Assembly: GCA_004282895.1 (NCBI GenBank)
Contig: SHLQ01000001.1
Span: forward strand, 1 to 58,054
Source: Acidimicrobiales bacterium
Lineage (GTDB): Bacteria; Actinomycetota; Acidimicrobiia; Acidimicrobiales; SHLQ01
Reading direction: 5' to 3'
DNA: 58,054 nucleotides
In this document: positions 1 to 58,054 of the stretch, piece after piece
How positions within the stretch are numbered: the first letter of the stretch is position 1
Layout of the letters: every line of letters starts with the position of its first letter
Position numbers and translations under genes: made by a program
The notes under the pieces: model-generated
What the model saw: the letters and a program-made list of their open reading frames with translations, nothing else
Told to the model about the DNA's origin: nothing
The model's database searches: none

Positions 1-49
1 GGCCCCGGGCGCATGCGTCCGGGGCCCTCCTCGTTTTTGTCGATTCGGT

Positions 50-1675
50 TCAGCAGTTCAGGAAGATGTTTGTGCCGGAGGTGTCGCGGCAACGATCCGT
101 GCCGATCCCTCCGTCGTGTTTGTCTGAGCCCAGCCCGCCCTTCAACACGTCCGAGCCGCCACCACCCGTCAGTTCGTCGTTGCCGGCCTGGCCGTAAATG
201 AAATCGTTGCCGGAGTTGCCGCGCAATCGGTCGGCCCCGGTGCCACCTCGAAGGTCATCCGATCCGACGTTCCCATCGATCACGTCGCGACCCTGACCTC
301 CACGAAGGAGGTCGTTGCCAGGACCACCGGTAATCCGGTCATTGCCATGGCCACCACACACCAGATCGTTTCCGTCGGCGCCATGTATGACGTCGTTTCC
401 ATCGAGTGCATGAATGACGTCACGCCCTGATGTTCCGAGGATCGTGTCATCTCCGTTCGTGCCGACAATCGTCGCCAGGACTCCGTTGCAATACACAGCG
501 ACGGGAGCGGGCGGCGGTGCAGGTGCGGGGGGTGCAGGAGCCGGAACCGGTTCAGGTATCGGCGCGGTTGGCGTTGGCGCGGGTGGCGGTGGCGTCTGAC
601 CGGGTGCGCTGACCGGCACGCGGTAGAACGAGTCGTTGATCAGTCGTTTCGCCGCGGACAACGTCTCGGGGCTTGAGTTCAGCCACCATGTACACGAAGG
701 CCAGCCTTCTCCGGCGGCGCTGTCGTGGAAGTACAGGACGGCCGCGAAGCGATCCTTGTATTCACCCGACTTGAACAGGGCTCGAACGTCGTCGAGCCAG
801 CGGGCCTTCTGTCCAATGGAACCCTCGTCGGAACCCCATTCGCCGAGAATCAGCTTCTTGGAGGGATGCTGGCGGGCGAACCGCATGAACGGCTCGATGT
901 TCGACTGAAGCGACTCCCACGGCTCGTTTCCACCGCCTCGACAGTTGTTCCAGTTGTAGGTCTGGGCGCTGATGAAGTCGATGACGTCATCACCGGGGTA
1001 CCACAGGTGAGCTCGACGCCGATCGGTTGGATTGTTGTCACCGACCTCGAAGCTCCACGACGTCATGATCCAGGCGAACGATACATTCGTGACACCCTGG
1101 GCGTCGAAGATCTGGGTGATTCGGCGAAACGCCGCGCGATAGTCGGAGCTCGTGCCGAAGCTGAGGTTCTTCTTGTGTTCCGGTTCGTGGTGGAAGCCAA
1201 TGATCATCGGTTCCCCGAACCGCTTGGCACCGCGGGCCAGGTCGACGATCTCGTTGTACACCCGCGAGCCCGCTGATGCGCTGGCGATGGATGGCCAACG
1301 CACCTGCGAACCGTCGTTTCGAACCGGCTTCACGGAGACCATAAGCTGGCGGCCGCCGTCGCGAACCCACCGATGGAACTTCTTGTCCTCACCCATCTTG
1401 TCGTCCCAGTCGCTGAATCCACGGACCATCGGAAGCGTGCGCCCGAGTGTGTTCTCAAGCTTGATGATGGCGTCGGTGTTGTTCTCCCCACCGACCGGCT
1501 GCGCGTAGGCGCCAAAGGTGACGCCGCCGGGCAGAGCCTCTGCTGGCGACGGCGGAAGGGCGAACAACAACGTGGCGATCAGCGCCATCGTGGCCATGAC
1601 CGCCACCCGGTGAGGGATAAATATGGGCACGATACTACTCCTTGTGCCCAACACCTGCCGGAGACTGTATTGCAC
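50..1675 (-). CDS. Secreted GH26-like (clan GH-A) glycoside hydrolase with Pro-rich linker and C-terminal hemolysin-type (RTX) calcium-binding repeats
   Basis: 541-aa ORF. It has a signal-like segment MATMALIATLLFALPPSPAEA (alternative ATG at 1597). Motifs GFHHEPEH, WYPGDDVIDFISAQTYNW and LGEWGS parallel the neighbouring paralogue and GH26 mannanase-type signatures. A linker PPPPAPTPTAPIPEPVPAPAPPAPAPPPAP is followed by about 14 consecutive GGxGxD nonapeptides. Confidence 0.75.
   Translation of the reverse strand: MQYSLRQVLGTRSSIVPIFIPHRVAVMATMALIATLLFALPPSPAEALPGGVTFGAYAQPVGGENNTDAIIKLENTLGRTLPMVRGFSDWDDKMGEDKKFHRWVRDGGRQLMVSVKPVRNDGSQVRWPSIASASAGSRVYNEIVDLARGAKRFGEPMIIGFHHEPEHKKNLSFGTSSDYRAAFRRITQIFDAQGVTNVSFAWIMTSWSFEVGDNNPTDRRRAHLWYPGDDVIDFISAQTYNWNNCRGGGNEPWESLQSNIEPFMRFARQHPSKKLILGEWGSDEGSIGQKARWLDDVRALFKSGEYKDRFAAVLYFHDSAAGEGWPSCTWWLNSSPETLSAAKRLINDSFYRVPVSAPGQTPPPPAPTPTAPIPEPVPAPAPPAPAPPPAPVAVYCNGVLATIVGTNGDDTILGTSGRDVIHALDGNDVIHGADGNDLVCGGHGNDRITGGPGNDLLRGGQGRDVIDGNVGSDDLRGGTGADRLRGNSGNDFIYGQAGNDELTGGGGSDVLKGGLGSDKHDGGIGTDRCRDTSGTNIFLNC
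53..469 (-). repeat. Array of about 14 nonapeptide GGxGxDxUx (RTX-type) repeat units encoded at the 3' end of the hydrolase gene
   Basis: Translated units include GGHGNDRIT, GGPGNDLLR, GGQGRDVID, GNVGSDDLR, GGTGADRLR, GNSGNDFIY, GQAGNDELT, GGGGSDVLK and GGLGSDKHD, read directly from the ORF translation. Confidence 0.8.
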
Positions 1676-1723
1676 TCACGGAGGAATGCAACTGCTTTCG
1701 AAACAAATCCGAAGCGTGGTATT

Positions 1724-2746
1724 TCAGGGTGTGAACCAGGGATCGTTGCTCATCTCCACCCACGCGGCGTAGCTGTCCGGCGAGGTGTCAACTCGCCAGT
1801 CCCGGTGGCCGCGATCGCTGAAGTCCTTGTCGAAGTAGACGAGTGCGTCGATCTCGGGAAACTCGGCCCGGAGGGTCTCGGGCAGCGAACGAATCCACTC
1901 GGCCTTTTCGCCCGTGGAACCCTCACCAACGCCGGTCTCGCCGATCATGATCGGCAGCCCCTTCGGTTCGGCCCAGTCGTAGAAGTCGCCGAAGATCTCC
2001 CCGAAACCGAGCCAGTCGTCCGCATCGGCGGTGGCGCCCCAGTTGTATCCATCGGCGCAAAGCCAGTCGACGCGGTCGTCGCCTGGGTACCAGGGCTCTG
2101 GATCGCCACCATCCCAGAACAAGAACTCGTTGGGGCACCAGACGAATGCGGCGTTGTTCGCGCCGACATCGGTAAAGATGTCGCGGATGTGGTTCCACGC
2201 CGCAACGTAGTCAGGACCGGAATGGACCCAGTCCCTCCGGCGGTTGCCGTCCATCTCCCACAACCAGCGGAGCAGAATGTCGGTCTCGAGGTCGCGAACC
2301 GCCTCTGCCTGGCGTTGAATCCATTCGTCGTGCACACCGGCGGCAATTTCCTTGGTGTCCGTGCCGTTCCACGAGACCAGCAGCGTCCGACCGTCTTCGA
2401 GATGCATGAGGTCATCGGTCGTGGGGATTGCGGTGTCCCAACTGTGAAACACATGGCCGATGTCGTAGTCGCGGCCGGCATCGGATTCGATCTGTCGCCA
2501 ACGGGGTTCGCGTTCGGCTCGACTCAGCGCGGTCGAGAAGCCCAACAACGCACCTTCTCTCGGCATCACCGAGGTTGTCGGCGCGGAGTCGGTGGTCGGG
2601 GTGACCTCGGAGGTCGTCGTTGGTGCGGGCACGACGCTCGAAGACGACGTGGTGTCGGCCGATCCCGCACAACCGGCAGCGACGAGGCACAGTGCCAGCA
2701 GCGCGGGCCGTAGTGAAGCTGCAGGTCGGGGAAAAGGTGAGGTCAT
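1724..2746 (-). CDS. GH26-like glycoside hydrolase lipoprotein
   Basis: 340-aa ORF with lipobox LVAAGC after a positively charged N-terminus and a Thr/Ser/Pro-rich linker. Motifs WLWEMDGN (acid/base-type), WYPGDDRVDWLCADGYNWG and IGETGV (nucleophile-type) are present. It is a paralogue of the 50-1675 catalytic region. Confidence 0.75.
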   Translation of the reverse strand: MTSPFPRPAASLRPALLALCLVAAGCAGSADTTSSSSVVPAPTTTSEVTPTTDSAPTTSVMPREGALLGFSTALSRAEREPRWRQIESDAGRDYDIGHVFHSWDTAIPTTDDLMHLEDGRTLLVSWNGTDTKEIAAGVHDEWIQRQAEAVRDLETDILLRWLWEMDGNRRRDWVHSGPDYVAAWNHIRDIFTDVGANNAAFVWCPNEFLFWDGGDPEPWYPGDDRVDWLCADGYNWGATADADDWLGFGEIFGDFYDWAEPKGLPIMIGETGVGEGSTGEKAEWIRSLPETLRAEFPEIDALVYFDKDFSDRGHRDWRVDTSPDSYAAWVEMSNDPWFTP

Positions 2747-3018
2747 GGTGCCGAACGCGGTCTCGGCCGCCCAACTGAGGGTAGACGCATAGGTCGCTCA
2801 CAACCCGTCGGTCAGGGGCACAGGCCGATGAGGTTTGTCACTGATATGGTCACTTTGCGTCCATGTCGCGACAAAATGACCGCGCGGTGCGTCTATCTGG
2901 TGGAAGGTGTGTGTGTTGCAGATTTGTCGTGGAGGGCAGCCGTGCGCGTGGAGGTTAAGTGCAGGGGTGTTTGGACCGATTGGAATGCACCGGACACGCC
3001 CAGGGCAGGTAGGGATTT

Positions 3019-4740
3019 ATGGATAGCGAAGAACTCGAACTGGGCCACTACGGCCGCATACTTCGCCGGAGCTGGTGGCTTGTCGCGTTGTCGATTGTCG
3101 CCTGCATGTTGTTGGCGACGTTCTTCCTCCCGCAGCCACGTGACTTCTACGAATCGACGGTCTCGGTCATTCTCCGGCCCGGTCGAGCGGACTTCGGCAG
3201 CGATCGCGACCCGGTCAACGAGGATCGCGAAGCAGGTATCGCGGTTTCGCCAACGATCGGTCAGGTCGTCGTCGACGCAGCGTCGTCCCCGCTCACCCTC
3301 GTCGACTGGAATGACAACCTCACCGTCAGCCCCTGCCTCGACTCATCGAGCCTCGTCGTCAATGACAGCTGTGACAGCGGCATCTTGAGTTTCACCTATC
3401 GCGCCGAAACACCGGAAGAGGCTGGGACGCTCGTCTTTGCGTCGGCCGACGCCTACCTCCAGGATCGCATCGCGCGGGAGCGGACGCTGGTCGACAACCA
3501 GATATCGCAGCTTCGAACCCAGATCGCCGATCTTGAACTCAGCCTCGACAACGAACGAGCGGTCTACAACGCCACCGAGGAAGACAGCCTCGATCGGGTG
3601 CTGTCCCAGACGCGACTCACACGCCTGGAGAACCAGCGGGTTGAAGCCCAGCGCACGGTGACGAACCTCGACGTACCAACCGAAGTTGGCAGCATGTTGG
3701 GTGACCCCACGGAACCCACCGCCGAGAGCGAAGGTATCCCTCGGGTCATCGCACTCGCGGCCGGATTCCTGATGGGGCTTCTGTTCGGCGGAATGGCCGC
3801 AGTGCTCTCCGACCGACTCGACCGTCGCCTCTCGGACGCACCAGAGATCGAAGCCGATCTGGGAGTGCCCGTACTCGGCAATATTCCGAGAATCACCGAA
3901 GACAGCCCAGCGCTGGTCACCGCGGTTGGCGCCCATACCCCGGGAGCGGAAGCGTTCCGCCGACTTGCCGCAGCCGCATTGGTGCCTCGCGATGGGTACA
4001 TCGTGGAATCCATCACCGTGACAGGTGCCAGCGAAAACGAAGGTCGCACGACCACGGCCGTCAACATGGCGATCGCGCTTGGTCAAGCAGGGCGCCAGGT
4101 GCTTCTCGTGGCTGGCGATCGGCGCGACAACTCTCTTGACCGTCTCTTCGGTTTGGCGAACAAGCCGGGTCTGAACGACTTCCTTCGGGGATCGGGAGAC
4201 ATCGAGGCCGCGCGAACCATGGTCGGCACGGCCGAGGAACGTCTCGGTATTCGTGTGATTCCCAGCGGCACCCCCTCGCCGCCACCCCTGTCCACCAGCT
4301 CCATGGCTGCGCTCCTCGCCGCAGCCAATGAACGCGGCATGATGGTCGTCTTCGACTCACCGCCAGCGCTCACACACAGCGATGGTCTGCAGCTCGCGGC
4401 GATCGCCGATGCGGTGTACGTCGTTGCTGCCGTGGGCAAGACCCGTCGCAGTGAGTTGAACGAGTTGCGCATTCAGTTGCTGAACGTCCGCGCCGACCTC
4501 GCCGGAGCGATCATCAACCGCAACAGCCGCGTCTCGCTGCTCCCCGCAGGATCGGCCGAATTCGTCGCTGGGCCCATCACGGTCCCGAACGGCATACCGG
4601 GCAACGCGCGCCGACAGTCAAACCTGGAACGGTTGGCCGAACTGCACGCCAATGAGGAAGGCGATCTTGGTATGCCGGAAGCCGCCGCCGGCCTCGAAGA
4701 GCTCGAGACCGATCGCGATCCGGCGGAGGAAACGTCTTGA
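3019..4740 (+). CDS. Polysaccharide co-polymerase (Wzz-like) fused to a BY-kinase-like P-loop domain, with degenerate kinase motifs
   Basis: ATG at 3019 with AGGGA 5 nt upstream. There is an N-terminal TM, a long coiled periplasmic-type region and a second TM (IALAAGFLMGLLFGGMAAVL). The CpsD/Wzc-like domain has TGASENEGRTTT (Walker A with Arg in place of Lys), LLVAGDRRD and VVFDSPP (Walker B). The C-terminal tail contains no tyrosine. Confidence 0.8.
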   Translation: MDSEELELGHYGRILRRSWWLVALSIVACMLLATFFLPQPRDFYESTVSVILRPGRADFGSDRDPVNEDREAGIAVSPTIGQVVVDAASSPLTLVDWNDNLTVSPCLDSSSLVVNDSCDSGILSFTYRAETPEEAGTLVFASADAYLQDRIARERTLVDNQISQLRTQIADLELSLDNERAVYNATEEDSLDRVLSQTRLTRLENQRVEAQRTVTNLDVPTEVGSMLGDPTEPTAESEGIPRVIALAAGFLMGLLFGGMAAVLSDRLDRRLSDAPEIEADLGVPVLGNIPRITEDSPALVTAVGAHTPGAEAFRRLAAAALVPRDGYIVESITVTGASENEGRTTTAVNMAIALGQAGRQVLLVAGDRRDNSLDRLFGLANKPGLNDFLRGSGDIEAARTMVGTAEERLGIRVIPSGTPSPPPLSTSSMAALLAAANERGMMVVFDSPPALTHSDGLQLAAIADAVYVVAAVGKTRRSELNELRIQLLNVRADLAGAIINRNSRVSLLPAGSAEFVAGPITVPNGIPGNARRQSNLERLAELHANEEGDLGMPEAAAGLEELETDRDPAEETS

Positions 4741-5213
4741 TCCCCATCGATAGTGACAAGCGTTTGAACGTCGGTTTGGTCGGTTCGTCCGGCGGCCACC
4801 TCGCGCACCTGCTCATCCTGAGGCAGTGGTGGCAGGAGCACGATCGGTTCTGGGTGACGTTCGACATGCCGGACAGCCACGACCTGCTCGATTCCGAACG
4901 CGTCGATTGGGCGCACTACCCAACGACCAGAAACCTCAAGAACCTCGTCTTCAACTTCGGCCTGGCGTGGAAGGTCCTTCGTCGTGAACGACCGGACGTC
5001 CTGATCTCGACCGGCGCCGCAGTGGCTTTCCCGTTCTTTCTGCTCGGACGCATGATGGGCGTCAAGACGGTCTTCATCGAGGTCTACGACCGGATCGACC
5101 ATGCGTCCCTTACGGCGCGGCTGTGTGCCCCGTTGTCGAGCAGCTTCCTTGTCCAATGGGAGGACCAACTGGTCTTCCACCCCAGAGCGGAACTCATCGG
5201 GAGATTGATGTGA
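4737..5213 (+). CDS. Alg14-like / PssD / Cps14F-type glycosyltransferase membrane-anchoring subunit
   Basis: TTG start at 4737 overlaps the upstream TGA (TTGA), with GGAGGA 6 nt upstream. The signature GLVGSSGGHLAHLLILRQWW is typical of the Alg14/oligosaccharide biosynthesis family. Confidence 0.8.
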   Translation: MIPIDSDKRLNVGLVGSSGGHLAHLLILRQWWQEHDRFWVTFDMPDSHDLLDSERVDWAHYPTTRNLKNLVFNFGLAWKVLRRERPDVLISTGAAVAFPFFLLGRMMGVKTVFIEVYDRIDHASLTARLCAPLSSSFLVQWEDQLVFHPRAELIGRLM

Positions 5214-6739
5214 CCCCAGCCCCTCGACGATTGCCCGAACCAGGTGTGGGCATCGAGAGACTGTTCGTGTCCGTGGGCACGGACTTCCACCGATTCGACC
5301 GCCTCATGCGCTGGCTGGACGAGTGGATGGCCGCCGATGCCGACGTCCACCACGTTGTTGTTCAGCGGGGGACCTCGGTCGAACCGACGACAGTTACCAG
5401 TGTGGATTACCTGCAACGAGGTCGCCTGATCTCCGAGTTTCAGGACGCCACCGTTGTGGTGTGCCACGGCGGACCCGCGACGATTCTCGAGTGCCGGGCC
5501 AACGGCCTTGTTCCCATCGTCGTGCCACGCGAACAACGATTCAGCGAGCACGTCAACGACCACCAGGTGGATTTCTGCGAGCGGCTCGCCGCCCATGGCG
5601 AGATTCAGCTCGCTCGAACGAAGTCGGAGTTCTTCCGTTTGCTCGACCTGGCGGTGGAACGGGGTGCACCCGAGGTTGCCGTTGACGACGGGCACGCCGC
5701 GATCGCGTTGGGAAATTTTGAAGACGCCATGATCGACCTTCTCGGTACACGAGCCGCAAGTACGCCGGCTGCGCTGGCCGAAGTGGTCGAGCTCAACGCC
5801 GACGACGAGAAGATCCCGGTTTTGTTCATTGGCTCGGTCCCGCGTTCGGGCAGCTCGCTCATTTCGGAACTGCTCGACGAACACCCGCACATGGTGAACA
5901 TCGGCGAGATGGTGCACATGTGGCAACGGGGTGTCATCGACAACGACCGGTGTGGCTGCGGTGAGCCGTTCTCCGACTGCGACTTCTGGACGAAGGTCGG
6001 CGAAGTCGCCTTCGGCGGTTGGAAGAACATCTCCGGTCAACGGATGCGCACGCTTCAACAGCGGGCCGACCGCACCCGTTTCGTCCCCGCCCTGCTCACG
6101 CCCAGGATCTCCCGCCAGATGTTGATCAGCGTCCACCAGTACGGGGCCGTCGTGGCTCGCGTGCTCGCGGCAGTGCGTGAAGTCTCGGGAGCTCCGATCA
6201 TCGTCGACACCTCGAAACACGTGTCGACCGCCCTCCTGCTCCGCCAGATCCCGCAGATCGATCTGCGGGTCGTACATCTCATTCGTGACCCCCGAGGGGT
6301 CGCACATTCCTGGTCCAAACAGGTGGAACGTCCTGAAGTCACGGGCGCTTCGGTCGAGATGGACCGCTTGCATCCAGGTCGAATTGGCCTGCGTTGGCTT
6401 TGGTTCAATTGGGCGTTCAGCAACATGGATCGACTCGGCGTGCCGAGTATGACGATCCGGTACGAGGACTTCGTTGCCGCTCCGCAGGACTCGCTGAATC
6501 AGATGTTCGACTTCGGTGGCGTTGATCCGATCGCGGAATCACTTGTGGCGAACGCCGAACCACGGGTGTTGGACGGCGGCCATTCGGTCTCGGGCAACCC
6601 GGCCCGACTCAGCCGCAAGCCGGTGGAGATCCGCGCCGATGAGGGCTGGAAGACCGGGCTCAACCCCCGCATGCGGAACCTGGTCACACTGATCACCAAA
6701 CCGATGAGGCGTCGATACCACTATCCCGAAGGCGGGTGA
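5210..6739 (+). CDS. Fusion protein: Alg13-like / PssE / GT28 C-terminal-domain glycosyltransferase subunit plus C-terminal sulfotransferase domain
   Basis: A GTG at 5210 overlaps the Alg14-like stop (GTGA); the track ORF extends upstream to 5123. The N-terminal half has LFVSVGTDFHRFDRL and VVCHGGPATILECRANGLVPIVVPR...NDHQVDF. The C-terminal half, from about 5810, has PAPS 5'-phosphosulfate-binding-type FIGSVPRSGSS and 3'-phosphate-type HLIRDPRGVAHSW. Confidence 0.8.
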   Translation: MTPAPRRLPEPGVGIERLFVSVGTDFHRFDRLMRWLDEWMAADADVHHVVVQRGTSVEPTTVTSVDYLQRGRLISEFQDATVVVCHGGPATILECRANGLVPIVVPREQRFSEHVNDHQVDFCERLAAHGEIQLARTKSEFFRLLDLAVERGAPEVAVDDGHAAIALGNFEDAMIDLLGTRAASTPAALAEVVELNADDEKIPVLFIGSVPRSGSSLISELLDEHPHMVNIGEMVHMWQRGVIDNDRCGCGEPFSDCDFWTKVGEVAFGGWKNISGQRMRTLQQRADRTRFVPALLTPRISRQMLISVHQYGAVVARVLAAVREVSGAPIIVDTSKHVSTALLLRQIPQIDLRVVHLIRDPRGVAHSWSKQVERPEVTGASVEMDRLHPGRIGLRWLWFNWAFSNMDRLGVPSMTIRYEDFVAAPQDSLNQMFDFGGVDPIAESLVANAEPRVLDGGHSVSGNPARLSRKPVEIRADEGWKTGLNPRMRNLVTLITKPMRRRYHYPEGG

Positions 6740-7647
6740 TCATGGCGGTGATCAGCACCATCGTTGCCACCCGAGATCGGCCCGAGCTGTTGCGGCAGAC
6801 CCTCGCATCGATCGCCAACCAGACGTACGACGGGGTGATCGAGACGTGTGTCGTGTTCGATCAAACCGAGCCAGACATGTCCCTCGAGGTTGCGGACGGC
6901 AACCGGCCCGTGCGAGTGCTGCGCAACGAACGGCAACCGGGCTTGCAGGGCGCACGGAACACCGGCCTTCTGAACACGAACGGCGAGCTTGTCGCCTTCT
7001 GCGATGACGACGACGTCTGGGCGCCGAGCAAGATTCGTCGACAGGTTGAACTGCTGTCGGGCAATCCGGACGTGCACTTCGTGGGGTCGGGTGTCATCGT
7101 CGAATACGTAGGTGAATCGGTCACCCGGGTCCGTGACGAGTCTCGAATCACCTTTCGTGACCTGCTCCGCTCCCGAGTCTTCGAAGCCCACCCATCCACG
7201 TTTCTCATGCGACGCCGCGAACTCATCGATGTCATCGGCCTGATTGATGAGGCCGTGCCCGGAGGGTACGGCGAAGATTACGAATGGTTGCTGCGGGCCA
7301 CGCGGGAGACCGATCTGCTTCTTGTGCCCGCGCCGCTGGTCACCGTTCGCTGGCACACCGCATCGTTCTACGCCGAGCGTTGGCAGATGCGCATCGACGG
7401 GCTGCAGTACATCCTCGACCGCTTCCCGGAATTCGAAACCGAGCCGGTTGGACTGGCACGGATCAAGGGACAGATGGCGTTCGCGAAGGCATCACTCGGC
7501 GATCGTAAGGCGGCCTTCTCGCTTGCGAAGGAGACACTGAAGCTCAATCCCAAGGAAGCCCGCGCTGGGCTGGCCTTGGCGGTTGCCGCCGGGGTGCCCT
7601 CGGCCACCGTCGTGTCCCAGCTGCAGAAACGTGGAAACTCGGTCTGA
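6736..7647 (+). CDS. Family 2 glycosyltransferase with short TPR-like C-terminal tail
   Basis: GTG at 6736 overlaps the upstream stop (alternative ATG at 6742). Motifs are ISTIVATRDRPELLRQTLASIANQTY and an FCDDDDVW DxD-type motif. Confidence 0.85.
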   Translation: MIMAVISTIVATRDRPELLRQTLASIANQTYDGVIETCVVFDQTEPDMSLEVADGNRPVRVLRNERQPGLQGARNTGLLNTNGELVAFCDDDDVWAPSKIRRQVELLSGNPDVHFVGSGVIVEYVGESVTRVRDESRITFRDLLRSRVFEAHPSTFLMRRRELIDVIGLIDEAVPGGYGEDYEWLLRATRETDLLLVPAPLVTVRWHTASFYAERWQMRIDGLQYILDRFPEFETEPVGLARIKGQMAFAKASLGDRKAAFSLAKETLKLNPKEARAGLALAVAAGVPSATVVSQLQKRGNSV

Positions 7648-8975
7648 TGGCCGTCACCAGCATTCCGATCGAGGCGTCTCCCGCAGCCCGCCGCTACGAA
7701 ACGCCACTGCGTGGTCTGCTCCACCCGGGTCTGCCGTTCTTCGTCATGGCGATGTTGCCGCTGTTCTGGGCGCTTGGCCTGGGGTACTTCACCTTCGTCA
7801 TCGCCGCGGTGCCCATGCTGTTTGGGCTGCTGCTCATACATCCGATTCGAATTCCCAAGGGCTACGGCTGGTGGATCGGTTTCATGGTCTGGACGCTGCT
7901 GTCGGCGATCATGCTGGAACCAAGCCTCAACCGCTACCTCTCGTACAGCTCGCGGGCGCTGGCCCATATTGCCGCCGGCATCATCTTCCTCTACATCTAC
8001 AACCTGCCCACGAAGTACCTCCCGACCGGTCGGATCCTCGCGGTCTGTGGCGGCCTGTTCCTGTTCACCGCGGTCGTCGGCGGCTACCTCGGACTGATCC
8101 TCGGTGAGACCCGACTCTCGACGCCGTTCTCCCAACTCCTTCCGCAGAGCATGCTCAGCAACTCGTTTGTCGAGAACATCGTCCGGCCGCCGTATGCCCA
8201 ACGGCAAGACTTCCTGGGCTTCCCCTTGAACCGACCGGCCATGCCGTTCTCCTTCACGAACGACTGGGGCGCCACGCTGGTGCCCGGGACGTTCCTGGCG
8301 ATTGCCGCAGCCGGACGCGCCGGCCGAGCTCGACGTTTCATGCCAGTGCTGGCGCTTCTCGCGGTTGTGCCGATGATCGTGTCGGTCAACCGAGGGTTGT
8401 GGCTCTCGTTGATGCTCGGGGTGGCCTATGTCGTTGTTCGACAAGCGTCGGCCGGACAGCTGCTTCTGGCGATCCGCCTCTCCGTTGTGGTGTTGTTCGT
8501 CGGCGTGGTAATTGCGGTTTCTCCGCTGGCGGGACTCATCGAAGATCGCGCAACAACATCGCACTCCGTGGGGACGAGAGGTGAGCTCTACACCGACGTG
8601 CTCGAACGTCTCCCCGAATCGCCGATCCTCGGGTTCGGCGCGCCTCTGGCCAATCCCGATCCCACCGCACCGGCCATTGGTACTCACGGCATGTTCTGGA
8701 CCGCGTTGTTCTCCCAGGGTGTGCCCGGACTGATCTTCTATGTCGGCTTCTGGGTGAGTATGGCCGTCCGTACCGGACGAAACATCCGTAGTCAGGAACA
8801 CCTCTGGCTGCACTTGGCGGTGGCGTCGGCGATACCCACGATGTTCTTCTACGACCATCTGCCGGCCGCGCTGCCGCTGATGATGATTGCCGCCGCGGTG
8901 ATCCTTCGGGACCGCCGAGCCGGTGACATCGAACGGGCCCACCTCGCGGAGCAATCGCTCGCGGTGGCGCCATGA
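7647..8975 (+). CDS. O-antigen polymerase/ligase-like (Wzy_C family) polytopic membrane protein
   Basis: ATG at 7647 overlaps the upstream TGA by 1 nt. The 442-aa product has roughly 10-12 hydrophobic segments and a central loop NRGLWLSLMLGVAYVVV of the O-antigen ligase family type. Confidence 0.7.
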   Translation: MAVTSIPIEASPAARRYETPLRGLLHPGLPFFVMAMLPLFWALGLGYFTFVIAAVPMLFGLLLIHPIRIPKGYGWWIGFMVWTLLSAIMLEPSLNRYLSYSSRALAHIAAGIIFLYIYNLPTKYLPTGRILAVCGGLFLFTAVVGGYLGLILGETRLSTPFSQLLPQSMLSNSFVENIVRPPYAQRQDFLGFPLNRPAMPFSFTNDWGATLVPGTFLAIAAAGRAGRARRFMPVLALLAVVPMIVSVNRGLWLSLMLGVAYVVVRQASAGQLLLAIRLSVVVLFVGVVIAVSPLAGLIEDRATTSHSVGTRGELYTDVLERLPESPILGFGAPLANPDPTAPAIGTHGMFWTALFSQGVPGLIFYVGFWVSMAVRTGRNIRSQEHLWLHLAVASAIPTMFFYDHLPAALPLMMIAAAVILRDRRAGDIERAHLAEQSLAVAP

Positions 8976-10072
8976 GTGTCACCGTCGACTGGTGGAGTGC
9001 CGTGCTCGCCGGTCCAGGTGGTTCCATCTCGGAGTCAGGCGAAGGCGAGCGGTACCTTGCCCTTCCCACTCGACGCGCCGCCCGGGTTGTGGTCGACGCC
9101 AGCAACCCCGTCGCAATCAACGACGCGCTCAGCCGTATGGCCGAGGCCCGGTCTCTTCCCGGCGCTGACGTTATTGCCCGCGTCGCCAGTCGCGTTGCCC
9201 CTCAAGCCGCCCCGTCGTGGACGATCCACGGCGGCGACGACGGCAGTCTGCGGACACACTTGAAACAGATCATCGGCGCGGACGTCACGCTGTCCATCGC
9301 CATCGGTCCGCCGAGGCCCAATCAGAAGCCAGTGGTCAGAATCTATGACGGTCCCGACATGGTCGCGATTGCCAAGATGGGCCCGGACCTCCACACCGCG
9401 AGCATGGTCGCGAACGAAGCGCGCTGGTTGGCGGAGCTCACGGCCGCCCCCATTGCCGACGTACAGACCGCGGAGGTTCTCCACCACGGCGAGTTCGGTC
9501 CGAGTGACCTGCTGGTGATGTCACCTCTTCCCCTCGCAAGCGACCTCGGGCTTTCCTTCGATCAGATGCCGACGGAGCTGCTGACCTCGATCGCCAACCG
9601 GGCGCCCTCGGTGGGACTGGCGGATAGTCCGTATTGGATGGCCCTGCTGGGTCGAGCCCAACCGTGGGGGGACGCGGACCTCGAGCGCCTGCTCGACAAC
9701 ATCACCTCGCACCCTCGCTTCGAGTCGGTGGCAACCGGCCTGGCCCACGGCGATTGGTCTCCGTGGAACATCGGGCGAGGAATCGACGGCCAGTGGTGTG
9801 TGTGGGACTGGGAACGAGCGGCCGTCGGCGTGCCCTTGGCATTCGATCTCCTGCATCTGCACTTGCAGTACGGACCGGAGGGGTTTGACGGTGGTCTGCG
9901 CGGCGCCGCCGAGGCGTCCCGCCTGGCTGGCCATGCCGACGAAGACTTCGATCTGGCCACGACCATGTACCTGGCAGAGCTGCTCGTTCGTCATCACGAA
10001 GCCAACCAGACCGGATCGCTTCGCGACGAAGCGGTTCGTCAACTCATTGGTTCGGGCGCCGATACGGTCTAG
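8972..10072 (+). CDS. Aminoglycoside-phosphotransferase-fold (APH/choline-kinase-like) kinase
   Basis: ATGA overlap with the upstream gene. The catalytic-loop motif LAHGDWSPWNI is followed by VWDWERAAVGVPLAFDLLHL (HGDxxxxN ... DWE pattern). Confidence 0.7.
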   Translation: MSVTVDWWSAVLAGPGGSISESGEGERYLALPTRRAARVVVDASNPVAINDALSRMAEARSLPGADVIARVASRVAPQAAPSWTIHGGDDGSLRTHLKQIIGADVTLSIAIGPPRPNQKPVVRIYDGPDMVAIAKMGPDLHTASMVANEARWLAELTAAPIADVQTAEVLHHGEFGPSDLLVMSPLPLASDLGLSFDQMPTELLTSIANRAPSVGLADSPYWMALLGRAQPWGDADLERLLDNITSHPRFESVATGLAHGDWSPWNIGRGIDGQWCVWDWERAAVGVPLAFDLLHLHLQYGPEGFDGGLRGAAEASRLAGHADEDFDLATTMYLAELLVRHHEANQTGSLRDEAVRQLIGSGADTV

Positions 10073-10099
10073 GACGATACGAATGCGGAGTGGACGAAC

Positions 10100-11020
10100 A
10101 TGATCGGTCGGAAGGCGCTGGGGAGGAGCCGAGTCCCCCAACCGGTGCGCGACGTCTACCAATGGGCCAATCGTTCGCAAGGCCGCCTTGACGCGTCCCG
10201 TCGAGTGTTGCCGAACTTCTACGTGGCCGGAACACAACGTGGTGGCACGACATCGTTGTTCATCTACCTTCTGCGGCACGAGCTGGTATTCGGTCCGCGA
10301 CGCGCCAAAGCCGTCCACTATTTCGACACCTCCTATCACCGCAGCGTCGACTGGTATCGAGCCCAGTTCCCCCGGCAGAGCACCATGGATCGGCTTCGTC
10401 AGGAACATGGCGCAAACGCCGCCGTTGGTGAGGGCGCGCCGTACTACATGTACAACCCGACGATTGCGCCCCGGATCGCGGCCCTGACCCCGGAGGCGCG
10501 GGTCATCATGGTTCTGCGCGAACCGCTCGAACGGGCCCTGTCCCATCACAACCATGAGTGCACCCGCGGCTTCGAACATCTCGGTGCAGCCGAGGCCTTC
10601 GACGCTGAGCCAGAACGCCTCGCCGGAGAACGTGCCCGGCTGGAAGCTGACCAGAAGTACATCTCGCACAATGACATCCACTTCTCCTACATCAGCCGGT
10701 CGCGCTACGCCGATCAGGTGGCGCAGTACCTGGACGTGTTCGGCCGCGACCAGGTGTTGGTGCTCGACAGTGCCCGCCTGCACGAGGACCCTGCGGCAAC
10801 GGTGCGCGAGGCGACTGACTTTCTGGGGCTTCCGCCCCTCGAACAGCAGGAGTATCCGCGCTACAACCAGCGCGCGCACGACCCGGTGTCGCCGGAGATG
10901 CGGGAGCGATTCGGTCCGCTGTTCGAGGAATCGAACGCGAAGCTGGCTGCCCTCGTTCCGGGGCGGCTGTCGTGGCTGGAGGCCGGTCGAAACCGGGACG
11001 ATTTGTCCGAAGTGCGTTAG
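10100..11020 (+). CDS. Sulfotransferase (Sulfotransfer_1-like)
   Basis: FYVAGTQRGGTTSLF (5'-PSB loop) and VIMVLREPLERALSHH (3'-PB motif); 306 aa. Confidence 0.8.
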   Translation: MIGRKALGRSRVPQPVRDVYQWANRSQGRLDASRRVLPNFYVAGTQRGGTTSLFIYLLRHELVFGPRRAKAVHYFDTSYHRSVDWYRAQFPRQSTMDRLRQEHGANAAVGEGAPYYMYNPTIAPRIAALTPEARVIMVLREPLERALSHHNHECTRGFEHLGAAEAFDAEPERLAGERARLEADQKYISHNDIHFSYISRSRYADQVAQYLDVFGRDQVLVLDSARLHEDPAATVREATDFLGLPPLEQQEYPRYNQRAHDPVSPEMRERFGPLFEESNAKLAALVPGRLSWLEAGRNRDDLSEVR

Positions 11021-12333
11021 CCCGCTTCGGAGTGGGTGACGGGCTGTTCGCCCATCCATTCCCTCAGGGTGTTCTTCATCTTCGTCTGCTGGATGAAGAT
11101 GTCGTGTTCGGGATCATTGGGACCCGCGGACTGGGGAGCCTTGAAGTAGAAGCTGAGCCACTCCTGCACGCCCGACTCGCCGGCCCGTGACGCAAGGTCC
11201 ATGAACAGCGCAAGGTCGAGAACGATCGGTGCGGCGAGGATGGAGTCGCGAGCCAACAGGTTGATCTTGATCTGCATCGGATAGCCGAGCCAGCCAAAGA
11301 TGTCGATGTTGTCCCAGCCCTCTTTCTCGTCGCCGCGGGGCGGGTAGTAGTCGATGCGGACCTTGTGATCGATCTCGCCGTACAGCTCCGGATAGAGCTC
11401 GGGCTGCAGGATCGTGTCGAGCACACCCAGCTTCGAGGATTCCTTGGTCTGGAAGTTCTCCGGCGCATCGAGCACTTCACCGTCGCGGTTTCCGAGGATG
11501 TTGGTGGAGTACCAGCCGCGAATACCGAGCATCCGGGATTTAAGGCCGGGGGCGATGAGCGTCTTCATCAGTGTCTGACCCGTCTTGAAGTCCTTGCCCG
11601 CGATTGGAACACCTTCGCGTTCGCTCAGGGCAACGATGCACGGCAGATCCGTGGTCAGGTTGGGGGCACCGTTCGCGAACGGCACACCACTCAGCAGTGC
11701 GGCATAGGCATAGATCTGACTGGGCGAGATGTTCTCGTCGTTGTTGCGGAGGCCCTCTTCGAAAGACTCGATCGTGGCGTGCACGTCGGAGGGTTGCTGG
11801 AACGCCTCGGTGGATGCACACCAGACCATCACGAGCCGGTCACAGTCGTTCTCGACCCGGAACTTCTCGATGTCGGCGATGAGCGCTTCGGCCTGCTCCA
11901 TCATGTTTGTCTCGCTCTTGACGCGGACGCCGGTTATACGCGACACCCACCTCTGGTCAAACACGGCATCCATAGCGACGATGCCCTCGAGTTCGCCCGA
12001 GAGCGGCGCAAGATCGGATTCCTTCATGACACCTGCCGTGCGGGCCGCTTCCAGCACGTTCGGCGAGAGTGGGTCCCACCCTCCGAATACCAGATCGTCA
12101 AGATCGGCCAGCGGCACGAACTCGTTGATGCGGGGGTTGCGTCCTGCCTCGCGGGTGCCGAGGCGGATGTGTGCCATCTGGCTGACCGATCCCAACGGTG
12201 GTTCGCCGGTATGGCGGCTGTGTATAACACCAGCGATGAGCGTGGAGGCCACGGCACCGAGGCCGGGCATGAGGACACCGAGCTTGCCGGTGGCAGGGCT
12301 GATCGTACGGGCGGAATGGTCAAGAGAAGTCAT
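11017..12333 (-). CDS. ino1: myo-Inositol-1-phosphate (inositol-3-phosphate) synthase
   Basis: 438-aa ORF with an N-terminal Rossmann-type GVLMPGLGAVASTLIAGV. The C-terminal LARDSILAAPIVLDLALFMDLA matches the conserved MIPS core. Its stop overlaps the convergent sulfotransferase stop. Confidence 0.8.
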   Translation of the reverse strand: MTSLDHSARTISPATGKLGVLMPGLGAVASTLIAGVIHSRHTGEPPLGSVSQMAHIRLGTREAGRNPRINEFVPLADLDDLVFGGWDPLSPNVLEAARTAGVMKESDLAPLSGELEGIVAMDAVFDQRWVSRITGVRVKSETNMMEQAEALIADIEKFRVENDCDRLVMVWCASTEAFQQPSDVHATIESFEEGLRNNDENISPSQIYAYAALLSGVPFANGAPNLTTDLPCIVALSEREGVPIAGKDFKTGQTLMKTLIAPGLKSRMLGIRGWYSTNILGNRDGEVLDAPENFQTKESSKLGVLDTILQPELYPELYGEIDHKVRIDYYPPRGDEKEGWDNIDIFGWLGYPMQIKINLLARDSILAAPIVLDLALFMDLASRAGESGVQEWLSFYFKAPQSAGPNDPEHDIFIQQTKMKNTLREWMGEQPVTHSEAG

Positions 12334-12352
12334 GCCGTCAAACTAAAGACAT

Positions 12353-12381
12353 ACTTCAGTATTGGGAAGTTTGATTCAGTA
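12353..12381. promoter_or_regulatory. Candidate LysR-type operator in the 65-bp ino1/LysR divergent region
   Basis: Inverted repeat ACTTC-N8-GAAGT (12353-12370) fits T-N11-A. Direct repeat TTCAGTA occurs at 12355-12361 and 12375-12381, 20 bp apart. The region is an AT-rich island. Confidence 0.4.
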
Positions 12382-12398
12382 ATGCTTCATCTAGGATC

Positions 12399-13274
12399 AT
12401 GGGGGTGGAACTGGCCGACGTCACCATTGCGCAGCTGCGGTATTTGCTGGCCAGCCGCGACGAGGAGTCCTGGAAGGTGGCAGCCGCGTCCTGTGGCGTA
12501 AGCCCGTCGGCATTCTCCCAGGGGATCGCCCAACTCGAGCGCAAACTCGACCTGGACCTCATCGACCGGAGCGGCCGGCAACGTTCGTTGACCGCTGCGG
12601 GATACGCGGCCGCGACCCATGCGGAGCTCGTCCTGGCGCAGATGCGTGAGCTTTCGCGCTGGGCCAGCGAGGTTCGGGAAGGGGAAGCGGGGCTGCTGGT
12701 CGTGGGGATGATCGACACCGCGGCCGTCCATCATTTTGGCGACGCACTCGTAGCGTTCCGCCGCCGCTACCCGGAGATCGAGCTTCGCCTCATCGTGCAA
12801 CCATCCGCGTCCTTGACCGAGCTGCTTCTCCGCAGTGAGGTCGACCTGATCGTCGCGGTCGAAGTCGCGCCGATGCAAAACGTGCAGTCCGTTCCGCTCG
12901 TTCGTGAGCCGATGTATGTCTATGCGCCTCCAGGCACCGACATTGGGGCGGAGGCGACGTGGGGGCCCTGGGTAACCTTTCCGCAGGCATCGCGGTCGCG
13001 GGCACTCGCCGGCGCCGAGCTGCAGCGGCGCGGCGTGGACTTCACGGTGGTGGCCGAAAGTTCTCAGCCCGCTGTCCTACGGGAGATGGTGCAGCTCGGC
13101 ATGGGGTGGACCGTCCTCTCGTCGGTTGATGCCGAACGAGAACCGCACGCGCTTCGACGAGCCCATCCGAACGCGGTGACCGAACGGGTGCTCTCCATGA
13201 GCCACCGCAGCGACCGAACACCGAGCCCCGCGTTGTCGCGTTTGATCGACGCGTTGCGAGTCGAGGCCTCATGA
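12399..13274 (+). CDS. LysR-family transcriptional regulator
   Basis: N-terminal wHTH IAQLRYLLASRDEESWKVAAASCGVSPSAFSQGIAQLERKL plus a LysR substrate-binding-type C-terminal half. Confidence 0.85.
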   Translation: MGVELADVTIAQLRYLLASRDEESWKVAAASCGVSPSAFSQGIAQLERKLDLDLIDRSGRQRSLTAAGYAAATHAELVLAQMRELSRWASEVREGEAGLLVVGMIDTAAVHHFGDALVAFRRRYPEIELRLIVQPSASLTELLLRSEVDLIVAVEVAPMQNVQSVPLVREPMYVYAPPGTDIGAEATWGPWVTFPQASRSRALAGAELQRRGVDFTVVAESSQPAVLREMVQLGMGWTVLSSVDAEREPHALRRAHPNAVTERVLSMSHRSDRTPSPALSRLIDALRVEAS

Positions 13275-14008
13275 GTGATCAGGAGGTCATGATCCTCGTC
13301 GGCGTGGCGGCTGCGGCCTCGCTTGTCAAGAGCACGTTGGGTGTGGGGTATCCGATCTTCCTTCTGCCCGTTCTTGCGTTGTTCATGGATCTTGCCGACG
13401 CAATCGTCGTCGTCGCTCCCTCCAATCTGGCCATGAACGCGGTTCTGCTGTGGAACGTTCGCAGCGAGGCCGGGAAGTCGCACACCCTGCGCCGATTTCT
13501 CGGCTGGTCCATCGGGTTTGCCATCATCGGCTCGCTCGCCGTGCCGATCTTGCCGGAGGTCGTACTGCGGCTGCTACTCGTCGGGATCGTCCTGGTCTTC
13601 CTGATCAACCGCCGGCGGTCACCACAGTTTGTGCTGTCCCCCCAACGCGCCCACACGTTTACCCCGGCGGCGGGGGCGCTTGCGGGACTGTTTCAGGGGG
13701 CGACCGGCGTCTCTGGGCCAGTGATTACACCGTGGTTTCTCAGTCAGGGGCTGGGACGAAACGCGTTCGTCTACTCGATCAGTTCGGCATTCGCACTCGC
13801 CGGGCTGGCCCAGATTGTCGGACTCGCCGGTCAGGGATTGTTCACCGACGATCTGTTGTTCCCGAGTCTGCTCATCATTCCCGTGGCCCTCGCCATCGTC
13901 CCGATCGGTTTGTGGGTGCGCCGACGGGTGTCGGCCGAGACGTTCGAAGGCCTGGTCGTGTTGTTGCTCATCGGATCGGCAATTGCGATCCTCGTGCGGA
14001 TGTTCTGA
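13271..14008 (+). CDS. TauE/SafE-family sulfite/organosulfonate exporter-like membrane protein
   Basis: ATGA overlap with the LysR gene. The 245-aa product has about 7-8 TM segments and Gly-rich helices typical of the family. Confidence 0.65.
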   Translation: MSDQEVMILVGVAAAASLVKSTLGVGYPIFLLPVLALFMDLADAIVVVAPSNLAMNAVLLWNVRSEAGKSHTLRRFLGWSIGFAIIGSLAVPILPEVVLRLLLVGIVLVFLINRRRSPQFVLSPQRAHTFTPAAGALAGLFQGATGVSGPVITPWFLSQGLGRNAFVYSISSAFALAGLAQIVGLAGQGLFTDDLLFPSLLIIPVALAIVPIGLWVRRRVSAETFEGLVVLLLIGSAIAILVRMF

Positions 14009-14731
14009 CTAGTCGCGGCTCATGAAGAGGCGGAGCACGTACCAGAACATGGTCATGAGTGAGCTGAACAGGGCAATCGCCGCGGCGATGTGTCCGTTGA
14101 TCGGGTAGCGGCGAACGACACTCTGCGTCTGGAAGAGAATCGCGGCGCCGGAGAGACCGATCATCGCCACCGAGAACCAGGTGCCGAGGCCCCAGCCGAA
14201 CATGACGGCGGCCACGATCAGGAGCAGGGCCAGACCGAAGCCCCACATGACGATCGGTCGGAGGAACGACAGATCCTTGCGGGTGAAGAGGCCAATGGCG
14301 GTGAGCATGGCGAAACCGAGGCCGGTCACAACTGCGGCCTGGAGAACTGTCGCTCCGCCGTCGGACTGCTGGAAGACGTAGGACAGGAACGGCGCAAAGA
14401 TGAGCGCTTGTCCCAATGCCGACCCGAAGAGGCCGACGTACTGGCGCGGCGGGTTGCCTAGATCGGTCACCGCATTGCTGGCGAACCACTGAATGACCAT
14501 GACGCCACCCATGAGCAGCAGCCAGCGACCGCCGCCTCCGACGAGGAAGTACTCCCGCATGCTGCCGGCGACACCCGTGGTGAACAGCAGGGCTTCGATG
14601 GCAACAAACGCAACGACAGCGGCCGCGACGTGTTGATAGACCCGAGCGACAAACGTCGCGCGATCAATCTCGGGAAGTTCGATAACCGGGACGTCAAGGC
14701 GTGTCGGCTGGGATTCAAATGCGCTCATCAT
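14009..14731 (-). CDS. Bax inhibitor-1 / YccA-family membrane protein
   Basis: 240 aa with 7 hydrophobic segments. The N-terminal FVARVYQHVAAAVVAFVAIEALL resembles the BI-1 signature region. Confidence 0.75.
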   Translation of the reverse strand: MMSAFESQPTRLDVPVIELPEIDRATFVARVYQHVAAAVVAFVAIEALLFTTGVAGSMREYFLVGGGGRWLLLMGGVMVIQWFASNAVTDLGNPPRQYVGLFGSALGQALIFAPFLSYVFQQSDGGATVLQAAVVTGLGFAMLTAIGLFTRKDLSFLRPIVMWGFGLALLLIVAAVMFGWGLGTWFSVAMIGLSGAAILFQTQSVVRRYPINGHIAAAIALFSSLMTMFWYVLRLFMSRD

Positions 14732-14842
14732 GTTCCTTTCGGGCGCTTGGGTACAGGGTATCGCACGCCAAATTGGACGAGAGATCGAACCTGTTGTGTT
14801 AATGAACGCCCCAGAGGCCTGATTTCATCCAGACTTAGGGGA

Positions 14843-15823
14843 ATGACCACATCCACCACACCCATGCGTGTTGTTCTCACACGCGACGTCTTCGAGAGCG
14901 AACACCTCATCGATGTCGTGGTTTCATCAATCGATGGCGTGACGAGTCTGTGGGGCCGCGAGGATGCACCGATCATCCCGCGATCCGCCATCAAGTCGAT
15001 CCAGGTGATTCCGCTTTTGCGCACCGGTGCCGCCGACGCCTTTGCGGTTACCGACACCGAGGTTGCACTCGGGGCGGCTTCACACAGCGCCGAACCCGAT
15101 CACGTCGCGGCCGTTGCGGCGTGGCTTGCACGAATCGGACGGTCCGAGGCCGATCTCGAATGTGGGCCCGACCGCCCGATACACGAGGAATCGGCCGATG
15201 CCATGCTGGCCGCCGGCGGTTCCGACCATCCTCGCTACAACTGCTGCACGGGTAAACACACCGGGTTTCTCACGATCGCCGCCCACCTTGGGCTCGACCA
15301 TCACGGGTACATCGACCGCGGTCATCCCGTCCAACAACTCATCACCGAAGCGGTGGAGGAGTTCACCGGCGTCGACCTTGCGGGGGTGAGCAACGGTCGA
15401 GACGGCTGTGGCATACCCACGTTTTCGTTTCCGGCCGAGCGACTCAGCCATGCCATGGCCCGGCTCGTCACCCCGGAACTCCACGAAGACGTCACCGCGG
15501 CCGCAACGACAAGGATCGTTGCCACACTGACAGCCAATCCGTGGTGGGTTTCGGGCACCGGCCGCCCCGAGGTGACTCTCACAGAGGCTGCATCAGAACC
15601 GCTCATCATCAAGGGTGGTGCCGAGGGTGTGGTTATGGGCGCACTACCTGATCGAGGGCTCGGGTTTGTCGTGAAGTCGCGCGACGGTTCCCGTCGGGGT
15701 GCCGACGCGGCCGCGGCTTGCCTGCTCGAACAACTTGACGTCGTTGCGCATGGCCACAGCCGGACCGTCGTCACGAACAAGGCGGGCACCGCGGTGGGCG
15801 AACAATACGTGGAGCTCACGTGA
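14843..15823 (+). CDS. Asparaginase II family (PF06089-like) protein
   Basis: ATG at 14843 lies within the longer track ORF. The conserved stretch is IIPRSAIKSIQVIPLLRTGAADAFAVTDTEVALGAASHSAEPDHVAAVAAWLARIG. Confidence 0.8.
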   Translation: MTTSTTPMRVVLTRDVFESEHLIDVVVSSIDGVTSLWGREDAPIIPRSAIKSIQVIPLLRTGAADAFAVTDTEVALGAASHSAEPDHVAAVAAWLARIGRSEADLECGPDRPIHEESADAMLAAGGSDHPRYNCCTGKHTGFLTIAAHLGLDHHGYIDRGHPVQQLITEAVEEFTGVDLAGVSNGRDGCGIPTFSFPAERLSHAMARLVTPELHEDVTAAATTRIVATLTANPWWVSGTGRPEVTLTEAASEPLIIKGGAEGVVMGALPDRGLGFVVKSRDGSRRGADAAAACLLEQLDVVAHGHSRTVVTNKAGTAVGEQYVELT

Positions 15824-16704
15824 CCGCCGTCGATCCCGGCGACCCGGATCTCGCGGTCTTCTCCTCCGACGCCGGTCGCCAGACCGTGTTTGCTTCGGCT
15901 CGCGAAGCATGGAAATACCGCTCGTTCATCAGCTACATGACCAAACGGGATCTGCGGATCACCTACCTCCGAAGCTACCTCGGCTGGTTGTGGTCACTCA
16001 TCAACCCCATCGCCGAGGTCATCATCTACAGCCTCGTGTTCGGGGTGATCCTCAAGGGAAACCGGTCGTTGCCCGACGCCCCCAACGACTTCAGTTCGTT
16101 CCCGCACTATCTCATCGTTGGCCTGGTGGTCTTCAACTTCTATCGAGCGACCTCATCGAAGGTCTTGAACAGCTTTGCGCAGACCGTGAAACTTCGACGC
16201 AAGCTGTATTTCCCCCCGGTCGCCCCTGCGTTGTCGCAGACGTTCACGACGTTGATTCAGAATTCACTCGAAATTGTTGTGCTCGTTCTCTTCTTCGCGA
16301 TAGCCGGTCATCTTTCGATCACCGCGATCGTGGTGATTCCGGTGGCACTCCTCGGCTGTGTTTTCGGCCTCGGGGTTGGTTTGTTGTTGTCGGTGGCGAA
16401 CGCTCGGTACCGCGACGTCGGGTATCTCTACAGCATCTTCCTACGACTGTTCTTCTACCTGATCCCCATCATCTGGCCGCTCGAGTTCGTCGATGAGCGC
16501 ATCGGCAACAAGACGCTGCAGACCCTCGTCAAGTGGAATCCACTGGCCAAACTGATCGAGGTCGCCCGCGATGGAACCTATCTGCACCAGTGGCCACCGT
16601 TGAACGACTGGATCTACCTCGCTGGCACGTCATCGGTGGTTCTGCTTATCGGCTGGATGGTGTTCGCTCGATCATCTGCAGATGTGGCGGAGGGACTGAC
16701 ATGA
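15820..16704 (+). CDS. ABC-2 type polysaccharide/teichoic-acid export permease (Wzm/TagG-like)
   Basis: GTGA overlap with the upstream gene. The motif is WKYRSFISYMTKRDLRITYLRSYLGWLWSLINP, and there are 6 TM segments. Confidence 0.85.
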   Translation: MTAVDPGDPDLAVFSSDAGRQTVFASAREAWKYRSFISYMTKRDLRITYLRSYLGWLWSLINPIAEVIIYSLVFGVILKGNRSLPDAPNDFSSFPHYLIVGLVVFNFYRATSSKVLNSFAQTVKLRRKLYFPPVAPALSQTFTTLIQNSLEIVVLVLFFAIAGHLSITAIVVIPVALLGCVFGLGVGLLLSVANARYRDVGYLYSIFLRLFFYLIPIIWPLEFVDERIGNKTLQTLVKWNPLAKLIEVARDGTYLHQWPPLNDWIYLAGTSSVVLLIGWMVFARSSADVAEGLT

Positions 16705-17915
16705 CCCAAACCGCGCACGAAGCTCCCCCCGATCCGGTGGACGACCACCGGTACGCCATCGAAGCCAGCCACGTCTCGAAACGATTCATGCTCGGTTCGC
16801 GGAGTACGAGCATCAAGGATCGCCTCACCGGCTTCTCGGATCGGTCACGGACCGAGTTCTGGGCGGTGCGCGACGTCTCCGTGGCGGTGGAGAAGGGCAG
16901 CATGTTGGGCGTCATTGGACGCAACGGCTCCGGAAAGTCAACCTTTCTCCGAACGCTCGGGGGGATCTATCGCCCCACCGAAGGTGAGGTGCGCATTCGT
17001 GGTCGTGTCACCGCACTGCTCGAGCTCGGCGCCGGTTTCCACCCCGAACTGACCGGCCGGGAGAACGCGTACATGAACGGCGCCGTCGTCGGATTGAGTC
17101 GGGACTACATGGATGACGTGATGGGGGCCATCGTCGAGATGGCCGACATCGGCACGTTCATCGATGCGCCGGTGGAGACCTACTCGAGCGGAATGAAGGC
17201 CCGTCTCGGGTTCGCCGTCTCGGTGCAGCTGCAACCGGAGGTGCTCCTCGCCGACGAGATCACCGCCGTTGGAGACATCACGTTCCGCGAACACGGCACT
17301 CGGCGGATGCAGGCGCTGCGGGAGAGCGGCGTCACGATCGTCCAGGTCTCCCACAGCCTCTCGATGTTGCAGGACACCTGCGATCAGGTCCTGTGGCTGC
17401 ATCAGGGTGAAATGATGGGCCTTGGTGATCCCGCAGAGGTCATCGCCGACTACATGGCCCACGCGGCCAGCGACACCCTGACGCAGGCCCGTTCCGCCGC
17501 AGCCGCGGAGGCGGTTCGGCCGGAGTTGATCTCCCGCATCGACGTTTCACCGGCGGACGGTCGGGCAGAGCCAACGGTCGGACACGGCCTGAGGCTGATG
17601 ATCGGCCTCGACGTTCCCGAGGAGCTCGTACGACCAAGCCTTCGGCTGCGGTTCATTCGGGGGAACGGTGCACCGACGCCCTATGGCATCACGTTCGCCG
17701 AGATGGGTGACACCTTTGTCGGAACGGCGGCGATCTCCGGCGAGGTACCGGAGCTGCCCCTGCTGAACGGCCGCTACCGCCTGGTGATCGAGTTGCTGTC
17801 CGACGGCGAGATCGTGTCGGTCAGAAAAGTCCCGCTCGACGTGAAGTCCCCACTACTGGACGGCGACCCGAACACCGGTTTCATCGAGCTTGAGTCCTCG
17901 TGGCTCCTATCCTGA
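16701..17915 (+). CDS. ABC exporter ATP-binding protein (Wzt/TagH-like) with C-terminal extension
   Basis: ATGA overlap with the permease gene. Walker A is GRNGSGKST, the signature is YSSGMKARLGF and Walker B is VLLADE. About 150 aa follow the ATPase core, resembling Wzt glycan-end-binding domains. Confidence 0.85.
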   Translation: MTQTAHEAPPDPVDDHRYAIEASHVSKRFMLGSRSTSIKDRLTGFSDRSRTEFWAVRDVSVAVEKGSMLGVIGRNGSGKSTFLRTLGGIYRPTEGEVRIRGRVTALLELGAGFHPELTGRENAYMNGAVVGLSRDYMDDVMGAIVEMADIGTFIDAPVETYSSGMKARLGFAVSVQLQPEVLLADEITAVGDITFREHGTRRMQALRESGVTIVQVSHSLSMLQDTCDQVLWLHQGEMMGLGDPAEVIADYMAHAASDTLTQARSAAAAEAVRPELISRIDVSPADGRAEPTVGHGLRLMIGLDVPEELVRPSLRLRFIRGNGAPTPYGITFAEMGDTFVGTAAISGEVPELPLLNGRYRLVIELLSDGEIVSVRKVPLDVKSPLLDGDPNTGFIELESSWLLS

Positions 17916-17953
17916 ACGAATCGTGAAACTCGAGTCCTCCGAAAGAGCTGAAC

Positions 17954-19177
17954 ATGGCTGATGTCGTTGTTGTAGGTGCCGGCATGGCCGGACTGGCCGC
18001 AGCGCTGACCGCGTACGAAAAGGGCCACGACGTTCTTGTCGTGGAGGCGTCGGATGCGGTCGGTGGCCGCGTGCGTACCGACGAGGTGGATGGCTACCTG
18101 CTGGATCGGGGGTTTCAGATCTTCCTGACCGCCTACCCGGTCGCCAAGCGCGTACTGGACTTCGATGCACTCGACCTACGGCGCTTCCAACCGGGCGCAC
18201 TCGTGCAGACCAACGGAGCCGCGGCGAAGCTGGGCGATCCGTTGCGCCGCTACGAGGACCTCGTGGAGACGGTGAAAGCACCGGTGGGTACACCGCTGGA
18301 CAAGATCCGGCTTCTTGCGTGGATGCGCAAAGTGCGATCCGGCACGGTGGACGATGTCTGGCGGGCGGGGGAGTGCACGACGGCTGTTCGGTTCGCCGAC
18401 CTGAAGTTCTCCGCCGACTTCATCGACACCTTCCTTCGGCCGCTGTTTGCGGGCATCACCCTCGATCCGGAGTTGGCCGTGACGAGCCGCTTCACCGAGT
18501 TCGTTTTCCGCATGTTGTCCGAGGGATACGGCGCCGTGCCCGCACGGGGCATGGGCCAGCTCGGGGCGCAGCTCGGCGCTCGTCTCCCGGAGGGGTCGAT
18601 CTGGCTGAACAGCCCGGCCGAGTCCGTGGAGGAACACGCGGTGACACTCGCTGGGGGAGAGACCATTGACGCTCGGGCGGTGATTGTCGCCACGGACATG
18701 GATCACGCCGCGGAGTTGGCCGGTACGGCCCAGCTGGGGTGGAACGGCGTGACCACGTGGTGGTTCTCCGCGGACGAGGCGCCCTATGACGAGCCGCTGT
18801 TGTTTCTCAATGGCACGGGCGCGGGAGTGGTCAACAACGTAGCCGTGCTCTCGAACGTCTCGCCGTTCTATGCGCCTGCCGGTAAGGCGCTCATCGCCGT
18901 GTCCTCTCCGGTGAACGTGGAGGGTGTCTCCGAATCGGACATCCGCGAAGAGTTGGCTGCCTGGTTTGGTGGTGGCGTCTCTTCGTGGGAGCTGCTTCGG
19001 GTTGATGACATCGGCCACGCCCAACCCCGCCACCTGCCCGGAGAGGCGCTGCCAGCGCCGGTGAAACTCGATTCCGGCCTCTGGGTTGCGGGGGACCATC
19101 GGATGAACCCGTCGATCAACGGGGCGCTGCAGTCGGGACGGGCGGCAGCACGCTCCGTGTTGTCATCACTTTCGTAA
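17954..19177 (+). CDS. FAD/NAD(P)-binding amine-oxidase/desaturase-like oxidoreductase
   Basis: N-terminal dinucleotide fold VVVVGAGMAGLAAALTAYEKGHDVLVVEASDAVGGR; 407 aa. Confidence 0.75.
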   Translation: MADVVVVGAGMAGLAAALTAYEKGHDVLVVEASDAVGGRVRTDEVDGYLLDRGFQIFLTAYPVAKRVLDFDALDLRRFQPGALVQTNGAAAKLGDPLRRYEDLVETVKAPVGTPLDKIRLLAWMRKVRSGTVDDVWRAGECTTAVRFADLKFSADFIDTFLRPLFAGITLDPELAVTSRFTEFVFRMLSEGYGAVPARGMGQLGAQLGARLPEGSIWLNSPAESVEEHAVTLAGGETIDARAVIVATDMDHAAELAGTAQLGWNGVTTWWFSADEAPYDEPLLFLNGTGAGVVNNVAVLSNVSPFYAPAGKALIAVSSPVNVEGVSESDIREELAAWFGGGVSSWELLRVDDIGHAQPRHLPGEALPAPVKLDSGLWVAGDHRMNPSINGALQSGRAAARSVLSSLS

Positions 19178-19480
19178 CGTTGCGCCGGGTGCCAACAGGC
19201 GCCGCCCACAGCCGAACCTCACATCGTGTTGTTCCTGTTGCCAATGTGGCAAATGTTGCCCCAGTTGACCGCTGTGGGTAGTGACGAGTGTGGCTCGGGC
19301 CACATCGCGAACCTGTCGGCCATGACCATGTCGCCGTAACACAATTGTAACAATCACCCAGCGTGAGCAAACCACCGCCATCACTACCAACGCCTCAACG
19401 CGCGCATGCTCAGGCCGGGATCATGACAGCAATGTAACAACCGCGTAGCGCGGTCGCCAGAAACGTGTCGAAAGCAAAGC

Positions 19481-19510
19481 TTGACGTAGGTGTAATTACA
19501 CCGCTGTAAT
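19481..19510 (+). promoter_or_regulatory. Candidate nrd promoter with a perfect 14-bp palindromic operator in the spacer
   Basis: TTGACG (19481-19486), an 18-nt spacer, then TGTAAT (19505-19510). The spacer contains GGTGTAATTACACC (19489-19502), a perfect palindrome. Confidence 0.4.
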
Positions 19511-19632
19511 AGCTAGTCCACCCGGAAGCGAACCTTCAACGATGCCTACCTACAGCGGTGAGTAGGGCAGCACCAGGCTCTCGATTCAGGGACGGACACC
19601 TTGGACCCCCCACCTACGTTGAGAGCGCACAC

Positions 19633-22092
19633 ATGACACTGACAGAAGACCGCGGAGCAACGCTGGTAGCAGCCAACGAAACATCGGCTGGTGCAACGAG
19701 CGTCGGCACCGGAATGCAGGTTCGCAAGCGCAACGGCAACCTCGAACCGGTGGATCTGAACAAGATCGTGAATGCGGTGGCCCGGTGCGCCGAAGGCCTG
19801 CTGAACGTCGATGCCATGCGTGTCGCCACTCGGACGATCTCCGCTCTGGCCGATGGTGCCACGACCCGCGAACTCGACGAGCTGTCGATTCGCACGGCCG
19901 CCGGATTCACCGTGGAGGAGCCGAACTACTCCAAGCTCGCCGCCCGCCTGCTCGCGACCTACATCGACAAAGAAGTCCGCAACCAGAACATCCCCTGGTT
20001 CTCCGAGTCGATACGCCACGGCCACGAAGTTGGTCTCGTCGGCGACGAGGTGCTCGCCTTCGTCGAGGCAAACGCTCCGGCACTCAACGCCGCCATCGAC
20101 AGTGATCGCGACCGCAAGTTCGAGTTCTTCGGTCTGCGCACGGTCTATGACCGGTACCTCCTTCGTCACCCCGAAACCCGCCAAGTCACCGAAACGCCGC
20201 AGTACTTCTTCCTGCGCGTCGCCTGTGGCCTCTCGAAGGACGCCGAGGAAGCCATCCGTTTCTACGAGCTCATGTCGTCGCTCGCCTATCTGCCGTCCAG
20301 CCCGACGTTGTTCAACTCTGGTACCCGCCACGCACAGATGTCGTCGTGTTACCTGCTCGACTCGCCCGAGGACAGCCTCGAAGGTATCTACAAGCGGTAC
20401 ATGGACATCGCCCGCCTGTCGAAGTTTGCCGGGGGCATTGGCGTGGCCTGGCACCGTATTCGCGCCAAGGGTTCGCTCATCCAAGGCACGAACGGCCTGT
20501 CCAACGGCATCGTTCCGTGGCTCAAGACGCTCGACTCCTCGGTGGCCGCCGTCAATCAGGGCGGTCGGCGCAAGGGTGCAGCGTGTATCTACCTCGAGTC
20601 GTGGCATGCCGACATCGAAGATTTCCTCGACCTCAAGGAGAACACCGGCGACCACCAGCGCCGCACCCACAATCTGAACATCGCCAACTGGGTTCCCGAC
20701 CTGTTCATGGAGCGGGTCGACAAGGACTGGCAATGGTCGCTGTTCGACCCCAAGAAGGTGCCGCACCTCACCGATCTGTACGGCGACGAGTTCCGCACTG
20801 CCTACGAAGAGGCAGAGTCGCAGGGCTTGTACGAGCGTCAGATCAACGCCCGTGACCTCTACAGCCGCATGATGCGCAGCCTCGCGCAGACCGGCAATGG
20901 CTGGATGACTTTCAAGGACGCCAGCAACAACAAGTGCAACCAGACCGGACAGGCCAGCGACGACGGCACCGCCAACGTGGTGCACCTCTCGAACCTGTGC
21001 ACCGAGATCATCGAGGTCACCAACGAGGACGAGACCGCAGTCTGCAACCTCGGCTCACTGAACCTGGGTGACTTCGTCGATGCCGAAACGAACGAGTTCA
21101 ACTTCGATAGCCTCGCCGAGGTGGTTCGGCTCGTCGTGCCATTCCTCGATCGGGTGGTCGACATCAACTTCTACCCGACCGAAGAAGCCGGCTACTCGAA
21201 CAACAAGTGGCGGCCCGTCGGCCTCGGCCTCATGGGTCTGCAGGATGTCTTCTTCAAGAAGAACCTGGCCTTCGACTCCGATGAAGCTCGGGCCCTGTCA
21301 GCTCGGATCTCCGAGGAGATCTACTTCAACGCTCTCATGGCGTCCACAGAGCTCGCCGAGGAGTTCGGTCCGCACGAGACCTTCGATCGCACCCGCGCCG
21401 CCTCCGGCGACCTGCAGTTCGATCTCTGGAACGTGGAACCATCCGACGTCGAGCGCTGGCAGACCGTGCGCGATCGTGTAGCGAAACATGGCCTGCGCAA
21501 CTCGTTGATGATTGCGATCGCTCCCACGGCGACGATCGCGTCGATCGCGGGCTGTTATGAGTGCATCGAGCCGCAGGTGTCCAACCTGTTCAAGCGCGAG
21601 ACGTTGTCCGGCGAGTTCCTCCAGATCAACCGCTACCTCGTCAAGGAACTCCAGTCCCGCGACCTGTGGGACGAGTCAATGATCAATGCCCTCAAGAAGT
21701 CCGAGGGCTCGATCCAGGACATCGACCGAATCCCCGACGACCTGAAGGTGATTTACCGCACCGCATGGGAACTGCCGATGCGTTCACTCATCGACATGGC
21801 TGCCGACCGCGGTGCGTTCATCGATCAGAGTCAGTCACTGAACCTGTTCATGGAATCGCCGAACATCGGCAAGCTCTCCTCCATGTACATGTATGCCTGG
21901 AAGGCCGGGCTCAAGACCACGTACTACCTGCGCTCGCGTCCTGCGACCCGCATCAACAAGACCACCACCACCAACACCACACCCACCGACGGCGGGCCGG
22001 GGCCCGACGGTGGCGAGACGAAGACATTCACCGACGCCGAGGCGCTTGCATGCTCACTGGAAAATCCTGAGCACTGCGAAGCCTGCGACTGA
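19633..22092 (+). CDS. nrdA: Class I ribonucleoside-diphosphate reductase, alpha subunit
   Basis: Start at ATG 19633 (alternative ATG at 19714; the track ORF opens at 19558). Conserved motifs include LPSSPTLFNSGT, SSCYLL and NLCTEI, with C-terminal cysteines NPEHCEAC. Confidence 0.9.
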   Translation: MTLTEDRGATLVAANETSAGATSVGTGMQVRKRNGNLEPVDLNKIVNAVARCAEGLLNVDAMRVATRTISALADGATTRELDELSIRTAAGFTVEEPNYSKLAARLLATYIDKEVRNQNIPWFSESIRHGHEVGLVGDEVLAFVEANAPALNAAIDSDRDRKFEFFGLRTVYDRYLLRHPETRQVTETPQYFFLRVACGLSKDAEEAIRFYELMSSLAYLPSSPTLFNSGTRHAQMSSCYLLDSPEDSLEGIYKRYMDIARLSKFAGGIGVAWHRIRAKGSLIQGTNGLSNGIVPWLKTLDSSVAAVNQGGRRKGAACIYLESWHADIEDFLDLKENTGDHQRRTHNLNIANWVPDLFMERVDKDWQWSLFDPKKVPHLTDLYGDEFRTAYEEAESQGLYERQINARDLYSRMMRSLAQTGNGWMTFKDASNNKCNQTGQASDDGTANVVHLSNLCTEIIEVTNEDETAVCNLGSLNLGDFVDAETNEFNFDSLAEVVRLVVPFLDRVVDINFYPTEEAGYSNNKWRPVGLGLMGLQDVFFKKNLAFDSDEARALSARISEEIYFNALMASTELAEEFGPHETFDRTRAASGDLQFDLWNVEPSDVERWQTVRDRVAKHGLRNSLMIAIAPTATIASIAGCYECIEPQVSNLFKRETLSGEFLQINRYLVKELQSRDLWDESMINALKKSEGSIQDIDRIPDDLKVIYRTAWELPMRSLIDMAADRGAFIDQSQSLNLFMESPNIGKLSSMYMYAWKAGLKTTYYLRSRPATRINKTTTTNTTPTDGGPGPDGGETKTFTDAEALACSLENPEHCEACD

Positions 22093-22139
22093 CCTGAAAC
22101 CGCCACCCCTAACCCCAAACCACACAGAAAGCACCACTC

Positions 22140-23222
22140 ATGGCTCTAGTTGACGACGCGCTGCACGGCTTCGAAGAGGAACCGGCTCCGACCGGTGCCC
22201 CCAAGTCGAACAGTCGCCAGCACAACATCCTTGACCCGGGGTTCGACCTCACGCTGCGCCCGATGCGATACCCGGTGTTCTACGGGATGTACCAGGACGC
22301 CATCAAGAACACCTGGACGGTCGACGAGATCGACTTCTCCGACGACTTGGTCGACCTCGAGCGCAAGCTCATGCCGGCCGAGCGTCATCTCGTGCAGCGC
22401 CTGGTCGCGTTCTTCGCGACCGGTGACTCGATCGTTGCCAACAACCTGGTGCTCAACCTGTACCAGCACATCAACGCCCCAGAAGCGCGTATGTACCTCT
22501 CGCGACAGCTCTACGAAGAGGCGCTGCACGTGCAGTTCTACCTGACACTTCTCGACAACTACATCCCGGATCACGATCAGCGGGCCGAAGCGTTCACCGC
22601 GGTCGAGACGATCCCGTCGATCAAACAAAAGGCCGAGTTCTGCTTCAAGTGGATGAACTCGATCGATCACATCGATCAGCTCGAGACCAAGGAACAACGC
22701 AAAGAATTCCTGCTCAACCTGATCTGCTTCGCCACCTGCATCGAAGGACTCTTCTTCTTCGCCGCCTTCGCCTATGTGTACTTCCTGCGGTCGAAGGGCC
22801 TGCTCAACGGGCTGGCCGCTGGCACCAACTGGGTGTTCCGCGACGAAAGCGCCCACATGAACTTCGCGCTCGAGGTCGTCAACACGGTCCGTGCCGAAGA
22901 GCCGGACCTCTTCGACGCCGATCTCGGGGAACGAATAACCGAGATGATCGATGAGGCAATCGAGTGCGAATACCAGTTCGCCGCCGACGTCCTCTCCGAA
23001 GGTGTCCAGGGCATGAGCCTTGCCGACACGAAGATCTACCTGCAGTTCGTGGCCGACCAGCGACTCCGCCAGCTCGGCCTCCCCGCGCAGTACCACGTCA
23101 AGAACCCGTTTGACTTCATGGAACTGCAGGACGTGCAGGAACTCACCAACTTCTTCGAGCGCACTGTGTCGGCCTACCAGGTCGGCGTCGAAGGCGACGT
23201 CAGCTTCGACGAAGAGTTCTGA
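22140..23222 (+). CDS. nrdB: Class I ribonucleoside-diphosphate reductase, beta subunit (tyrosyl-radical type)
   Basis: Metal ligands are FFATGDSIV and YEEALHVQFY, with Tyr at His+4 as in E. coli Y122. The second motifs are CIEGLFFF and RDESAHM. Confidence 0.9.
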   Translation: MALVDDALHGFEEEPAPTGAPKSNSRQHNILDPGFDLTLRPMRYPVFYGMYQDAIKNTWTVDEIDFSDDLVDLERKLMPAERHLVQRLVAFFATGDSIVANNLVLNLYQHINAPEARMYLSRQLYEEALHVQFYLTLLDNYIPDHDQRAEAFTAVETIPSIKQKAEFCFKWMNSIDHIDQLETKEQRKEFLLNLICFATCIEGLFFFAAFAYVYFLRSKGLLNGLAAGTNWVFRDESAHMNFALEVVNTVRAEEPDLFDADLGERITEMIDEAIECEYQFAADVLSEGVQGMSLADTKIYLQFVADQRLRQLGLPAQYHVKNPFDFMELQDVQELTNFFERTVSAYQVGVEGDVSFDEEF

Positions 23223-23235
23223 GTTTTCGCCGCGG

Positions 23236-23270
23236 GGCCGGAGCCGTCGCCTTTGGCTCCTTGACCGGCC
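23236..23270 (+). terminator. GC-rich nested stem-loop immediately after nrdB (candidate terminator without a U-tract)
   Basis: GGCCGGAGCC-gtcgccttt-GGCTCC-ttga-CCGGCC lies 14 nt after the nrdB stop. Confidence 0.4.
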
Positions 23271-23285
23271 TGCGGAACGCAAGCG

Positions 23286-23394
23286 CCTTTCCGTTCGACC
23301 GGCGAAGCCGGATCGAACTACCGACGGCTCCTCGATGCTCGGCGGTTGCCTGGCGGCCTTTTCGTTCGAACCGGCTGCGCAGCTTCGAACTACC
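23286..23394. repeat. Two copies of an approximately 37-nt hairpin-containing element with 71-nt period
   Basis: Copy 1 (23286-23322) is CCTTTCCGTTCGACCGGCGAAGCCGGATCGAACTACC. Copy 2 (23357-23394) is CCTTTTCGTTCGAACCGGCTGCGCAGCTTCGAACTACC. Each has GTTCGA...TCGAAC arms. Confidence 0.6.
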
Positions 23395-24255
23395 TGCCGT
23401 TCGCTGTCGTACACTTTTTGTATCAGTGACCGAGATACTCCGACCGTTATCGTTGCCCGCACGGCGCGCCGTGGGCGTGAGCGCGACTTCGAACGCTGGC
23501 TACGTCAGATAACCGACATCGCAGCTCGCCAGCCTGGACACATCGGCAGCGACATTCAGTCGCCGGGCCCCCAACACCCCGACGAGTGGACGATCATCTA
23601 TCAATTCGCCGACCAGCGTCTCCTCGACAAGTGGATCGACTCGCCCGTACGGGCGCAGCTCCTCGCCGAGGGTGTCCTCCTGACGGAGGGCGAAGCGAGG
23701 GTTCAACACCTGGCGATGGGTAGCGGTGATGACCCGGTCACCGCAGTTGCATCATTCCGGATCCTGCCAGGACACGAAGACGCGTTCGAGAAGGGGTATG
23801 AAAGCCTCATCGATGTACTCGAGACGTATGAGGGGTTCCTGCGGGCTCAACTGTTCCCCCCGGTTGAGGGAGTACAGGACGAGACGGTCATTGTCTTCTC
23901 GTTCCAGTCACGCGAAGAACTCGACGTCTGGCTTCGATCCGACGAGCGAAGGATCAGCCTCAACAAGCTGGATGAGCACATGGATGGAGAGCGGCAGGTC
24001 AACGTCGTGGGTGGATTCGGTGGCTGGTTCAGTGTGGGTCAACGTCAGGTCAAGACATGGAAACAAGCCGCGGTCGTCTTGGTGGCGCTGTACCCCGTTG
24101 TGCTTCTGCTCAACGAGGCGCTTGCGCTGATTCTCCCCGATGACGTGCCATACGCGCTGGAAGTCCTGATCGGGTTGGTCGCGAGCGTCTCCCTGCTCAG
24201 CTGGCTGCTCATGCCACGTCTGACGAAGCTCCTGGATGGTTGGCTTCGCCGCTGA
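23335..24255 (+). CDS. Tandem ABM (antibiotic-biosynthesis-monooxygenase-like, ferredoxin-fold) domain protein with C-terminal membrane anchor
   Basis: ATG 23335 is the only canonical in-frame start downstream of the nrdB stop and upstream of the first domain. There are two repeats of an alpha+beta barrel-like pattern (VIVARTARRGRERDFERWL... and VASFRILPGHEDAFEKGY...). The tail WKQAAVVLVALYPVVLLLNE...LLSWLLMPRLTKLLDGWL has 2 TM segments. The start is uncertain because it lies between the two repeat copies. Confidence 0.55.
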   Translation: MLGGCLAAFSFEPAAQLRTTCRSLSYTFCISDRDTPTVIVARTARRGRERDFERWLRQITDIAARQPGHIGSDIQSPGPQHPDEWTIIYQFADQRLLDKWIDSPVRAQLLAEGVLLTEGEARVQHLAMGSGDDPVTAVASFRILPGHEDAFEKGYESLIDVLETYEGFLRAQLFPPVEGVQDETVIVFSFQSREELDVWLRSDERRISLNKLDEHMDGERQVNVVGGFGGWFSVGQRQVKTWKQAAVVLVALYPVVLLLNEALALILPDDVPYALEVLIGLVASVSLLSWLLMPRLTKLLDGWLRR

Positions 24256-24266
24256 GTATCTGGAGA

Positions 24267-24578
24267 ATGGGGAGTATGGGTGAGTACGTGGTTCGGGCGG
24301 AGGTCGGAGCGTTTCCCGTGTGGACGGTTGGCGGCGACAACGTTGTTCCTGACTCGTTGCCGTTGAGTCAGCGGGTACTCACGGCGATGCAGGACTGGAC
24401 CTCGTTCTTTGACGACGTCGGAGGAGCGATCAGCGACCCGGAGGTGCTGGACGAGTTCGTCTCCCAGGGCTTCAAGATCGCCCATGCGATGCGCAGAGAA
24501 CTCAAAGGTGCCACGGTGCATCTGGATCATCCCGTGACCGCAGAACGCACCGAGATCGTCCTGAGAGCTCCGAAGTAG
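24267..24578 (+). CDS. Hypothetical small protein (about 100 aa)
   Basis: The ORF has high third-position GC. ATG at 24267 or 24276 follows GGAGA. I recognise no family. Confidence 0.45.
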   Translation: MGSMGEYVVRAEVGAFPVWTVGGDNVVPDSLPLSQRVLTAMQDWTSFFDDVGGAISDPEVLDEFVSQGFKIAHAMRRELKGATVHLDHPVTAERTEIVLRAPK

Positions 24579-24615
24579 GCCAAACGACTCATACACAGCC
24601 CCATCCGGCCGATGG

Positions 24616-24858
24616 GTGCCCATGTTCTCCCAGATGGCGGCGCAATCACTCAAATCGGCCTGTCGACGACACGCGCGGCGTGCGGCCCTGTGGGTCGTGA
24701 ATCTCACCGAGGACGACGAATCTGTCGGCCTGGACGAGACCATCGATCTCACCGCATCCATCGACGCGGCCCATGAGGTCGATCTCGATCGCCGCTTTGA
24801 CAGCTATCTGAATCTCGATCTCGAAGACGACGTCAGCCGGTCCTGGTTCACCGCCTAG
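24616..24858 (+). CDS. Hypothetical small acidic protein (about 80 aa)
   Basis: GTG-initiated ORF with an Asp/Glu-rich C-terminal half (LTEDDESVGLDETIDL...LDLEDDV). No recognisable family; coding status is uncertain. Confidence 0.3.
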   Translation: MPMFSQMAAQSLKSACRRHARRAALWVVNLTEDDESVGLDETIDLTASIDAAHEVDLDRRFDSYLNLDLEDDVSRSWFTA

Positions 24859-24871
24859 GCCGGTTCACATC

Positions 24872-24970
24872 AAAAAGGGGTCTGACCCCTTTTTGGCGAA
24901 AGGGGTCAGACCCCCTTGCGGATTTCGTTGGAAAACCAAGGGTTTGCTGCGAAAGGGGTCAGACCCCTTT
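24872..24970. repeat. Three copies of a palindromic element AAAGGGGTCWGACCCCTTT between convergent genes; copy 1 looks like a bidirectional intrinsic terminator
   Basis: Copy 1 (24872-24894) is AAAAAGGGGTCTGACCCCTTTTT, a perfect 23-nt palindrome. Copy 2 (24899-24917) is AAAGGGGTCAGACCCCCTT. Copy 3 (24952-24970) is AAAGGGGTCAGACCCCTTT, a perfect palindrome whose central TCA is the MFS stop codon. Confidence 0.8.
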
Positions 24971-26233
24971 GGGAGTTGCGGAGACGAGCACGTCCTCGGA
25001 GGCAAGCGGGGGAGGAGGCGTGGCGAACGCCCAGAAGATGTTCCCCGAGAACGCCATGCCCGCGATGATCGTGAACCCCACGCGATAGTCGCCGGTCGCA
25101 TCGGCAAAGACACCGGCCAGGACCGGCCCAATCATCATGCCGGTCGTGACGATGAGCGAGGACCACCCCATGATCTTCGCAAAGTCGCTGGAACCGAAGT
25201 AGTCCGCTCGAATCGCCTGCATCAGCGGCCCGCGTGCTCCCCACGCGACACCATGCAGCACCACGAAGGCGCCGATGGTGATCGACGACTCGATCCACGT
25301 CATCAGGATCAGTCCGAGCGCATGGGCGCACATCGCCACCGACACGATCGCTCGCTTGTTGACACGATCGCCCAGGTAGCCGCCCAAGCCCGTTCCTACG
25401 AATTGGAATACGGGGATGAGTCCAGCAATCAGCGCGGCCCGCTGTGCGGTGAAGCCGCGGTCCTCGGTGAGATACAGCGCGATGTGGGCAATGGTCGCGC
25501 TCACGACGAGCAGTGCCGACGCGTGGCCGAGTGAGATCATCCAGAACGCCCGGGTCCGGAAGGCTTGTTGCACCGTGAAGTGGTTGTCACTCACGCCCTC
25601 GGCTCGGCGGTCGGCCTCCGAGGCCGGTTCGGCCAGTCCATCCACCGGCTCGCCGGTGTCTTTCCGTTCGAGTCCGATAACCCGTGACGCAAGCCATGTG
25701 CCGATCGCCAACACGAAACCGGCGCCGACGATCGTTGGACGCCAGCCAAACTGATTGAAGCCAACCACCAACAAGGGGCCGGCGAATCCGCCGATGGCCA
25801 TTCCCATCGTTTGGAGCGACAGAGCTCGGGCGCGTTTTCGTTCGAACCATTGCACAAGCGCGGCGGTGATGGCGATGAACCCGGCGAGCCCCATGCCCAA
25901 GGCGGCGATCGCCATGGCAATGACGAAGTGCACCTGGGTCTGCACGCTGGCGAGCGCAAGGTACCCCACGAGCGTCAGGGCACCGCCGACGCGCATGACC
26001 CGCTTTGTGCCCCATTTGGCGAGCGCAGACCCCACCGCGGGGTTGAAGATCGCCGTGCTGGCCCGGGTACCGACGAAGACGAACGAGAAGAACGTCTTCG
26101 ACCAGCCAAAGACCTTGCGCAACTCGACAGCGAGGTTGCCGAATCCCTGCATCCACAACATGGATTGCAGGCCCCACAAAGAGGCGCTGGCGGCGACGAC
26201 CTTCCAGCCGGTGAAGATACGACGATCACTCAC
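24959..26233 (-). CDS. Major facilitator superfamily transporter
   Basis: 424 aa with about 12 TM segments. The GTG start overlaps the upstream stop (GTGA). The last four codons (PKGV) are encoded by palindrome copy 3. Confidence 0.8.
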   Translation of the reverse strand: MSDRRIFTGWKVVAASASLWGLQSMLWMQGFGNLAVELRKVFGWSKTFFSFVFVGTRASTAIFNPAVGSALAKWGTKRVMRVGGALTLVGYLALASVQTQVHFVIAMAIAALGMGLAGFIAITAALVQWFERKRARALSLQTMGMAIGGFAGPLLVVGFNQFGWRPTIVGAGFVLAIGTWLASRVIGLERKDTGEPVDGLAEPASEADRRAEGVSDNHFTVQQAFRTRAFWMISLGHASALLVVSATIAHIALYLTEDRGFTAQRAALIAGLIPVFQFVGTGLGGYLGDRVNKRAIVSVAMCAHALGLILMTWIESSITIGAFVVLHGVAWGARGPLMQAIRADYFGSSDFAKIMGWSSLIVTTGMMIGPVLAGVFADATGDYRVGFTIIAGMAFSGNIFWAFATPPPPLASEDVLVSATPKGV

Positions 26234-26982
26234 CGGTTGCGTCTGATTTCGTAGGCGACCAGCGAGGCCGCGACGGCGGCGTTGAGCGACTCAACCCCGT
26301 TGTCGACAGGGATCGATAGCGTCTGGTCACAGGCCGCGAGGGCAGCGACGCTCAGCCCGTCGCTCTCGTTGCCGATCACAAATGCCGCTCGCTCTGGCAG
26401 CGTTGCTTCGACAATCGATTCGCCGCCGGCATCGAGGCCGACAATCGCGAATCGGTGGTCGACGAGCAGCGCCATGGCCTCGGCCATATCTTCGCAGCGC
26501 AGAATCGGCGCCTTGAAGGCCACTCCGGCCGAGGCCTTGATCGCCACGGGCCCGATGTCCGCAGTGCCTTTGTGCGGTACGACCACCCCGTCCACGCCGG
26601 CCGCAGTAGCCGAGCGGAGGATCATGCCCACGTTGGCTGGATTGTGCACGTGATCGAGCACGAGAACCGAACACGCCCAGTCCTTGCCCCGGCGCCGTTG
26701 TTCGCAGAAGTCGCTGAGGTGCTGCATTTCCGGCGCGACGACGTCGGCGACAACCCCCTGATGATGGCGGCTTGAGCGAGCGACCGCCGTGACTTTCTGT
26801 TCGGAGACCCGTTCCATCGCGATCTTGCGGCTCATTGCCATGCCCGCGATTGTGTTGATCTCCGCGCCCTGTGCCTTGCTGCTGATCAGGACCTTGTCGA
26901 TCTCCAGACTCTCGTCATGGAGTGCTTCGATCACCGGCTTGCGCCCCATGACCGTGAGGAAGCGGTCGCGGGGCGACTGCAT
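26230..26982 (-). CDS. TrmH/SpoU-family RNA 2'-O-methyltransferase (RlmB-like)
   Basis: Motifs are VLVLDHVHNPANVGMILRSATAAGVDGVVVP, VIGNESDGLS and LSIPVDNGVESLNAAVAASLVAYE. ATGA overlap with the ileS stop. Confidence 0.85.
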   Translation of the reverse strand: MQSPRDRFLTVMGRKPVIEALHDESLEIDKVLISSKAQGAEINTIAGMAMSRKIAMERVSEQKVTAVARSSRHHQGVVADVVAPEMQHLSDFCEQRRRGKDWACSVLVLDHVHNPANVGMILRSATAAGVDGVVVPHKGTADIGPVAIKASAGVAFKAPILRCEDMAEAMALLVDHRFAIVGLDAGGESIVEATLPERAAFVIGNESDGLSVAALAACDQTLSIPVDNGVESLNAAVAASLVAYEIRRNR

Positions 26983-29900
26983 CAGTTGGCGACGACGAAC
27001 GAGAGTGTCCCGACCGACGCCGCATCGTGGGCCCCGTCGGCGGTGCCTCCGTAGCTGACACTGGCGGAGAGCGTCTGCTCGGCGACGTATGCCTCGTGGG
27101 TTCGCACCGCCTGCGCAGCATCATCGGAGAGATCGAGTGTGAGCGCGATACGGTCTGTGACGACCAGATCCTCGGTCTTGCGAGCCTCCTGCACGGCCCG
27201 GACGATGTCCCGTGCGAGACCTTCGGCCTCGAGGTCGGGGGTGAGCTCGATATCGAGTGCCACCACCGCATCGTTGCTGGGCAGCGCTGCGGCCGTCACA
27301 CCCTCGGCCGGCTTCACGTTGAGGTCGAACTCCTCCGCGGCGAGGGTGTGGCCCGCGATCTTGATCGACCCGTCGTCGTTCTGTGACCAGGCCCCAGACT
27401 TCGCCGCGCCGAACACCTTCTGCACATCACCGCCCAGGCGCGGTCCGAGAACCCTGCCATTTGGCTGCAGCGCGAACTCCGCGAACGCGGAGAGGTCATC
27501 GCTGAACGTCACGGACTTTACGTTGACCTCGTCGGAGATCAGGTGTGAGAGAGCGGCGACGCCGTCGTTGTGCGGCCCGGCGAGCGTGAGGGACTGCAAC
27601 GGCAATCTCACCCGGAGGCCCTCGTCTTCGCGAAGCCGAAGCGCCGCCGAGACCACCTGACGGACCGTGTCCATGCTCGCAACGAGGTCATGGTCTGCTG
27701 CGAACTGATTCGCATCGGGCCAGTCGGTGAGATGGACTGAATCCTCACCGGTGAGGTTCGTGTAGATCTCCTCGGTGATCATCGGCAGGAACGGGGCGGC
27801 AAGCTTCAAGAACGTGGTCAGAACCGTGTACAGGGTGTCGTACGATGCGCGCTTGTCGGCGGTCATGTCAGGACCCCAGAAGCGTTCGCGGCTGCGGCGG
27901 ATGTACCAGTTGTTGAGGGCGTCGATGAACGAGGCGATCTGTTCGCTGGCACCGGCGAGGTCGTAGGCCTCCATTCGTTCGGTGGTGGTCTCGATGACCT
28001 CGCGGAGCTTGGCGAGGATGTACCGGTCGAGTTCATCGGTCGAGTCCGTCCGGAACTCCGCCTGATAGCCATCGATGTTCGCGTAGAGCGTGAAGAACGA
28101 ATAGGCGTTCCACATCGGCAGGAGCACCTGGCGGGTCACCTCGGCGATGCCGTGGTCGCTGATGCGGGCGTCGCCGCCCCGAACGATGTTCGAGTTCATG
28201 AAGTACCAGCGGAGCGCGTCCGCACCCTGCTTGTCGAAGATCTCGCTGGGCTCGGTGTAGTTGCGCAGCTTCTTCGAAAGCTTCTGGCCGTCTTCGGCCA
28301 GAAGGATGCCATGACAGATCACGTTCTGGAACGACGGCTTGTCGAATAGGGCGCCAGCCAGCACATGCAGCGTGTAGAACCAGCCTCGGGTCTGGTTGAT
28401 GTACTCGACGATGAAGTCGGCGGGGTAGTGCTCTTCGAACCACTCCTTGTTCTCGAATGGATAGTGCACCTGCGCGAACGGCATCGAGCCGCTCTCGAAC
28501 CAGCAATCGAGAACCTCGGGGACACGTCGCATCATCGACTGTCCGGTCGGATCGTCCGGGTTGGGCCGGACGAGCTCGTCGATGAACGGACGATGCAGGT
28601 TCGTCGGGCGTACGCCAAAGTCAGCCTCGATCTCGTCGAGGCTGCCGTACACGTCGATCCGCGGGTACTCGGGGTTATCGCTGCGCCACACCGGGATCGG
28701 TGAACCCCAGAAGCGGTTGCGACTGATCGACCAGTCGCGTGCGCCTTCGAGCCATCGGCCGAAACGTCCGTCGCGGACGTTCTCGGGGATCCAGTTGATG
28801 TCCTGGTTGAGCTCGACCAGTCGGTCGCGGAAGTCGGTGACCTTCACGTACCACGACGGCAACGCCCGATAGATGATCGGCGTATCGGTGCGCCAGCAGT
28901 GCGGGTAGTTGTGTTCGTAGCTGTCGTGACGGATCAGCTGTCCGGCTTCACGCAGATGGCGGATGATCTCGGTGTTGGCCTCGAGGACGTTTTGCCCGGC
29001 GAAGTCTGGCACCTCGTCGGTGAACCGACCCTGATCGTTGACGGGCACGACCATACCCATGCCGTTCTCCTCGGCAATACGTTGATCGTCTTCGCCAAAG
29101 CCCGGCGCGGTGTGCACGACGCCGGTGCCCTCGTCCGTCTCGACGAAATCGCCGGCCATAACCCGGAACGCGTTGAGATCATCGCGATCGGCGAAGTAGT
29201 CGAAGACTGGCGTGTAAGTGCGGTCGAGTAGTTCACTGCCTTGGATGACGGAGTGTTGCGTCGCCCCAACGAGTTGCTTCTCATACGTCGCCACCGTGGC
29301 CTCGCCGAGGATGTAGAACACCCCGGCCATTTCCATGATCGCGTAATCGATGTCGGGACCGACGATGAGGCCGAGGTTCGATGGCAGGGTCCACGGGGTG
29401 GTGGTCCAGGCGAGCATCTTCATCGGCCCCGGATCGTCCGGGTTGGGGGTGAGATCGAATGCGACTGTAACGGCTGGGTCCTGGCGGGGGCGTGTGGCGT
29501 CATCGAGGCGCAACTCGAAGTTGGACAGTGGCGTCTCGGCGCCCCACGAATAGGGCATCACGCGGTTGGCTTCGTAGATCAGGCCCTTGTCCCACAACCG
29601 CTTGAACGCCCAGATGACCGACTCCATGTAGTCGAGGTCCATGGTCTTGTAGTCGTTCTCGAAGTCGACCCAGCGCGCCTGACGGGTGACGGTCTGTTCC
29701 CACTCCTTGGTGTACCGAAGGACGGAGGTGCGGCACTGTTCGTTGAATTCGGCGATGCCGTATTCGTGGATGGCGGCCCGGCCCGACACCCCAAGTTGCT
29801 TCTCGGTCTCCATCTCCGCCGGGAGCCCATGGCAATCCCACCCGAAACGTCGGTCGACCTTCTTGCCGCGCATGGTCTGGTAGCGCGGCACCACGTCCTT

Positions 29901-30110
29901 GACATACCCCGTGAGGAGATGCCCGTGGTGGGGGAGTCCATTGGCGAACGGCGGCCCGTCGTAGAACACAAATTCGTTGTCTTCGGGGCGCATCTCGATG
30001 CTGGCCTCGAACGTGTCGGCAGCCTTCCAGCGGTCCAGAATCCGCGCCTCGATGGCCGGAAAATCCGGCTTGTCGGCGGTCGGATAGGGGTTGCCAGTCG
30101 CTTCTGCCAT
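26982..30110 (-). CDS. ileS: Isoleucyl-tRNA synthetase (long, about 1042 aa, type-2-like)
   Basis: ATG at 30110 (MAEATGNPYP...). Motifs are PFANGLPHHGHLL (HIGH-type) and KLSKKLRN (KMSKS-type). The track ORF continues about 590 codons upstream with an Arg/Gly/Val-rich non-protein-like sequence. Confidence 0.95.
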   Translation of the reverse strand: MAEATGNPYPTADKPDFPAIEARILDRWKAADTFEASIEMRPEDNEFVFYDGPPFANGLPHHGHLLTGYVKDVVPRYQTMRGKKVDRRFGWDCHGLPAEMETEKQLGVSGRAAIHEYGIAEFNEQCRTSVLRYTKEWEQTVTRQARWVDFENDYKTMDLDYMESVIWAFKRLWDKGLIYEANRVMPYSWGAETPLSNFELRLDDATRPRQDPAVTVAFDLTPNPDDPGPMKMLAWTTTPWTLPSNLGLIVGPDIDYAIMEMAGVFYILGEATVATYEKQLVGATQHSVIQGSELLDRTYTPVFDYFADRDDLNAFRVMAGDFVETDEGTGVVHTAPGFGEDDQRIAEENGMGMVVPVNDQGRFTDEVPDFAGQNVLEANTEIIRHLREAGQLIRHDSYEHNYPHCWRTDTPIIYRALPSWYVKVTDFRDRLVELNQDINWIPENVRDGRFGRWLEGARDWSISRNRFWGSPIPVWRSDNPEYPRIDVYGSLDEIEADFGVRPTNLHRPFIDELVRPNPDDPTGQSMMRRVPEVLDCWFESGSMPFAQVHYPFENKEWFEEHYPADFIVEYINQTRGWFYTLHVLAGALFDKPSFQNVICHGILLAEDGQKLSKKLRNYTEPSEIFDKQGADALRWYFMNSNIVRGGDARISDHGIAEVTRQVLLPMWNAYSFFTLYANIDGYQAEFRTDSTDELDRYILAKLREVIETTTERMEAYDLAGASEQIASFIDALNNWYIRRSRERFWGPDMTADKRASYDTLYTVLTTFLKLAAPFLPMITEEIYTNLTGEDSVHLTDWPDANQFAADHDLVASMDTVRQVVSAALRLREDEGLRVRLPLQSLTLAGPHNDGVAALSHLISDEVNVKSVTFSDDLSAFAEFALQPNGRVLGPRLGGDVQKVFGAAKSGAWSQNDDGSIKIAGHTLAAEEFDLNVKPAEGVTAAALPSNDAVVALDIELTPDLEAEGLARDIVRAVQEARKTEDLVVTDRIALTLDLSDDAAQAVRTHEAYVAEQTLSASVSYGGTADGAHDAASVGTLSFVVAN

Positions 30111-30239
30111 AACGACACAGGCTATCGACCCCGAATTCGATCGGGTCCGATCGGCCCTCTCATCCTGAGCCGTTTCACCCATCCAGTTGGGCCCCACTTT
30201 TGTCGTTGTATCAAGGGAGGCGACAAGAAGGCTGTGGTA

Positions 30240-32366
30240 ATGAAGAGAAATCGAACAGAGGCCGAGCGGGGAGCGCTTCTTGTCCTGACCGCGCTCGCGA
30301 TGTTGATCATCCTGATGATCGCCGCCTTCGCCACCGATCTCGGCGCGTGGTACCGCCAGGGTCAGGAGCAACAGCGAGCGGCCGACATCGCTTCGCTCAA
30401 CGGTGTCCAGACCTACGAGGCGAGCCGCAAGGCCAACATGCCTACGGGCGCCGGTTGGTGGGATGATGCCCCGTTGCTTACCTCGGCGACCATGCGACAA
30501 ACCGTGGAGACGGCCGCATTCAAGGACGCGGTAGACGCGATCCGCGGTGTGCTCGCGTCCGGTGGTGTCATCATTTCGACCGAACCGATCTGGAACATCA
30601 ACGCCCCCAATCCCCCGATTTACACCAACCGCTCCATCGCCACGATGACCGCCGACGATGGCACGATCGTCGTCGTTGAACGAACGACCGACAACCAGAT
30701 CGTGGTCACGGTGTCTCAACAGGGGGATCAGTACTTCTCCGCGATGTTGGGCGCCACGCCCACGATCGTTCGGACCTCCACTGGCACGCTCTCCAACTGC
30801 GGCGCCACGTGTGACGTGCAGATCGTGCTCGACCCACCATTCGCGGGGTTTTCTGCGGCCGGTAACGGCGATGGGTACAAACCGCAGGTGTACTACGACG
30901 GCTTTGGTCATCCGAAGGAAGCCTGGGCCGTCAACCACCATGTGACGACGCCGGGTTCGGGGCAGATCATTTGCATGGACATTGCCGCCGGCAACTTCTG
31001 TGCGAACCCCCCTGGAGCAGCCGCAGGCCCCGCAAATGGCAAATACGACTTCAACTCCTCGCCGTCCGGGGACGTGTTCGAAACCCACAACCGCGGCTCC
31101 GACTACCTGCATCAGGCCAACGGCAAGCTGTACTTCACCGTTCGCAATGACGATAAGAACGACAGCGGCCTGGCGTGTTTCGATGTCAACACCAAGAACT
31201 GGTGCTCGACCCCCTTCAAGAACCTGTACAACGACGACGCAAACGGCGGCGCCGCGCGCGTCAACGCGACCGGCCCCTGGCTGTACGCGGGTGAGCTCTA
31301 TGTGATCGACATCACGGGCGACATCAAGTGTGTCGAGCTCGATATGAGCGGTTGTGGTTCGTGGAATTCCGACGCCCACAACTACATCACCAGCGACGAG
31401 AACGACCCGGCACACCTTGTGCACGCCGAGTTCGACGACAGCACCAACAAGCTCTACTTCGCCCACCATCGCAGCGGCGACAGTGTTATCCATTGCTTCG
31501 ACCTCGTGGCGAAGGATGGCTGTGCCGGCTGGGGTGGCACGCCGAGAGTCCTGAGTGTTGTTGGCGGTGGCAACACCGACAACCGGTTCACGCACTTCCG
31601 CTATGACTCCATCTCGCACAACCCCACCGGCATCTGTGTCAGCACTCCCAAGGGCAACGGTGCCGCGGGCACGCCCGCCAGCGGCTGCTTCGGTTTGGCC
31701 AGCCCGGGTACGGCTTCTTCGGTCGGCGGCATGGCGACGGCAATGGGGTACATGTCCTCTGCCACCTGGGCCGGAGACGCCTTGACCTGGGAAGGAAAGC
31801 GAACCTTCTTCGGCGGCGGAAACTCCAACCGGACCGCCTGCTACAACTGGGAAACCGCGTCCGCGTGCAGTTACATCGCCCACCCGGCTGAGAACACCCT
31901 AACGAGTGCGAAAGAGGCGGTTCGGCCGTATTCGTTCACGATGGTCACGCCGGAGTGTGTGATGGGCCTGGGCCACGACGCCAACTTCTTCTCCTTCAAC
32001 CCCGACGGCATGACCAAGTGCGTGGACACGGAGCTAACAACCAACATCATCCCGTGCGACTGCGCCGGTGGTGGCGAACGATACGGCATTGTGAACTTCC
32101 CGCAGTCTCTGTTGAACAAGGTTGATGTCATGCATGCCGACGTCTACGAAAGTGACGGCACCACGCCGATCCCGGGTGCGACGAACATCGATATCCTCGC
32201 CACGGGCGGGGAGCTCGATCTGAGCGCAGCGCCGGTCTCGGAGCCGTTTCTCGTGCTCAATCTGGTGGTAAACGCTCGAATCGATCCGGCCACCGGCGAC
32301 CCGATGTGGACCAACCAGGAGTTTGTCGATCTCGAGCTGCTCGTCCAGGCCACACTCTCCGGCTAG
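30240..32366 (+). CDS. Secreted/membrane-anchored protein: TadE/TadG-like N-terminal domain fused to a Cys-rich PQQ/BamB-like beta-propeller
   Basis: ATG at 30240 (alternative GTG at 30234) follows AAGGGAGG. The N-terminus RGALLVLTALAMLIILMIAAFATDLGAWYRQGQEQQRAADIASLNG matches the Tad_N pattern. The downstream DQYFSAMLGATPTIVRTSTG is of the TadG type. Repeated blades then carry C-x7/8-C pairs. Confidence 0.65.
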   Translation: MKRNRTEAERGALLVLTALAMLIILMIAAFATDLGAWYRQGQEQQRAADIASLNGVQTYEASRKANMPTGAGWWDDAPLLTSATMRQTVETAAFKDAVDAIRGVLASGGVIISTEPIWNINAPNPPIYTNRSIATMTADDGTIVVVERTTDNQIVVTVSQQGDQYFSAMLGATPTIVRTSTGTLSNCGATCDVQIVLDPPFAGFSAAGNGDGYKPQVYYDGFGHPKEAWAVNHHVTTPGSGQIICMDIAAGNFCANPPGAAAGPANGKYDFNSSPSGDVFETHNRGSDYLHQANGKLYFTVRNDDKNDSGLACFDVNTKNWCSTPFKNLYNDDANGGAARVNATGPWLYAGELYVIDITGDIKCVELDMSGCGSWNSDAHNYITSDENDPAHLVHAEFDDSTNKLYFAHHRSGDSVIHCFDLVAKDGCAGWGGTPRVLSVVGGGNTDNRFTHFRYDSISHNPTGICVSTPKGNGAAGTPASGCFGLASPGTASSVGGMATAMGYMSSATWAGDALTWEGKRTFFGGGNSNRTACYNWETASACSYIAHPAENTLTSAKEAVRPYSFTMVTPECVMGLGHDANFFSFNPDGMTKCVDTELTTNIIPCDCAGGGERYGIVNFPQSLLNKVDVMHADVYESDGTTPIPGATNIDILATGGELDLSAAPVSEPFLVLNLVVNARIDPATGDPMWTNQEFVDLELLVQATLSG

Positions 32367-32442
32367 TCCGGGTCGTACGGCTCACGAAAATATCCTGCAA
32401 AATGGCCTACCCTTGACACTCAGGGTCAACTAGAACAAGGGA

Positions 32443-34881
32443 ATGGTCACTGTGAGGGCGATTCGGCATATGAGAACCACAAGAAATGCGATTGGGCGAC
32501 TCGTCGTCGTGCTCGCGATGTGTGGTGTCGCCGCCATCATTGCCTCCGACGCAGCTCCCGCTGACGCTGCCAATCACGGCACGCTCGTCGGTGAGGTACC
32601 GCGCCTCGACCTTCCTGTTGTTCTGGACGGAAACGTGCGGGCTCACGCCCAAGTCGGCTCCCGGATCTTCGTCGGGGGCGACTTCCAACAGATCGAACTG
32701 CCGGACGGCACCGTCGTCACCCAGCCTTACATCTTCGCCTACCACATCGATACCGGTGCGTTCGACACGTCGTTCCGGCCGGTTCTCGACAAGGTCGTTC
32801 GTTCGCTCGACGCCTCGCCCGACGAATCCGCTCTCTACGTCGGCGGACGTTTCACCCAATGGGACGGAAACTTCCGAGGACGAATCGCCAAGCTCGACCC
32901 GCTTGGCAACCTCGACCCGACGTTCAAACCGTCGGTGTCCGCTCGGGTGCAGTCGATTGCCGCTCGCAACGACAAGGTGTTCCTCGGCGGAAGTTTCACC
33001 ACCGTCGACGGCCTGCCCCGGCTGGGCCTGGCTGCCGTCGACGCGACCACCGGAGCCGTTGACACCGGGTTCGTGATGGACATCACGGGCTCCACCGCTG
33101 GATCTGATCTTGCCCGCGCCGTAGTGCTCACGAGCGACGGCTCGACGCTCTTCGCTCTCCATCACGGCGGATGGGTCAACCAGACCCCACGCCAAGCACT
33201 CTTGAAGGTCGACGTCTCGGGACCAACCTCGGTCATGAGCGGCTGGCAGGTTAACTGGGATGACCAAGGCAACAGGGATTGTCGAAACAAGCTTCGCGAC
33301 ATGGCGATCTCCCCTGATGACACCTTCATCGTTGTCGGCGGCCAGGGCGCCGACAATCCGCCGAACTGTGACTCCGTCCTGCGCTACCCGGTCGCCGGCG
33401 ACACCGTCGTGACCTACGACTGGTCAGCCCGCATGTACTCGAGCGTGCTCTCGTTGGCCGTGTCCGATGTGGCCGTCTACGTCGGTGGACACTTCTGCGC
33501 CGCGCCGAAGCTGCCGACGCCTCCCGGCGGTGTCAGCTCCACCTGGCCCGGCACAGCCAATGCCTGCGATATCAACGACCCATCGTGGCCGTGGAACCCT
33601 TCCAACCTCGATCCGGAGCACGCGGTCTTCCGTAAGCAGCTCGCCGCACTCAATCCCGCTGACGCGCAGGCGTTGAATTGGGATCCGGGCGCGAACGCGT
33701 TCACGGGCATTCTCGACCTGACGGTTATCGACCGTGGCCTCCTTCTCGGTTCGGACCGGGACCGCATCAACTCGTTCAACGTGGGTCGCTCCGGCTTCAT
33801 CGATCTCGGTGGCGGCACGGACACCACCCCACCAACGGTCTCTGTGACTTCACCCGCAGACGGGTCGTTCCCAACCGCCGTCACCTCGCTGGTCGGCAGC
33901 ATCCTCGACAACGCCGCGCCCGCATCGGTCGACGTCCAGCTTCAGGACACGACCTCCGGACAGTGGCTGCAGACCGATGGCACCTTTGGTGCAACCCCGG
34001 CAAATCTTCCGAATACGACCGTTCCGAACGGCCTCGGCTCACTCGAGTGGACCGTGACCACGCCAACCTTGCCGGGTGCGTCCTATCTCGTGCAGGTCAC
34101 GGGCACCGATGTCGCCGGCAACCAGTCGGCTGTCGAAACATCGACATTCACCATACCCTCCGACCTCGGCTGCACCGTAGCGCTCAACGCCAGCAATCAG
34201 CCGGTCGTGACCTACACCGGCTTCGAAGACGGTGCGGTGTCTACGATCTTCGTTCGCCGAGACGGCAAATGGCTGGCGACAGTCGCCGCCGGCGACGGAA
34301 CCTACACCGATGGCTCGGCCGCGGTCGGTGACCACAGCTATCTCGTCCGCTGGCGTCCTGGTGGCGTGACCACCAACGTGCCCTGCACCCCCGATCCGGT
34401 CACGGTCCCGGGTGTGACCATCGCCTGCACGGCAGTCCTGAACGGCGACGGTCAGCCGGTACTTACTTGGGATGCCGTTGCTGGCGTCGACAACTACAAC
34501 GTCCGAGACAATGGTGGTTGGGTGGCCACGACGACCGCCACCACGTACACCGACGCATCGGCCGTACCAGGGCTCAACACGTACACGATTCGCTACAACA
34601 TGGGTGGCCAGCAGAACATCACCTGTCAGCCTGCTCCCATCGATGTGCCTCAGCCCGATCCGGGCGGGTGCACTGCCACGACCCTGCCGGACGGCTCACT
34701 CGAGCTGAACTGGACGATGGTCGGATCGATCACCCGCTACCAGATCCGCGACGACGGTTGGATCGCAACGGTTGAGGACACACTGACCTACAACATCGCC
34801 GCCCCCGAACCCGGCGTTACCTACAACGTGCGCCACAAGCTCGGTGGCGTCAAGATCGATCGCCCCTGCGATCCGGCATAA
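32443..34881 (+). CDS. Secreted beta-propeller (delta-60/DUF5122-like repeats) protein with Ig-like region and three C-terminal Cys-bracketed FN3-like repeats
   Basis: The signal peptide is MRTTRNAIGRLVVVLAMCGVAAIIASDAAPADA (alternative start at 32470). Repeats have the form GGxFTxxDGxxRxxLAxLDxxGxLDxxF. The three roughly 70-85-aa repeats start at 34171, 34426 and 34669. Confidence 0.65.
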   Translation: MVTVRAIRHMRTTRNAIGRLVVVLAMCGVAAIIASDAAPADAANHGTLVGEVPRLDLPVVLDGNVRAHAQVGSRIFVGGDFQQIELPDGTVVTQPYIFAYHIDTGAFDTSFRPVLDKVVRSLDASPDESALYVGGRFTQWDGNFRGRIAKLDPLGNLDPTFKPSVSARVQSIAARNDKVFLGGSFTTVDGLPRLGLAAVDATTGAVDTGFVMDITGSTAGSDLARAVVLTSDGSTLFALHHGGWVNQTPRQALLKVDVSGPTSVMSGWQVNWDDQGNRDCRNKLRDMAISPDDTFIVVGGQGADNPPNCDSVLRYPVAGDTVVTYDWSARMYSSVLSLAVSDVAVYVGGHFCAAPKLPTPPGGVSSTWPGTANACDINDPSWPWNPSNLDPEHAVFRKQLAALNPADAQALNWDPGANAFTGILDLTVIDRGLLLGSDRDRINSFNVGRSGFIDLGGGTDTTPPTVSVTSPADGSFPTAVTSLVGSILDNAAPASVDVQLQDTTSGQWLQTDGTFGATPANLPNTTVPNGLGSLEWTVTTPTLPGASYLVQVTGTDVAGNQSAVETSTFTIPSDLGCTVALNASNQPVVTYTGFEDGAVSTIFVRRDGKWLATVAAGDGTYTDGSAAVGDHSYLVRWRPGGVTTNVPCTPDPVTVPGVTIACTAVLNGDGQPVLTWDAVAGVDNYNVRDNGGWVATTTATTYTDASAVPGLNTYTIRYNMGGQQNITCQPAPIDVPQPDPGGCTATTLPDGSLELNWTMVGSITRYQIRDDGWIATVEDTLTYNIAAPEPGVTYNVRHKLGGVKIDRPCDPA

Positions 34882-34891
34882 CGCTTCTGAT

Positions 34892-36046
34892 CTAGATCTG
34901 ATCCAGAGCGTCGGAGAGATCAGCGACGAGGTCGTCGCCGGTCTCGATCCCAACCGATAGGCGAACGAGATCGTCGGGAACCTCCAGTGGGGAGCCGGCG
35001 GCGCTCGCGTGGGTCATGACCCCGGGGTGTTCAATCAGGGATTCGATGCCGCCGAGTGATTCGGCGAGTGTGAACAGTCGGGTGTTGGTTGTCAGCGCCT
35101 TGGCGGCCTCGAACCCGGCCGTCACGCGAAACGACACCATGCCGCCGGGTGCCTTCATTTGTCGCTCGGCAATGTCGTACCCGGGATGGCCTTCGAGGCC
35201 CGGATAGAGCACGTGGGACACTTCTGGGTGTCCGGTCAGCAGCTCGACGATCTGCTGGGCGTTCGCTGTGTGGCGGTCCATACGAACGCCGAGAGTCTTG
35301 AGTCCACGCAGTGTAAGGAAGCAGTCCATCGGGCCAGGAACGGCGCCCACCGCATTCTGCAGGAACGTGATGTCGGAGACCCAGTCATCATCGTTTGTAG
35401 CGACAAAACCGCCCACGACGTCGCTGTGACCGCCGATGTACTTCGTCGTCGAATGGATCACCAGGTCGGCGCCGAGTGAGAGGGGCTGTTGCAGGTAGGG
35501 GGAGGCGAACGTGTTGTCCACCACGAGTTTTGCGCCGTGTTTGTGTGCGACCTCGGCGAGGGCTTCGATATCGAACACGGTGAGCAGTGGATTCGTCGGG
35601 GTTTCCATCCACACCACCCGCGTCGCCGGATTCCACGTAGCGTCCAGCAGCTCGGGGTCCGTGAGATCGGCCGCCGACCATTTGACGCCACCTCGGGTGA
35701 TCACCTGGCTGATAAGGCGGAAGGTGCCACCGTAGGCGTCATTGCCGAGCACGATGTGATCCCCGGCGCCAAGAGACCGCAGCACGGTGTCCTCCGCCGC
35801 GAGCCCCGACGCGAACGCCACGCCATGACGGGCGCCTTCGAGCGCGGCGAGCGCGATCTGCAGGGCGGTGCGCGTCGGGTTGCCAGTCCGCGAATACTCA
35901 TACCCGGTGTGTTCGCCCGGTGCCGGTTGGGCATAGGTCGAGGTCTGGAAGATCGGCGTGATTACCGATCCGGTGACCGATTCGGGGTCTTGTCCGGCAT
36001 GGATGGCCCGGGTCTCAAAGCCATCCGTTTCGCGATCGGTTGTCAT
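34892..36046 (-). CDS. metB: Cystathionine gamma-synthase/gamma-lyase (Cys/Met metabolism PLP enzyme)
   Basis: YSRTGNPT and STTKYIGGHSDVVGG (PLP lysine); 384 aa. It lies immediately downstream of cbs. Confidence 0.85.
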   Translation of the reverse strand: MTTDRETDGFETRAIHAGQDPESVTGSVITPIFQTSTYAQPAPGEHTGYEYSRTGNPTRTALQIALAALEGARHGVAFASGLAAEDTVLRSLGAGDHIVLGNDAYGGTFRLISQVITRGGVKWSAADLTDPELLDATWNPATRVVWMETPTNPLLTVFDIEALAEVAHKHGAKLVVDNTFASPYLQQPLSLGADLVIHSTTKYIGGHSDVVGGFVATNDDDWVSDITFLQNAVGAVPGPMDCFLTLRGLKTLGVRMDRHTANAQQIVELLTGHPEVSHVLYPGLEGHPGYDIAERQMKAPGGMVSFRVTAGFEAAKALTTNTRLFTLAESLGGIESLIEHPGVMTHASAAGSPLEVPDDLVRLSVGIETGDDLVADLSDALDQI

Positions 36047-37423
36047 CTAGGTGTTCTCCTCCGACGGTGACAGGAACTCAAGGACGTCCGTGTGGCTGAT
36101 CACCGTTCGCGGGCGACCGCCATCGATCACCAGCAACGCGTTTGCGCCCTCGAACAGTTCCACTGCGGTCTGCACAGATTGGCCGATGCCGATCGTGGGC
36201 AGCGACTGCGCCATGATCATCTCCACCGGCTTGTCGAGCACACTCTCGTCGGCGAAGGTCGCGTTCATCAGTTGGAGCTCAGATACGGCGCCGGAGATCT
36301 CCGCCAGCGCAAACGGTGGCTCGTTCTTTGCGACCGGCACTTGGCTCACCCCGGCATCGCGCATCAACTCGACGGCTTCGCGAACGGGCGTCTCCGGGTT
36401 CACGTAGATGAGGTCACGATCGTTGGGTCCCTTGGCCGCGACAACCTCCGAGACACACGGTCCACTGGGGCTGGTGATGAAGCCGAGGGTGGCGAGATAA
36501 TCGTCGTTGAACACCTTCGATAGATAGCCGCGGCCCGAATCCGGCGTGAGTACGACCATGAGGTCGTCGGGCCCAAGTGATTCGCCAACCTGAAGGGCGG
36601 CGGCGATTGCGGTGCCACACGAGCCGCCGAGCAGGATGCCTTCCTCCCGGGCGACGTTGCGGGCCATGATGAAGCTGTCGCGGTCTGAAACCGCGATGAC
36701 CTCGTCGACGAGATCGGGCTCGTAGGTGGTCGGCCAGAAGTCCTCGCCGACACCCTCGACCAGATACGGGCGACCGGATCCGCCCGAATACACCGATCCC
36801 TCGGGATCAGCGGCGATGATCTTGATATCCGGGTTGTGTTCCTTGAGGTACTTGGCGACTCCCGTGAGAGTGCCGCCCGTGCCCGCGCCGGCGACGAAGT
36901 GGGTGACCTTGCCGTCGGTCTGCTGCCAGATCTCCGGACCGGTCGTGTCGTAGTGCGACTGGGGGTTCACCGGGTTGGAGTACTGGTCGGGGCGGAACGC
37001 GCCGGGAATTTCGGAGACGAGGCGTTCGGCCGTGGAGTAGTAGGACTCCGGGTCCTCCGGCGGCACGGCGACCGGACACACCACAACCTCTGCGCCGTAG
37101 GCCCGGAGGAGGTCGACCTTCTCGGGTGCGACCTTGTCGGTCATGACAAAAACACACTTGTAGCCCCGCTGGTTGGCCACGATGGCCAGCCCCACTCCGG
37201 TGTTTCCACTCGTCGGTTCGACGATGGTGCCTCCCGGCTGCAGGAGGCCTTCCCGTTCGGCGGCTTCGATCATCGCCAGCGCGGGGCGATCCTTCGAGCT
37301 GCCACCGGGGTTCGTGAGTTCGAGTTTCAACACGAAGTCGCAGTCCAGATGGCCGGCAATCTTGGGAGCCCGAACCAACGGCGTGTTGCCAATCAGGTCA
37401 AGAATTGAATCGGCAATCTCCAT
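36047..37423 (-). CDS. cbs: Cystathionine beta-synthase (PALP domain plus tandem CBS domains)
   Basis: ATG at 37423 (MEIADSILDLIGNTPLVR). The PLP lysine motif is NPGGSSKDRPA, followed by GGTIVEPTSGNTG and a C-terminal CBS pair. The track ORF extends spuriously upstream. Confidence 0.9.
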   Translation of the reverse strand: MEIADSILDLIGNTPLVRAPKIAGHLDCDFVLKLELTNPGGSSKDRPALAMIEAAEREGLLQPGGTIVEPTSGNTGVGLAIVANQRGYKCVFVMTDKVAPEKVDLLRAYGAEVVVCPVAVPPEDPESYYSTAERLVSEIPGAFRPDQYSNPVNPQSHYDTTGPEIWQQTDGKVTHFVAGAGTGGTLTGVAKYLKEHNPDIKIIAADPEGSVYSGGSGRPYLVEGVGEDFWPTTYEPDLVDEVIAVSDRDSFIMARNVAREEGILLGGSCGTAIAAALQVGESLGPDDLMVVLTPDSGRGYLSKVFNDDYLATLGFITSPSGPCVSEVVAAKGPNDRDLIYVNPETPVREAVELMRDAGVSQVPVAKNEPPFALAEISGAVSELQLMNATFADESVLDKPVEMIMAQSLPTIGIGQSVQTAVELFEGANALLVIDGGRPRTVISHTDVLEFLSPSEENT

Positions 37424-37532
37424 CGTGGGCCTCTCCGTCCGCGAGTCTCCAGTCTCGCAAGTGCCGCGTCGAATTCCTCCGATGGTCGGTTCGTCAGACA
37501 AACTGGACGACAGCTCGACAGGGAGGCTCATC

Positions 37533-38321
37533 GTGGCGTTGCCGGAATTCGAAACCATCCGACTGGACGAGATGGACAACCGGGTCTTCGAACTCGTGTT
37601 GGCGCGTCCACCAGCCAATGCGTTGTCGAAGCAGATGGCGTTTGAGTTGCGCCAGGCAGCATCCTGGCTCGCCGGGACCGGTGCCGCCCGAGCGGTGGTA
37701 TTGCGGGGCGAAGGCAAGGTGTTCTTCGGCGGCGGCGACCTTGCGGAACTGTCGTCCGGCGGCGATATGACACCGTCGAATCTCAACGAGATGACGATCG
37801 ACTTCCACGGCGCTATTCATCGTCTGGCGACCATGGATGCGCCGGTCGTGACCGGTGTGACGGGAACGGCCGGAGGCGCCGGAGTCAGTACGGTCGCGGC
37901 CAGTGACCTTGTGGTCGCCGGCGAGTCTGCTCGTTTCGTCATGGCGTACACGGCGGCTGGTCTCACCCCCGACGGAACGTCGACGTTCTTCCTCAGCCGG
38001 GTGGTCGGATTGCGGCGCGCGACCGAGATGGTATTGACCAACCGCATGCTCTCCGCCACGGAGGCTCTCGGCTGGGGTCTCATCAACCGTGTGGTTCCTG
38101 ACGATGTCGTCGTGGCCGAAGCCCGAGCGCTGGCGGCGAAACTTGCCGAGGGCCCGACCCACGCCTACGGCGGCGCGAAGCGGTTGCTCATCGCCGGCGC
38201 CTCATCCGCGTTGGCCGAAGCGATGGAACGCGAGTCCTATGCGATCGCCCAACAGTCGGTGCACCCGGAGGCGGTCGAGGGTATGGATGCGTTCCTGAAC
38301 AAACGCAAGCCGAGCTTCTAG
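37533..38321 (+). CDS. Enoyl-CoA hydratase/isomerase (crotonase) family protein
   Basis: GTG at 37533 lies 6 nt after GGGAGG. The crotonase pattern VVLRGEGKVFFGGGDL is present; about 262 aa. Confidence 0.8.
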   Translation: MALPEFETIRLDEMDNRVFELVLARPPANALSKQMAFELRQAASWLAGTGAARAVVLRGEGKVFFGGGDLAELSSGGDMTPSNLNEMTIDFHGAIHRLATMDAPVVTGVTGTAGGAGVSTVAASDLVVAGESARFVMAYTAAGLTPDGTSTFFLSRVVGLRRATEMVLTNRMLSATEALGWGLINRVVPDDVVVAEARALAAKLAEGPTHAYGGAKRLLIAGASSALAEAMERESYAIAQQSVHPEAVEGMDAFLNKRKPSF

Positions 38322-38334
38322 GGCGCGAGCCTTT

Positions 38335-39483
38335 CTAGGACGCGAGGCTGCGCATTCGCCACGTCGTCAGCGCGTCAATTGCGCCATGCATGGTTTCGGG
38401 CGAGCCACAGAAGCTGAATCGCATGTATTTGTGGCCTCGCTTCGGATCGAAGTCGACACCAGGGGTTGCGGCGACACCGAAATCCCGTAACCACTCCGCC
38501 GCCAGGGTTTTGCTGTCGGCGGCGAGATGGTCTGTGCGCGCCCAGATGTAGAACGCGCCGTCGGCCGGTGCAAGATCGGGCATCCCCGCCCGAGGAAGCC
38601 CATCCAGGAGGATCTGCCGGTTTGTGGTGTAGCGCGAGACGTGGCCGTCAAGTTCGTCCCGACAGTTGAGCGCGGCCAGAGCCATGTGTTGGGAGAGTGC
38701 GGGTGGGCAGATCACGAGGTTCTGCGCGAGCCGGTCGAACGGTTCCGCCAGTGGCTCCGGAAGGACCGCCCAACCGATGCGCCAACCGGTCATGGAGAAG
38801 TACTTGCTGAAGCTGTTGATGACTATCGCGGAGTCGGAGTAGCTCGCCGCAGTGGTGGCTTCGGCGTCGCCGTAGATCAGACCGTGGTAGATCTCATCGG
38901 AGATCAGCCGCACGTCATGGCTGTCGCACCAGGCGGCGATTGTTTGCAACTCCCCGGGAGACAAGACCGTGCCGGTCGGATTCGATGGGCTCGCGACGAT
39001 CACCCCGTCGAGTGGTCCCGCCGCTTCGAGGTGTGAGGTGGTCGGTTGGAAGCGGGTCGTCTCATCGACATCGAGCAATACCGGTTCCATGTGCAAGGCC
39101 ACCAACATGTTGCGATAACACGGATACCCGGGGTTGGTGACACCAACCCGAGCGCCGGGTTCAAAGGCGGCAAGAATCGCGAGCACGATCGCGCCAGTCG
39201 CCCCTTGGGTCAGCGCGATTCGACCCGGGTCCAGGTCGATGCCGTAGGTGCGCGCAGCGTGGGCGGCGATGGCAGGCGCGAGCTCAGGGATGCCGCTGCT
39301 GATCGTGTATCCGAGCACGTCGTGGTCGAGGAGTTCATGCCCGGCGGCGATTGCGCCGGCGGGGGCACCGGTTGCTGGCTGGCCAACCTCGAGGTGGAAG
39401 ACCGCATGACCCTCTCGTTCGCGCCGCTGCGCATTCGCAACGACCTCCATGACGTAGAACGGGTCGATCGGTCGGGACGTCAT
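38335..39483 (-). CDS. Class I/II PLP-dependent aminotransferase
   Basis: PFYVMEV...LEVGQP at the N-terminus; NSFSKYFSMTGWRIGW contains the PLP lysine. Confidence 0.85.
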   Translation of the reverse strand: MTSRPIDPFYVMEVVANAQRREREGHAVFHLEVGQPATGAPAGAIAAGHELLDHDVLGYTISSGIPELAPAIAAHAARTYGIDLDPGRIALTQGATGAIVLAILAAFEPGARVGVTNPGYPCYRNMLVALHMEPVLLDVDETTRFQPTTSHLEAAGPLDGVIVASPSNPTGTVLSPGELQTIAAWCDSHDVRLISDEIYHGLIYGDAEATTAASYSDSAIVINSFSKYFSMTGWRIGWAVLPEPLAEPFDRLAQNLVICPPALSQHMALAALNCRDELDGHVSRYTTNRQILLDGLPRAGMPDLAPADGAFYIWARTDHLAADSKTLAAEWLRDFGVAATPGVDFDPKRGHKYMRFSFCGSPETMHGAIDALTTWRMRSLAS

Positions 39484-39496
39484 GACCGGAGGTTAG

Positions 39497-40690
39497 TCAG
39501 CCACCTGAGGTGTACGCCGCAGCGGCCGCGCCCGGAGGAGTGGGATCGTCTCGGGTCTCGATCCAGCGGTGGGGTAATGCAACCCGGCGTGGTCCGTGAC
39601 TGTGGCCGCGGGTGAGTCGAGCGGCTTCGGGGGGAAAGGGTTCATCTGCCAGTGAGCCGAGCACGGCCAGCATCTCGTCGCGGCTCTTCATCTGGTTCAA
39701 CTGCTGGCGTACCTGGGATCCGACGGGGAATCCCTTCAGGTACCAGCCGGGGTGTTTGCGGAAGTCGCGAGTGCCCCGGTCCTCGCCGAGCCAGTCGATC
39801 AACAGGTCGAGATGGGTGGTCATGATCTGCCCGACCTCGGCCAGGCTCGGAGCCGGCGTGATCTCGGTCCCGGTGAATGCCTCGGACAGTTCCTGAAAGA
39901 GCCACGGCCGGCCGAGGCAGCCTCGACCGACGACGACGCCGTCACATCCGGTTTCGGCCATCATGCGTTGCGCATCGGAAGCTTCCCAGATGTCGCCGTT
40001 TCCGAGCACGGGGATCGAGGTGACGTGCTCTTTGAGTTCGCCGATGGCCTCCCAGCGGGCAGTGCCCGAATACGCCTGCTCCGCCGTGCGGGCGTGGAGG
40101 GCGACGGCGGAGGCACCTTCGTCTTCGGCGATGCGGCCGGTGTCGAGGTGGGTGATGTGGTCGTCGTCGATGCCGATGCGGAACTTCAACGTGATGGGTA
40201 CCCCTTCGGCGTTGTTCACCATTGCCCGCACGATGTTGCGGAGCAGATGGTGATGCCAGGGCAACGCGCTGCCGCCACCATGGCGGGTGACCTTTGGAAC
40301 CGGACAGCCGAGATTCAGGTCGATGTGGTCGACCTCACCTTCGCCGACGAGCTTGCGAACAGCCTCGCCGATCCAATAGGGGTCGGTGCCGTAGAGCTGG
40401 ATGCTGCGGGGTGCCTCGCCGTCGGCGAATCGGGCAGTGTGGAGCATCTTCTTGTGCCCCTCCATCAGCGCCCGCGCGGTGATCATCTGGTTGACATAGA
40501 GCCCGCCGCTCGCTGTGGAGGCGTCGCCGGGTGGCAACGTCGCATCATCGAACGGCTGGCGATTGCCGAAGCGTCGACACAAGGTCCGGTAGGGCGCGGT
40601 GGTGACTCCGGCCATGGGAGCAAGAACCACCGGCGGAGAAACGCTCAGGCGGCCGATCTGCAACACATCGGGGAGGACGGAGGTGGACAC
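39497..40690 (-). CDS. dus: tRNA-dihydrouridine synthase
   Basis: LAPMAGVTTAPYR and DLNLGCPVPKVTRHGGGSAL (catalytic Cys region); 397 aa. Confidence 0.9.
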   Translation of the reverse strand: MSTSVLPDVLQIGRLSVSPPVVLAPMAGVTTAPYRTLCRRFGNRQPFDDATLPPGDASTASGGLYVNQMITARALMEGHKKMLHTARFADGEAPRSIQLYGTDPYWIGEAVRKLVGEGEVDHIDLNLGCPVPKVTRHGGGSALPWHHHLLRNIVRAMVNNAEGVPITLKFRIGIDDDHITHLDTGRIAEDEGASAVALHARTAEQAYSGTARWEAIGELKEHVTSIPVLGNGDIWEASDAQRMMAETGCDGVVVGRGCLGRPWLFQELSEAFTGTEITPAPSLAEVGQIMTTHLDLLIDWLGEDRGTRDFRKHPGWYLKGFPVGSQVRQQLNQMKSRDEMLAVLGSLADEPFPPEAARLTRGHSHGPRRVALPHRWIETRDDPTPPGAAAAAYTSGG

Positions 40691-40708
40691 GACTCCAGTG
40701 TGGCGGGA

Positions 40709-41293
40709 TCAGGCACCGAACTGGCTGAAATCCAGCAACCGAAGCCCAAGATCGTCGAACAAGCGAGCGGTGAGGGCTCGGGGGAGGCCGATGATGTTGT
40801 CGGTCGATCCGTCGATGGACGACACGAACAGTCCACCCGCGCCCTGCACTCCGTAGGCCCCCGCTTTGTCGGCTGGTTCGCCCGTCAAGACGTACCACTC
40901 AATGTCCTGATCGGACAGCGGGCTGAACGTCACGGTCGATTCTTCGACGTCCGTGACGGTGTGATCCATGGTGCGGATGGTCACGGCGGTGAGGACGACG
41001 TGGCGACGTCCGGATAGCCGGTGAAGCATGGCACGGGTGTCAGGTTCGTCGACGGGTTTGCCAAGGATGAGCCCGTCGATGATCACGGTCGTGTCCGCAG
41101 CCAGCACGACGTGGTCGGGTTCTGCGAGCACGGTGTTGGCTTTCCCCAGCGCGATGCGACGCACATAGTCGTCGGGGGCTTCACCATCGTGAACGGACTC
41201 GTCGATATCGGCGGGGCGAACCACCGGTTCGATGCCAAGTTGGCGAAGCAGTTCGAGCCGGCGAGGCGAACCGGATGCAAGGATGAGGGCCAT
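40709..41293 (-). CDS. maf: Maf-family nucleoside triphosphate pyrophosphatase (septum formation inhibitor-like)
   Basis: LILASGSPRRLELLRQLGI and AGAYGVQG; 194 aa. Confidence 0.9.
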   Translation of the reverse strand: MALILASGSPRRLELLRQLGIEPVVRPADIDESVHDGEAPDDYVRRIALGKANTVLAEPDHVVLAADTTVIIDGLILGKPVDEPDTRAMLHRLSGRRHVVLTAVTIRTMDHTVTDVEESTVTFSPLSDQDIEWYVLTGEPADKAGAYGVQGAGGLFVSSIDGSTDNIIGLPRALTARLFDDLGLRLLDFSQFGA

Positions 41294-41393
41294 GCGATCA
41301 ACCTAGCGATCCTTGCCCCGCGTGCTCAGGCCCGCTTCGGGCGAACCGATAGATTTGTCAACGACGAAGCAGCGGAAGCCCGAAGGGAACACT

Positions 41394-42401
41394 GTGAGTG
41401 AAACTGTGCTGGTAACCGGGGGCGCGGGCTACATCGGCAGCCATACGGCCTTGGCGTTGCTGAACGCGGGCCATCAGGTGGTGTCGCTCGACAACTACGT
41501 GAACTGCACTCGTGGCGCGCTCGCTGTTGTTTCTGATCTCACGGGGCGAGAGGTTGTGGAGATCGAGGGCGACGCGACTGACGCGACCCTGGTCCAGTCG
41601 GTCATCACGGAACACAACGTCTCGGCCGTCATTCACATGGCGGCGCTCAAGGCGGTAGGGGAGTCGGTCGAGCAGCCGCTCGACTACTACCGAAACAACC
41701 TGGGCAGCGCCATCGCCGTACTCGACGCGATGAAGGCTGCGGGCATCTGGAACTTCGTGTTCTCGTCATCGGCAACGGTGTACGGCGACCCGGAGTCCAA
41801 CCCGATCCCCGAGACCGCCGCGATTGGTGCCGCGAATCCCTACGGCATGACGAAAGAGATGATCGAGGTGATCATGCGCGACGTTGCCGCATCTGATGAT
41901 CGCTGGCGTATGACCTCCCTGCGGTACTTCAACCCGGTCGGTGCCCACGAGAGCGGGCGGATCGCCGAGGCTCCGGTGGGAAAGCCCAACAACCTGATGC
42001 CGATGGTGATGGACGTGGCCACGGGCAAACGGGACGAGGTGATGGTGTTCGGTGACGACTACCCGACGCCGGACGGCACAGGGGTGCGCGACTATATCCA
42101 CGTCATGGATTTGGTCGAGGGGCACGTGGCAGCGCTCGAACACATGGACAACCACAGCGGGTACGAGGTCTACAACCTCGGCCAGGGCTCGGGCGTCAGT
42201 GTCATCGAGATGATTCGGGCGGTGGAGAAGATCACGGGGCTCACCATCCCGTTCCGGATCGTCGACCGCCGGCCGGGAGACATCGCCGAGTGCGTCGCCG
42301 ACCCGGCGCGCGCGAACGCCGAACTTGGTTGGGCCACGACACGTTCGATCGAGCAAGCCTGCGCGGATGCCTGGAACAGTCAGTCCGCTACTGCTGGCTA
42401 G
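41394..42401 (+). CDS. galE: UDP-glucose 4-epimerase
   Basis: GTG at 41394 (VSETVLVTGGAGYIGSHT). The SDR catalytic motif is PYGMTKEMIE; about 335 aa. Confidence 0.9.
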   Translation: MSETVLVTGGAGYIGSHTALALLNAGHQVVSLDNYVNCTRGALAVVSDLTGREVVEIEGDATDATLVQSVITEHNVSAVIHMAALKAVGESVEQPLDYYRNNLGSAIAVLDAMKAAGIWNFVFSSSATVYGDPESNPIPETAAIGAANPYGMTKEMIEVIMRDVAASDDRWRMTSLRYFNPVGAHESGRIAEAPVGKPNNLMPMVMDVATGKRDEVMVFGDDYPTPDGTGVRDYIHVMDLVEGHVAALEHMDNHSGYEVYNLGQGSGVSVIEMIRAVEKITGLTIPFRIVDRRPGDIAECVADPARANAELGWATTRSIEQACADAWNSQSATAG

Positions 42402-43501
42402 TCGTCGCTGAACCGTTGCTGTAGCCGCGAGTGTCGGCGCTCGAGCCGCTCGATGAGCTGCTCCTGACGGGAGACAGCGGCCTGGAGGCGAGGTCCTTCC
42501 CCGTCGCCGTCGACGTTGGACAGGTCCTGTTGAAGCTCCGCCAGCGTGGTGTGTGCCTCGGCGAGTTCGGCCTTCGTTGACTCGATCCGACCGGCAGCCT
42601 CAGCCTTGTCGAAGACACGATCTTCGGCGGTCCGGCGATATCCGGTCACCGCGGGAGCGGCCACCTGATGGGGCAAAACCGGGTCGCTATCGACGGCACG
42701 CCGAGCAACGTACATGGGCGACATGATTTCGATCCCGGCCTCGCTCAGACAGTCGAGAATTGCCCCACGGAGTTTCGATCGGGTCACCACCAGCGATCGA
42801 GGATCCTCGAGAAACCCAGCGATTCGATACGAGACGGAGTAGTCGCCGAGATCGACGACCTGGACGAATGGTTCGAGAAGCCCAGCGGCAAGGCCCGCCT
42901 CGACGAACAGCTCCTCCAGTTGATGGCGGGACACGTCGTAGCCGATCGACGCATTCGCCGACACGATCGTTCCGGAGCTGCGAACAACCCGAACCGGTTC
43001 ATTGACCATGAGGGAGTTCGGGAGGGTGATCAGGTCGCGGTCGGTCGATTGAATCTCCGTGTGGAAGAGATCGAGCTCGCTCACACGGCCGAGGTGGCCG
43101 GCGACCTCGATGAAGTCGCCCGGTTTGAAGGAGCCAACGCTGCGCAACATCAGCCCGGCCATGGCGTTGGCGATGATCGATTGGGAGGAAATGGCGAGGG
43201 CGCCGGTGACCACAAGGCCAACCACACTCAGCGCCAGATCGGAATCCGAGCCGTCGGGGAGCGCAAAGATCAGTGCGACGATGCCAACCAGCACTGCGCC
43301 GGCGGTGGCGACCTGCACCCGAAACGTGCTGTCCGACGGGTCCTTGGCCTGCGTGCGCTTGACCAGCCATCGCACAACCCAGACGAGCAGGATCGTGACG
43401 ACGACGGTGATGGCGAGGGGGATCCACGGGCTGATCCGATCCCAGACGTCGCCGACGGCGAGGAGCGGCCTCACTACAGGATTCTCCGGTCGGCGGCCCA
43501 C
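42398..43501 (-). CDS. MscS-family mechanosensitive channel with C-terminal coiled-coil tail
   Basis: IANAMAGLMLRSVGSFKPGDFIEVAGHLGRVSELDLFHTEIQ matches the MscS beta-domain pattern. The track start (GTG 43501) overlaps the regulator gene by 28 nt. An alternative GTG at 43474 gives a TAGTG junction. Confidence 0.8.
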   Translation of the reverse strand: MGRRPENPVVRPLLAVGDVWDRISPWIPLAITVVVTILLVWVVRWLVKRTQAKDPSDSTFRVQVATAGAVLVGIVALIFALPDGSDSDLALSVVGLVVTGALAISSQSIIANAMAGLMLRSVGSFKPGDFIEVAGHLGRVSELDLFHTEIQSTDRDLITLPNSLMVNEPVRVVRSSGTIVSANASIGYDVSRHQLEELFVEAGLAAGLLEPFVQVVDLGDYSVSYRIAGFLEDPRSLVVTRSKLRGAILDCLSEAGIEIMSPMYVARRAVDSDPVLPHQVAAPAVTGYRRTAEDRVFDKAEAAGRIESTKAELAEAHTTLAELQQDLSNVDGDGEGPRLQAAVSRQEQLIERLERRHSRLQQRFSDD

Positions 43502-44109
43502 CGAGTGAGTTCGTTTCGATTTGAGAGTTGCAGCTTGCGCAACACTGCGCTCGCATGGGACTCGACCGTCTTGATCGAGATCGTGAGCCGGCGTGCGATC
43601 TCCTTGTAGGCGTAGCCGCGGGCCAGCAAACGCATGACTTCCTGCTCCCGAGCGGTCAGTTGGTCGAGTTCGGGATCAATCGCCGGCGACTCGAGTTCGG
43701 TCGAGAACGCATCGAGCACAAATCCGGCAAGGCGAGGGGAGAAGACGGCGTCTCCGTCGGCGACGCGGCGGACGGCATCGGTGAGTCCGGCGCCATCGGT
43801 GGCCTTGGTGATGTAGCCACGAGCGCCAGCTCGGATGACCTTGATGACATCCTCCGCCGCATCCGAAACGGACAACGCGAGGAACACGGTCGTGACCCCT
43901 CGTTCGACAGCGCCAGCGATGACCAGGTCGGCGGTCCCGCTGGGCAGGTGTACATCACACACCACCACGTCGGGCTTCTCCCGGACGATGACATCGATGG
44001 CTTCGGGAACATCGCCGGCCTCACCCACGATGGTGAATGACGTCTCGAGTTCGGCTCGGACCCCCGCGCGCACGAGCGCATGGTCGTCGACAAGAACGAG
44101 GCGGGTCAT
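43474..44109 (-). CDS. NarL/LuxR-family two-component response regulator
   Basis: The receiver is LVLVDDHALVRAGV...VVVCDVHLP. The LuxR HTH is LTAREQEVMRLLARGYAYKEIARRLTISIKTVESH. Confidence 0.9.
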   Translation of the reverse strand: MTRLVLVDDHALVRAGVRAELETSFTIVGEAGDVPEAIDVIVREKPDVVVCDVHLPSGTADLVIAGAVERGVTTVFLALSVSDAAEDVIKVIRAGARGYITKATDGAGLTDAVRRVADGDAVFSPRLAGFVLDAFSTELESPAIDPELDQLTAREQEVMRLLARGYAYKEIARRLTISIKTVESHASAVLRKLQLSNRNELTRWAADRRIL

Positions 44110-45344
44110 GGCGAGGCCTGCAAGGAGCGAAGGGGGAGTTCGAGCTCAACCTCTGTGCCTTCGCCGACAACACTGTGGATCACCGCTTTGCCTCCTGCTC
44201 GTTCCATTCGCGCCACGATTGATTCTCGCACGCCCTGACGGGACTCCTCGATGATGGCGGGATCGAACCCGATGCCTGTGTCGCGCACGAACACGGACAA
44301 CGTCGTCGCGCTGCGTTCGGCGAACACATCGATGGTGGGGGACTCGGCGTGGGCGGCCGCGTTGCGAATGGCCTCCCGGGTGGCTGCGATGAGTTCGTCG
44401 AGTACCCGGCTGGGGGCCAGATCCTCGGTGTCGCCCGCGGTCACAACTTCGATGCGGGTATCGAACGCCTCCTCGATCTCCGTGGCGATTCGCTCGATTT
44501 CGGTACCGAGACGCGTGAGACCAGCGCCCGACGGGGCGGCGCCGTAGAGCCAGTTGCGGAGCTCTCGCTCCTGTTGGCGCGCCAGGTGAGCGGTGCGTTG
44601 TGGGTCGTCGCTGTGGCGTTGGATCAACGAGAGCGTTTGCAACACGCTGTCGTGCAGATGCGCAGAGATACGGGCGCGTTCGTCGGAGCGGATGCGGTTG
44701 AGGCGCTCGTCATCAAGGTCGTGAGCCATACGCACGACCGATGGAGCCGCGACGAGGGTGATTCCCGAGAGGATTGCCAGGCCGAAGATCACGCCGATCA
44801 CGGTATTGACGAGGTTGTACTGCAGGGCGGTGAAGGCGAGGATGCCGCCGACGGCGACCACGAGTCCGGCGACGACACGCACCACCGCGTTCAGCCCTCC
44901 GGCTTCCCTCGTTGTGCGCGACCACGCGATAAGCGCCCCGGTGAGCACGAACCCGACCGGCCACACGATGTTGTCGAAGACGTTGGAGGTGAACGGTCGA
45001 AACAGCAGCAGTAGTCCGAGCGTGACCAATCCAACGCCGAGGTGACGGTGTACCGACGTTGCTCCCTTGGGTGTGGGGCGATACGGACTGATCTGTTCAG
45101 GGCTCACCACCGCCAGCAGCGCCCATGCCAGGGCGTACAGCACGAGGCCCCATCCGCCGACGAGGATCAGCACGACAAATGCGACTCGTAGGACCATCGG
45201 CTGTACCCCAACCTCGCGGGCGATGGCGGCCGCGACCCCGCCAACCCACCGATCGGTGCGGTTGATGCGCGGTACTTGCCACAGCGGCGCGGTCGTGACC
45301 TGTGTCATCCGTCCATCATCGCAGCTTCTCCGGGCCTTCCACAT
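44106..45344 (-). CDS. PspC-domain-containing sensor histidine kinase (HisKA_3 type)
   Basis: The N-terminal PspC-like segment is RWVGGVAAAIAREVGVQPMVLRVAFVVLILVGGWGLVLYALAWALL. It has multiple TMs, the H-box ISAHLHDSVLQTL and the ATPase motif FVRDTGIGFD. An alternative ATG lies at 45308. Confidence 0.85.
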   Translation of the reverse strand: MWKARRSCDDGRMTQVTTAPLWQVPRINRTDRWVGGVAAAIAREVGVQPMVLRVAFVVLILVGGWGLVLYALAWALLAVVSPEQISPYRPTPKGATSVHRHLGVGLVTLGLLLLFRPFTSNVFDNIVWPVGFVLTGALIAWSRTTREAGGLNAVVRVVAGLVVAVGGILAFTALQYNLVNTVIGVIFGLAILSGITLVAAPSVVRMAHDLDDERLNRIRSDERARISAHLHDSVLQTLSLIQRHSDDPQRTAHLARQQERELRNWLYGAAPSGAGLTRLGTEIERIATEIEEAFDTRIEVVTAGDTEDLAPSRVLDELIAATREAIRNAAAHAESPTIDVFAERSATTLSVFVRDTGIGFDPAIIEESRQGVRESIVARMERAGGKAVIHSVVGEGTEVELELPLRSLQASP

Positions 45345-45447
45345 CAGGGTGGGGCCCTGAGCCGACCCCGAGATGCAGGGGAAGATCAGGGTCCAATGGG
45401 GGCATCACCCAATAGTCTTCGGGGGCTGCGGTCGTGAAGATGACAGC

Positions 45448-46572
45448 ATGGAAAACAACACGAACGAAAATGACATCACTACCGAACCAGATGATGCAGA
45501 GACGGACACGGATCTGATGGTTGACACCAATCGATGGGAAGAAGAGGCGGACCCGCCGCTCGAGGACGAACCACCCCCACCGATTGCCGCTCCAGTGTAC
45601 AACGCCACGCGCCAGCTCGTGCGGGATCCGTACGCACGCTTGGGTGGCGTGGCGTCCGGCATCGCCCACCGACTCGGATGGGACACCTCGCTCATACGCC
45701 TCGCATTCGTCGTACTGACCTTCATGAGCGCCGGGTTCTTCATCCTGATCTATCTGCTTGCGTGGATGATCATTCCCCGCGCCGAGTACTGGCCGCCATC
45801 AACGACGGGTGAGCCGCGGGAACGGATCAGCCAACGTGATCTCGGGATCGGTCTCGCTGCAATCGGCATCCTGCTCGCGATTGCCTGGGGCGCCGGAAGC
45901 TTCGGCGCCGTCTTGTTGCCACTGCTCATGATCGGTGGCGGCGTCCTGCTGCTCACGCAGAACCCACGTCCTGTCGAGTCCTTCTCCGCGCCCGTGTCCG
46001 AACCGGAAACACAGCCGGCCGACGTGGACGGAGGGGACGGCGGAACCCCGCCTCCACTCGACAACCGGTCACCGTTGGGCCAGCCGGTTCCGCCACGCCC
46101 CAAGAGCCGGCGGCGCGGGTTGAAGATCTTCGGCGCCCTCTTCGCAGTATTCCTGCTCCTTCTTGTCATCGTGCCCCTCGTGGTCGTCCTTTCCGTCACT
46201 GGCGGAGACCTCGACTTCGACAACTCGGGCACGATCGAAAGGACCCCGCTGGACGTCGATTCGATTCCGGCCACTCTTTCGGCCGACGGTGCCGAGATCA
46301 TCCTCGACCTGCGGGAGCTCGAACCCGAGATGTTCGACGACCTCGAGACACCGGTGGACGTTGCCATCGACGTCGATTTCGGGCGTATCGAAGTGATTGT
46401 GCCCTCCGATGTCGCGGTGATGGGTGAGGCCGACGCCGACTTTGGTGCCATCAAGGTCTTCGGCGAAGAGCAAGACGGGCTTTCGACCGACCTCGACTTT
46501 GGGACGGACGACGCGTTGATCGATCTCGAGCTCGACATGAACTTCGGTGAGATCGTGGTTCGCCGCGGCTGA
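45448..46572 (+). CDS. PspC-domain membrane protein (divergent partner of the kinase operon)
   Basis: ATG at 45448 (MENNTNEND...). The PspC domain is RLGGVASGIAHRLGWDTSLIRLAFVVLTFMSAGFFILIYLLAWMIIP. It has extra TMs and an acidic C-terminal domain. Confidence 0.8.
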   Translation: MENNTNENDITTEPDDAETDTDLMVDTNRWEEEADPPLEDEPPPPIAAPVYNATRQLVRDPYARLGGVASGIAHRLGWDTSLIRLAFVVLTFMSAGFFILIYLLAWMIIPRAEYWPPSTTGEPRERISQRDLGIGLAAIGILLAIAWGAGSFGAVLLPLLMIGGGVLLLTQNPRPVESFSAPVSEPETQPADVDGGDGGTPPPLDNRSPLGQPVPPRPKSRRRGLKIFGALFAVFLLLLVIVPLVVVLSVTGGDLDFDNSGTIERTPLDVDSIPATLSADGAEIILDLRELEPEMFDDLETPVDVAIDVDFGRIEVIVPSDVAVMGEADADFGAIKVFGEEQDGLSTDLDFGTDDALIDLELDMNFGEIVVRRG

Positions 46573-46614
46573 GGCCTCCCGGGCAACCACCTGGCCAACG
46601 CATAGGGTTCTGTC

Positions 46615-47709
46615 ATGATGAAACGCACCGCGCTTCTCATGGCAGGACTCTTGTTCGTTTTCGGGTGTGCGTCGGATGATGGCGACTCGATCGGAGCGCC
46701 GACCTCGACGACGGCAGCCACGAGCACCACGGTGGTCGAGGCAGACCCGGTGGACGCGACGTTGGCTGAAACGGTCGAGGAACCGACCACAACCACGACG
46801 ACCAGCGCTCCGCCAGCGGCGTTTCCCACCGATGCCTGCGATTCGCAGCCGTCAGTGCGCATCGGTATCACGTCGGAGACGATCGTTTCCGGCGGTCTCG
46901 AATACATGACGCAGTGGAGCGTGCCCAGTTCCTACGACGGTTCCCCGCTTCCCGTGGTGCTCGACTTCCACGGGATTGGCAGCAATGGATCGCAACAATC
47001 GCTCTTCAGCGGTATCGGGCCACTGGCCGAACGCGAAGGATTCGTGGCCGTGCATCCCACCGGGCTTTCGACCCCCACTGATGACCGGGCGTCATGGGAG
47101 CTTCCACAGTTCGACAGTGATGATCGCGATGACGTGCAGTTCGTCCGTGACCTGCTCGACACCTTGACCTCGAATGTGTGCATTGACCAGGAACGGGTCT
47201 ACGCGGCCGGAATGTCCAACGGCGGATTCTTCACGTCGGTGATGGTGTGTGAGCTGAGCGAACGGATCGCCGCCGCGGTCTCCGTCGCGGGGGTGACCCA
47301 CGATGATTCGTGTGAACCGGCAGAACCCGTGCCGTATCTCGCCTTCCACGGTGTCGACGATTCGGTCGTCCCCTTCGACGGCAGCGGCGTCTCCACGCTG
47401 CCCGGGGCCGAGGTGGCCGGTGCGTTCTTCGAGCAGGTCCCCAAGGAGGAGTTCGCCGAGTTCGCCGCCGACTTCGGCTGTGGGACGAGTGCGGATACCG
47501 CCGTGTCGGATCTGGTGACGCGCACCACCTTCGGCGGTTGCGCCGATGATGTCGAGGTGGCATTTTATACGATCACCGATGGCGGGCATACCTGGCCGGG
47601 GTCGGTCGTGTCCCAGTCGATCGCGGCCCTGGGTGTCACCAACACGGACATCGACGCCACCCAACTCGCCTGGGATTTCTTCGTTCGTTCCACGTCCGCA
47701 GCGGACTAG
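46615..47709 (+). CDS. Lipoprotein esterase of the PHB-depolymerase/LpqC-like alpha/beta-hydrolase family
   Basis: Lipobox LFVFGC and a Thr-rich linker. Motifs are PVVLDFHGIGSNG, the nucleophile elbow GMSNGG, and DGGHTWPG. Confidence 0.75.
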   Translation: MMKRTALLMAGLLFVFGCASDDGDSIGAPTSTTAATSTTVVEADPVDATLAETVEEPTTTTTTSAPPAAFPTDACDSQPSVRIGITSETIVSGGLEYMTQWSVPSSYDGSPLPVVLDFHGIGSNGSQQSLFSGIGPLAEREGFVAVHPTGLSTPTDDRASWELPQFDSDDRDDVQFVRDLLDTLTSNVCIDQERVYAAGMSNGGFFTSVMVCELSERIAAAVSVAGVTHDDSCEPAEPVPYLAFHGVDDSVVPFDGSGVSTLPGAEVAGAFFEQVPKEEFAEFAADFGCGTSADTAVSDLVTRTTFGGCADDVEVAFYTITDGGHTWPGSVVSQSIAALGVTNTDIDATQLAWDFFVRSTSAAD

Positions 47710-47757
47710 GCCACACGACACACCCAGAAGTGGTGGTTCACAGACCAGAATGGGGTT

Positions 47758-48735
47758 ATGGGCGTATTCGCTGATCTTCTCGACACCAAAAAGACGCTGC
47801 TGGTTGACGGCGCGATGGGCACCGAGCTCTTTGCCCGAGGGCTCACCGCGGGTGATCCGCCCGAGATGTGGAACATCGATATGCCCGACAAGGTCACGTC
47901 GGTCCACACGGGATACATCGACGCCGGCTCGGACATCATTCTGACGAATTCGTTCGGTGGAACCTCGTTTCGCCTCAAGCTCCACAACCTGGCGGAACGC
48001 GCCGTCGAGCTGAACGCGGCCGCCGCCCGGGTTGCTCGCGCGGCCGCCGACAAAGCCGACCGCACGGTCGTCGTCGCCGGTTCCATGGGGCCTTCGGGCG
48101 AGTTGATGGCTCCGCTGGGCGAGATGACCCCCGGAACCGCACGCACCGCATTCGCGGAGCAGGCGAAGGGTTTGGCCGAGGGCGGCGCCGATGTGCTGTG
48201 GATTGAAACGATGTCGAGCCTCGATGAGGTCGCAGCTGCGGTTGAAGGCGCACGAATCGTCACCGATCTTCCCATCGCCGCGACAATGAGTTTCGACACC
48301 GCCGGTCGCACCATGATGGGTGTCACCGGCGCTGAAGCCGCTACCCGCATGATCGACCTCGGATTGGTTGCCATCGGTGCCAACTGTGGCAACAACATCG
48401 CCGAGACCGAGTCCGCCGTGGCCGAGATCCGCTCGGGTGCAGGTGACGTTCCGGTGATCGTGAAAGCGAACGCCGGTGTTCCCGAGTTCAAGGGTGAGTC
48501 GCTGACCTACACGGGGACTCCTGAGGTCATGGGCGCCCACGTCAAGCGGATGATGGACCTCGGGGTAACGATCATCGGTGGCTGTTGTGGTACGTCGACC
48601 GAACATCTCGCCTACATGCGTGGTGTGGTCGATGGCGACATCGCTGCGCCCGACGTTGACGCACCCGGCCCGAAAGTGGTCGCCGCAGGCGCAGGTCGCG
48701 ATCGCACCCGGCGCCGTTCCCGCCGTCGGGGTTAG
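47758..48735 (+). CDS. Homocysteine S-methyltransferase family protein
   Basis: LLVDGAMGTELFARGL, ILTNSFGG and the zinc-site motif IIGGCCGTS; 325 aa. Confidence 0.85.
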   Translation: MGVFADLLDTKKTLLVDGAMGTELFARGLTAGDPPEMWNIDMPDKVTSVHTGYIDAGSDIILTNSFGGTSFRLKLHNLAERAVELNAAAARVARAAADKADRTVVVAGSMGPSGELMAPLGEMTPGTARTAFAEQAKGLAEGGADVLWIETMSSLDEVAAAVEGARIVTDLPIAATMSFDTAGRTMMGVTGAEAATRMIDLGLVAIGANCGNNIAETESAVAEIRSGAGDVPVIVKANAGVPEFKGESLTYTGTPEVMGAHVKRMMDLGVTIIGGCCGTSTEHLAYMRGVVDGDIAAPDVDAPGPKVVAAGAGRDRTRRRSRRRG

Positions 48736-49922
48736 TTCACGTTCGACAATCGCTCGATGGCGGCGTCCAGCACGTCGTCCTTTTTGCAGAACGCGAACCG
48801 AATGAGCGAACGGCCCGCTTCCTTCGTCTGGTAGAACACCTCGCTCGGCACCGCGACCACACCCGCGGCCTCGGGCAGAGCCAGGCAGAACTCGATGCTG
48901 GTGGCGGGCAGGTTATGGGCAGCGGCGAACGACGTGATGTTGGCGGAGAGGAAGTACGTGCCTTGCGTCGGGACGACGTCGAACCCGGCCGCGAGCAGAC
49001 CAGCCGACAACCGATCGCGCTTCGCCAGGAGCTCGTTCCGGAGCCCCGCGAAGTAGGCATCGGGAAGACGAAGGCCCATGGCGACGGCGGGCTGTAGCGG
49101 CGCTGCGTTCACGAAGGTCAGGAACTGTTTTGCGGTCATGGCCGCGGCTCGCAGTTCGGACGGGGCGGTGATCCACCCGACCTTCCATCCCGTGAACGAG
49201 AACGTCTTTCCGGCGGACCCGATCGTGATGGTTCGTTCCCTCATCTCCGGCAGCGACGCGATCGGGAGATGTGGGCCAGTGAACGTCATGTGTTCGTAGA
49301 CCTCGTCGGAAACGACGACGAGATCGTATTCGATCGCGACCGCGGCGATGGCACGCAACTCCTCTTCGCTGAAGACCTTGCCGGTGGGATTGTGCGGCGT
49401 GTTCAGAAGCAGGAGCCGGGAGTTGGGAGTGACCGCTCCCCGGAGCGCGTCGACATCGAGTTCGTACGCCGGCGCCTCGAGAATCACCGGTACCAGCGTG
49501 GCGCCAGCCATGGCGATCGTGGCGGCGTAGGAGTCGTAGGTGGGCTCGAACACGATGACTTCATCGCCGTGATCGCAGAGTGCAATGATCGACGCGGCGA
49601 TTGCCTCGGTGGCACCCGCGGTGACGAGCACCTCGGTGTCCGGGTCGTAGGACAGCCCGTAGAAGCGTTGCTGGTGTTCGGCAACCGCCGCCCGCAGGTC
49701 GGGTTGACCCGGCAGCGGCGGATATTGATTGGGACCGTTGCGCACACATTCGGCGGCAATGTCCGCAATTTCCACCGGGCCGTCGGTGTCGGGGAAACCC
49801 TGACCCAGGTTGATACTTTCCGTGCGAAGCGCCAACGCGCTCATCTCGGCGAAGATCGTGGTGCCGAACCCCTGGAGCCGCGGATTCCGCAATGCTTCGA
49901 CCATACGAGCCAAGTCTGCCAC
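48732..49922 (-). CDS. Class I/II PLP-dependent aminotransferase (YbdL/DapC/kynurenine-aminotransferase-like)
   Basis: INLGQGFPDTDGP; GSAGKTFSFTGWKVGW contains the PLP lysine; 396 aa. Confidence 0.85.
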   Translation of the reverse strand: MADLARMVEALRNPRLQGFGTTIFAEMSALALRTESINLGQGFPDTDGPVEIADIAAECVRNGPNQYPPLPGQPDLRAAVAEHQQRFYGLSYDPDTEVLVTAGATEAIAASIIALCDHGDEVIVFEPTYDSYAATIAMAGATLVPVILEAPAYELDVDALRGAVTPNSRLLLLNTPHNPTGKVFSEEELRAIAAVAIEYDLVVVSDEVYEHMTFTGPHLPIASLPEMRERTITIGSAGKTFSFTGWKVGWITAPSELRAAAMTAKQFLTFVNAAPLQPAVAMGLRLPDAYFAGLRNELLAKRDRLSAGLLAAGFDVVPTQGTYFLSANITSFAAAHNLPATSIEFCLALPEAAGVVAVPSEVFYQTKEAGRSLIRFAFCKKDDVLDAAIERLSNVN

Positions 49923-49933
49923 TCTGGTGGCCT

Positions 49934-51934
49934 GTGACTCGAACCAACTCCTTGATTGTCGGTGTGGACACGGGCGGCACCTATACCGACGCGGTTCTCC
50001 TCGACGCCATGTCTATGGAGGTTCTTTCGTCGGCGAAGGCGCTCACCACCAGGGGTGACCTCTCCGTGGGTGTGTCGAACGCGTTGGATCTGATCAGCGA
50101 AGGTCTGGATCCGGCTGCGGTCGCGTTGGTGTCGGTTTCGACGACACTCGCCACGAATGCGGTGGTGGAAGGGCACGGCAGCCCCGTGCTGGTCGTTCTG
50201 GTCGGGTTCGACGCCGCCATGCTGGAGCGAAGCGGTATTCAGTCGGCGTTCAACGACGTGATCATCGAGCAGGTCGATGGAGGCCACGACCATCATGGCA
50301 ACGAGCAGGTGCCCCTTGACCTCGACGCGCTGCGCCACATCCTGTTGGCCCGGGAGTCGAAGGTGCGGGCCGTCGCGGTGGCGGCGCCTTTTGCGGTCCG
50401 GAACCCCACCCATGAGCTGCAGGTCCGCGATCTCGTCACGGAGACGACGAAGTTGCCGGTGACCATCTCGAGCGAGCTCTCAGAATCACTCGATGCACCA
50501 AGGCGGGCGCTTACCGCAGTGTTGAATGCGCGTCTGCTTTCGAAGATCGCCGACCTGGTCTCGGCGGTCGGTCGGTCGGTCGAGGCGCTGGGAATCACTG
50601 CGCCGGTCACGATCGCGAAAGGTGATGGGTCGCTGGCCGTGGCCGATGCGGTCGCCCGACGTCCGATCGAAACGATCCTGTCCGGTCCGGCCGCCTCGAT
50701 GATCGGGGCGGGTGTACTTTCGAATCGAACCGATTTCCTCCTGAGTGATATCGGCGGCACTACAACCGACGTCGGCCAGTCGATCGACGGCCGGCCCTTG
50801 CTCGCCCCGCAGGGGGCGATGGTTGGCGGGTGGCGCACCATGGTGCGGGCGATCGACGTGCGTACGACCGGCCTTGGTGGCGACAGCAGTGTCACGACCG
50901 ATGGAGATCGGGTTGCGGTTGGGCCGCGACGGTCGGTTCCGATCTCACTGCTGGGGGTCGATCACCCGTCGGTCACCACCCGGCTGCGGGCGGAGTTGGC
51001 CGACCCCGAGTCCCGTGAGCTCGCGGCCCTGTTCGTGCTTCGTCCCATAGGCGCGACCGATACACGACTGGAGTTCACCAGCGTCGAACAGCGGGTGTTC
51101 GATCGCATCGGTACGGAACCGATCTCGATCGCGCAGGCCACCTCAGGCACCGTCGAACGCCGGGTGCTGGACGGATTGGCCGAACGCGGCATGGTGCAGC
51201 TGGCCGGGTTCACGCCCTCCGATGCGGCGCATGTGCTCGGGATACAGGAGAACTGGTCGATGGAGGCCGCTACGGCCGCCGCAGAGGTGATGGCGTGGTA
51301 CACCGGGTTGGCGGTGGAGGACTTCTGTCAGCGGGTCTGGTCCGAGACGGTGCGCCGAAGTGCGCTGGCAGTACTCGAGGTGGCGGTTGGGGACGGGTTG
51401 GCCGCACCCACATCTGATCCCGTGATCTCCGCCGCCGTCGACGGGCGGGGGACACTCGGCCGCACGAGGATCTCGATCGCGCCGACGGATCCCGTCGTTG
51501 CGGTCGGTGGACCGGCCGGCGTCTACTACCCCGAGGTGGCGGCGCGGCTTTCGGCCGAGCTCATCCTCCCGGAGCAGTTCGCCGTGGCCAACGCCGTCGG
51601 GGCAGCGGCGGGGTATCTGGCGGCCCACAGCACCACGGAGGTGCACACCGACGGCCCGGGATTGTTCCGTGTGGTCACCCACCACGGAGTGGAGACCGCA
51701 ACCGATGCCAGCGACGCCCTTGCGACCGCCCATCAGCGGGCGGAGGAGATCGCGCGGGCCGAACTCGCTGCGCTGGCAACGGGGCTTCCTGCGATTGGTG
51801 ACACCCACATTCGCACAGAGGTCGAACGCCACGACGCGCCGGATTCGGTGGCCGACGAAGGTCTGTACTTCGCGCGGGTATTCACCGAGGTACGTGCTCG
51901 TCCATTCGCTGTGGACGCTACGATGTCCACATGA
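49934..51934 (+). CDS. Hydantoinase/oxoprolinase (HyuA-like) family protein
   Basis: GTG at 49934 (VTRTNSLIVGVDTGGTYTDAVLLD). The second ASKHA-type motif is LLSDIGGTTTDV. The stop overlaps the next start (ATGA). Confidence 0.8.
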   Translation: MTRTNSLIVGVDTGGTYTDAVLLDAMSMEVLSSAKALTTRGDLSVGVSNALDLISEGLDPAAVALVSVSTTLATNAVVEGHGSPVLVVLVGFDAAMLERSGIQSAFNDVIIEQVDGGHDHHGNEQVPLDLDALRHILLARESKVRAVAVAAPFAVRNPTHELQVRDLVTETTKLPVTISSELSESLDAPRRALTAVLNARLLSKIADLVSAVGRSVEALGITAPVTIAKGDGSLAVADAVARRPIETILSGPAASMIGAGVLSNRTDFLLSDIGGTTTDVGQSIDGRPLLAPQGAMVGGWRTMVRAIDVRTTGLGGDSSVTTDGDRVAVGPRRSVPISLLGVDHPSVTTRLRAELADPESRELAALFVLRPIGATDTRLEFTSVEQRVFDRIGTEPISIAQATSGTVERRVLDGLAERGMVQLAGFTPSDAAHVLGIQENWSMEAATAAAEVMAWYTGLAVEDFCQRVWSETVRRSALAVLEVAVGDGLAAPTSDPVISAAVDGRGTLGRTRISIAPTDPVVAVGGPAGVYYPEVAARLSAELILPEQFAVANAVGAAAGYLAAHSTTEVHTDGPGLFRVVTHHGVETATDASDALATAHQRAEEIARAELAALATGLPAIGDTHIRTEVERHDAPDSVADEGLYFARVFTEVRARPFAVDATMST

Positions 51935-52380
51935 AGGTCGGAGACAAGGTAGGGGACTTCACCGCTGTCGATCAGAACGGTGACGAGGTTCGGTTGAGTG
52001 AGCTGCTCGCCTTCGGACCCGTCGTTCTGTTCTTCTATCCCAAGGCGAAGACCCCGCTTTGAACGAAGGAAAGCTGTCATTTCCGTGACCTGGCCGCCGA
52101 TTTCAACGAAGTGAACGGCCAGCGAGTGGGAATCAGCGCAGATCCGGTGGGTCTGCAGAAGGAATTCTCCGACGAGAACAACCTCGATTTTCCGTTGTTG
52201 TCGGATCCGGACGGGTCGATCCACAAACAGTTCGGTACCAAACGTTTCGGTCCGCTTCCCGGCAAACGAGCCACGTTTGTTATTGCGACCGATGGGGAGT
52301 TGATGGCGGAGATCCGCTCGGAGACCAGCGGAACGGTTCACGCCGACGACGCCCTGCGCGTCCTACGCGGCGACGCCTGA
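51931..52380 (+). CDS. bcp: Bcp/PrxQ-type peroxiredoxin with in-frame TGA (52060-52062) at the peroxidatic Cys position: selenocysteine candidate, or a nonsense pseudogene
   Basis: The frame from ATG 51931 reads ...VVLFFYPKAKTPL-TGA-TKESCHFRDLAADF..., and the same frame continues into the track ORF 52111-52380. This aligns to E. coli Bcp [23 protein letters not shown], with the resolving Cys retained at +5. Confidence 0.7.
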
Positions 52381-52385
52381 GGTTC

Positions 52386-52778
52386 TCAGCGTTCGAGTTC
52401 GACCTCGAGTGTGTCGCCACCCCAGCCGTTGATCAGATCGCGACCTTCGATCGTCACCATCGCCACGTCCGCCGGAATCTCTATGCCGGACTTCGATCGC
52501 GTGAATGGTTGCTCGTTGGCATGGTCGTGCGTCAGTATCCGCACAGCCAGTTCTGTGCCATCGGGCGCAAGCACACGCCAGGCGTCCGCGTACCGTTCGG
52601 GGCTGTCGTAAGGCGAGGAAATGGTGACGTCGATCTTCCAGCCGTCGTCCTGCCTCGACGCCGTTGCGGCAACGACGCTCGGAAATGACGCGTCAGCCGA
52701 GCCGCTGTTCGACTGCGGGGTTGCGCCACAGCCTGCCAGCAGCGAACCACACGCAATGATGGTGAGCAGCCTGCGCAT
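52386..52778 (-). CDS. Small lipoprotein of unknown function
   Basis: Lipobox LLAGC after MRRLLTIIACGS; 130 aa. It lies immediately downstream of the PAP2-like gene. Confidence 0.6.
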   Translation of the reverse strand: MRRLLTIIACGSLLAGCGATPQSNSGSADASFPSVVAATASRQDDGWKIDVTISSPYDSPERYADAWRVLAPDGTELAVRILTHDHANEQPFTRSKSGIEIPADVAMVTIEGRDLINGWGGDTLEVELER

Positions 52779-52779
52779 C

Positions 52780-53415
52780 TCAACCGGTCAGAACCGATGA
52801 TTCTGGTTCTGCGGGGCTCTGTCGTCGGGCGAACGGTTGTGCTTCGAGAATCGCCGCCGCGATGATCAGTGACAGCGACGCCACCAGCATTGCGCCGATC
52901 ACGTCGGATGGCCAGATCTGACCGCGGATGATCAGACGCACACTGCTCAGCAGCGTGGCAAAGATCGCGATCTCGAGAAGGATGTGCCAGACGAGCTTGG
53001 GTGCACCGAACCACCAGGCGAACAACACGACCAGGCCGAAGAAGATGGTGCTCTGCACGAGTTCGATGTGGGGAAACCCGGACTCGGCGCCGACCGGTGC
53101 CGCTCGTTCCACGACGTTTTGGGTGATGGTCGCGATGATGCGACCGAGAATGAGCACCGCGATGGCCGTGGCGCCGACCCACCGATTGAAGTACGCCCCA
53201 ACGACGGCGAGCAGGATCGTGCCGCCCCACACAAGAGTTGAGGACAACAGACCCTCGGCGCGGTCCCAGCCACTGGTGTCGGCATCGTCGAGGAGCCACT
53301 CCATGACGGGCTCCTCCACCTCAAGCAGCATGTCGTGCTGGGCGGCCGCGATGGCCCCCGCGGCCACCAGAAGAACAAGTGCTGCCAGCCAGGCACGGGT
53401 CCACGAGGTCGTCAC
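52780..53415 (-). CDS. PAP2-like polytopic membrane protein with degenerate phosphatase motifs
   Basis: 211 aa with about 6 TMs. SGFPHIE stands where PAP2 has SGFPSGH, and SVRLIIRGQIWPSDVIG stands where PAP2 has SRxxxGxHxxxDV (His replaced by Gln). Confidence 0.45.
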   Translation of the reverse strand: MTTSWTRAWLAALVLLVAAGAIAAAQHDMLLEVEEPVMEWLLDDADTSGWDRAEGLLSSTLVWGGTILLAVVGAYFNRWVGATAIAVLILGRIIATITQNVVERAAPVGAESGFPHIELVQSTIFFGLVVLFAWWFGAPKLVWHILLEIAIFATLLSSVRLIIRGQIWPSDVIGAMLVASLSLIIAAAILEAQPFARRQSPAEPESSVLTG

Positions 53416-53473
53416 GGTGATGACTCTAGCCGGGTCGATTCATCCCACTAAGGTCGCAGCCCAGGAGGTCGGA

Positions 53474-54193
53474 GTGGAGCATTCAGGAGCGAGAGGAGTC
53501 GGCGTCACGGCTCATCGCGGGATTATCGCGGTGCTCCTCGCCCTCGCGGTCGCCACCCTCGCTGTTGGCTGTTCCTCGGGCGAAACGCCCGGCGGTGAGG
53601 CCTTCGATCGACACCAGGCGATCGTTCGAATCACGGCGTTGGGTTGCGGCGCGCCGGCACTCGGATCCGGCTTTGCAGTCGATGAGAACCTGATCGTGAC
53701 GAGCGGTCACCTCATAACGGGACGCACGCCCGAGTCACTCGCCGTGATTCGGCCCGACGGCACGGAAGCGGCAGCGGTGTTGGTCGCGTTTGATCAGGAT
53801 TTCGATTTGGCCGCGCTGCGAGTGGACGATGCGACGTTTCAGCCCGTCACCCTGCTGGAAACGGAGGAGGGCAGCGGCGTAGCGATCGCGGTGCGCAACC
53901 CGGACGATGTCGAAGAGATCCCGTTCGTGATCGACGACCCCGTCTATGTCAACTGGGACGGGGTTTTCCGCGACACGGAGTCGCGATTCCATGGCCTGCG
54001 TTTGGACGCCACGATCAAACGTGGCGATTCGGGCAGTGGGCTCTTCGTCTCGTCGCAGGACGTCGTTGGGTTGGTGCACTCGACCAACCGGGCAGGACTA
54101 CCGCGGGCGTATGCCGTGAGCGCGAAGCAGATCCGGGAGTGGCTGGAGACGGTGGATGACTCGACCGAGGTGGACGCGCCTCGTTGTGCCTAG
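53474..54193 (+). CDS. Trypsin-like (S1 family) serine protease lipoprotein
   Basis: GTG at 53474 lies 5 nt after AGGAGG, and the lipobox is LAVGC. The catalytic triad contexts are IVTSGHLI, DFDLAALRV and GDSGSGLF. Confidence 0.75.
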   Translation: MEHSGARGVGVTAHRGIIAVLLALAVATLAVGCSSGETPGGEAFDRHQAIVRITALGCGAPALGSGFAVDENLIVTSGHLITGRTPESLAVIRPDGTEAAAVLVAFDQDFDLAALRVDDATFQPVTLLETEEGSGVAIAVRNPDDVEEIPFVIDDPVYVNWDGVFRDTESRFHGLRLDATIKRGDSGSGLFVSSQDVVGLVHSTNRAGLPRAYAVSAKQIREWLETVDDSTEVDAPRCA

Positions 54194-54237
54194 CGGTGGG
54201 TTGGGTACGTCAGCGGCCTTTTTGAGAGGATGACACC

Positions 54238-55959
54238 ATGTCTGCTGCCAGTTTGATTACCGCCATGTTCGACGCGCTCGGTGCGCCCGGTTCGCCATTT
54301 GAGTTGGCGGAGACCGAGGTCCGAGGTCACACGATAAAAACCTACGTGGCGGCGCCGGCGGAGACTCGCCACATCTGGCTGGGGGTGGCGGCGGCCGATG
54401 ACGACGTCTACATCGTGTACGAGGACGAGCGCATGACGTATGGCGCGGCTCGCAAGCGGGTGCTCGAGATCGCGAACGCGCTGATCACGGACTACGGCGT
54501 GCAGCCGGGCGACAGCGTCGGTATCTCGATGCGCAACTACCCGGAGTGGGTCCTGTCCTGGTGGGCGGCACAGATGATCGGTGCCTGCGCGGTCGAGATG
54601 AACGCGTTCTGGGCGGGTGAGGAGCTGCAGTACGGCGTGGAAGACTCCGGATCGCGAGTGCTGATCTGCGACATCGAGCGCCACAACTCCCTGCTTCCCC
54701 ACCTCGCCGACATCAAGGCCAATGGTCTCGATCTGGCCATGATCGTCGTGCGCCCTCTGGGCGAGCTGCACGACTCTGCCACTCCCTGGGACGAGCTCGA
54801 TGGAGGCACCGACATCCCGGCGGTCGAGATCGACCCTGACGGACGATCGGCGATTGTGTACACCTCGGGCACGACCGCATTCCCGAAGGGTGTCGTTCAC
54901 AGCCAGCGCAACGTGGTCTCGAACCTGATGAACATGGGGCTGGTTACGGTGGCGCTGCGTATGGCCGAAGCCGCGGCGCAGGGTGAGGATCCGAGCGGGG
55001 CCACTGGTGAAGAAGGCCGCACGATCATGTTGGTGGCCGTACCGCTCTTCCATGTGACGGGGTCCCACTGTGTCATGTTGCCGATCACCGCCACCGGTGG
55101 GCAGCTCGTGCTCATGTACAAGTGGGATGCCTCGAAGGCGCTCGAGCTGATCGAACGCGAACGAGTCACCCACTTCACGGGTGTTCCCACCATGACGATG
55201 GACATGTTGGCCTCACCTGACTTTGAGGGTCGGGATACCTCGTCGATCACGTCGATGGGATCGGGCGGTGCGCCGAACCCGCCGCACATGGTGAGCGAAG
55301 TGAACTCGAAGATCGAGAATGCGTCGGCCGGCATCGGGTACGGCCTGAGCGAGGTCAGTGGAATCGCCACGTTGAACGGCGGCATCTTCTACGCCGAGAA
55401 GCCCGGCACGGTTGGGGTACAGCCCTCGTGCAGCGAAATGAAGGTCGTCGACGACGACGGCAACGAACAGGCGCCAGGCGAACGGGGGGAGCTGTGTATT
55501 CGTGGCCCGCACGTGTTCGTGGAGTACCACAACAAACCGGAGGAGACGGCCCAGTCGTTGGACGGCGACGGGTGGTTCCACACCGGCGACATCGCCACGA
55601 TCGACGAGGACGGCTTCGTCGCGATCGTTGACCGGGCCAAGGACGTGATCATCCGCGGTGGCGAGAACGTCGGCTCCGCGGAGATCGAGGCGGTCATCGC
55701 TCACCATGAGGACGTGCACGAAGTTGCTGCGTTCGGAGTGCCGCACGAGCGCTTGGGGGAAGAGGTCGCGATTGCCGTTCACCCTCTTTCTGGACGCTCG
55801 GTCAACCCCGCAGTCCTCCAGCAGCATGCTGCCGAACATCTGGCGGCGTACAAGGTGCCGACGCATGTGTTCGTGTACGCCGACCCGCTGCCGAAGAACC
55901 CGAACGGCAAGGTACTGAAGCGCCAGCTGCGAGACGAGGCGACGGCCAAGCTGTCCTGA
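54238..55959 (+). CDS. AMP-dependent synthetase/ligase (acyl-CoA synthetase-like)
   Basis: [14 protein letters not shown], the GYGLSE-type region and [24 protein letters not shown]; 573 aa. Confidence 0.85.
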
Positions 55960-56020
55960 ACGACTGCGGAACAATCGGTTCCACCAGCCAGCCACCTCGG
56001 GGTCGTCATACACTCGGGTC

Positions 56021-56659
56021 ATGCTCTTCCAACGACCCACACCCGTGATGATCACCCCCGACGAGGCATTGCCCGGCCGCGCCGAACCCGTGGCTGTCGC
56101 CGCGTCGCATCTCATACTCGGCACCTCGATGGAGCCGCCTTTTCCTGAGGGGTCCGAGCAACTGATCGTGGGTATGGGGTGTTTCTGGGGTGCCGAACGG
56201 TTCTTCTGGCAGGCCGAAGGAGTACACACGACCGCGGTTGGGTATGCCGGTGGCTACACCCCGAACCCGACGTATGAGGAGGTGTGTTCGGGCAGGACCG
56301 GGCACACCGAGGCCGTTCTCGTTGTCTATGACCCTGCGGTCGCTGCGATCGACGATCTGCTCGCGTTGTTCTGGGAGAACCACGATCCAACGACGATGCA
56401 CCGTCAGGGTAATGACGTTGGCACGCAATATCGCAGCGCCATCTACACGACTTCGGCAGAGCAGGCGGCCGCCGTCGCCGCCTCGGCCGACACGTACGCG
56501 GAGCGTCTCACGGGTGCGGGATTTGGGGAGATCAGCACGGAAATCGCCCCCGCTGGCACGTTCTATTACGCCGAGGATTATCACCAGCAGTACCTGGAGA
56601 AGAACCCCAACGGCTACTGCAACCACGGGTTCTGCCAGATCTCCTACGCCGACAACTAG
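56021..56659 (+). CDS. msrA: Peptide-methionine (S)-S-oxide reductase
   Basis: GMGCFWGAE active site, GHTEAV and YHQQYL; 212 aa. Confidence 0.9.
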
Positions 56660-56748
56660 GTCGGCTTCTCCTGCCTTCCCGCCGCCGCTAGGCTCTCGGC
56701 GTTCATGGGTCTCGCGACCCGGCGGTTTGATTGTGCAAGGAGATTGTC

Positions 56749-57813
56749 GTGTTCGATGACGAAGAAGAGGACCAAGGCTTCTTTCTGGTGGTGCTTGGGG
56801 TGCTCGCCGCCATCTTGTTGATTGTGACCGTGGTTGCTCGTCGCGACGACGCGTCGACGGCGACCGTGAGGGGCGACACCGCCGAGGAAGCCGTCGAGGA
56901 CGATGAGGATCACAGCGACGACGCCGCTGCGGCAGAAACAACCACGACCGCGGCTCCGACGACAACCACGGAGGCCCCGACCACTACGACGGAGGCCCCG
57001 ACAACAACCACCGAGGCTCCAACCACAACCGCCACCCCCGAACTCACGACCATGTGGGATGCACTCGATGACTCCGGCCAGGCCACGCAGTTCGCCACCA
57101 TCGGCAGTGCCCTTGGCCTGCAGGAGTCTCTCGAGGAAACGGAAGCCGGCGGAGCACCGCTGATCCGCACGCTGCTGGCGCCATCGGATGCCGCCATCGC
57201 TGCGCTTCCGCAAGACGTTCTGGGCGGTCTTGTCGCCGATCCTGCGGGTGCTGCAGCCCTGGTGGAGTACCACATCCTGCCGGGTCGCGTGACCCTCGAT
57301 GATCTACGGGCGCTGGACGGTCAAACCGCGACGAGCCTGAGCGGACTGCCGCTGTCGATAACCGTCGACGGTGACGATGTGATCGTCAACGGCGCCAGCC
57401 GTCTGAGCGACGGCGACTTTGACAGCGACAATGGCATGGTCCATATCATCGACCAGATCCTGACCCCACCGACCGTGAACGAGGTTCTCGGGCTCGAGAA
57501 CATCGAGTTCGAGTCCGGTTCAGCTGTCATCACGGCTGCGGGTCAGACGGAGCTCCAGAAGGCGATCACCTTCTTCTCCGAGAACGAGGCCTTGTCGGCG
57601 CAGATTCAGGGTCACACCGACACGAGCGGCGATGCCGAGTTCAACCTTGGTCTGTCCCAGGCCCGGGCGGACTCGGTTCAGCAGTTCCTGACCGACAACG
57701 GCATCGCGGCGGACCGACTGGAGGCCGTTGGCTTCGGCGAGACCCAACCGATCCTTGTTGATGGCGTGGAGGATCAGGCGGCGAGCCGTCGGATCGAGTT
57801 CGTCGTCCGATAG
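56749..57813 (+). CDS. Membrane-anchored fasciclin (FAS1) domain protein with C-terminal OmpA-like peptidoglycan-binding domain
   Basis: GTG at 56749 lies 6 nt after AAGGAG (the track opens at TTG 56731). It has a TM FFLVVLGVLAAILLIVTVV and a TTTTEAP repeat linker. The FAS1 pattern is TLLAPSDAAIAALP...YHILPGRV...MVHIIDQILTP. The OmpA pattern is IQGHTDTSGDAEFNLGLSQARADSV...GFGETQPI. Confidence 0.75.
   Translation: MFDDEEEDQGFFLVVLGVLAAILLIVTVVARRDDASTATVRGDTAEEAVEDDEDHSDDAAAAETTTTAAPTTTTEAPTTTTEAPTTTTEAPTTTATPELTTMWDALDDSGQATQFATIGSALGLQESLEETEAGGAPLIRTLLAPSDAAIAALPQDVLGGLVADPAGAAALVEYHILPGRVTLDDLRALDGQTATSLSGLPLSITVDGDDVIVNGASRLSDGDFDSDNGMVHIIDQILTPPTVNEVLGLENIEFESGSAVITAAGQTELQKAITFFSENEALSAQIQGHTDTSGDAEFNLGLSQARADSVQQFLTDNGIAADRLEAVGFGETQPILVDGVEDQAASRRIEFVVR
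56953..57036 (+). repeat. Four tandem 21-nt units encoding APTTTTE-type Thr/Pro linker
   Basis: gctccgacgacaaccacggag / gccccgaccactacgacggag / gccccgacaacaaccaccgag / gctccaaccacaaccgccacc. Confidence 0.8.
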
Positions 57814-57849
57814 TGAAGCCCTGCGAAGGATTTGAGTAAGTCCTTGTGA

Positions 57850-57890
57850 AGAAGAGGTCGGTGTCGCCCCGGGCGGCCCCGGCCTCTTCT
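57850..57890 (+). terminator. Candidate intrinsic terminator after the fasciclin-OmpA gene
   Basis: A 12-bp stem (AGAAGAGGTCGG at 57850-57861 pairing with CCGGCCTCTTCT at 57879-57890, including one G-U pair) is followed by ACGTTTGTG. Confidence 0.5.
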
Positions 57891-57902
57891 ACGTTTGTGC
57901 CT

Positions 57903-58054
57903 ATGGTTTCCACCCCGGACGACGCCGCGTCAACCCCTTTGCTGCTGGCCGAAGATGATCAAAGCGTGCGCGAGTCGTTGGAGCGCGCACTGCGGTTCGA
58001 GGGCTACGACGTCCACGCCGTCACGGATGGCTCGGAGGCTCTCGAAGCGCTGCT
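57903..58054 (+). CDS. Two-component response regulator, receiver domain (5' partial; runs off the window)
   Basis: ATG at 57903. The translation MVSTPDDAASTPLLLAEDDQSVRESLERALRFEGYDVHAVTDGSEALEAL shows the typical receiver N-terminus (acidic pair ED). Confidence 0.7.
   Translation, partial: MVSTPDDAASTPLLLAEDDQSVRESLERALRFEGYDVHAVTDGSEALEAL

Follow-up and report, generated by a model that had tools for sequence, protein, structure and literature searches.

Could an actinobacterium make a sulfated extracellular polysaccharide? The question is raised by an operon with two sulfotransferase domains in a metagenome-derived Acidimicrobiales genome, from a marine-type actinobacterium, of which we analysed a 58-kb stretch (the window). 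The initial annotation had proposed here a candidate sulfated surface-glycan locus whose absent functions are encoded elsewhere, and this is supported by PAPS-binding motifs, co-conservation and the PAPS-pathway genes of related loci. We consider it likely that the whole locus (50-11020), which includes two secreted GH26 glycanases upstream on the minus strand, encodes Wzy-type assembly of an extracellular, anionic heteroglycan with beta linkages that bears sulfate at two positions and probably phosphate as well, and that the locus belongs to a family widespread in Actinomycetota. Of the systems described so far, wps-1 of Actinoplanes missouriensis (AMIS_7280-7380, WpsA-K; Tezuka & Ohnishi, AEM 2026, PMC13390465) comes closest; this cluster was genetically characterised in June 2026, and a sulfated polysaccharide was predicted as its product. 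Sporangium formation in A. missouriensis needs every wps-1 gene but wpsD, as well as an adjacent gene of the CysN/APS-kinase family, and the authors are explicit that a sulfate ester in the cluster's product was not chemically demonstrated (PMC13390465). A sulfate ester from this cluster family is chemically demonstrated in no organism, and sulfation in no actinobacterium. The locus is made up of the following features.

50..1675, minus strand: secreted GH26-like protein: signal peptide, GH26-like domain, Pro-rich linker, then RTX calcium-binding repeats at the C-terminus
1724..2746, minus strand: GH26 glycoside hydrolase, a predicted lipoprotein, from structure match, Pfam and lipobox
2747..3018, no strand: intergenic region between the divergent glycanase genes and operon
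3019-4740, plus strand: G1, Wzz/PCP-2-type polysaccharide co-polymerase; two TM helices, BY-kinase-fold domain at the C-terminus
4737-5213, plus strand: G2, Alg14/PssD/Cps14F-type subunit of a split GT-B glycosyltransferase, its membrane-associated acceptor half
5210-6739, plus strand: G3, fusion protein of 509 aa with an Alg13/PssE/Cps14G-type half (about 5210-5764) and a sulfotransferase (about 5795-6739)
6736-7647, plus strand: G4, GT2 (GT-A) glycosyltransferase, starting at GTG 6736 or ATG 6742
7647-8975, plus strand: G5, polytopic Wzy_C (O-antigen polymerase/ligase family) membrane protein, from Pfam and hydrophobicity
8972-10072, plus strand: G6, cytoplasmic APH-fold kinase of the small-molecule/sugar-hydroxyl type, the WpsI counterpart
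10100-11020, plus strand: G7, a further PAPS sulfotransferase (heparan-sulfate 3-OST/NDST-like subfamily), the WpsH counterpart

Seven ORFs with coding-type GC3 lie on the plus strand between 3019 and 11020, and six of them are chained by five overlaps: TTGA at 4737 with GGAGGA ahead (G1/G2), GTGA at 5210 with GGGAGA ahead (G2/G3), GTGA at 6736 (G3/G4, where the alternative ATG of G4 at 6742 lies 2 nt past the stop), TGATG at 7645-7649 (G4/G5) and ATGA at 8972 (G5/G6). The seventh starts at ATG 10100 after a 27-nt spacer. Overlaps of stop and start codons are ordinary in high-GC operons and unremarkable by themselves. The junctions of the eight-gene coupled operon originally described were confirmed, whereas the gene count was not: there are seven genes, the Alg13-like half and the first sulfotransferase forming one uninterrupted ORF. 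Two independent assemblies annotate G3 as one gene (490 or 509 aa), both of its domains occur together in more than 100 homologues of 480-530 aa, and Alg13-sulfotransferase fusion or contiguity was found in 37 of 80 species genomes. The region at 2747..3018 presumably carries the promoters of the glycanase genes and the operon; it gave no promoter match above chance and no Rfam match, and no motif in it was kept in relatives.

The domain calls of the initial annotation were all upheld, by Pfam, by CapB structures and by a structure model with Foldseek. Pfam gave Alg14 for G2 (3.4e-10), Glyco_tran_28_C for the N-terminal half of G3 (2.1e-10), Sulfotransfer_3 (7.5e-12) and Sulfotransfer_1 (1.8e-8) for its C-terminal domain, Glycos_transf_2 for G4 (8.8e-24), Wzy_C for G5 (3e-9; 37.3 bits against a cut-off of 31.7) and Sulfotransfer_1 for G7 (2.6e-12). 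PssD/PssE, Cps14F/Cps14G and WelK are bacterial counterparts of eukaryotic Alg14/Alg13; G2 scored close to the NCBIfam PssD/Cps14F cut-off (109.8 bits against 110), and the N-terminal half of G3 matched PssE/Cps14G and the C-terminal half of WelK, its PssE equivalog score being 62.5 against a cut-off of 120. Enzymes of the PssD/PssE type add the second sugar, beta-1,4-linked, onto a lipid-PP-hexose. In the AF2 model of G3 (mean pLDDT 81.6) two domains are folded, and the low-confidence linker between them (residues 181-197) is predicted to be disordered, and Foldseek placed the N-terminal domain closest to the C-terminal domains of GT-B enzymes, consistent with its assignment as the putative donor-binding half of the split glycosyltransferase. 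Unlike PssE, Cps14G and WelK, this donor half bears a C-terminal sulfotransferase, and in some relatives also a GT2 domain; no description of such an Alg13-sulfotransferase(-GT2) architecture was found in the literature searched. The solved structure nearest to G4 is PglI, an Und-PP-oligosaccharide beta-1,3-glucosyltransferase (1.7e-14). G5, in which several segments are strongly hydrophobic, is presumed to be the repeat-unit polymerase; its comparison with PDB sequences gave no informative match. G3, G4, G6 and G7 have neither a TM helix nor a signal peptide.

The identification of G1 as a BY-kinase-like co-polymerase was borne out by structure matches to the CapA/CapB chimera 3bfv (E 2.8e-20) and to Wzc (about 1e-14); the NCBIfam tyrosine-autokinase and chain-length models matched far under their cut-offs. 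G1 shares with CapA/CapB, Wzc and Etk the Wzz-like topology of two TM helices (about 14-32 and 243-261), the C-terminal P-loop domain and Walker B (DSPP). Unlike in these proteins, Walker A reads NEGRTT, with Arg for Lys, AGD takes the place of DxD in Walker A', with the first Asp gone, and the C-terminal tail is free of Tyr and hence of a tyrosine cluster. Walker A is also unrecognisable in the co-polymerases of most related clusters. Judged from these residues, the kinase-fold domain is probably catalytically impaired and probably serves as a scaffold, pseudokinase-like, rather than as an autokinase.

The two upstream genes point to what this machinery makes. The protein at 1724..2746 matched the GH26 structures of Lic26A/CelH from C. 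thermocellum (E 1.4e-25) with both catalytic Glu motifs aligned (WEMDG and IGETG), scored 20.4 bits against a cut-off of 20.2 in Pfam GH26, and carries a lipobox (LVAAG|C) followed by a Ser/Thr/Pro linker; it is the WpsE counterpart and probably trims or releases an extracellular beta-glycan. The N-terminal domain of its neighbour at 50..1675, whose signal peptide is evident from the translation, is 24% identical to it (E 2e-16), with EPEH and GEWG motifs where the two catalytic Glu residues are expected, and the RTX repeats were recognised by Pfam HemolysinCabind (4.5e-31). This protein is probably a second glycanase, released from the cell, and the relative L087 has an RTX protein in the equivalent position. 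It may be asked whether the locus instead decorates a glycoconjugate, with Wzy_C as a WaaL/PglL-like ligase or O-oligosaccharyltransferase by which a short oligosaccharide, sulfated or phosphorylated, is passed to protein, lipid or cell wall. The Wzy_C family (PF04932) spans polymerases, ligases and O-oligosaccharyltransferases, which leaves the family match of G5 compatible with this proposal, as are the just two or three glycosyl transfers encoded and the lack of nearby Wzx and priming genes in the window's clade. However, the first gene of the operon is a co-conserved co-polymerase of the typical two-TM form, and co-polymerases go with polymerases; moreover, two secreted endo-type GH26 glycanases point to a polymeric beta-glycan substrate, and the wps-1 phenotype concerns the matrix substance of the sporangium (PMC13390465). 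We therefore regard glycoconjugate decoration as unlikely and retain a free polysaccharide as the likely product.

The two independent PAPS-type sulfotransferase domains that had been recognised in the operon belong to different subfamilies, and both have intact 5'-PSB and 3'-PB motifs. The C-terminal domain of G3, for which Foldseek gave TPST1/2 and CurM ST as best matches, is a predicted TPST/CurM-like PAPS sulfotransferase whose R212-S-G-S215 and R359-D-x-R362..S367-W368 are invariant among homologues. G7 matched 3rnl (6.7e-19) as well as HS 3-OST-1/3/5 and the sulfotransferase domain of NDST1 (1e-10 to 6e-14) in the PDB, and its G..R.GTT.L (5'-PSB) and RDPV.RA.S (3'-PB) are at least 90% conserved over a family of 33 members. 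Absence of PAPS-binding residues on alignment had been named as grounds for rejecting the locus as sulfating; the check found the motifs retained in both families. Two features weigh against the proposed sulfation: the 5'-PSB Lys is replaced with Arg in both putative enzymes, a substitution tolerated among TPST-type enzymes, and in the alignment the 3-OST-like G7 is without the Glu that is the catalytic base in 3-OST-1.

G6 had no match in Pfam or NCBIfam, some of its homologues carrying PF01636 (APH), and the earlier call of an APH-fold kinase was corroborated by its AF2 model (pLDDT 91.5, pTM 0.90), for which Foldseek gave APH(3'), APH(2'') and APH(4) as the best matches (E about 2e-8, TM 0.55-0.63). 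It has in common with aminoglycoside and sugar-hydroxyl kinases the bilobal fold, a Lys-Glu pair, a catalytic loop of the form HGDxxxxN and the metal-binding DxE motif; K135, E149, H259-G-D261..N266 and D279-W-E281 are invariant. The family is large, with 1,583 representative clusters at E<=1e-30. Unlike those kinases, it is beyond the reach of Pfam at the sequence level, has an additional N-terminal domain of about 100 aa, and belongs to a family repeatedly fused to or beside sulfotransferases; the kinase adjoins a G7-type sulfotransferase (ST7) in 48 of the 58 loci that have both. WaaP and FAM20B are functionally comparable glycan kinases. Apart from the wpsI deletion phenotype, no function assigned to the G6 family was found in the literature.

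The co-occurrence of the operon genes was strong across Actinomycetota, and dozens of actinobacterial genomes share the gene set. Cultured carriers include Catellatospora coxensis NBRC 107359, Micromonospora haikouensis DSM 45626 and Nocardiopsis algeriensis CECT 8712. Among 80 related loci, Alg14 was present in 79 (48-82% identity), GT2 in 74, Wzy in 64, ST7 in 63 and a GH26-like neighbour in 45. In a sample of 55 species-level genomes with full flanks, picked by the Alg13 motif alone, the counts were 55 for Alg14, 50 each for GT2 and Wzy and 47 each for the kinase and ST7, with all five together in 40, and those of control genes from the window were one each for Ino1, LysR and TauE and zero for ABC-2 and amine oxidase. 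Natural fusions were also found: GT2 behind Alg13-sulfotransferase in P0087, P0095 and P0097, kinase-ST7 in P0255, P0369 and P0295, sulfotransferase-kinase in P0364, and the kinase at the C-terminus of a co-polymerase in P0313.

These data bear on whether the sulfotransferases or the kinase act on something other than a glycan, the TPST-like domain of G3 on tyrosine or a small molecule, and G6 in regulation, by phosphorylating the co-polymerase as a stand-in for the degenerate BY-kinase domain, or in donor supply as a non-canonical APS kinase. The structural closeness of the G3 domain to tyrosylprotein sulfotransferases and CurM ST would fit, and so would the co-polymerase P-loop, degenerate in most clusters, with P0313 joining the kinase to one such co-polymerase; kinase-sulfotransferase fusions are compatible with donor channelling, and 8 of the 12 loci with cysD are without cysC within 10 kb. 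However, the sulfotransferase is part of the same polypeptide as a glycosyltransferase half, three proteins carrying GT2 in addition, and this indicates that the acceptor is a carbohydrate. The catalytic loop of the kinase, HGDWxPWN, resembles that of small-molecule kinases of the APH/choline-kinase type, the best fold matches are to sugar-hydroxyl kinases, and L005, L043 and L047 have a canonical cysC alongside the kinase, so that the kinase is not simply a substitute for cysC. Non-glycan targets are thus improbable, and the glycan itself is the favoured acceptor for all three enzymes.

As had been noted from the sequence, the window contains no priming transferase, Wzx or cysC/D/N/Q, upheld by Pfam on the remaining coding-type ORFs and by tblastn with proteins of related loci, and four clade relatives have no priming transferase or flippase within 10 kb of the operon. 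A Wzx-like (MOP) flippase was found in 46 related loci, a Bac_transf priming transferase in 19, and cysQ-like, cysD, cysN and cysC genes in 16, 12, 9 and 4, respectively; an SLC13 sulfate-symporter-like gene adjoins the cluster in L004, L084, L086, L087 and L042. It is very improbable that the operon is a mere remnant, decaying or incomplete and without a product, for want of the primer enzyme, flippase and PAPS genes missing from the window, as none of the seven ORFs is disrupted, nor is the GH26 gene, the genes are translationally coupled with invariant catalytic motifs, the operon is kept intact and in order in four Acidimicrobiales relatives at 63-70% identity, its composition is uniform with the remainder of the contig, and primer and flippase genes are often scattered in polysaccharide loci. 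The nearby ABC-2 exporter (15820-17915), which had been suggested as a Wzm/Wzt partner, is not supported as part of the system, being present in none of the 55 related loci and not beside the operon in the four clade relatives.

In the pathway that we propose, a phosphoglycosyl transferase encoded outside the window, such as the Bac_transf of related loci, would supply a polyprenyl-diphosphate-sugar primer, which would be extended by the PssD/PssE-type transferase (G2 with the N-terminal half of G3) and then by a further sugar from G4. Three modifications could follow before the unit leaves the cytoplasmic side, with its supply of PAPS and ATP: sulfation by the G3 domain tethered to the Alg13 half, then sulfation by G7, and phosphorylation by G6. 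A flippase encoded elsewhere, of the MOP/Wzx-like kind, would turn the unit over, G5 would polymerise the units together with the co-polymerase G1, and outside the cell the GH26 lipoprotein and its RTX-tailed paralogue may trim or release the polymer. Because natural fusions join Alg13-sulfotransferase-GT2, kinase-sulfotransferase and co-polymerase-kinase, the protein architectures suggest that these enzymes act as a single membrane-associated complex.

The likeness to wps-1 was drawn from the domains present and from the way the genes are ordered in relatives among the Micromonosporaceae, not from direct comparison with the AMIS sequences; in Catellatospora (L007 and L008) the order GH26-Wzx-sulfotransferase-kinase-Wzy-Wzz with a divergent GT-sulfotransferase-GT2 arm is that of wps-1. 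On this basis, WpsA corresponds to G4 (GT2), WpsI to G6 (kinase-like), WpsJ to G5 (Wzy), WpsE to the GH26 protein at 1724-2746, WpsK, a Wzz with a C-terminal export/kinase-type domain, to G1, and WpsB and WpsH, sulfotransferases of different families of which one is heparan-sulfate-ST-like, to the G3 C-terminal domain and G7. The systems differ in the second glycosyltransferase, which is a GT26 enzyme (WpsC) in wps-1 and a split Alg14/Alg13 (PssDE-type) enzyme in the window, where the Alg13 half also carries the first sulfotransferase, unlike in wps-1. Wzx, a methyltransferase (WpsF), DUF4262 (WpsD) and the adjacent CysN/APS-kinase-family gene are found in wps-1 only, and the hosts are a sporangium-forming actinomycete and a marine-type Acidimicrobiales MAG, respectively. 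New relative to the wps-1 paper are the GT–sulfotransferase–GT2, kinase–sulfotransferase and co-polymerase–kinase fusions and the mostly degenerate kinase domain of the co-polymerase. Chemical evidence of sulfation exists for synechan, the product of the xss cluster of Synechocystis sp. PCC 6803 (PMC8205485). Like the window's locus, xss is an EPS cluster of the Wzx/Wzy type that combines two sulfotransferases from distinct subfamilies with a co-polymerase and glycosyltransferases, and in both sulfation is thought to precede flipping, on the lipid-linked unit. Particular to xss are its eight glycosyltransferases, a Wzx gene within the cluster and regulators dedicated to it, and its cyanobacterial host is diderm and needs an OPX exporter, whereas the APH-fold kinase, GH26 and the GT-sulfotransferase fusion are particular to the window's locus.

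The finding of a candidate locus for a sulfated surface polysaccharide in this stretch proved to be real, and its initial interpretation was essentially right, with corrections to the number of genes, the extent of the locus, and the link to an ABC exporter. The segment at 3019-11020 on the + strand was found to contain seven ORFs with codon-position GC of the coding type, and not the eight genes counted in the initial annotation, because a single ORF of 509 amino acids encodes both the Alg13-like and the first sulfotransferase domain. Other gene callers also treat this fusion as a single gene, and the same architecture was present in more than 100 homologues of similar length. The seven genes are referred to here as G1 (co-polymerase), G2 (Alg14 type), G3 (Alg13-sulfotransferase fusion), G4 (GT2), G5 (Wzy_C protein), G6 (APH-fold kinase), and G7 (second sulfotransferase). 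The locus is also larger than first reported, including two exported GH26-type proteins encoded divergently from the operon.

Main features of the locus
50-1675, divergent from the operon: RTX protein with a signal peptide, a GH26-like domain, a linker rich in proline, and RTX repeats
1724-2746, divergent from the operon: GH26 lipoprotein with the lipobox LVAAG|C and a Ser/Thr/Pro linker
3019-4740, + strand: G1, predicted co-polymerase with two TM helices and a C-terminal domain homologous to BY-kinases
8972-10072, + strand: G6, APH-fold kinase
10100-11020, + strand: G7, second sulfotransferase

The operon junctions, described earlier as stop/start overlaps with one 27-nt gap, were confirmed at the sequence level to be TTGA, GTGA, GTGA (or an ATG 2 nt past the stop), TGATG, and ATGA, followed by the 27-nt spacer, and the TTG and GTG starts were preceded by plausible Shine-Dalgarno sequences. 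Since overlapping stops and starts are normal in high-GC operons, the operon structure is real but unremarkable. The long antisense ORFs of the operon (on the - strand; e.g., 5084-6373, 7368-8954, and 9521-11059) exhibited codon-position GC of the non-coding type and were set aside as high-GC artefacts. A horizontal-transfer island was likewise rejected, because GC content (61-66% across the window) and skew were uniform, with no compositional island. Rfam and tRNA scans detected no such features in the window, a promoter/terminator scan gave no match above chance, and an alignment of five relatives revealed no conserved motif in the upstream intergenic regions. The window is a contig of 58,054 bp belonging to a metagenome-assembled genome of the Acidimicrobiales (Actinomycetota). 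Its exact proteins are on deposit under the name 'Acidimicrobiales bacterium' as NNC81684-92 (with the locus tags HKN94_161xx) and as RZV48826-33, and two Logan assemblies as well as the NCBI assembly GCA_013001425.1 contain the same locus.

Two PAPS-type sulfotransferase domains, claimed earlier to be independent, are both present and belong to different subfamilies, but the first is one half of the 509-aa fusion. The C-terminal half of G3 is nearest in structure to TPST1/2 and to the CurM/OLS sulfotransferase domains, its model matching TPST1/2 with TM scores of 0.55-0.65 (normalised to the target) and also the CurM sulfotransferase, and G7 is of the heparan-sulfate 3-OST/NDST type, as indicated by sequence matches to solved structures (3rnl, 6.7e-19; 3-OST-1, 6e-14). 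Under proper alignment, the PAPS-binding residues were retained in both motifs of both proteins and conserved across their families. In a 12-sequence alignment of G3 (38-68% identity), R212-S-G-S215 of the 5'-PSB loop GSVPRSGSSL, to which the TPST loop GVPRSGTTL aligns, and R359, D360, R362, and S367 of the 3'-PB motif RDPRGVAHSW were invariant. The 5'-PSB loop of G7, GTQRGGTTS, aligned to GVRKGGTRA of 3-OST-1, and its 3'-PB motif, REPLERALS, aligned to the 3-OST-1 motif; among 33 family members, G..R.GTT.L and the consensus RDPV.RA.S were conserved at a level of at least 90%. The usual Lys of the 5'-PSB loop is replaced by Arg in both G3 and G7, which does not argue against activity, because the equivalent Arg in TPST is catalytic. 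In the alignment with 3-OST-1, G7 does not have the Glu that serves as the base there, and the neighbouring His and Asp are kept. As a separate observation, residues 248-260 of G3 (window about 5951-5989), in the sulfotransferase domain, which lie outside the stretches aligned with TPST and CurM, form an invariant C-x-C-G-x-x-F-x-x-C-x-x-W motif at 38-68% identity, in which C248, C250, and C257 may constitute a metal site or a disulfide.

The earlier domain calls for the glycan assembly genes (co-polymerase, Alg14/Alg13-type glycosyltransferase, GT2, and Wzy-like protein) were upheld by Pfam, matches to solved structures, and TM topology. The C-terminal domain of G1 matched CapA/CapB (3bfv) with an E value of 2.8e-20, and also Wzc, Etk, BceF, and VpsO. 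Walker B is kept in G1, VVFDSPP being aligned to VIIDTPP of 3bfv, but the Walker A sequence GxxxxGK[ST] is absent, the corresponding GASENEGRTTT having Arg where CapB has Lys; Walker A' reads AGD, not DxD, and there is no Tyr among the last 40 residues, so that a C-terminal tyrosine cluster is missing. Walker A was also unrecognisable in the G1 counterparts of most homologous clusters, and the Pfam Wzz domain was detected weakly, in a relative only. From these sequence features, we read G1 as a co-polymerase with a pseudokinase-like scaffold domain. G2 matched Pfam Alg14 with 3.4e-10 and 40.6 bits (cut-off 27) and scored 109.8 bits vs the equivalog cut-off of 110 at NCBIfam PssD/Cps14F, and the N-terminal half of G3 matched Pfam Glyco_tran_28_C with 41.3 bits (cut-off 22) and scored 62.5 bits vs the equivalog cut-off of 120 at NCBIfam PssE. 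The two genes overlap by 4 nt. G2 is predicted to be an Alg14/PssD/Cps14F-type subunit and the N-terminal half of G3 to be the Alg13/PssE/Cps14G-type donor-binding half. G4 is a GT2 enzyme with PglI as the nearest solved structure, and G5 is a polytopic protein predicted to be a Wzy-type polymerase (Pfam Wzy_C, 37.3 bits vs a cut-off of 31.7), for which a sequence search against PDB was uninformative.

The modifying enzymes of the cluster are cytoplasmic, and the GH26-type glycanases are exported. The GH26 lipoprotein matched the Lic26A lichenase (2v3g) with an E value of 1.4e-25, its WEMDG and IGETG being aligned to the acid/base and nucleophile motifs of Lic26A, and its Pfam score was 20.4 bits vs a cut-off of 20.2. 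The GH26-like domain of the RTX protein is 24% identical to this adjacent protein. In 45 of the 80 related loci, the cluster also has GH26-like neighbours.

The APH fold of G6 was upheld by an AF2 model (pLDDT 91.5, pTM 0.90), for which the Foldseek matches were aminoglycoside and macrolide phosphotransferases (E about 2e-8), and by its catalytic residues: K135, E149, H259, D261, N266, and D279, representing the kinase Lys, Glu, HGDxxxxN, and DxE, were invariant among 25 homologues. At its N terminus, G6 has an additional domain of about 100 residues, and the protein gave no match in Pfam (including PF01636) or NCBIfam; PF01636 is precomputed on some of its homologues and is faint in that of the Acidimicrobiales locus L084. 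A profile search of 1.84 billion representatives retrieved 1,583 clusters of this family at E<=1e-30 and 3,905 at E<=1e-10, and none of the libraries searched assigns a function to the WpsI-type kinases. Among unusually long matches in the profile search, the kinase was found to be fused with a G7-type sulfotransferase in P0255, P0369, and P0295, in the order of the adjacent window genes. P0364 consists of a sulfotransferase and then a kinase, and in P0313 a complete co-polymerase, the P-loop domain of which is degenerate, precedes the kinase. A further homologue, P0242, is a tandem duplication of the kinase domain. Where both genes were present, the kinase and the G7-type sulfotransferase were adjacent on one strand in 48 of 58 loci, and the Alg13, sulfotransferase, and GT2 domains were joined in three proteins of about 810 aa (P0087, P0095, and P0097). 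These fusions and adjacencies suggest one membrane-associated complex and suggest a connection of the kinase with either sulfation or the co-polymerase. A role of G6 as a substitute APS kinase was considered because cysDN and cysQ often occur without cysC nearby, but was downgraded, since canonical cysC lies alongside the kinase in three related loci (L005, L043, and L047), as determined with an approximate E. coli CysC query that gave clean matches at 46-54% identity.

To determine what travels with the cluster, one genome per species was scanned with patterns from the Alg13 domain alone, resulting in the 80 related loci, and co-occurrence was assessed by tblastn with the window proteins in the 55 loci having 10-kb flanks on both sides. 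Alg14 was present in all 55, GT2 and Wzy in 50 each, and the kinase and the G7-type sulfotransferase in 47 each, and these five occurred together in 40 of 55, whereas the control genes of the window were found once each (Ino1, LysR, and TauE) or not at all (ABC-2 permease, ABC ATPase, and amine oxidase). The co-occurrence proposed for testing by comparative genomics was borne out for these five genes. The Alg13 and sulfotransferase domains were contiguous in 37 of the 80 loci, and both sulfotransferase types were present in 36. Carriers included Catellatospora, many Micromonospora, Nocardiopsis, Actinoallomurus, Planobispora, Nocardioides, Pseudokineococcus, and Streptomyces specialis, and further Euzebyaceae and Ilumatobacteraceae/Acidimicrobiaceae MAGs.

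Within the Acidimicrobiales, four relatives (L004, L084, L086, and L087) have the same operon at 63-70% identity. The flanking context is also common to these relatives, with an SLC13/CitMHS sulfate-symporter-like gene and GH26 or RTX genes (or both) before the operon and with Ino1 (encoded on the other strand), LysR, and TauE after it. The contig of the window breaks off 50 bp upstream of the RTX gene, at the position expected for the symporter. At 11017-14008, three genes follow the operon, as they do in all four relatives: Ino1 (myo-inositol-1-phosphate synthase), which is convergent with the operon and has a 4-nt overlap with the G7 stop, a gene for a LysR regulator, and a member of the TauE/SafE anion-exporter family; in the relatives, the symporter-like gene lies on the opposite side of the operon from these three. 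The flanks could represent plain synteny or a link to sulfur-anion transport. L004 (JBLIMK010000017.1), the closest relative in the genome collection, is labelled 'Verrucomicrobiales bacterium'; its Ino1 is 88% and its cluster 55-82% identical to those of the window, and, judged by these identities, it is probably a mis-binned contig. In L087, three nucleotide-sugar genes (for an epimerase, for an NTP transferase resembling RmlA, and a 4,6-dehydratase-like one) are inserted at 5181-7992, separating the co-polymerase from Alg14. This insertion hints that one component is a deoxyhexose or an epimerised hexose; the only nucleotide-sugar gene of the window is a distant epimerase/dehydratase at 41307-42401.

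Pfam and tblastn scans agreed with the earlier statement that no priming transferase, Wzx, or PAPS-synthesis gene is visible: the 58-kb window contained no priming phosphoglycosyl transferase of the Bac_transf or WecA type, no MOP-family Wzx flippase, and no cysC, cysD, or cysN. Neither a priming transferase nor a MOP-family flippase was found within 10 kb of the cluster in the four relatives. Neighbour clustering of the 80 related loci identified recurrent neighbours that the window does not have, namely, a weak Polysacc_synt/MatE-type MOP/Wzx-like protein in 46, Bac_transf in 19, and, from the PAPS pathway, a CysQ-like phosphatase in 16, CysD in 12, CysN in 9, and CysC in 4. In Ilumatobacteraceae L042, the symporter-like gene stands beside cysQ, cysD, cysN, and cysC. 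In our view, these cluster-embedded PAPS-pathway genes are the strongest indirect evidence for a sulfated product. A WecA-type GlcNAc primer, considered by analogy with Alg7/Alg13/Alg14, was dropped in favor of a Bac_transf primer, because the latter gene occurs in 19 related loci and G2 and G3 score best against PssD/PssE/WelK. The Wzm/Wzt (ABC-2) exporter at 15820-17915, suggested earlier as a partner, had no homologue near the cluster in the 55 full-flank loci or in the four relatives, and the link was rejected. It is part of a run of four + strand genes at 14630-19177, which starts with asparaginase II and ends with a flavin amine oxidase. The two exporter genes between them, for the ABC-2 permease and for an ABC ATPase extended by about 150 aa at its C terminus, were never co-conserved with the glycan cluster.

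The closest described system is wps-1 of Actinoplanes missouriensis (AMIS_7280-7380, WpsA-K), the inventory of which consists of GT2, a sulfotransferase, GT26, DUF4262, GH26, a methyltransferase, Wzx, a heparan-sulfate-type sulfotransferase, a kinase-like protein, Wzy, and Wzz (PMC13390465, June 2026). Normal sporangia require every wps-1 gene but wpsD, together with an adjacent CysN/APS-kinase-family gene (PMC13390465). No other description of such a cluster was found in the literature. The initial annotation knew of no characterised actinobacterial example; this no longer holds at the genetic level, and it still stands for the chemistry, in that the wps-1 authors state that sulfation awaits verification (PMC13390465). 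Seven wps-1 functions are common to the two clusters. Like wps-1, the window cluster has two sulfotransferases that belong to different subfamilies, with one being heparan-sulfate-ST-like (G3 being TPST/CurM-like and G7 HS 3-OST/NDST-like), and a kinase-like protein, a GH26 hydrolase (WpsE also being GH26), GT2, Wzy, and Wzz in a single locus, and the gene order wpsE-K is mirrored in its Catellatospora (Micromonosporaceae) relatives. Unlike wps-1, it has a split PssDE-type (Alg14/Alg13) transferase, fused to a sulfotransferase, in place of GT26 (WpsC), and it is without Wzx, a methyltransferase, and DUF4262, Pfam having detected no domains corresponding to WpsC, WpsG (Wzx), WpsF (methyltransferase), or WpsD (DUF4262) in the window; its host, furthermore, belongs to a non-sporangiate marine-type lineage. 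Judging from architecture and synteny, the window cluster would belong to the wps-1 family; a search with the kinase homologue from Catellatospora yielded no AMIS protein. The xss (synechan) cluster of Synechocystis, the sulfated product of which has been proven chemically, is without the kinase, GH26, and the fusion, all three of which the window cluster has (PMC8205485).

Taking these data jointly, it is possible, if rather doubtful as a whole, that the cluster family encodes a physically coupled 'modify-as-you-build' machine, a single membrane complex for glycosyl transfer, two sulfations, and phosphorylation, with a co-polymerase that has lost its own tyrosine-kinase activity as the organiser, the WpsI-type kinase adding phosphate to the sulfated repeat unit or taking the regulatory role of the lost BY-kinase, with no cluster-encoded Wzx or primer enzyme and with sulfate-transporter-like genes alongside. 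In the main and more probable reading, the lipid-linked unit would be modified before export, the glycan would probably be phosphorylated, and G1 would act as a scaffold, the order of the reactions being putative. The backbone may be beta-linked, as suggested by the PssDE-type transferase and GH26.

Animals, algae, and cyanobacteria are regarded as the main natural sources of sulfated polysaccharides. The actinobacterial record consists of a single genetic paper from 2026, without chemistry (PMC13390465). If the 'modify-as-you-build' reading is true, an abundant planktonic or symbiotic marine Acidimicrobiales lineage would be an unrecognised bacterial source of sulfated, phosphorylated polysaccharide, and such polymers, if made by marine Acidimicrobiales, would contribute to the sulfated, degradation-resistant marine polysaccharide pool. 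The wps-1 cluster type is no peculiarity of Actinoplanes, being conserved both in cultured actinobacteria (Micromonospora, Catellatospora, Nocardiopsis, Actinoallomurus, Nocardioides, and others) and in uncultured Acidimicrobiia, often with a physical link to cysDN, cysC, cysQ, and a sulfate-symporter-like gene, and the many cultured carriers make sulfation open to direct testing. What the present analysis contributes is the wide distribution of the family, the PAPS genes embedded in its clusters, the architecture of the fusions, the degenerate kinase domain of the co-polymerase, and a clear pathway context for a large APH-fold kinase family without an assigned function. The glycosyltransferase-sulfotransferase fusion may also help in engineering sulfated glycans.

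Elsewhere in the window, an 815-aa DUF5122 beta-propeller is encoded at 32434-34881 on the + strand, 21 kb off the cluster. It is homologous (31% identity over 443 aa, E 1e-39) to a family of secreted propellers, members of which are direct neighbours of the cluster in 33 related loci, mostly of Micromonospora and Catellatospora. At 26982-32366, the isoleucyl-tRNA synthetase ORF on the - strand continues for about 620 open codons upstream of the conserved domain, in overlap with an ORF of the + strand that has a weak TadE/G-like match. At 43474-46572, there is a module for cell-envelope stress, made up of a LuxR-type response regulator, a histidine kinase with a PspC domain, and a PspC/LiaF-like protein.

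Follow-up and report, generated by a model that had tools for sequence, protein, structure and literature searches.

The closest described system is the bacterial selenoprotein family Peroxiredoxin (Prx), which carries the Pfam domain PF00578 and the motif (PxxxT)xxU (Zhang et al. 2006, PMC1794560; Peng et al. 2016, PMC5029168; review PMC13188914), the motif of the selenocysteine (Sec) form being defined as PxxxTxxU (PMC13188914). Three Sec-Prx proteins were listed for Anaeromyxobacter in 2006 (PMC1794560), and this genus is also represented among the TGA-Bcp matches of our motif scan (L043 and L051). The gene described here lies in a 58-kb stretch of DNA (the window) from an Acidimicrobiales metagenome-assembled genome (MAG). 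It has the same Pfam domain and the same motif as the Sec-Prx family, with the predicted Sec at the peroxidatic position, and its prediction follows the same logic, namely a UGA aligned with the Cys of homologues. It differs from that family in belonging to a clade specific to Acidimicrobiia, in which one subclade has TPL-U instead of TPG-U, and this clade is devoid of the fdhF-like hairpin found in most other Sec-Bcp genes. No description of the Acidimicrobiia Sec-Bcp clade was found in the Sec-Prx literature (PMC1794560, PMC5029168 and PMC13188914).

The Cys-type Bcp/PrxQ proteins (NF006960 of the E. coli Bcp type, NF053650 PrxQ, and PDB entries 5EPF, 3DRN, 2CX4 and 3GKK) share with the window protein the fold family, the length, the PxxxTxxC...C arrangement (Cp-x4-Cr) and the Arg, whereas in the window gene the peroxidatic residue comes from a UGA and synonymous sites are constrained downstream. 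The model NF040737 describes PrxU, the biochemically characterised Sec-peroxiredoxin of Eubacterium acidaminophilum. Like PrxU, the predicted window protein would be a thioredoxin-dependent peroxiredoxin with Sec at the peroxidatic position, but the two belong to different Prx subfamilies: the window protein has 149 residues with a U-x4-C spacing and the PrxU model about 230, and the window protein scored only 30 bits against the PrxU cutoff of 270.

A peroxiredoxin frame interrupted by TGA at the peroxidatic position

The frame opened by the ATG at 51931 on the forward strand reads MKVGDKVGDFTAVDQNGDEVRLSELLAFGPVVLFFYPKAKTPL, then TGA at 52060-52062, then TKESCHFRD..., and runs on to the stop at 52378-52380 (Table 1). 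The sequence-only reading had given these coordinates, with the ATG overlapping the hydantoinase stop as ATGA, and had pointed out that the ORF track holds the C-terminal 89 codons only; both statements hold, the program-made list showing just an 89-codon GTG ORF (52111-52380) for this locus. Prodigal-type gene calls break the coding sequence into pieces of 43 and 89 codons. The ATGA overlap with the hydantoinase-A gene is also present in L001, a contig of the same species, and suggests that the two genes may be translationally coupled. No Shine-Dalgarno sequence was seen upstream of the ATG at 51931; a non-syntenic homologue (L002) has AGGAGG ahead of the homologous ATG.

With Cys placed at the TGA, the product matched the AhpC/TSA domain (PF00578) with E = 1.8e-30 and 105.9 bits (cutoff 26), residues 3-124 aligning with profile positions 1-121 of 124. 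Residues 1-147 matched PDB 5EPF (E = 4e-44), TPGC-TKEAC-HFRD being aligned column for column. U44 and C49 give the Cp-x4-Cr spacing of BCP/PrxQ in a protein of monomer size (149 aa). The best-matching models, the Bcp/PrxQ equivalogs NF006960 (81 bits, cutoff 140) and NF053650 (76 bits, cutoff 260), both stay below their cutoffs, so the window protein counts as a subfamily relative and not as an equivalog; it shares 60-67% identity with actinobacterial Cys-type Bcp/PrxQ proteins.

In the alignment with 14 homologues, as in that with PDB 5EPF, the column of the TGA is precisely that of the peroxidatic Cys in TP[G]C-TKE[S/A]C-HFRD, and P37, T41, C49 and R113 are conserved. The Sec-Prx motif is present as P37...T41-P-L-U44, the UGA being aligned to the peroxidatic Cys. 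The earlier placement of the TGA on the peroxidatic Cys, with the resolving Cys kept in a U-x4-C arrangement, is thereby confirmed, C49 lying five codons past U44. TGA occupies this column in all relatives down to about 54% protein identity, an arrangement that, judged from the sequences, is far beyond chance. It is almost certain that the TGA at 52060-52062 specifies selenocysteine at the catalytic position of a peroxiredoxin of the Bcp/PrxQ type, and very probable that the locus 51931-52380 encodes a single 149-residue thioredoxin-dependent enzyme of this type with U44, specified by this UGA, as the peroxidatic residue.

Table 1. Features of the peroxiredoxin locus, in coordinates of the window
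Feature	Position	Strand	Details and basis
Predicted Sec-containing Bcp/PrxQ peroxiredoxin CDS, complete	51931..52380	+	149 codons + TGA stop; translation, Pfam PF00578, PDB 5EPF, dN/dS
ATGA overlap	51931..51934	+	hydantoinase-A stop TGA shares bases with peroxiredoxin start ATG
Active-site motif P37-K-A-K-T41-P-L-U44 (PxxxTxxU)	52039..52062	+	alignments; candidate Sec codon UGA 52060-52062
Resolving Cys codon C49 (TGT)	52075..52077	+	U-x4-C, five residues past U44; nearly invariant
Catalytic Arg codon R113 (in GKRATFVI)	52267..52269	+	invariant column in homologue alignment
True stop of the peroxiredoxin gene, itself TGA	52378..52380	+	sequence; TGA is still a stop in this organism
Candidate SECIS, 65-nt three-tier stem-loop	52073..52137	+	MFE and centroid, RNAalifold, pairing, synonymous entropy, recoding test
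Candidate SECIS, outer helix	GCUG 52073-76 and AUUUCCGU 52079-86 pair with GUGGGAAU 52126-33 and CAGC 52134-37	+	
Candidate SECIS, middle helix	CUGGCCG 52090-96 pairs with CGGCCAG 52116-22	+	
Candidate SECIS, inner helix	AUUUC 52100-04 pairs with GAAGU 52108-12; loop AAC 52105-07	+	
Small hairpin GGAAA-GCUGUCA-UUUCC of the sequence-only reading	52068..52084	+	competes for UUUCC with the outer helix of the 65-nt element

Conservation of the TGA in an Acidimicrobiia clade

The gene lies in a syntenic block (aminotransferase, hydantoinase, Bcp, 130-aa ORF, protease, AMP-ligase and MsrA) that is shared with seven Acidimicrobiia MAG loci (L078, L031, L081, L096, L124, L125 and L122), the neighbouring proteins having 55-79% amino acid identity and the TGA being kept in all of them. 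Closed chromosomes are available for some syntenic relatives (OZ242033.1, OZ244029.1, OZ220709.1, OZ244202.1 and JAWPMS010000001.1). The seven loci belong with a purely Sec clade of about 28 sequences, every member of which has TGA, one of them from a Ca. Microthrix MAG (L101). In the tree, the 23 tested Sec members together with P0006 formed a monophyletic clade, with the 117 nearest Cys forms outside. The subclade that includes the window has TPL-U, the Gly before U being replaced by Leu (CTT), versus TPG-U. When public genomes were scanned with the motif alone, at least 119 genomic Bcp genes turned out to have TGA at the Cp position, and in all of them the ORF runs on past it.

A candidate SECIS downstream of the UGA

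In the E. coli fdhF system, with the UGA in the A site, mRNA enters the ribosome at a point about 10 nt further 3'. Downstream of the window TGA, the best-supported RNA element, and the best candidate for a SECIS, is a 65-nt three-tier stem-loop which, like the fdhF-type bSECIS, lies inside the coding region and starts about 10 nt past the UGA. With its base 10 nt and its apical loop 42 nt past the UGA, the element would thus begin at about the ribosomal mRNA entry. It is both the MFE and the centroid structure of 52072-52138 (-25.6 kcal/mol, z = -2.7) and the RNAalifold consensus of 27 Sec forms; a fold of 52055-52130, in which the 3' arm is cut off, gave z = -0.2. Pairing in the outer helix amounts to 96.7%, and there are five compensatory pairs in the model; the helix arms hardly vary, which keeps column-wise covariation modest. 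Over about 85 nt past the TGA, synonymous sites are frozen, with a synonymous-codon entropy of 0.67-0.78 at the element versus 1.2-1.35 elsewhere, and the codons CAT, GGA, AGC and GAA, which are not fixed in Cys forms, are invariant across the Sec forms. Sec forms also fold better than their synonymous recodings (mean z -1.65, with Cys forms at about 0; p = 0.018, from statistics that ignore phylogeny and use six Cys-form DNAs as controls).

In other Sec-Bcp clades, a hairpin GGUUGCGG-GUU-CCGCGACC, whose loop starts with G and whose spacing is 17 nt, closely resembles GGUUGCAGGUCUGCACC of fdhF. Among the 99 TGA-Bcp genes outside the window's clade, 63 have such an fdhF-like hairpin at a fixed offset and in agreement with the bSECIS model. 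The bSECIS consensus comprises a loop of 3-9 nt, a G in the first two loop positions, a spacing of 16-37 nt and an MFE of -7.5 kcal/mol or lower, and some genuine bSECIS elements lie outside it (PMC13188914). The 65-nt element reaches -24 to -26 kcal/mol, but its 42-nt spacing falls outside the 16-37 nt range and its loop in the window, AAC, is without the expected G. It is conceivable, though we would put it at rather less than even chances, that a distinct class of bacterial SECIS serves the Sec-PrxQ clade of Acidimicrobiia, a 65-nt three-tier element spanning the codons SCHFR...EF.EL...RVGIS with its apical loop about 42 nt from the UGA, in place of the fdhF-like hairpin of other phyla. If so, SelB would recognise the mRNA in a different mode in Acidimicrobiia; the SelB of Actinomarina has been reported to be divergent.

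Two stem-loops had been put forward as SECIS candidates by the sequence-only reading, and both exist in the sequence. The second, the CUGGCCG/CGGCCAG stem with its inner AUUUC/GAAGU helix (52090-52122, -14.1 kcal/mol), holds up, although the conserved 65-nt element is larger and contains it as no more than a middle tier. The first, the small GGAAA/UUUCC hairpin at 52068-52084, is not Sec-specific, Cys forms and synonymous recodings folding about as well, and with -4.1 kcal/mol and a 10-nt spacing it misses the bSECIS consensus on both energy and distance. It shows no covariation, in 7-8 of the 27 sequences the outer pairs are disrupted, and it is absent in the TRQ subclade. It was rejected as the SECIS on account of its energy, its spacing, its absence in that subclade and its lack of Sec-specificity, and the pairing is probably a side effect of encoding the peptide KESCHF. 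A register-shift covariation (CAC/UUU) in this hairpin looked suggestive in three of four cases and failed the recoding test.

Selenocysteine machinery and host lineage

No selA, selB or selD was found in the 58-kb window by a Pfam scan (40 of the 44 called genes), and neither tRNA-Sec nor Rfam families were found by Rfam and ARAGORN searches of the window and 26 clade loci. Likewise, none of selA, selB, selD and tRNA-Sec occurs within the 8-kb flanks of any clade member. In a tblastn search with the E. coli SelA, SelB and SelD proteins against about 1 Mb of loci, the sole match was a SelB in a Binatia MAG (L025), in which it lies within the same 8-kb stretch as a TGA-Bcp gene; there was no match near clade members. 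A search of the window for a second UGA-interrupted gene returned only gene junctions and antisense artefacts, and no second selenoprotein gene.

SelD, SelA and SelB have all been recorded in Ilumatobacter coccineus, I. nonamiensis and Ca. Microthrix parvicella, along with 15, 10 and 7 selenoproteins, respectively (Peng et al. 2016, PMC5029168 Tables S1/S2). Sec decoding in Acidimicrobiia has been published for Ilumatobacter, Microthrix and Actinomarina, and the selenoproteomes documented in this class are comparatively rich (PMC5029168; bioRxiv 10.64898/2026.04.03.716425). Because the window comes from an Acidimicrobiales MAG, and thus from a class with documented Sec decoding, the earlier argument that selenoproteins are scarce in actinobacteria is inapplicable here.

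Alternative readings of the TGA

A sequencing or assembly error that turned a true TGC or TGT into TGA is a general possibility in any MAG and has nothing more to recommend it; its probability is negligible, as the species is represented by three independent assemblies with the identical TGA, namely the window, GCA_013001425.1 (L139) and Logan contig L001 (SRR11195980), the sister MAG GCA_013001425.1 differing from the window gene at two nucleotides, both away from the TGA, and as TGA recurs in more than 25 diverged relatives, which come from different studies. Decay of a peroxiredoxin gene whose Cys codon was hit by a nonsense mutation would agree with the two short ORFs delivered by gene callers and with the absence of Sec machinery from the window. 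However, orthologues retain the TGA, with an intact ORF, at dS near 1-2 (overall range about 0.7-2.3), with dN/dS of 0.07-0.19 upstream and 0.14-0.32 downstream of it; no frameshift or second stop occurs in the roughly 28 clade members or in 99 other Sec-Bcp genes; and synonymous sites downstream show more conservation, rather than less, than those elsewhere. With neither relaxed selection nor extra disabling mutations in the relatives, the pseudogene reading is highly improbable and effectively refuted. The single-nucleotide nonsense change that had been named as the alternative also does not describe the window's subclade, where the preceding Gly has become Leu as well. An orthologue comparison had been proposed at the same time; in it, TGA fills the column throughout the clade and the region downstream is under purifying selection. 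The syntenic TGA, the all-Sec clade, the selection on both sides, the frozen synonymous sites and the three assemblies thus bear out the original view that the frame reflects Sec recoding rather than decay.

The UGA might also be read through with no selenium involved, as Cys or Trp by a near-cognate tRNA or as Cys on tRNASec, giving a full-length protein devoid of Sec, perhaps in an organism that has lost selD or lives free of selenium. The departure of the downstream structure from the bSECIS consensus would fit this, yet such long retention of a UGA exactly at a redox-active Cys column, where the family includes many Sec forms and the class has documented SelA, SelB and SelD, is the standard signature of Sec, and leaky decoding would yield mostly a truncated 43-residue product from an antioxidant gene under strong purifying selection; we regard such read-through as unlikely. 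Genome-wide reassignment of TGA to a sense codon, as in codes 4 or 25, could be read from the two JGI gene calls (P0001 and P0006) that were deposited with W at the peroxidatic column. It is refuted by stop-codon usage, with next to no probability left to it: TGA terminates 25 of the 44 called genes in the window, the peroxiredoxin gene included, and is the commonest ordinary stop, so the genetic code is not reassigned, and reading TGA as W in L002 adds an 80-residue nonsense extension beyond the homologous stop. Barely credible, finally, is a split gene whose 43-aa and 89-aa halves are made separately and then assemble. A GTG at 52111 does open the 89-codon ORF, but no ribosome-binding site precedes it, and the 16 codons between TGA and GTG (TKESCHFRDLAADFNE), which would go untranslated, form the most conserved part of the family, including the resolving Cys.

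Proposed mechanism

If the TGA at 52060-52062 is decoded as selenocysteine, SelB carrying Sec-tRNASec would be recruited by mRNA structure just 3' of the UGA, which would then be read as Sec and not as a stop, and the genome would be expected to encode selA, selB, selC and selD. The three-tier stem-loop at 52073-52137 is the best candidate for the recruiting structure, some part of which would bind SelB. In the predicted catalytic cycle, U44 would reduce peroxides via a selenenic acid, which C49 would resolve to an intramolecular selenenylsulfide, and this U44-C49 bond would be recycled by thioredoxin.

Annotation and significance

The Sec-peroxiredoxin family (TxxU) and Sec decoding in Acidimicrobiia are both already published, so that the window gene joins a known family, possibly with an atypical SECIS, and nothing is overturned. 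With it, Acidimicrobiia, a class with a richer selenoproteome than most Actinomycetota, gains a well-supported selenoprotein, and the two SECIS architectures within one protein family would offer a natural pair for studying the evolution of SelB recognition. Standard gene callers split or discard this antioxidant gene, and in two JGI calls the codon is translated as Trp; as at least 119 species-level genomes are mis-annotated in the same way, Sec-Bcp is systematically under-counted in MAG surveys of oxidative-stress genes and selenium use. A protein database search with the read-through product gave no full-length match near 100% identity, and the evidence leans towards a product that has no deposited protein. 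In GCA_013001425.1, the locus bears a 149-residue feature, which is either a Sec annotation or a pseudogene span.

Reading frame and protein family

The ATG start of the gene and the stop of a 680-codon hydantoinase-A gene overlap in the sequence ATGA, and the frame comprises 43 codons, an in-frame TGA, 105 further codons and a TGA stop. The 149-residue product, with Cys put at the in-frame TGA, matches nearly the entire Pfam AhpC-TSA model (E=1.8e-30), and residues 1-147 match the solved peroxiredoxin 5EPF (E=4e-44). Alignment with this structure and a 15-sequence alignment both placed the TGA in the peroxidatic Cys column of the motif YPKA.TP[G]C-TKE[S/A]C-HFRD, with conservation of the resolving Cys C49, T41, P37 and the catalytic Arg R113, confirming the sequence-only reading of a Bcp/PrxQ-type frame with TGA at the peroxidatic Cys. 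The closest NCBIfam models are Bcp NF006960 (81 bits) and PrxQ NF053650 (76 bits), both below their equivalog cutoffs, whereas PrxU is far off (30 bits versus a cutoff of 270).

Peroxiredoxins (Prx) with T/SxxU were described as one of 25 bacterial selenoprotein families, with 12 proteins, three of them in Anaeromyxobacter (Zhang 2006, PMC1794560), and later as the 7th most common family, with 91 proteins in 78 organisms (Peng 2016, PMC5029168); Sec-Prx has been placed under PF00578 with the motif PxxxTxxU (PMC13188914). The protein belongs to this family as a genuine but unsurprising selenoprotein. Mildly new are an Acidimicrobiia-specific clade with a TPL-U subclade and an apparently non-consensus long-range SECIS; neither the Acidimicrobiia clade nor a long-range SECIS was found described in the bacterial Sec-Prx literature surveyed.

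Features of the peroxiredoxin locus and of the rest of the window
Feature	Position	Strand	Details
Peroxiredoxin gene	51931-52380	+	Bcp/PrxQ type
In-frame TGA	52060-52062	+	candidate Sec codon
89-codon ORF	52111-52380	+	GTG start; the only ORF for the locus in the mechanical ORF list
Stop codon	52378-52380	+	TGA
Small hairpin	52068-52084	+	-4.1 kcal/mol; starts 5 nt after UGA
Second stem	52090-52122	+	middle and inner tiers of the three-tier element
Three-tier element (predicted)	52073-52137	+	MFE = centroid, -25.6 kcal/mol, z=-2.7
Outer helix		+	GCUG..AUUUCCGU with GUGGGAAU-CAGC
Middle helix		+	CUGGCCG with CGGCCAG
Inner helix		+	AUUUC with GAAGU, loop AAC
130-aa ORF	52386-52778	-	directly downstream of, and convergent with, the peroxiredoxin gene
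MsrA (PMSR) gene	56021-56659	+	uninterrupted ORF without in-frame TGA
1633-aa ORF	26982-31883	-	
RTX calcium-binding repeat protein	50-1675	-	at contig start
Stretches of 0.5-1 kb	15485-16532, 23223-24239, 37787-38334		free of ORFs that pass the GC3-based gene call

Conservation of the in-frame TGA

An in-frame TGA could also arise from a sequencing error, but the window, which spans an entire 58,054-bp contig from an NCBI MAG (labelled Acidimicrobiales bacterium), shares it with the sister MAG GCA_013001425.1 (L139) and with the Logan assembly of SRR11195980 (L001), with two substitutions elsewhere in the gene. Decay into a pseudogene is countered by the retention of the TGA in diverged relatives with intact frames. 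In a metagenome scan with the protein, relatives at 96, 85 and ~70% identity all carry TGA in intact frames, and the first Cys form appears only at 55% identity. At least 119 loci matched the pattern FYP.A.T..-TGA-T...C..RD in a genome scan in which only protein-level motif positions were fixed. They span Acidobacteriota, Planctomycetota, Myxococcota, Verrucomicrobiota, Acidimicrobiia and further groups, and the Bcp frame runs on past the TGA in every locus listed. By Nei-Gojobori estimates with ten relatives, dN/dS is 0.07-0.19 before the TGA and 0.14-0.32 after it (dS about 0.7-2.3), indicating purifying selection on both halves; the orthologue comparison that had been proposed as a check thus showed TGA at the column, intact frames and selection downstream of it. 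Reassignment of TGA to a sense codon is at odds with its use in the window as a normal stop, where it ends 25 of 44 genes, this one included, more than any other stop codon does.

Given the concordant assemblies, the conservation, the selection and the stop usage, sequencing error, pseudogene, reassignment and a split gene each appear extremely improbable. Selenocysteine recoding at this TGA is very probable on the comparative evidence, and the earlier preference for recoding over decay is upheld by synteny, the clade-wide TGA, selection and the RNA constraint downstream.

Existing annotations treat the codon variously. For the sister MAG locus (L139:525-974, JABDMO010000250.1), the source annotation is a single 149-residue feature across the TGA, with no Pfam match recorded, and represents either a Sec translation exception or a pseudogene span. 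Two JGI metagenome gene calls, P0001 (L002:196-885) and P0006 (L140:291-743), render the Sec TGA as Trp, and P0001 overruns the true TGA stop too, so that its 229-aa 'peroxiredoxin Q/BCP' is spurious and ends in 80 residues of nonsense sequence.

An Acidimicrobiia clade in a syntenic block

The window protein falls in a clade with the signature U-T[KR][EQ]SC[HR]FRD; its members are 54-73% identical to the window protein, and its sources are nearly all Acidimicrobiia, Acidimicrobiales, Ca. Microthrix and Ca. Aldehydirespirator MAGs. A neighbour-joining tree of 23 Sec forms and the 118 best database hits, without bootstrap support, clusters the Sec forms together; the sole apparent exception in the cluster is the database hit P0006, whose DNA, once checked, also carries TGA. 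The gene block (aminotransferase, hydantoinase, Bcp, 130-aa ORF, trypsin-like protease, AMP-ligase, MsrA) is syntenic in seven clade loci with 55-79% protein identity, which makes these loci true orthologues and the TGA old.

The 130-aa ORF has no Pfam or NCBIfam match and occupies the same position in syntenic relatives at 55-90% identity, making it a lineage-specific protein. MsrA, too, is among the known selenoprotein families, and its place in the conserved block with the peroxiredoxin means that two antioxidant repair enzymes travel together. Two contigs from one study, L031 (CAXMRH010000289.1) and L006 (CAXMSE010000107.1), sit in Chthoniobacterales and Gammaproteobacteria bins, probably wrongly: L031 shares its synteny with the Acidimicrobiia loci, and the L006 Bcp falls in the clade.

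RNA-level constraint and a candidate SECIS element

The peptide after the active site is nearly identical in Sec and Cys forms, but synonymous codon choice differs. His50 is CAT in 24 of 27 Sec forms and CAC in five of six Cys forms; Gly67 is GGA in 24/27 and GGG, GGC or GGA in the six Cys forms; Glu47 is mostly GAA versus always GAG; and Ser48 and Ser69 are AGC in Sec forms. At conserved residues of the Sec clade, synonymous-codon entropy over codons 44-72 is 0.67-0.78 bits, compared to 1.2-1.35 elsewhere in these genes, which points to RNA-level constraint over the roughly 85 nt that follow the UGA.

RNAalifold on alignment A2 (27 Sec forms; column n is window position 52053+n) predicted a long-range helix, GCUG with CAGC and UUCC with GGAA, around a hairpin GAGUUC-NNN-GAACUC, and the syntenic orthologue L096 adopts the same fold (-36.2 kcal/mol, z=-3.7). 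By pair counting, pairing reaches 96.7% in the outer helix, which has 10 bp, and 88% overall, versus 33-50% for slid partners. Compensatory changes occur at five pairs, a number reached in 19 of 500 shuffles, and CCAG of the middle tier is built from differing codons by subclade (GCC-CAG, GCC-AGU or UCC-AGG). Sec forms outfold their own synonymous recodings (mean z -1.65, 24/27 negative, window -1.8), whereas the six Cys forms fold no better than theirs (mean z about 0; Mann-Whitney p=0.018, uncorrected for phylogeny). Outer-helix Watson-Crick pairs average 8.3/10 in Sec and 6.0 in Cys forms, and inner-hairpin pairs 5.7/6 and 3.8. The second stem proposed in the sequence-only reading is present as part of this larger element rather than as a stand-alone SECIS.

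The small hairpin, the other SECIS candidate of that reading, was rejected on its weak energy, its start 5 nt after the UGA, broken pairs (outer pairs disrupted in 7-8 of 27 sequences), lack of covariation in the 27 sequences and lack of Sec-specificity, since it did not surpass recoded sequences, nor did Sec forms surpass Cys forms. Its UUUCC is contested by the outer helix of the large element. With the UGA in the A site, its 5' arm (+9 to +13) would, judging from ribosome footprints, be within the mRNA channel. The large element starts at +14, as does the fdhF minihelix.

The consensus bSECIS has a 3-9 nt apical loop with G in its first two positions, a 4-16 bp upper stem, 16-37 nt from UGA to loop and an MFE <= -7.5 kcal/mol, and some elements lie outside this model (PMC13188914). 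The clade does not fit it, with 42 nt from UGA to apical loop; the loop is G-first in most orthologues and AAC in the window. Because of this spacing and loop, the predicted element is about evenly poised as a SECIS assignment, and the existence of the RNA constraint is much more secure. Among the matches listed, 63 of the 99 Sec-Bcp loci outside the clade (within L003-L121, other phyla) have a GGGU[UA]CCG apex at one fixed offset, 18 nt after the U of UGA. It forms GGUUGCGG-GUU-CCGCGACC, as in L013 (-18.8 kcal/mol, 17-nt spacing). These hairpins fit the bSECIS model and are strikingly similar to the E. coli fdhF SECIS minihelix.

Sec machinery

Neither Sec machinery genes nor a second selenoprotein gene were found in the 58-kb window, and the flanks of the clade members examined held no Sec machinery. 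Indirect evidence comes from other genomes. Ilumatobacter coccineus, I. nonamiensis and Ca. Microthrix parvicella are SelD+/SelA+/SelB+ (Peng 2016 Table S1, PMC5029168), with 15, 10 and 7 selenoproteins, respectively, compared to one in most Actinobacteria (Table S2, PMC5029168), and selA, selB, selC and selD occur in all 84 complete Actinomarina genomes (2026 preprint, bioRxiv 10.64898/2026.04.03.716425). A clade member is present in a Ca. Microthrix MAG (L101). In a Candidatus Binatia MAG (L025), a full-length SelB homologue (1138-3027), 32% identical to E. coli SelB across 605 of the latter's 614 residues, lies in the same 8-kb stretch as a Sec-Bcp gene.
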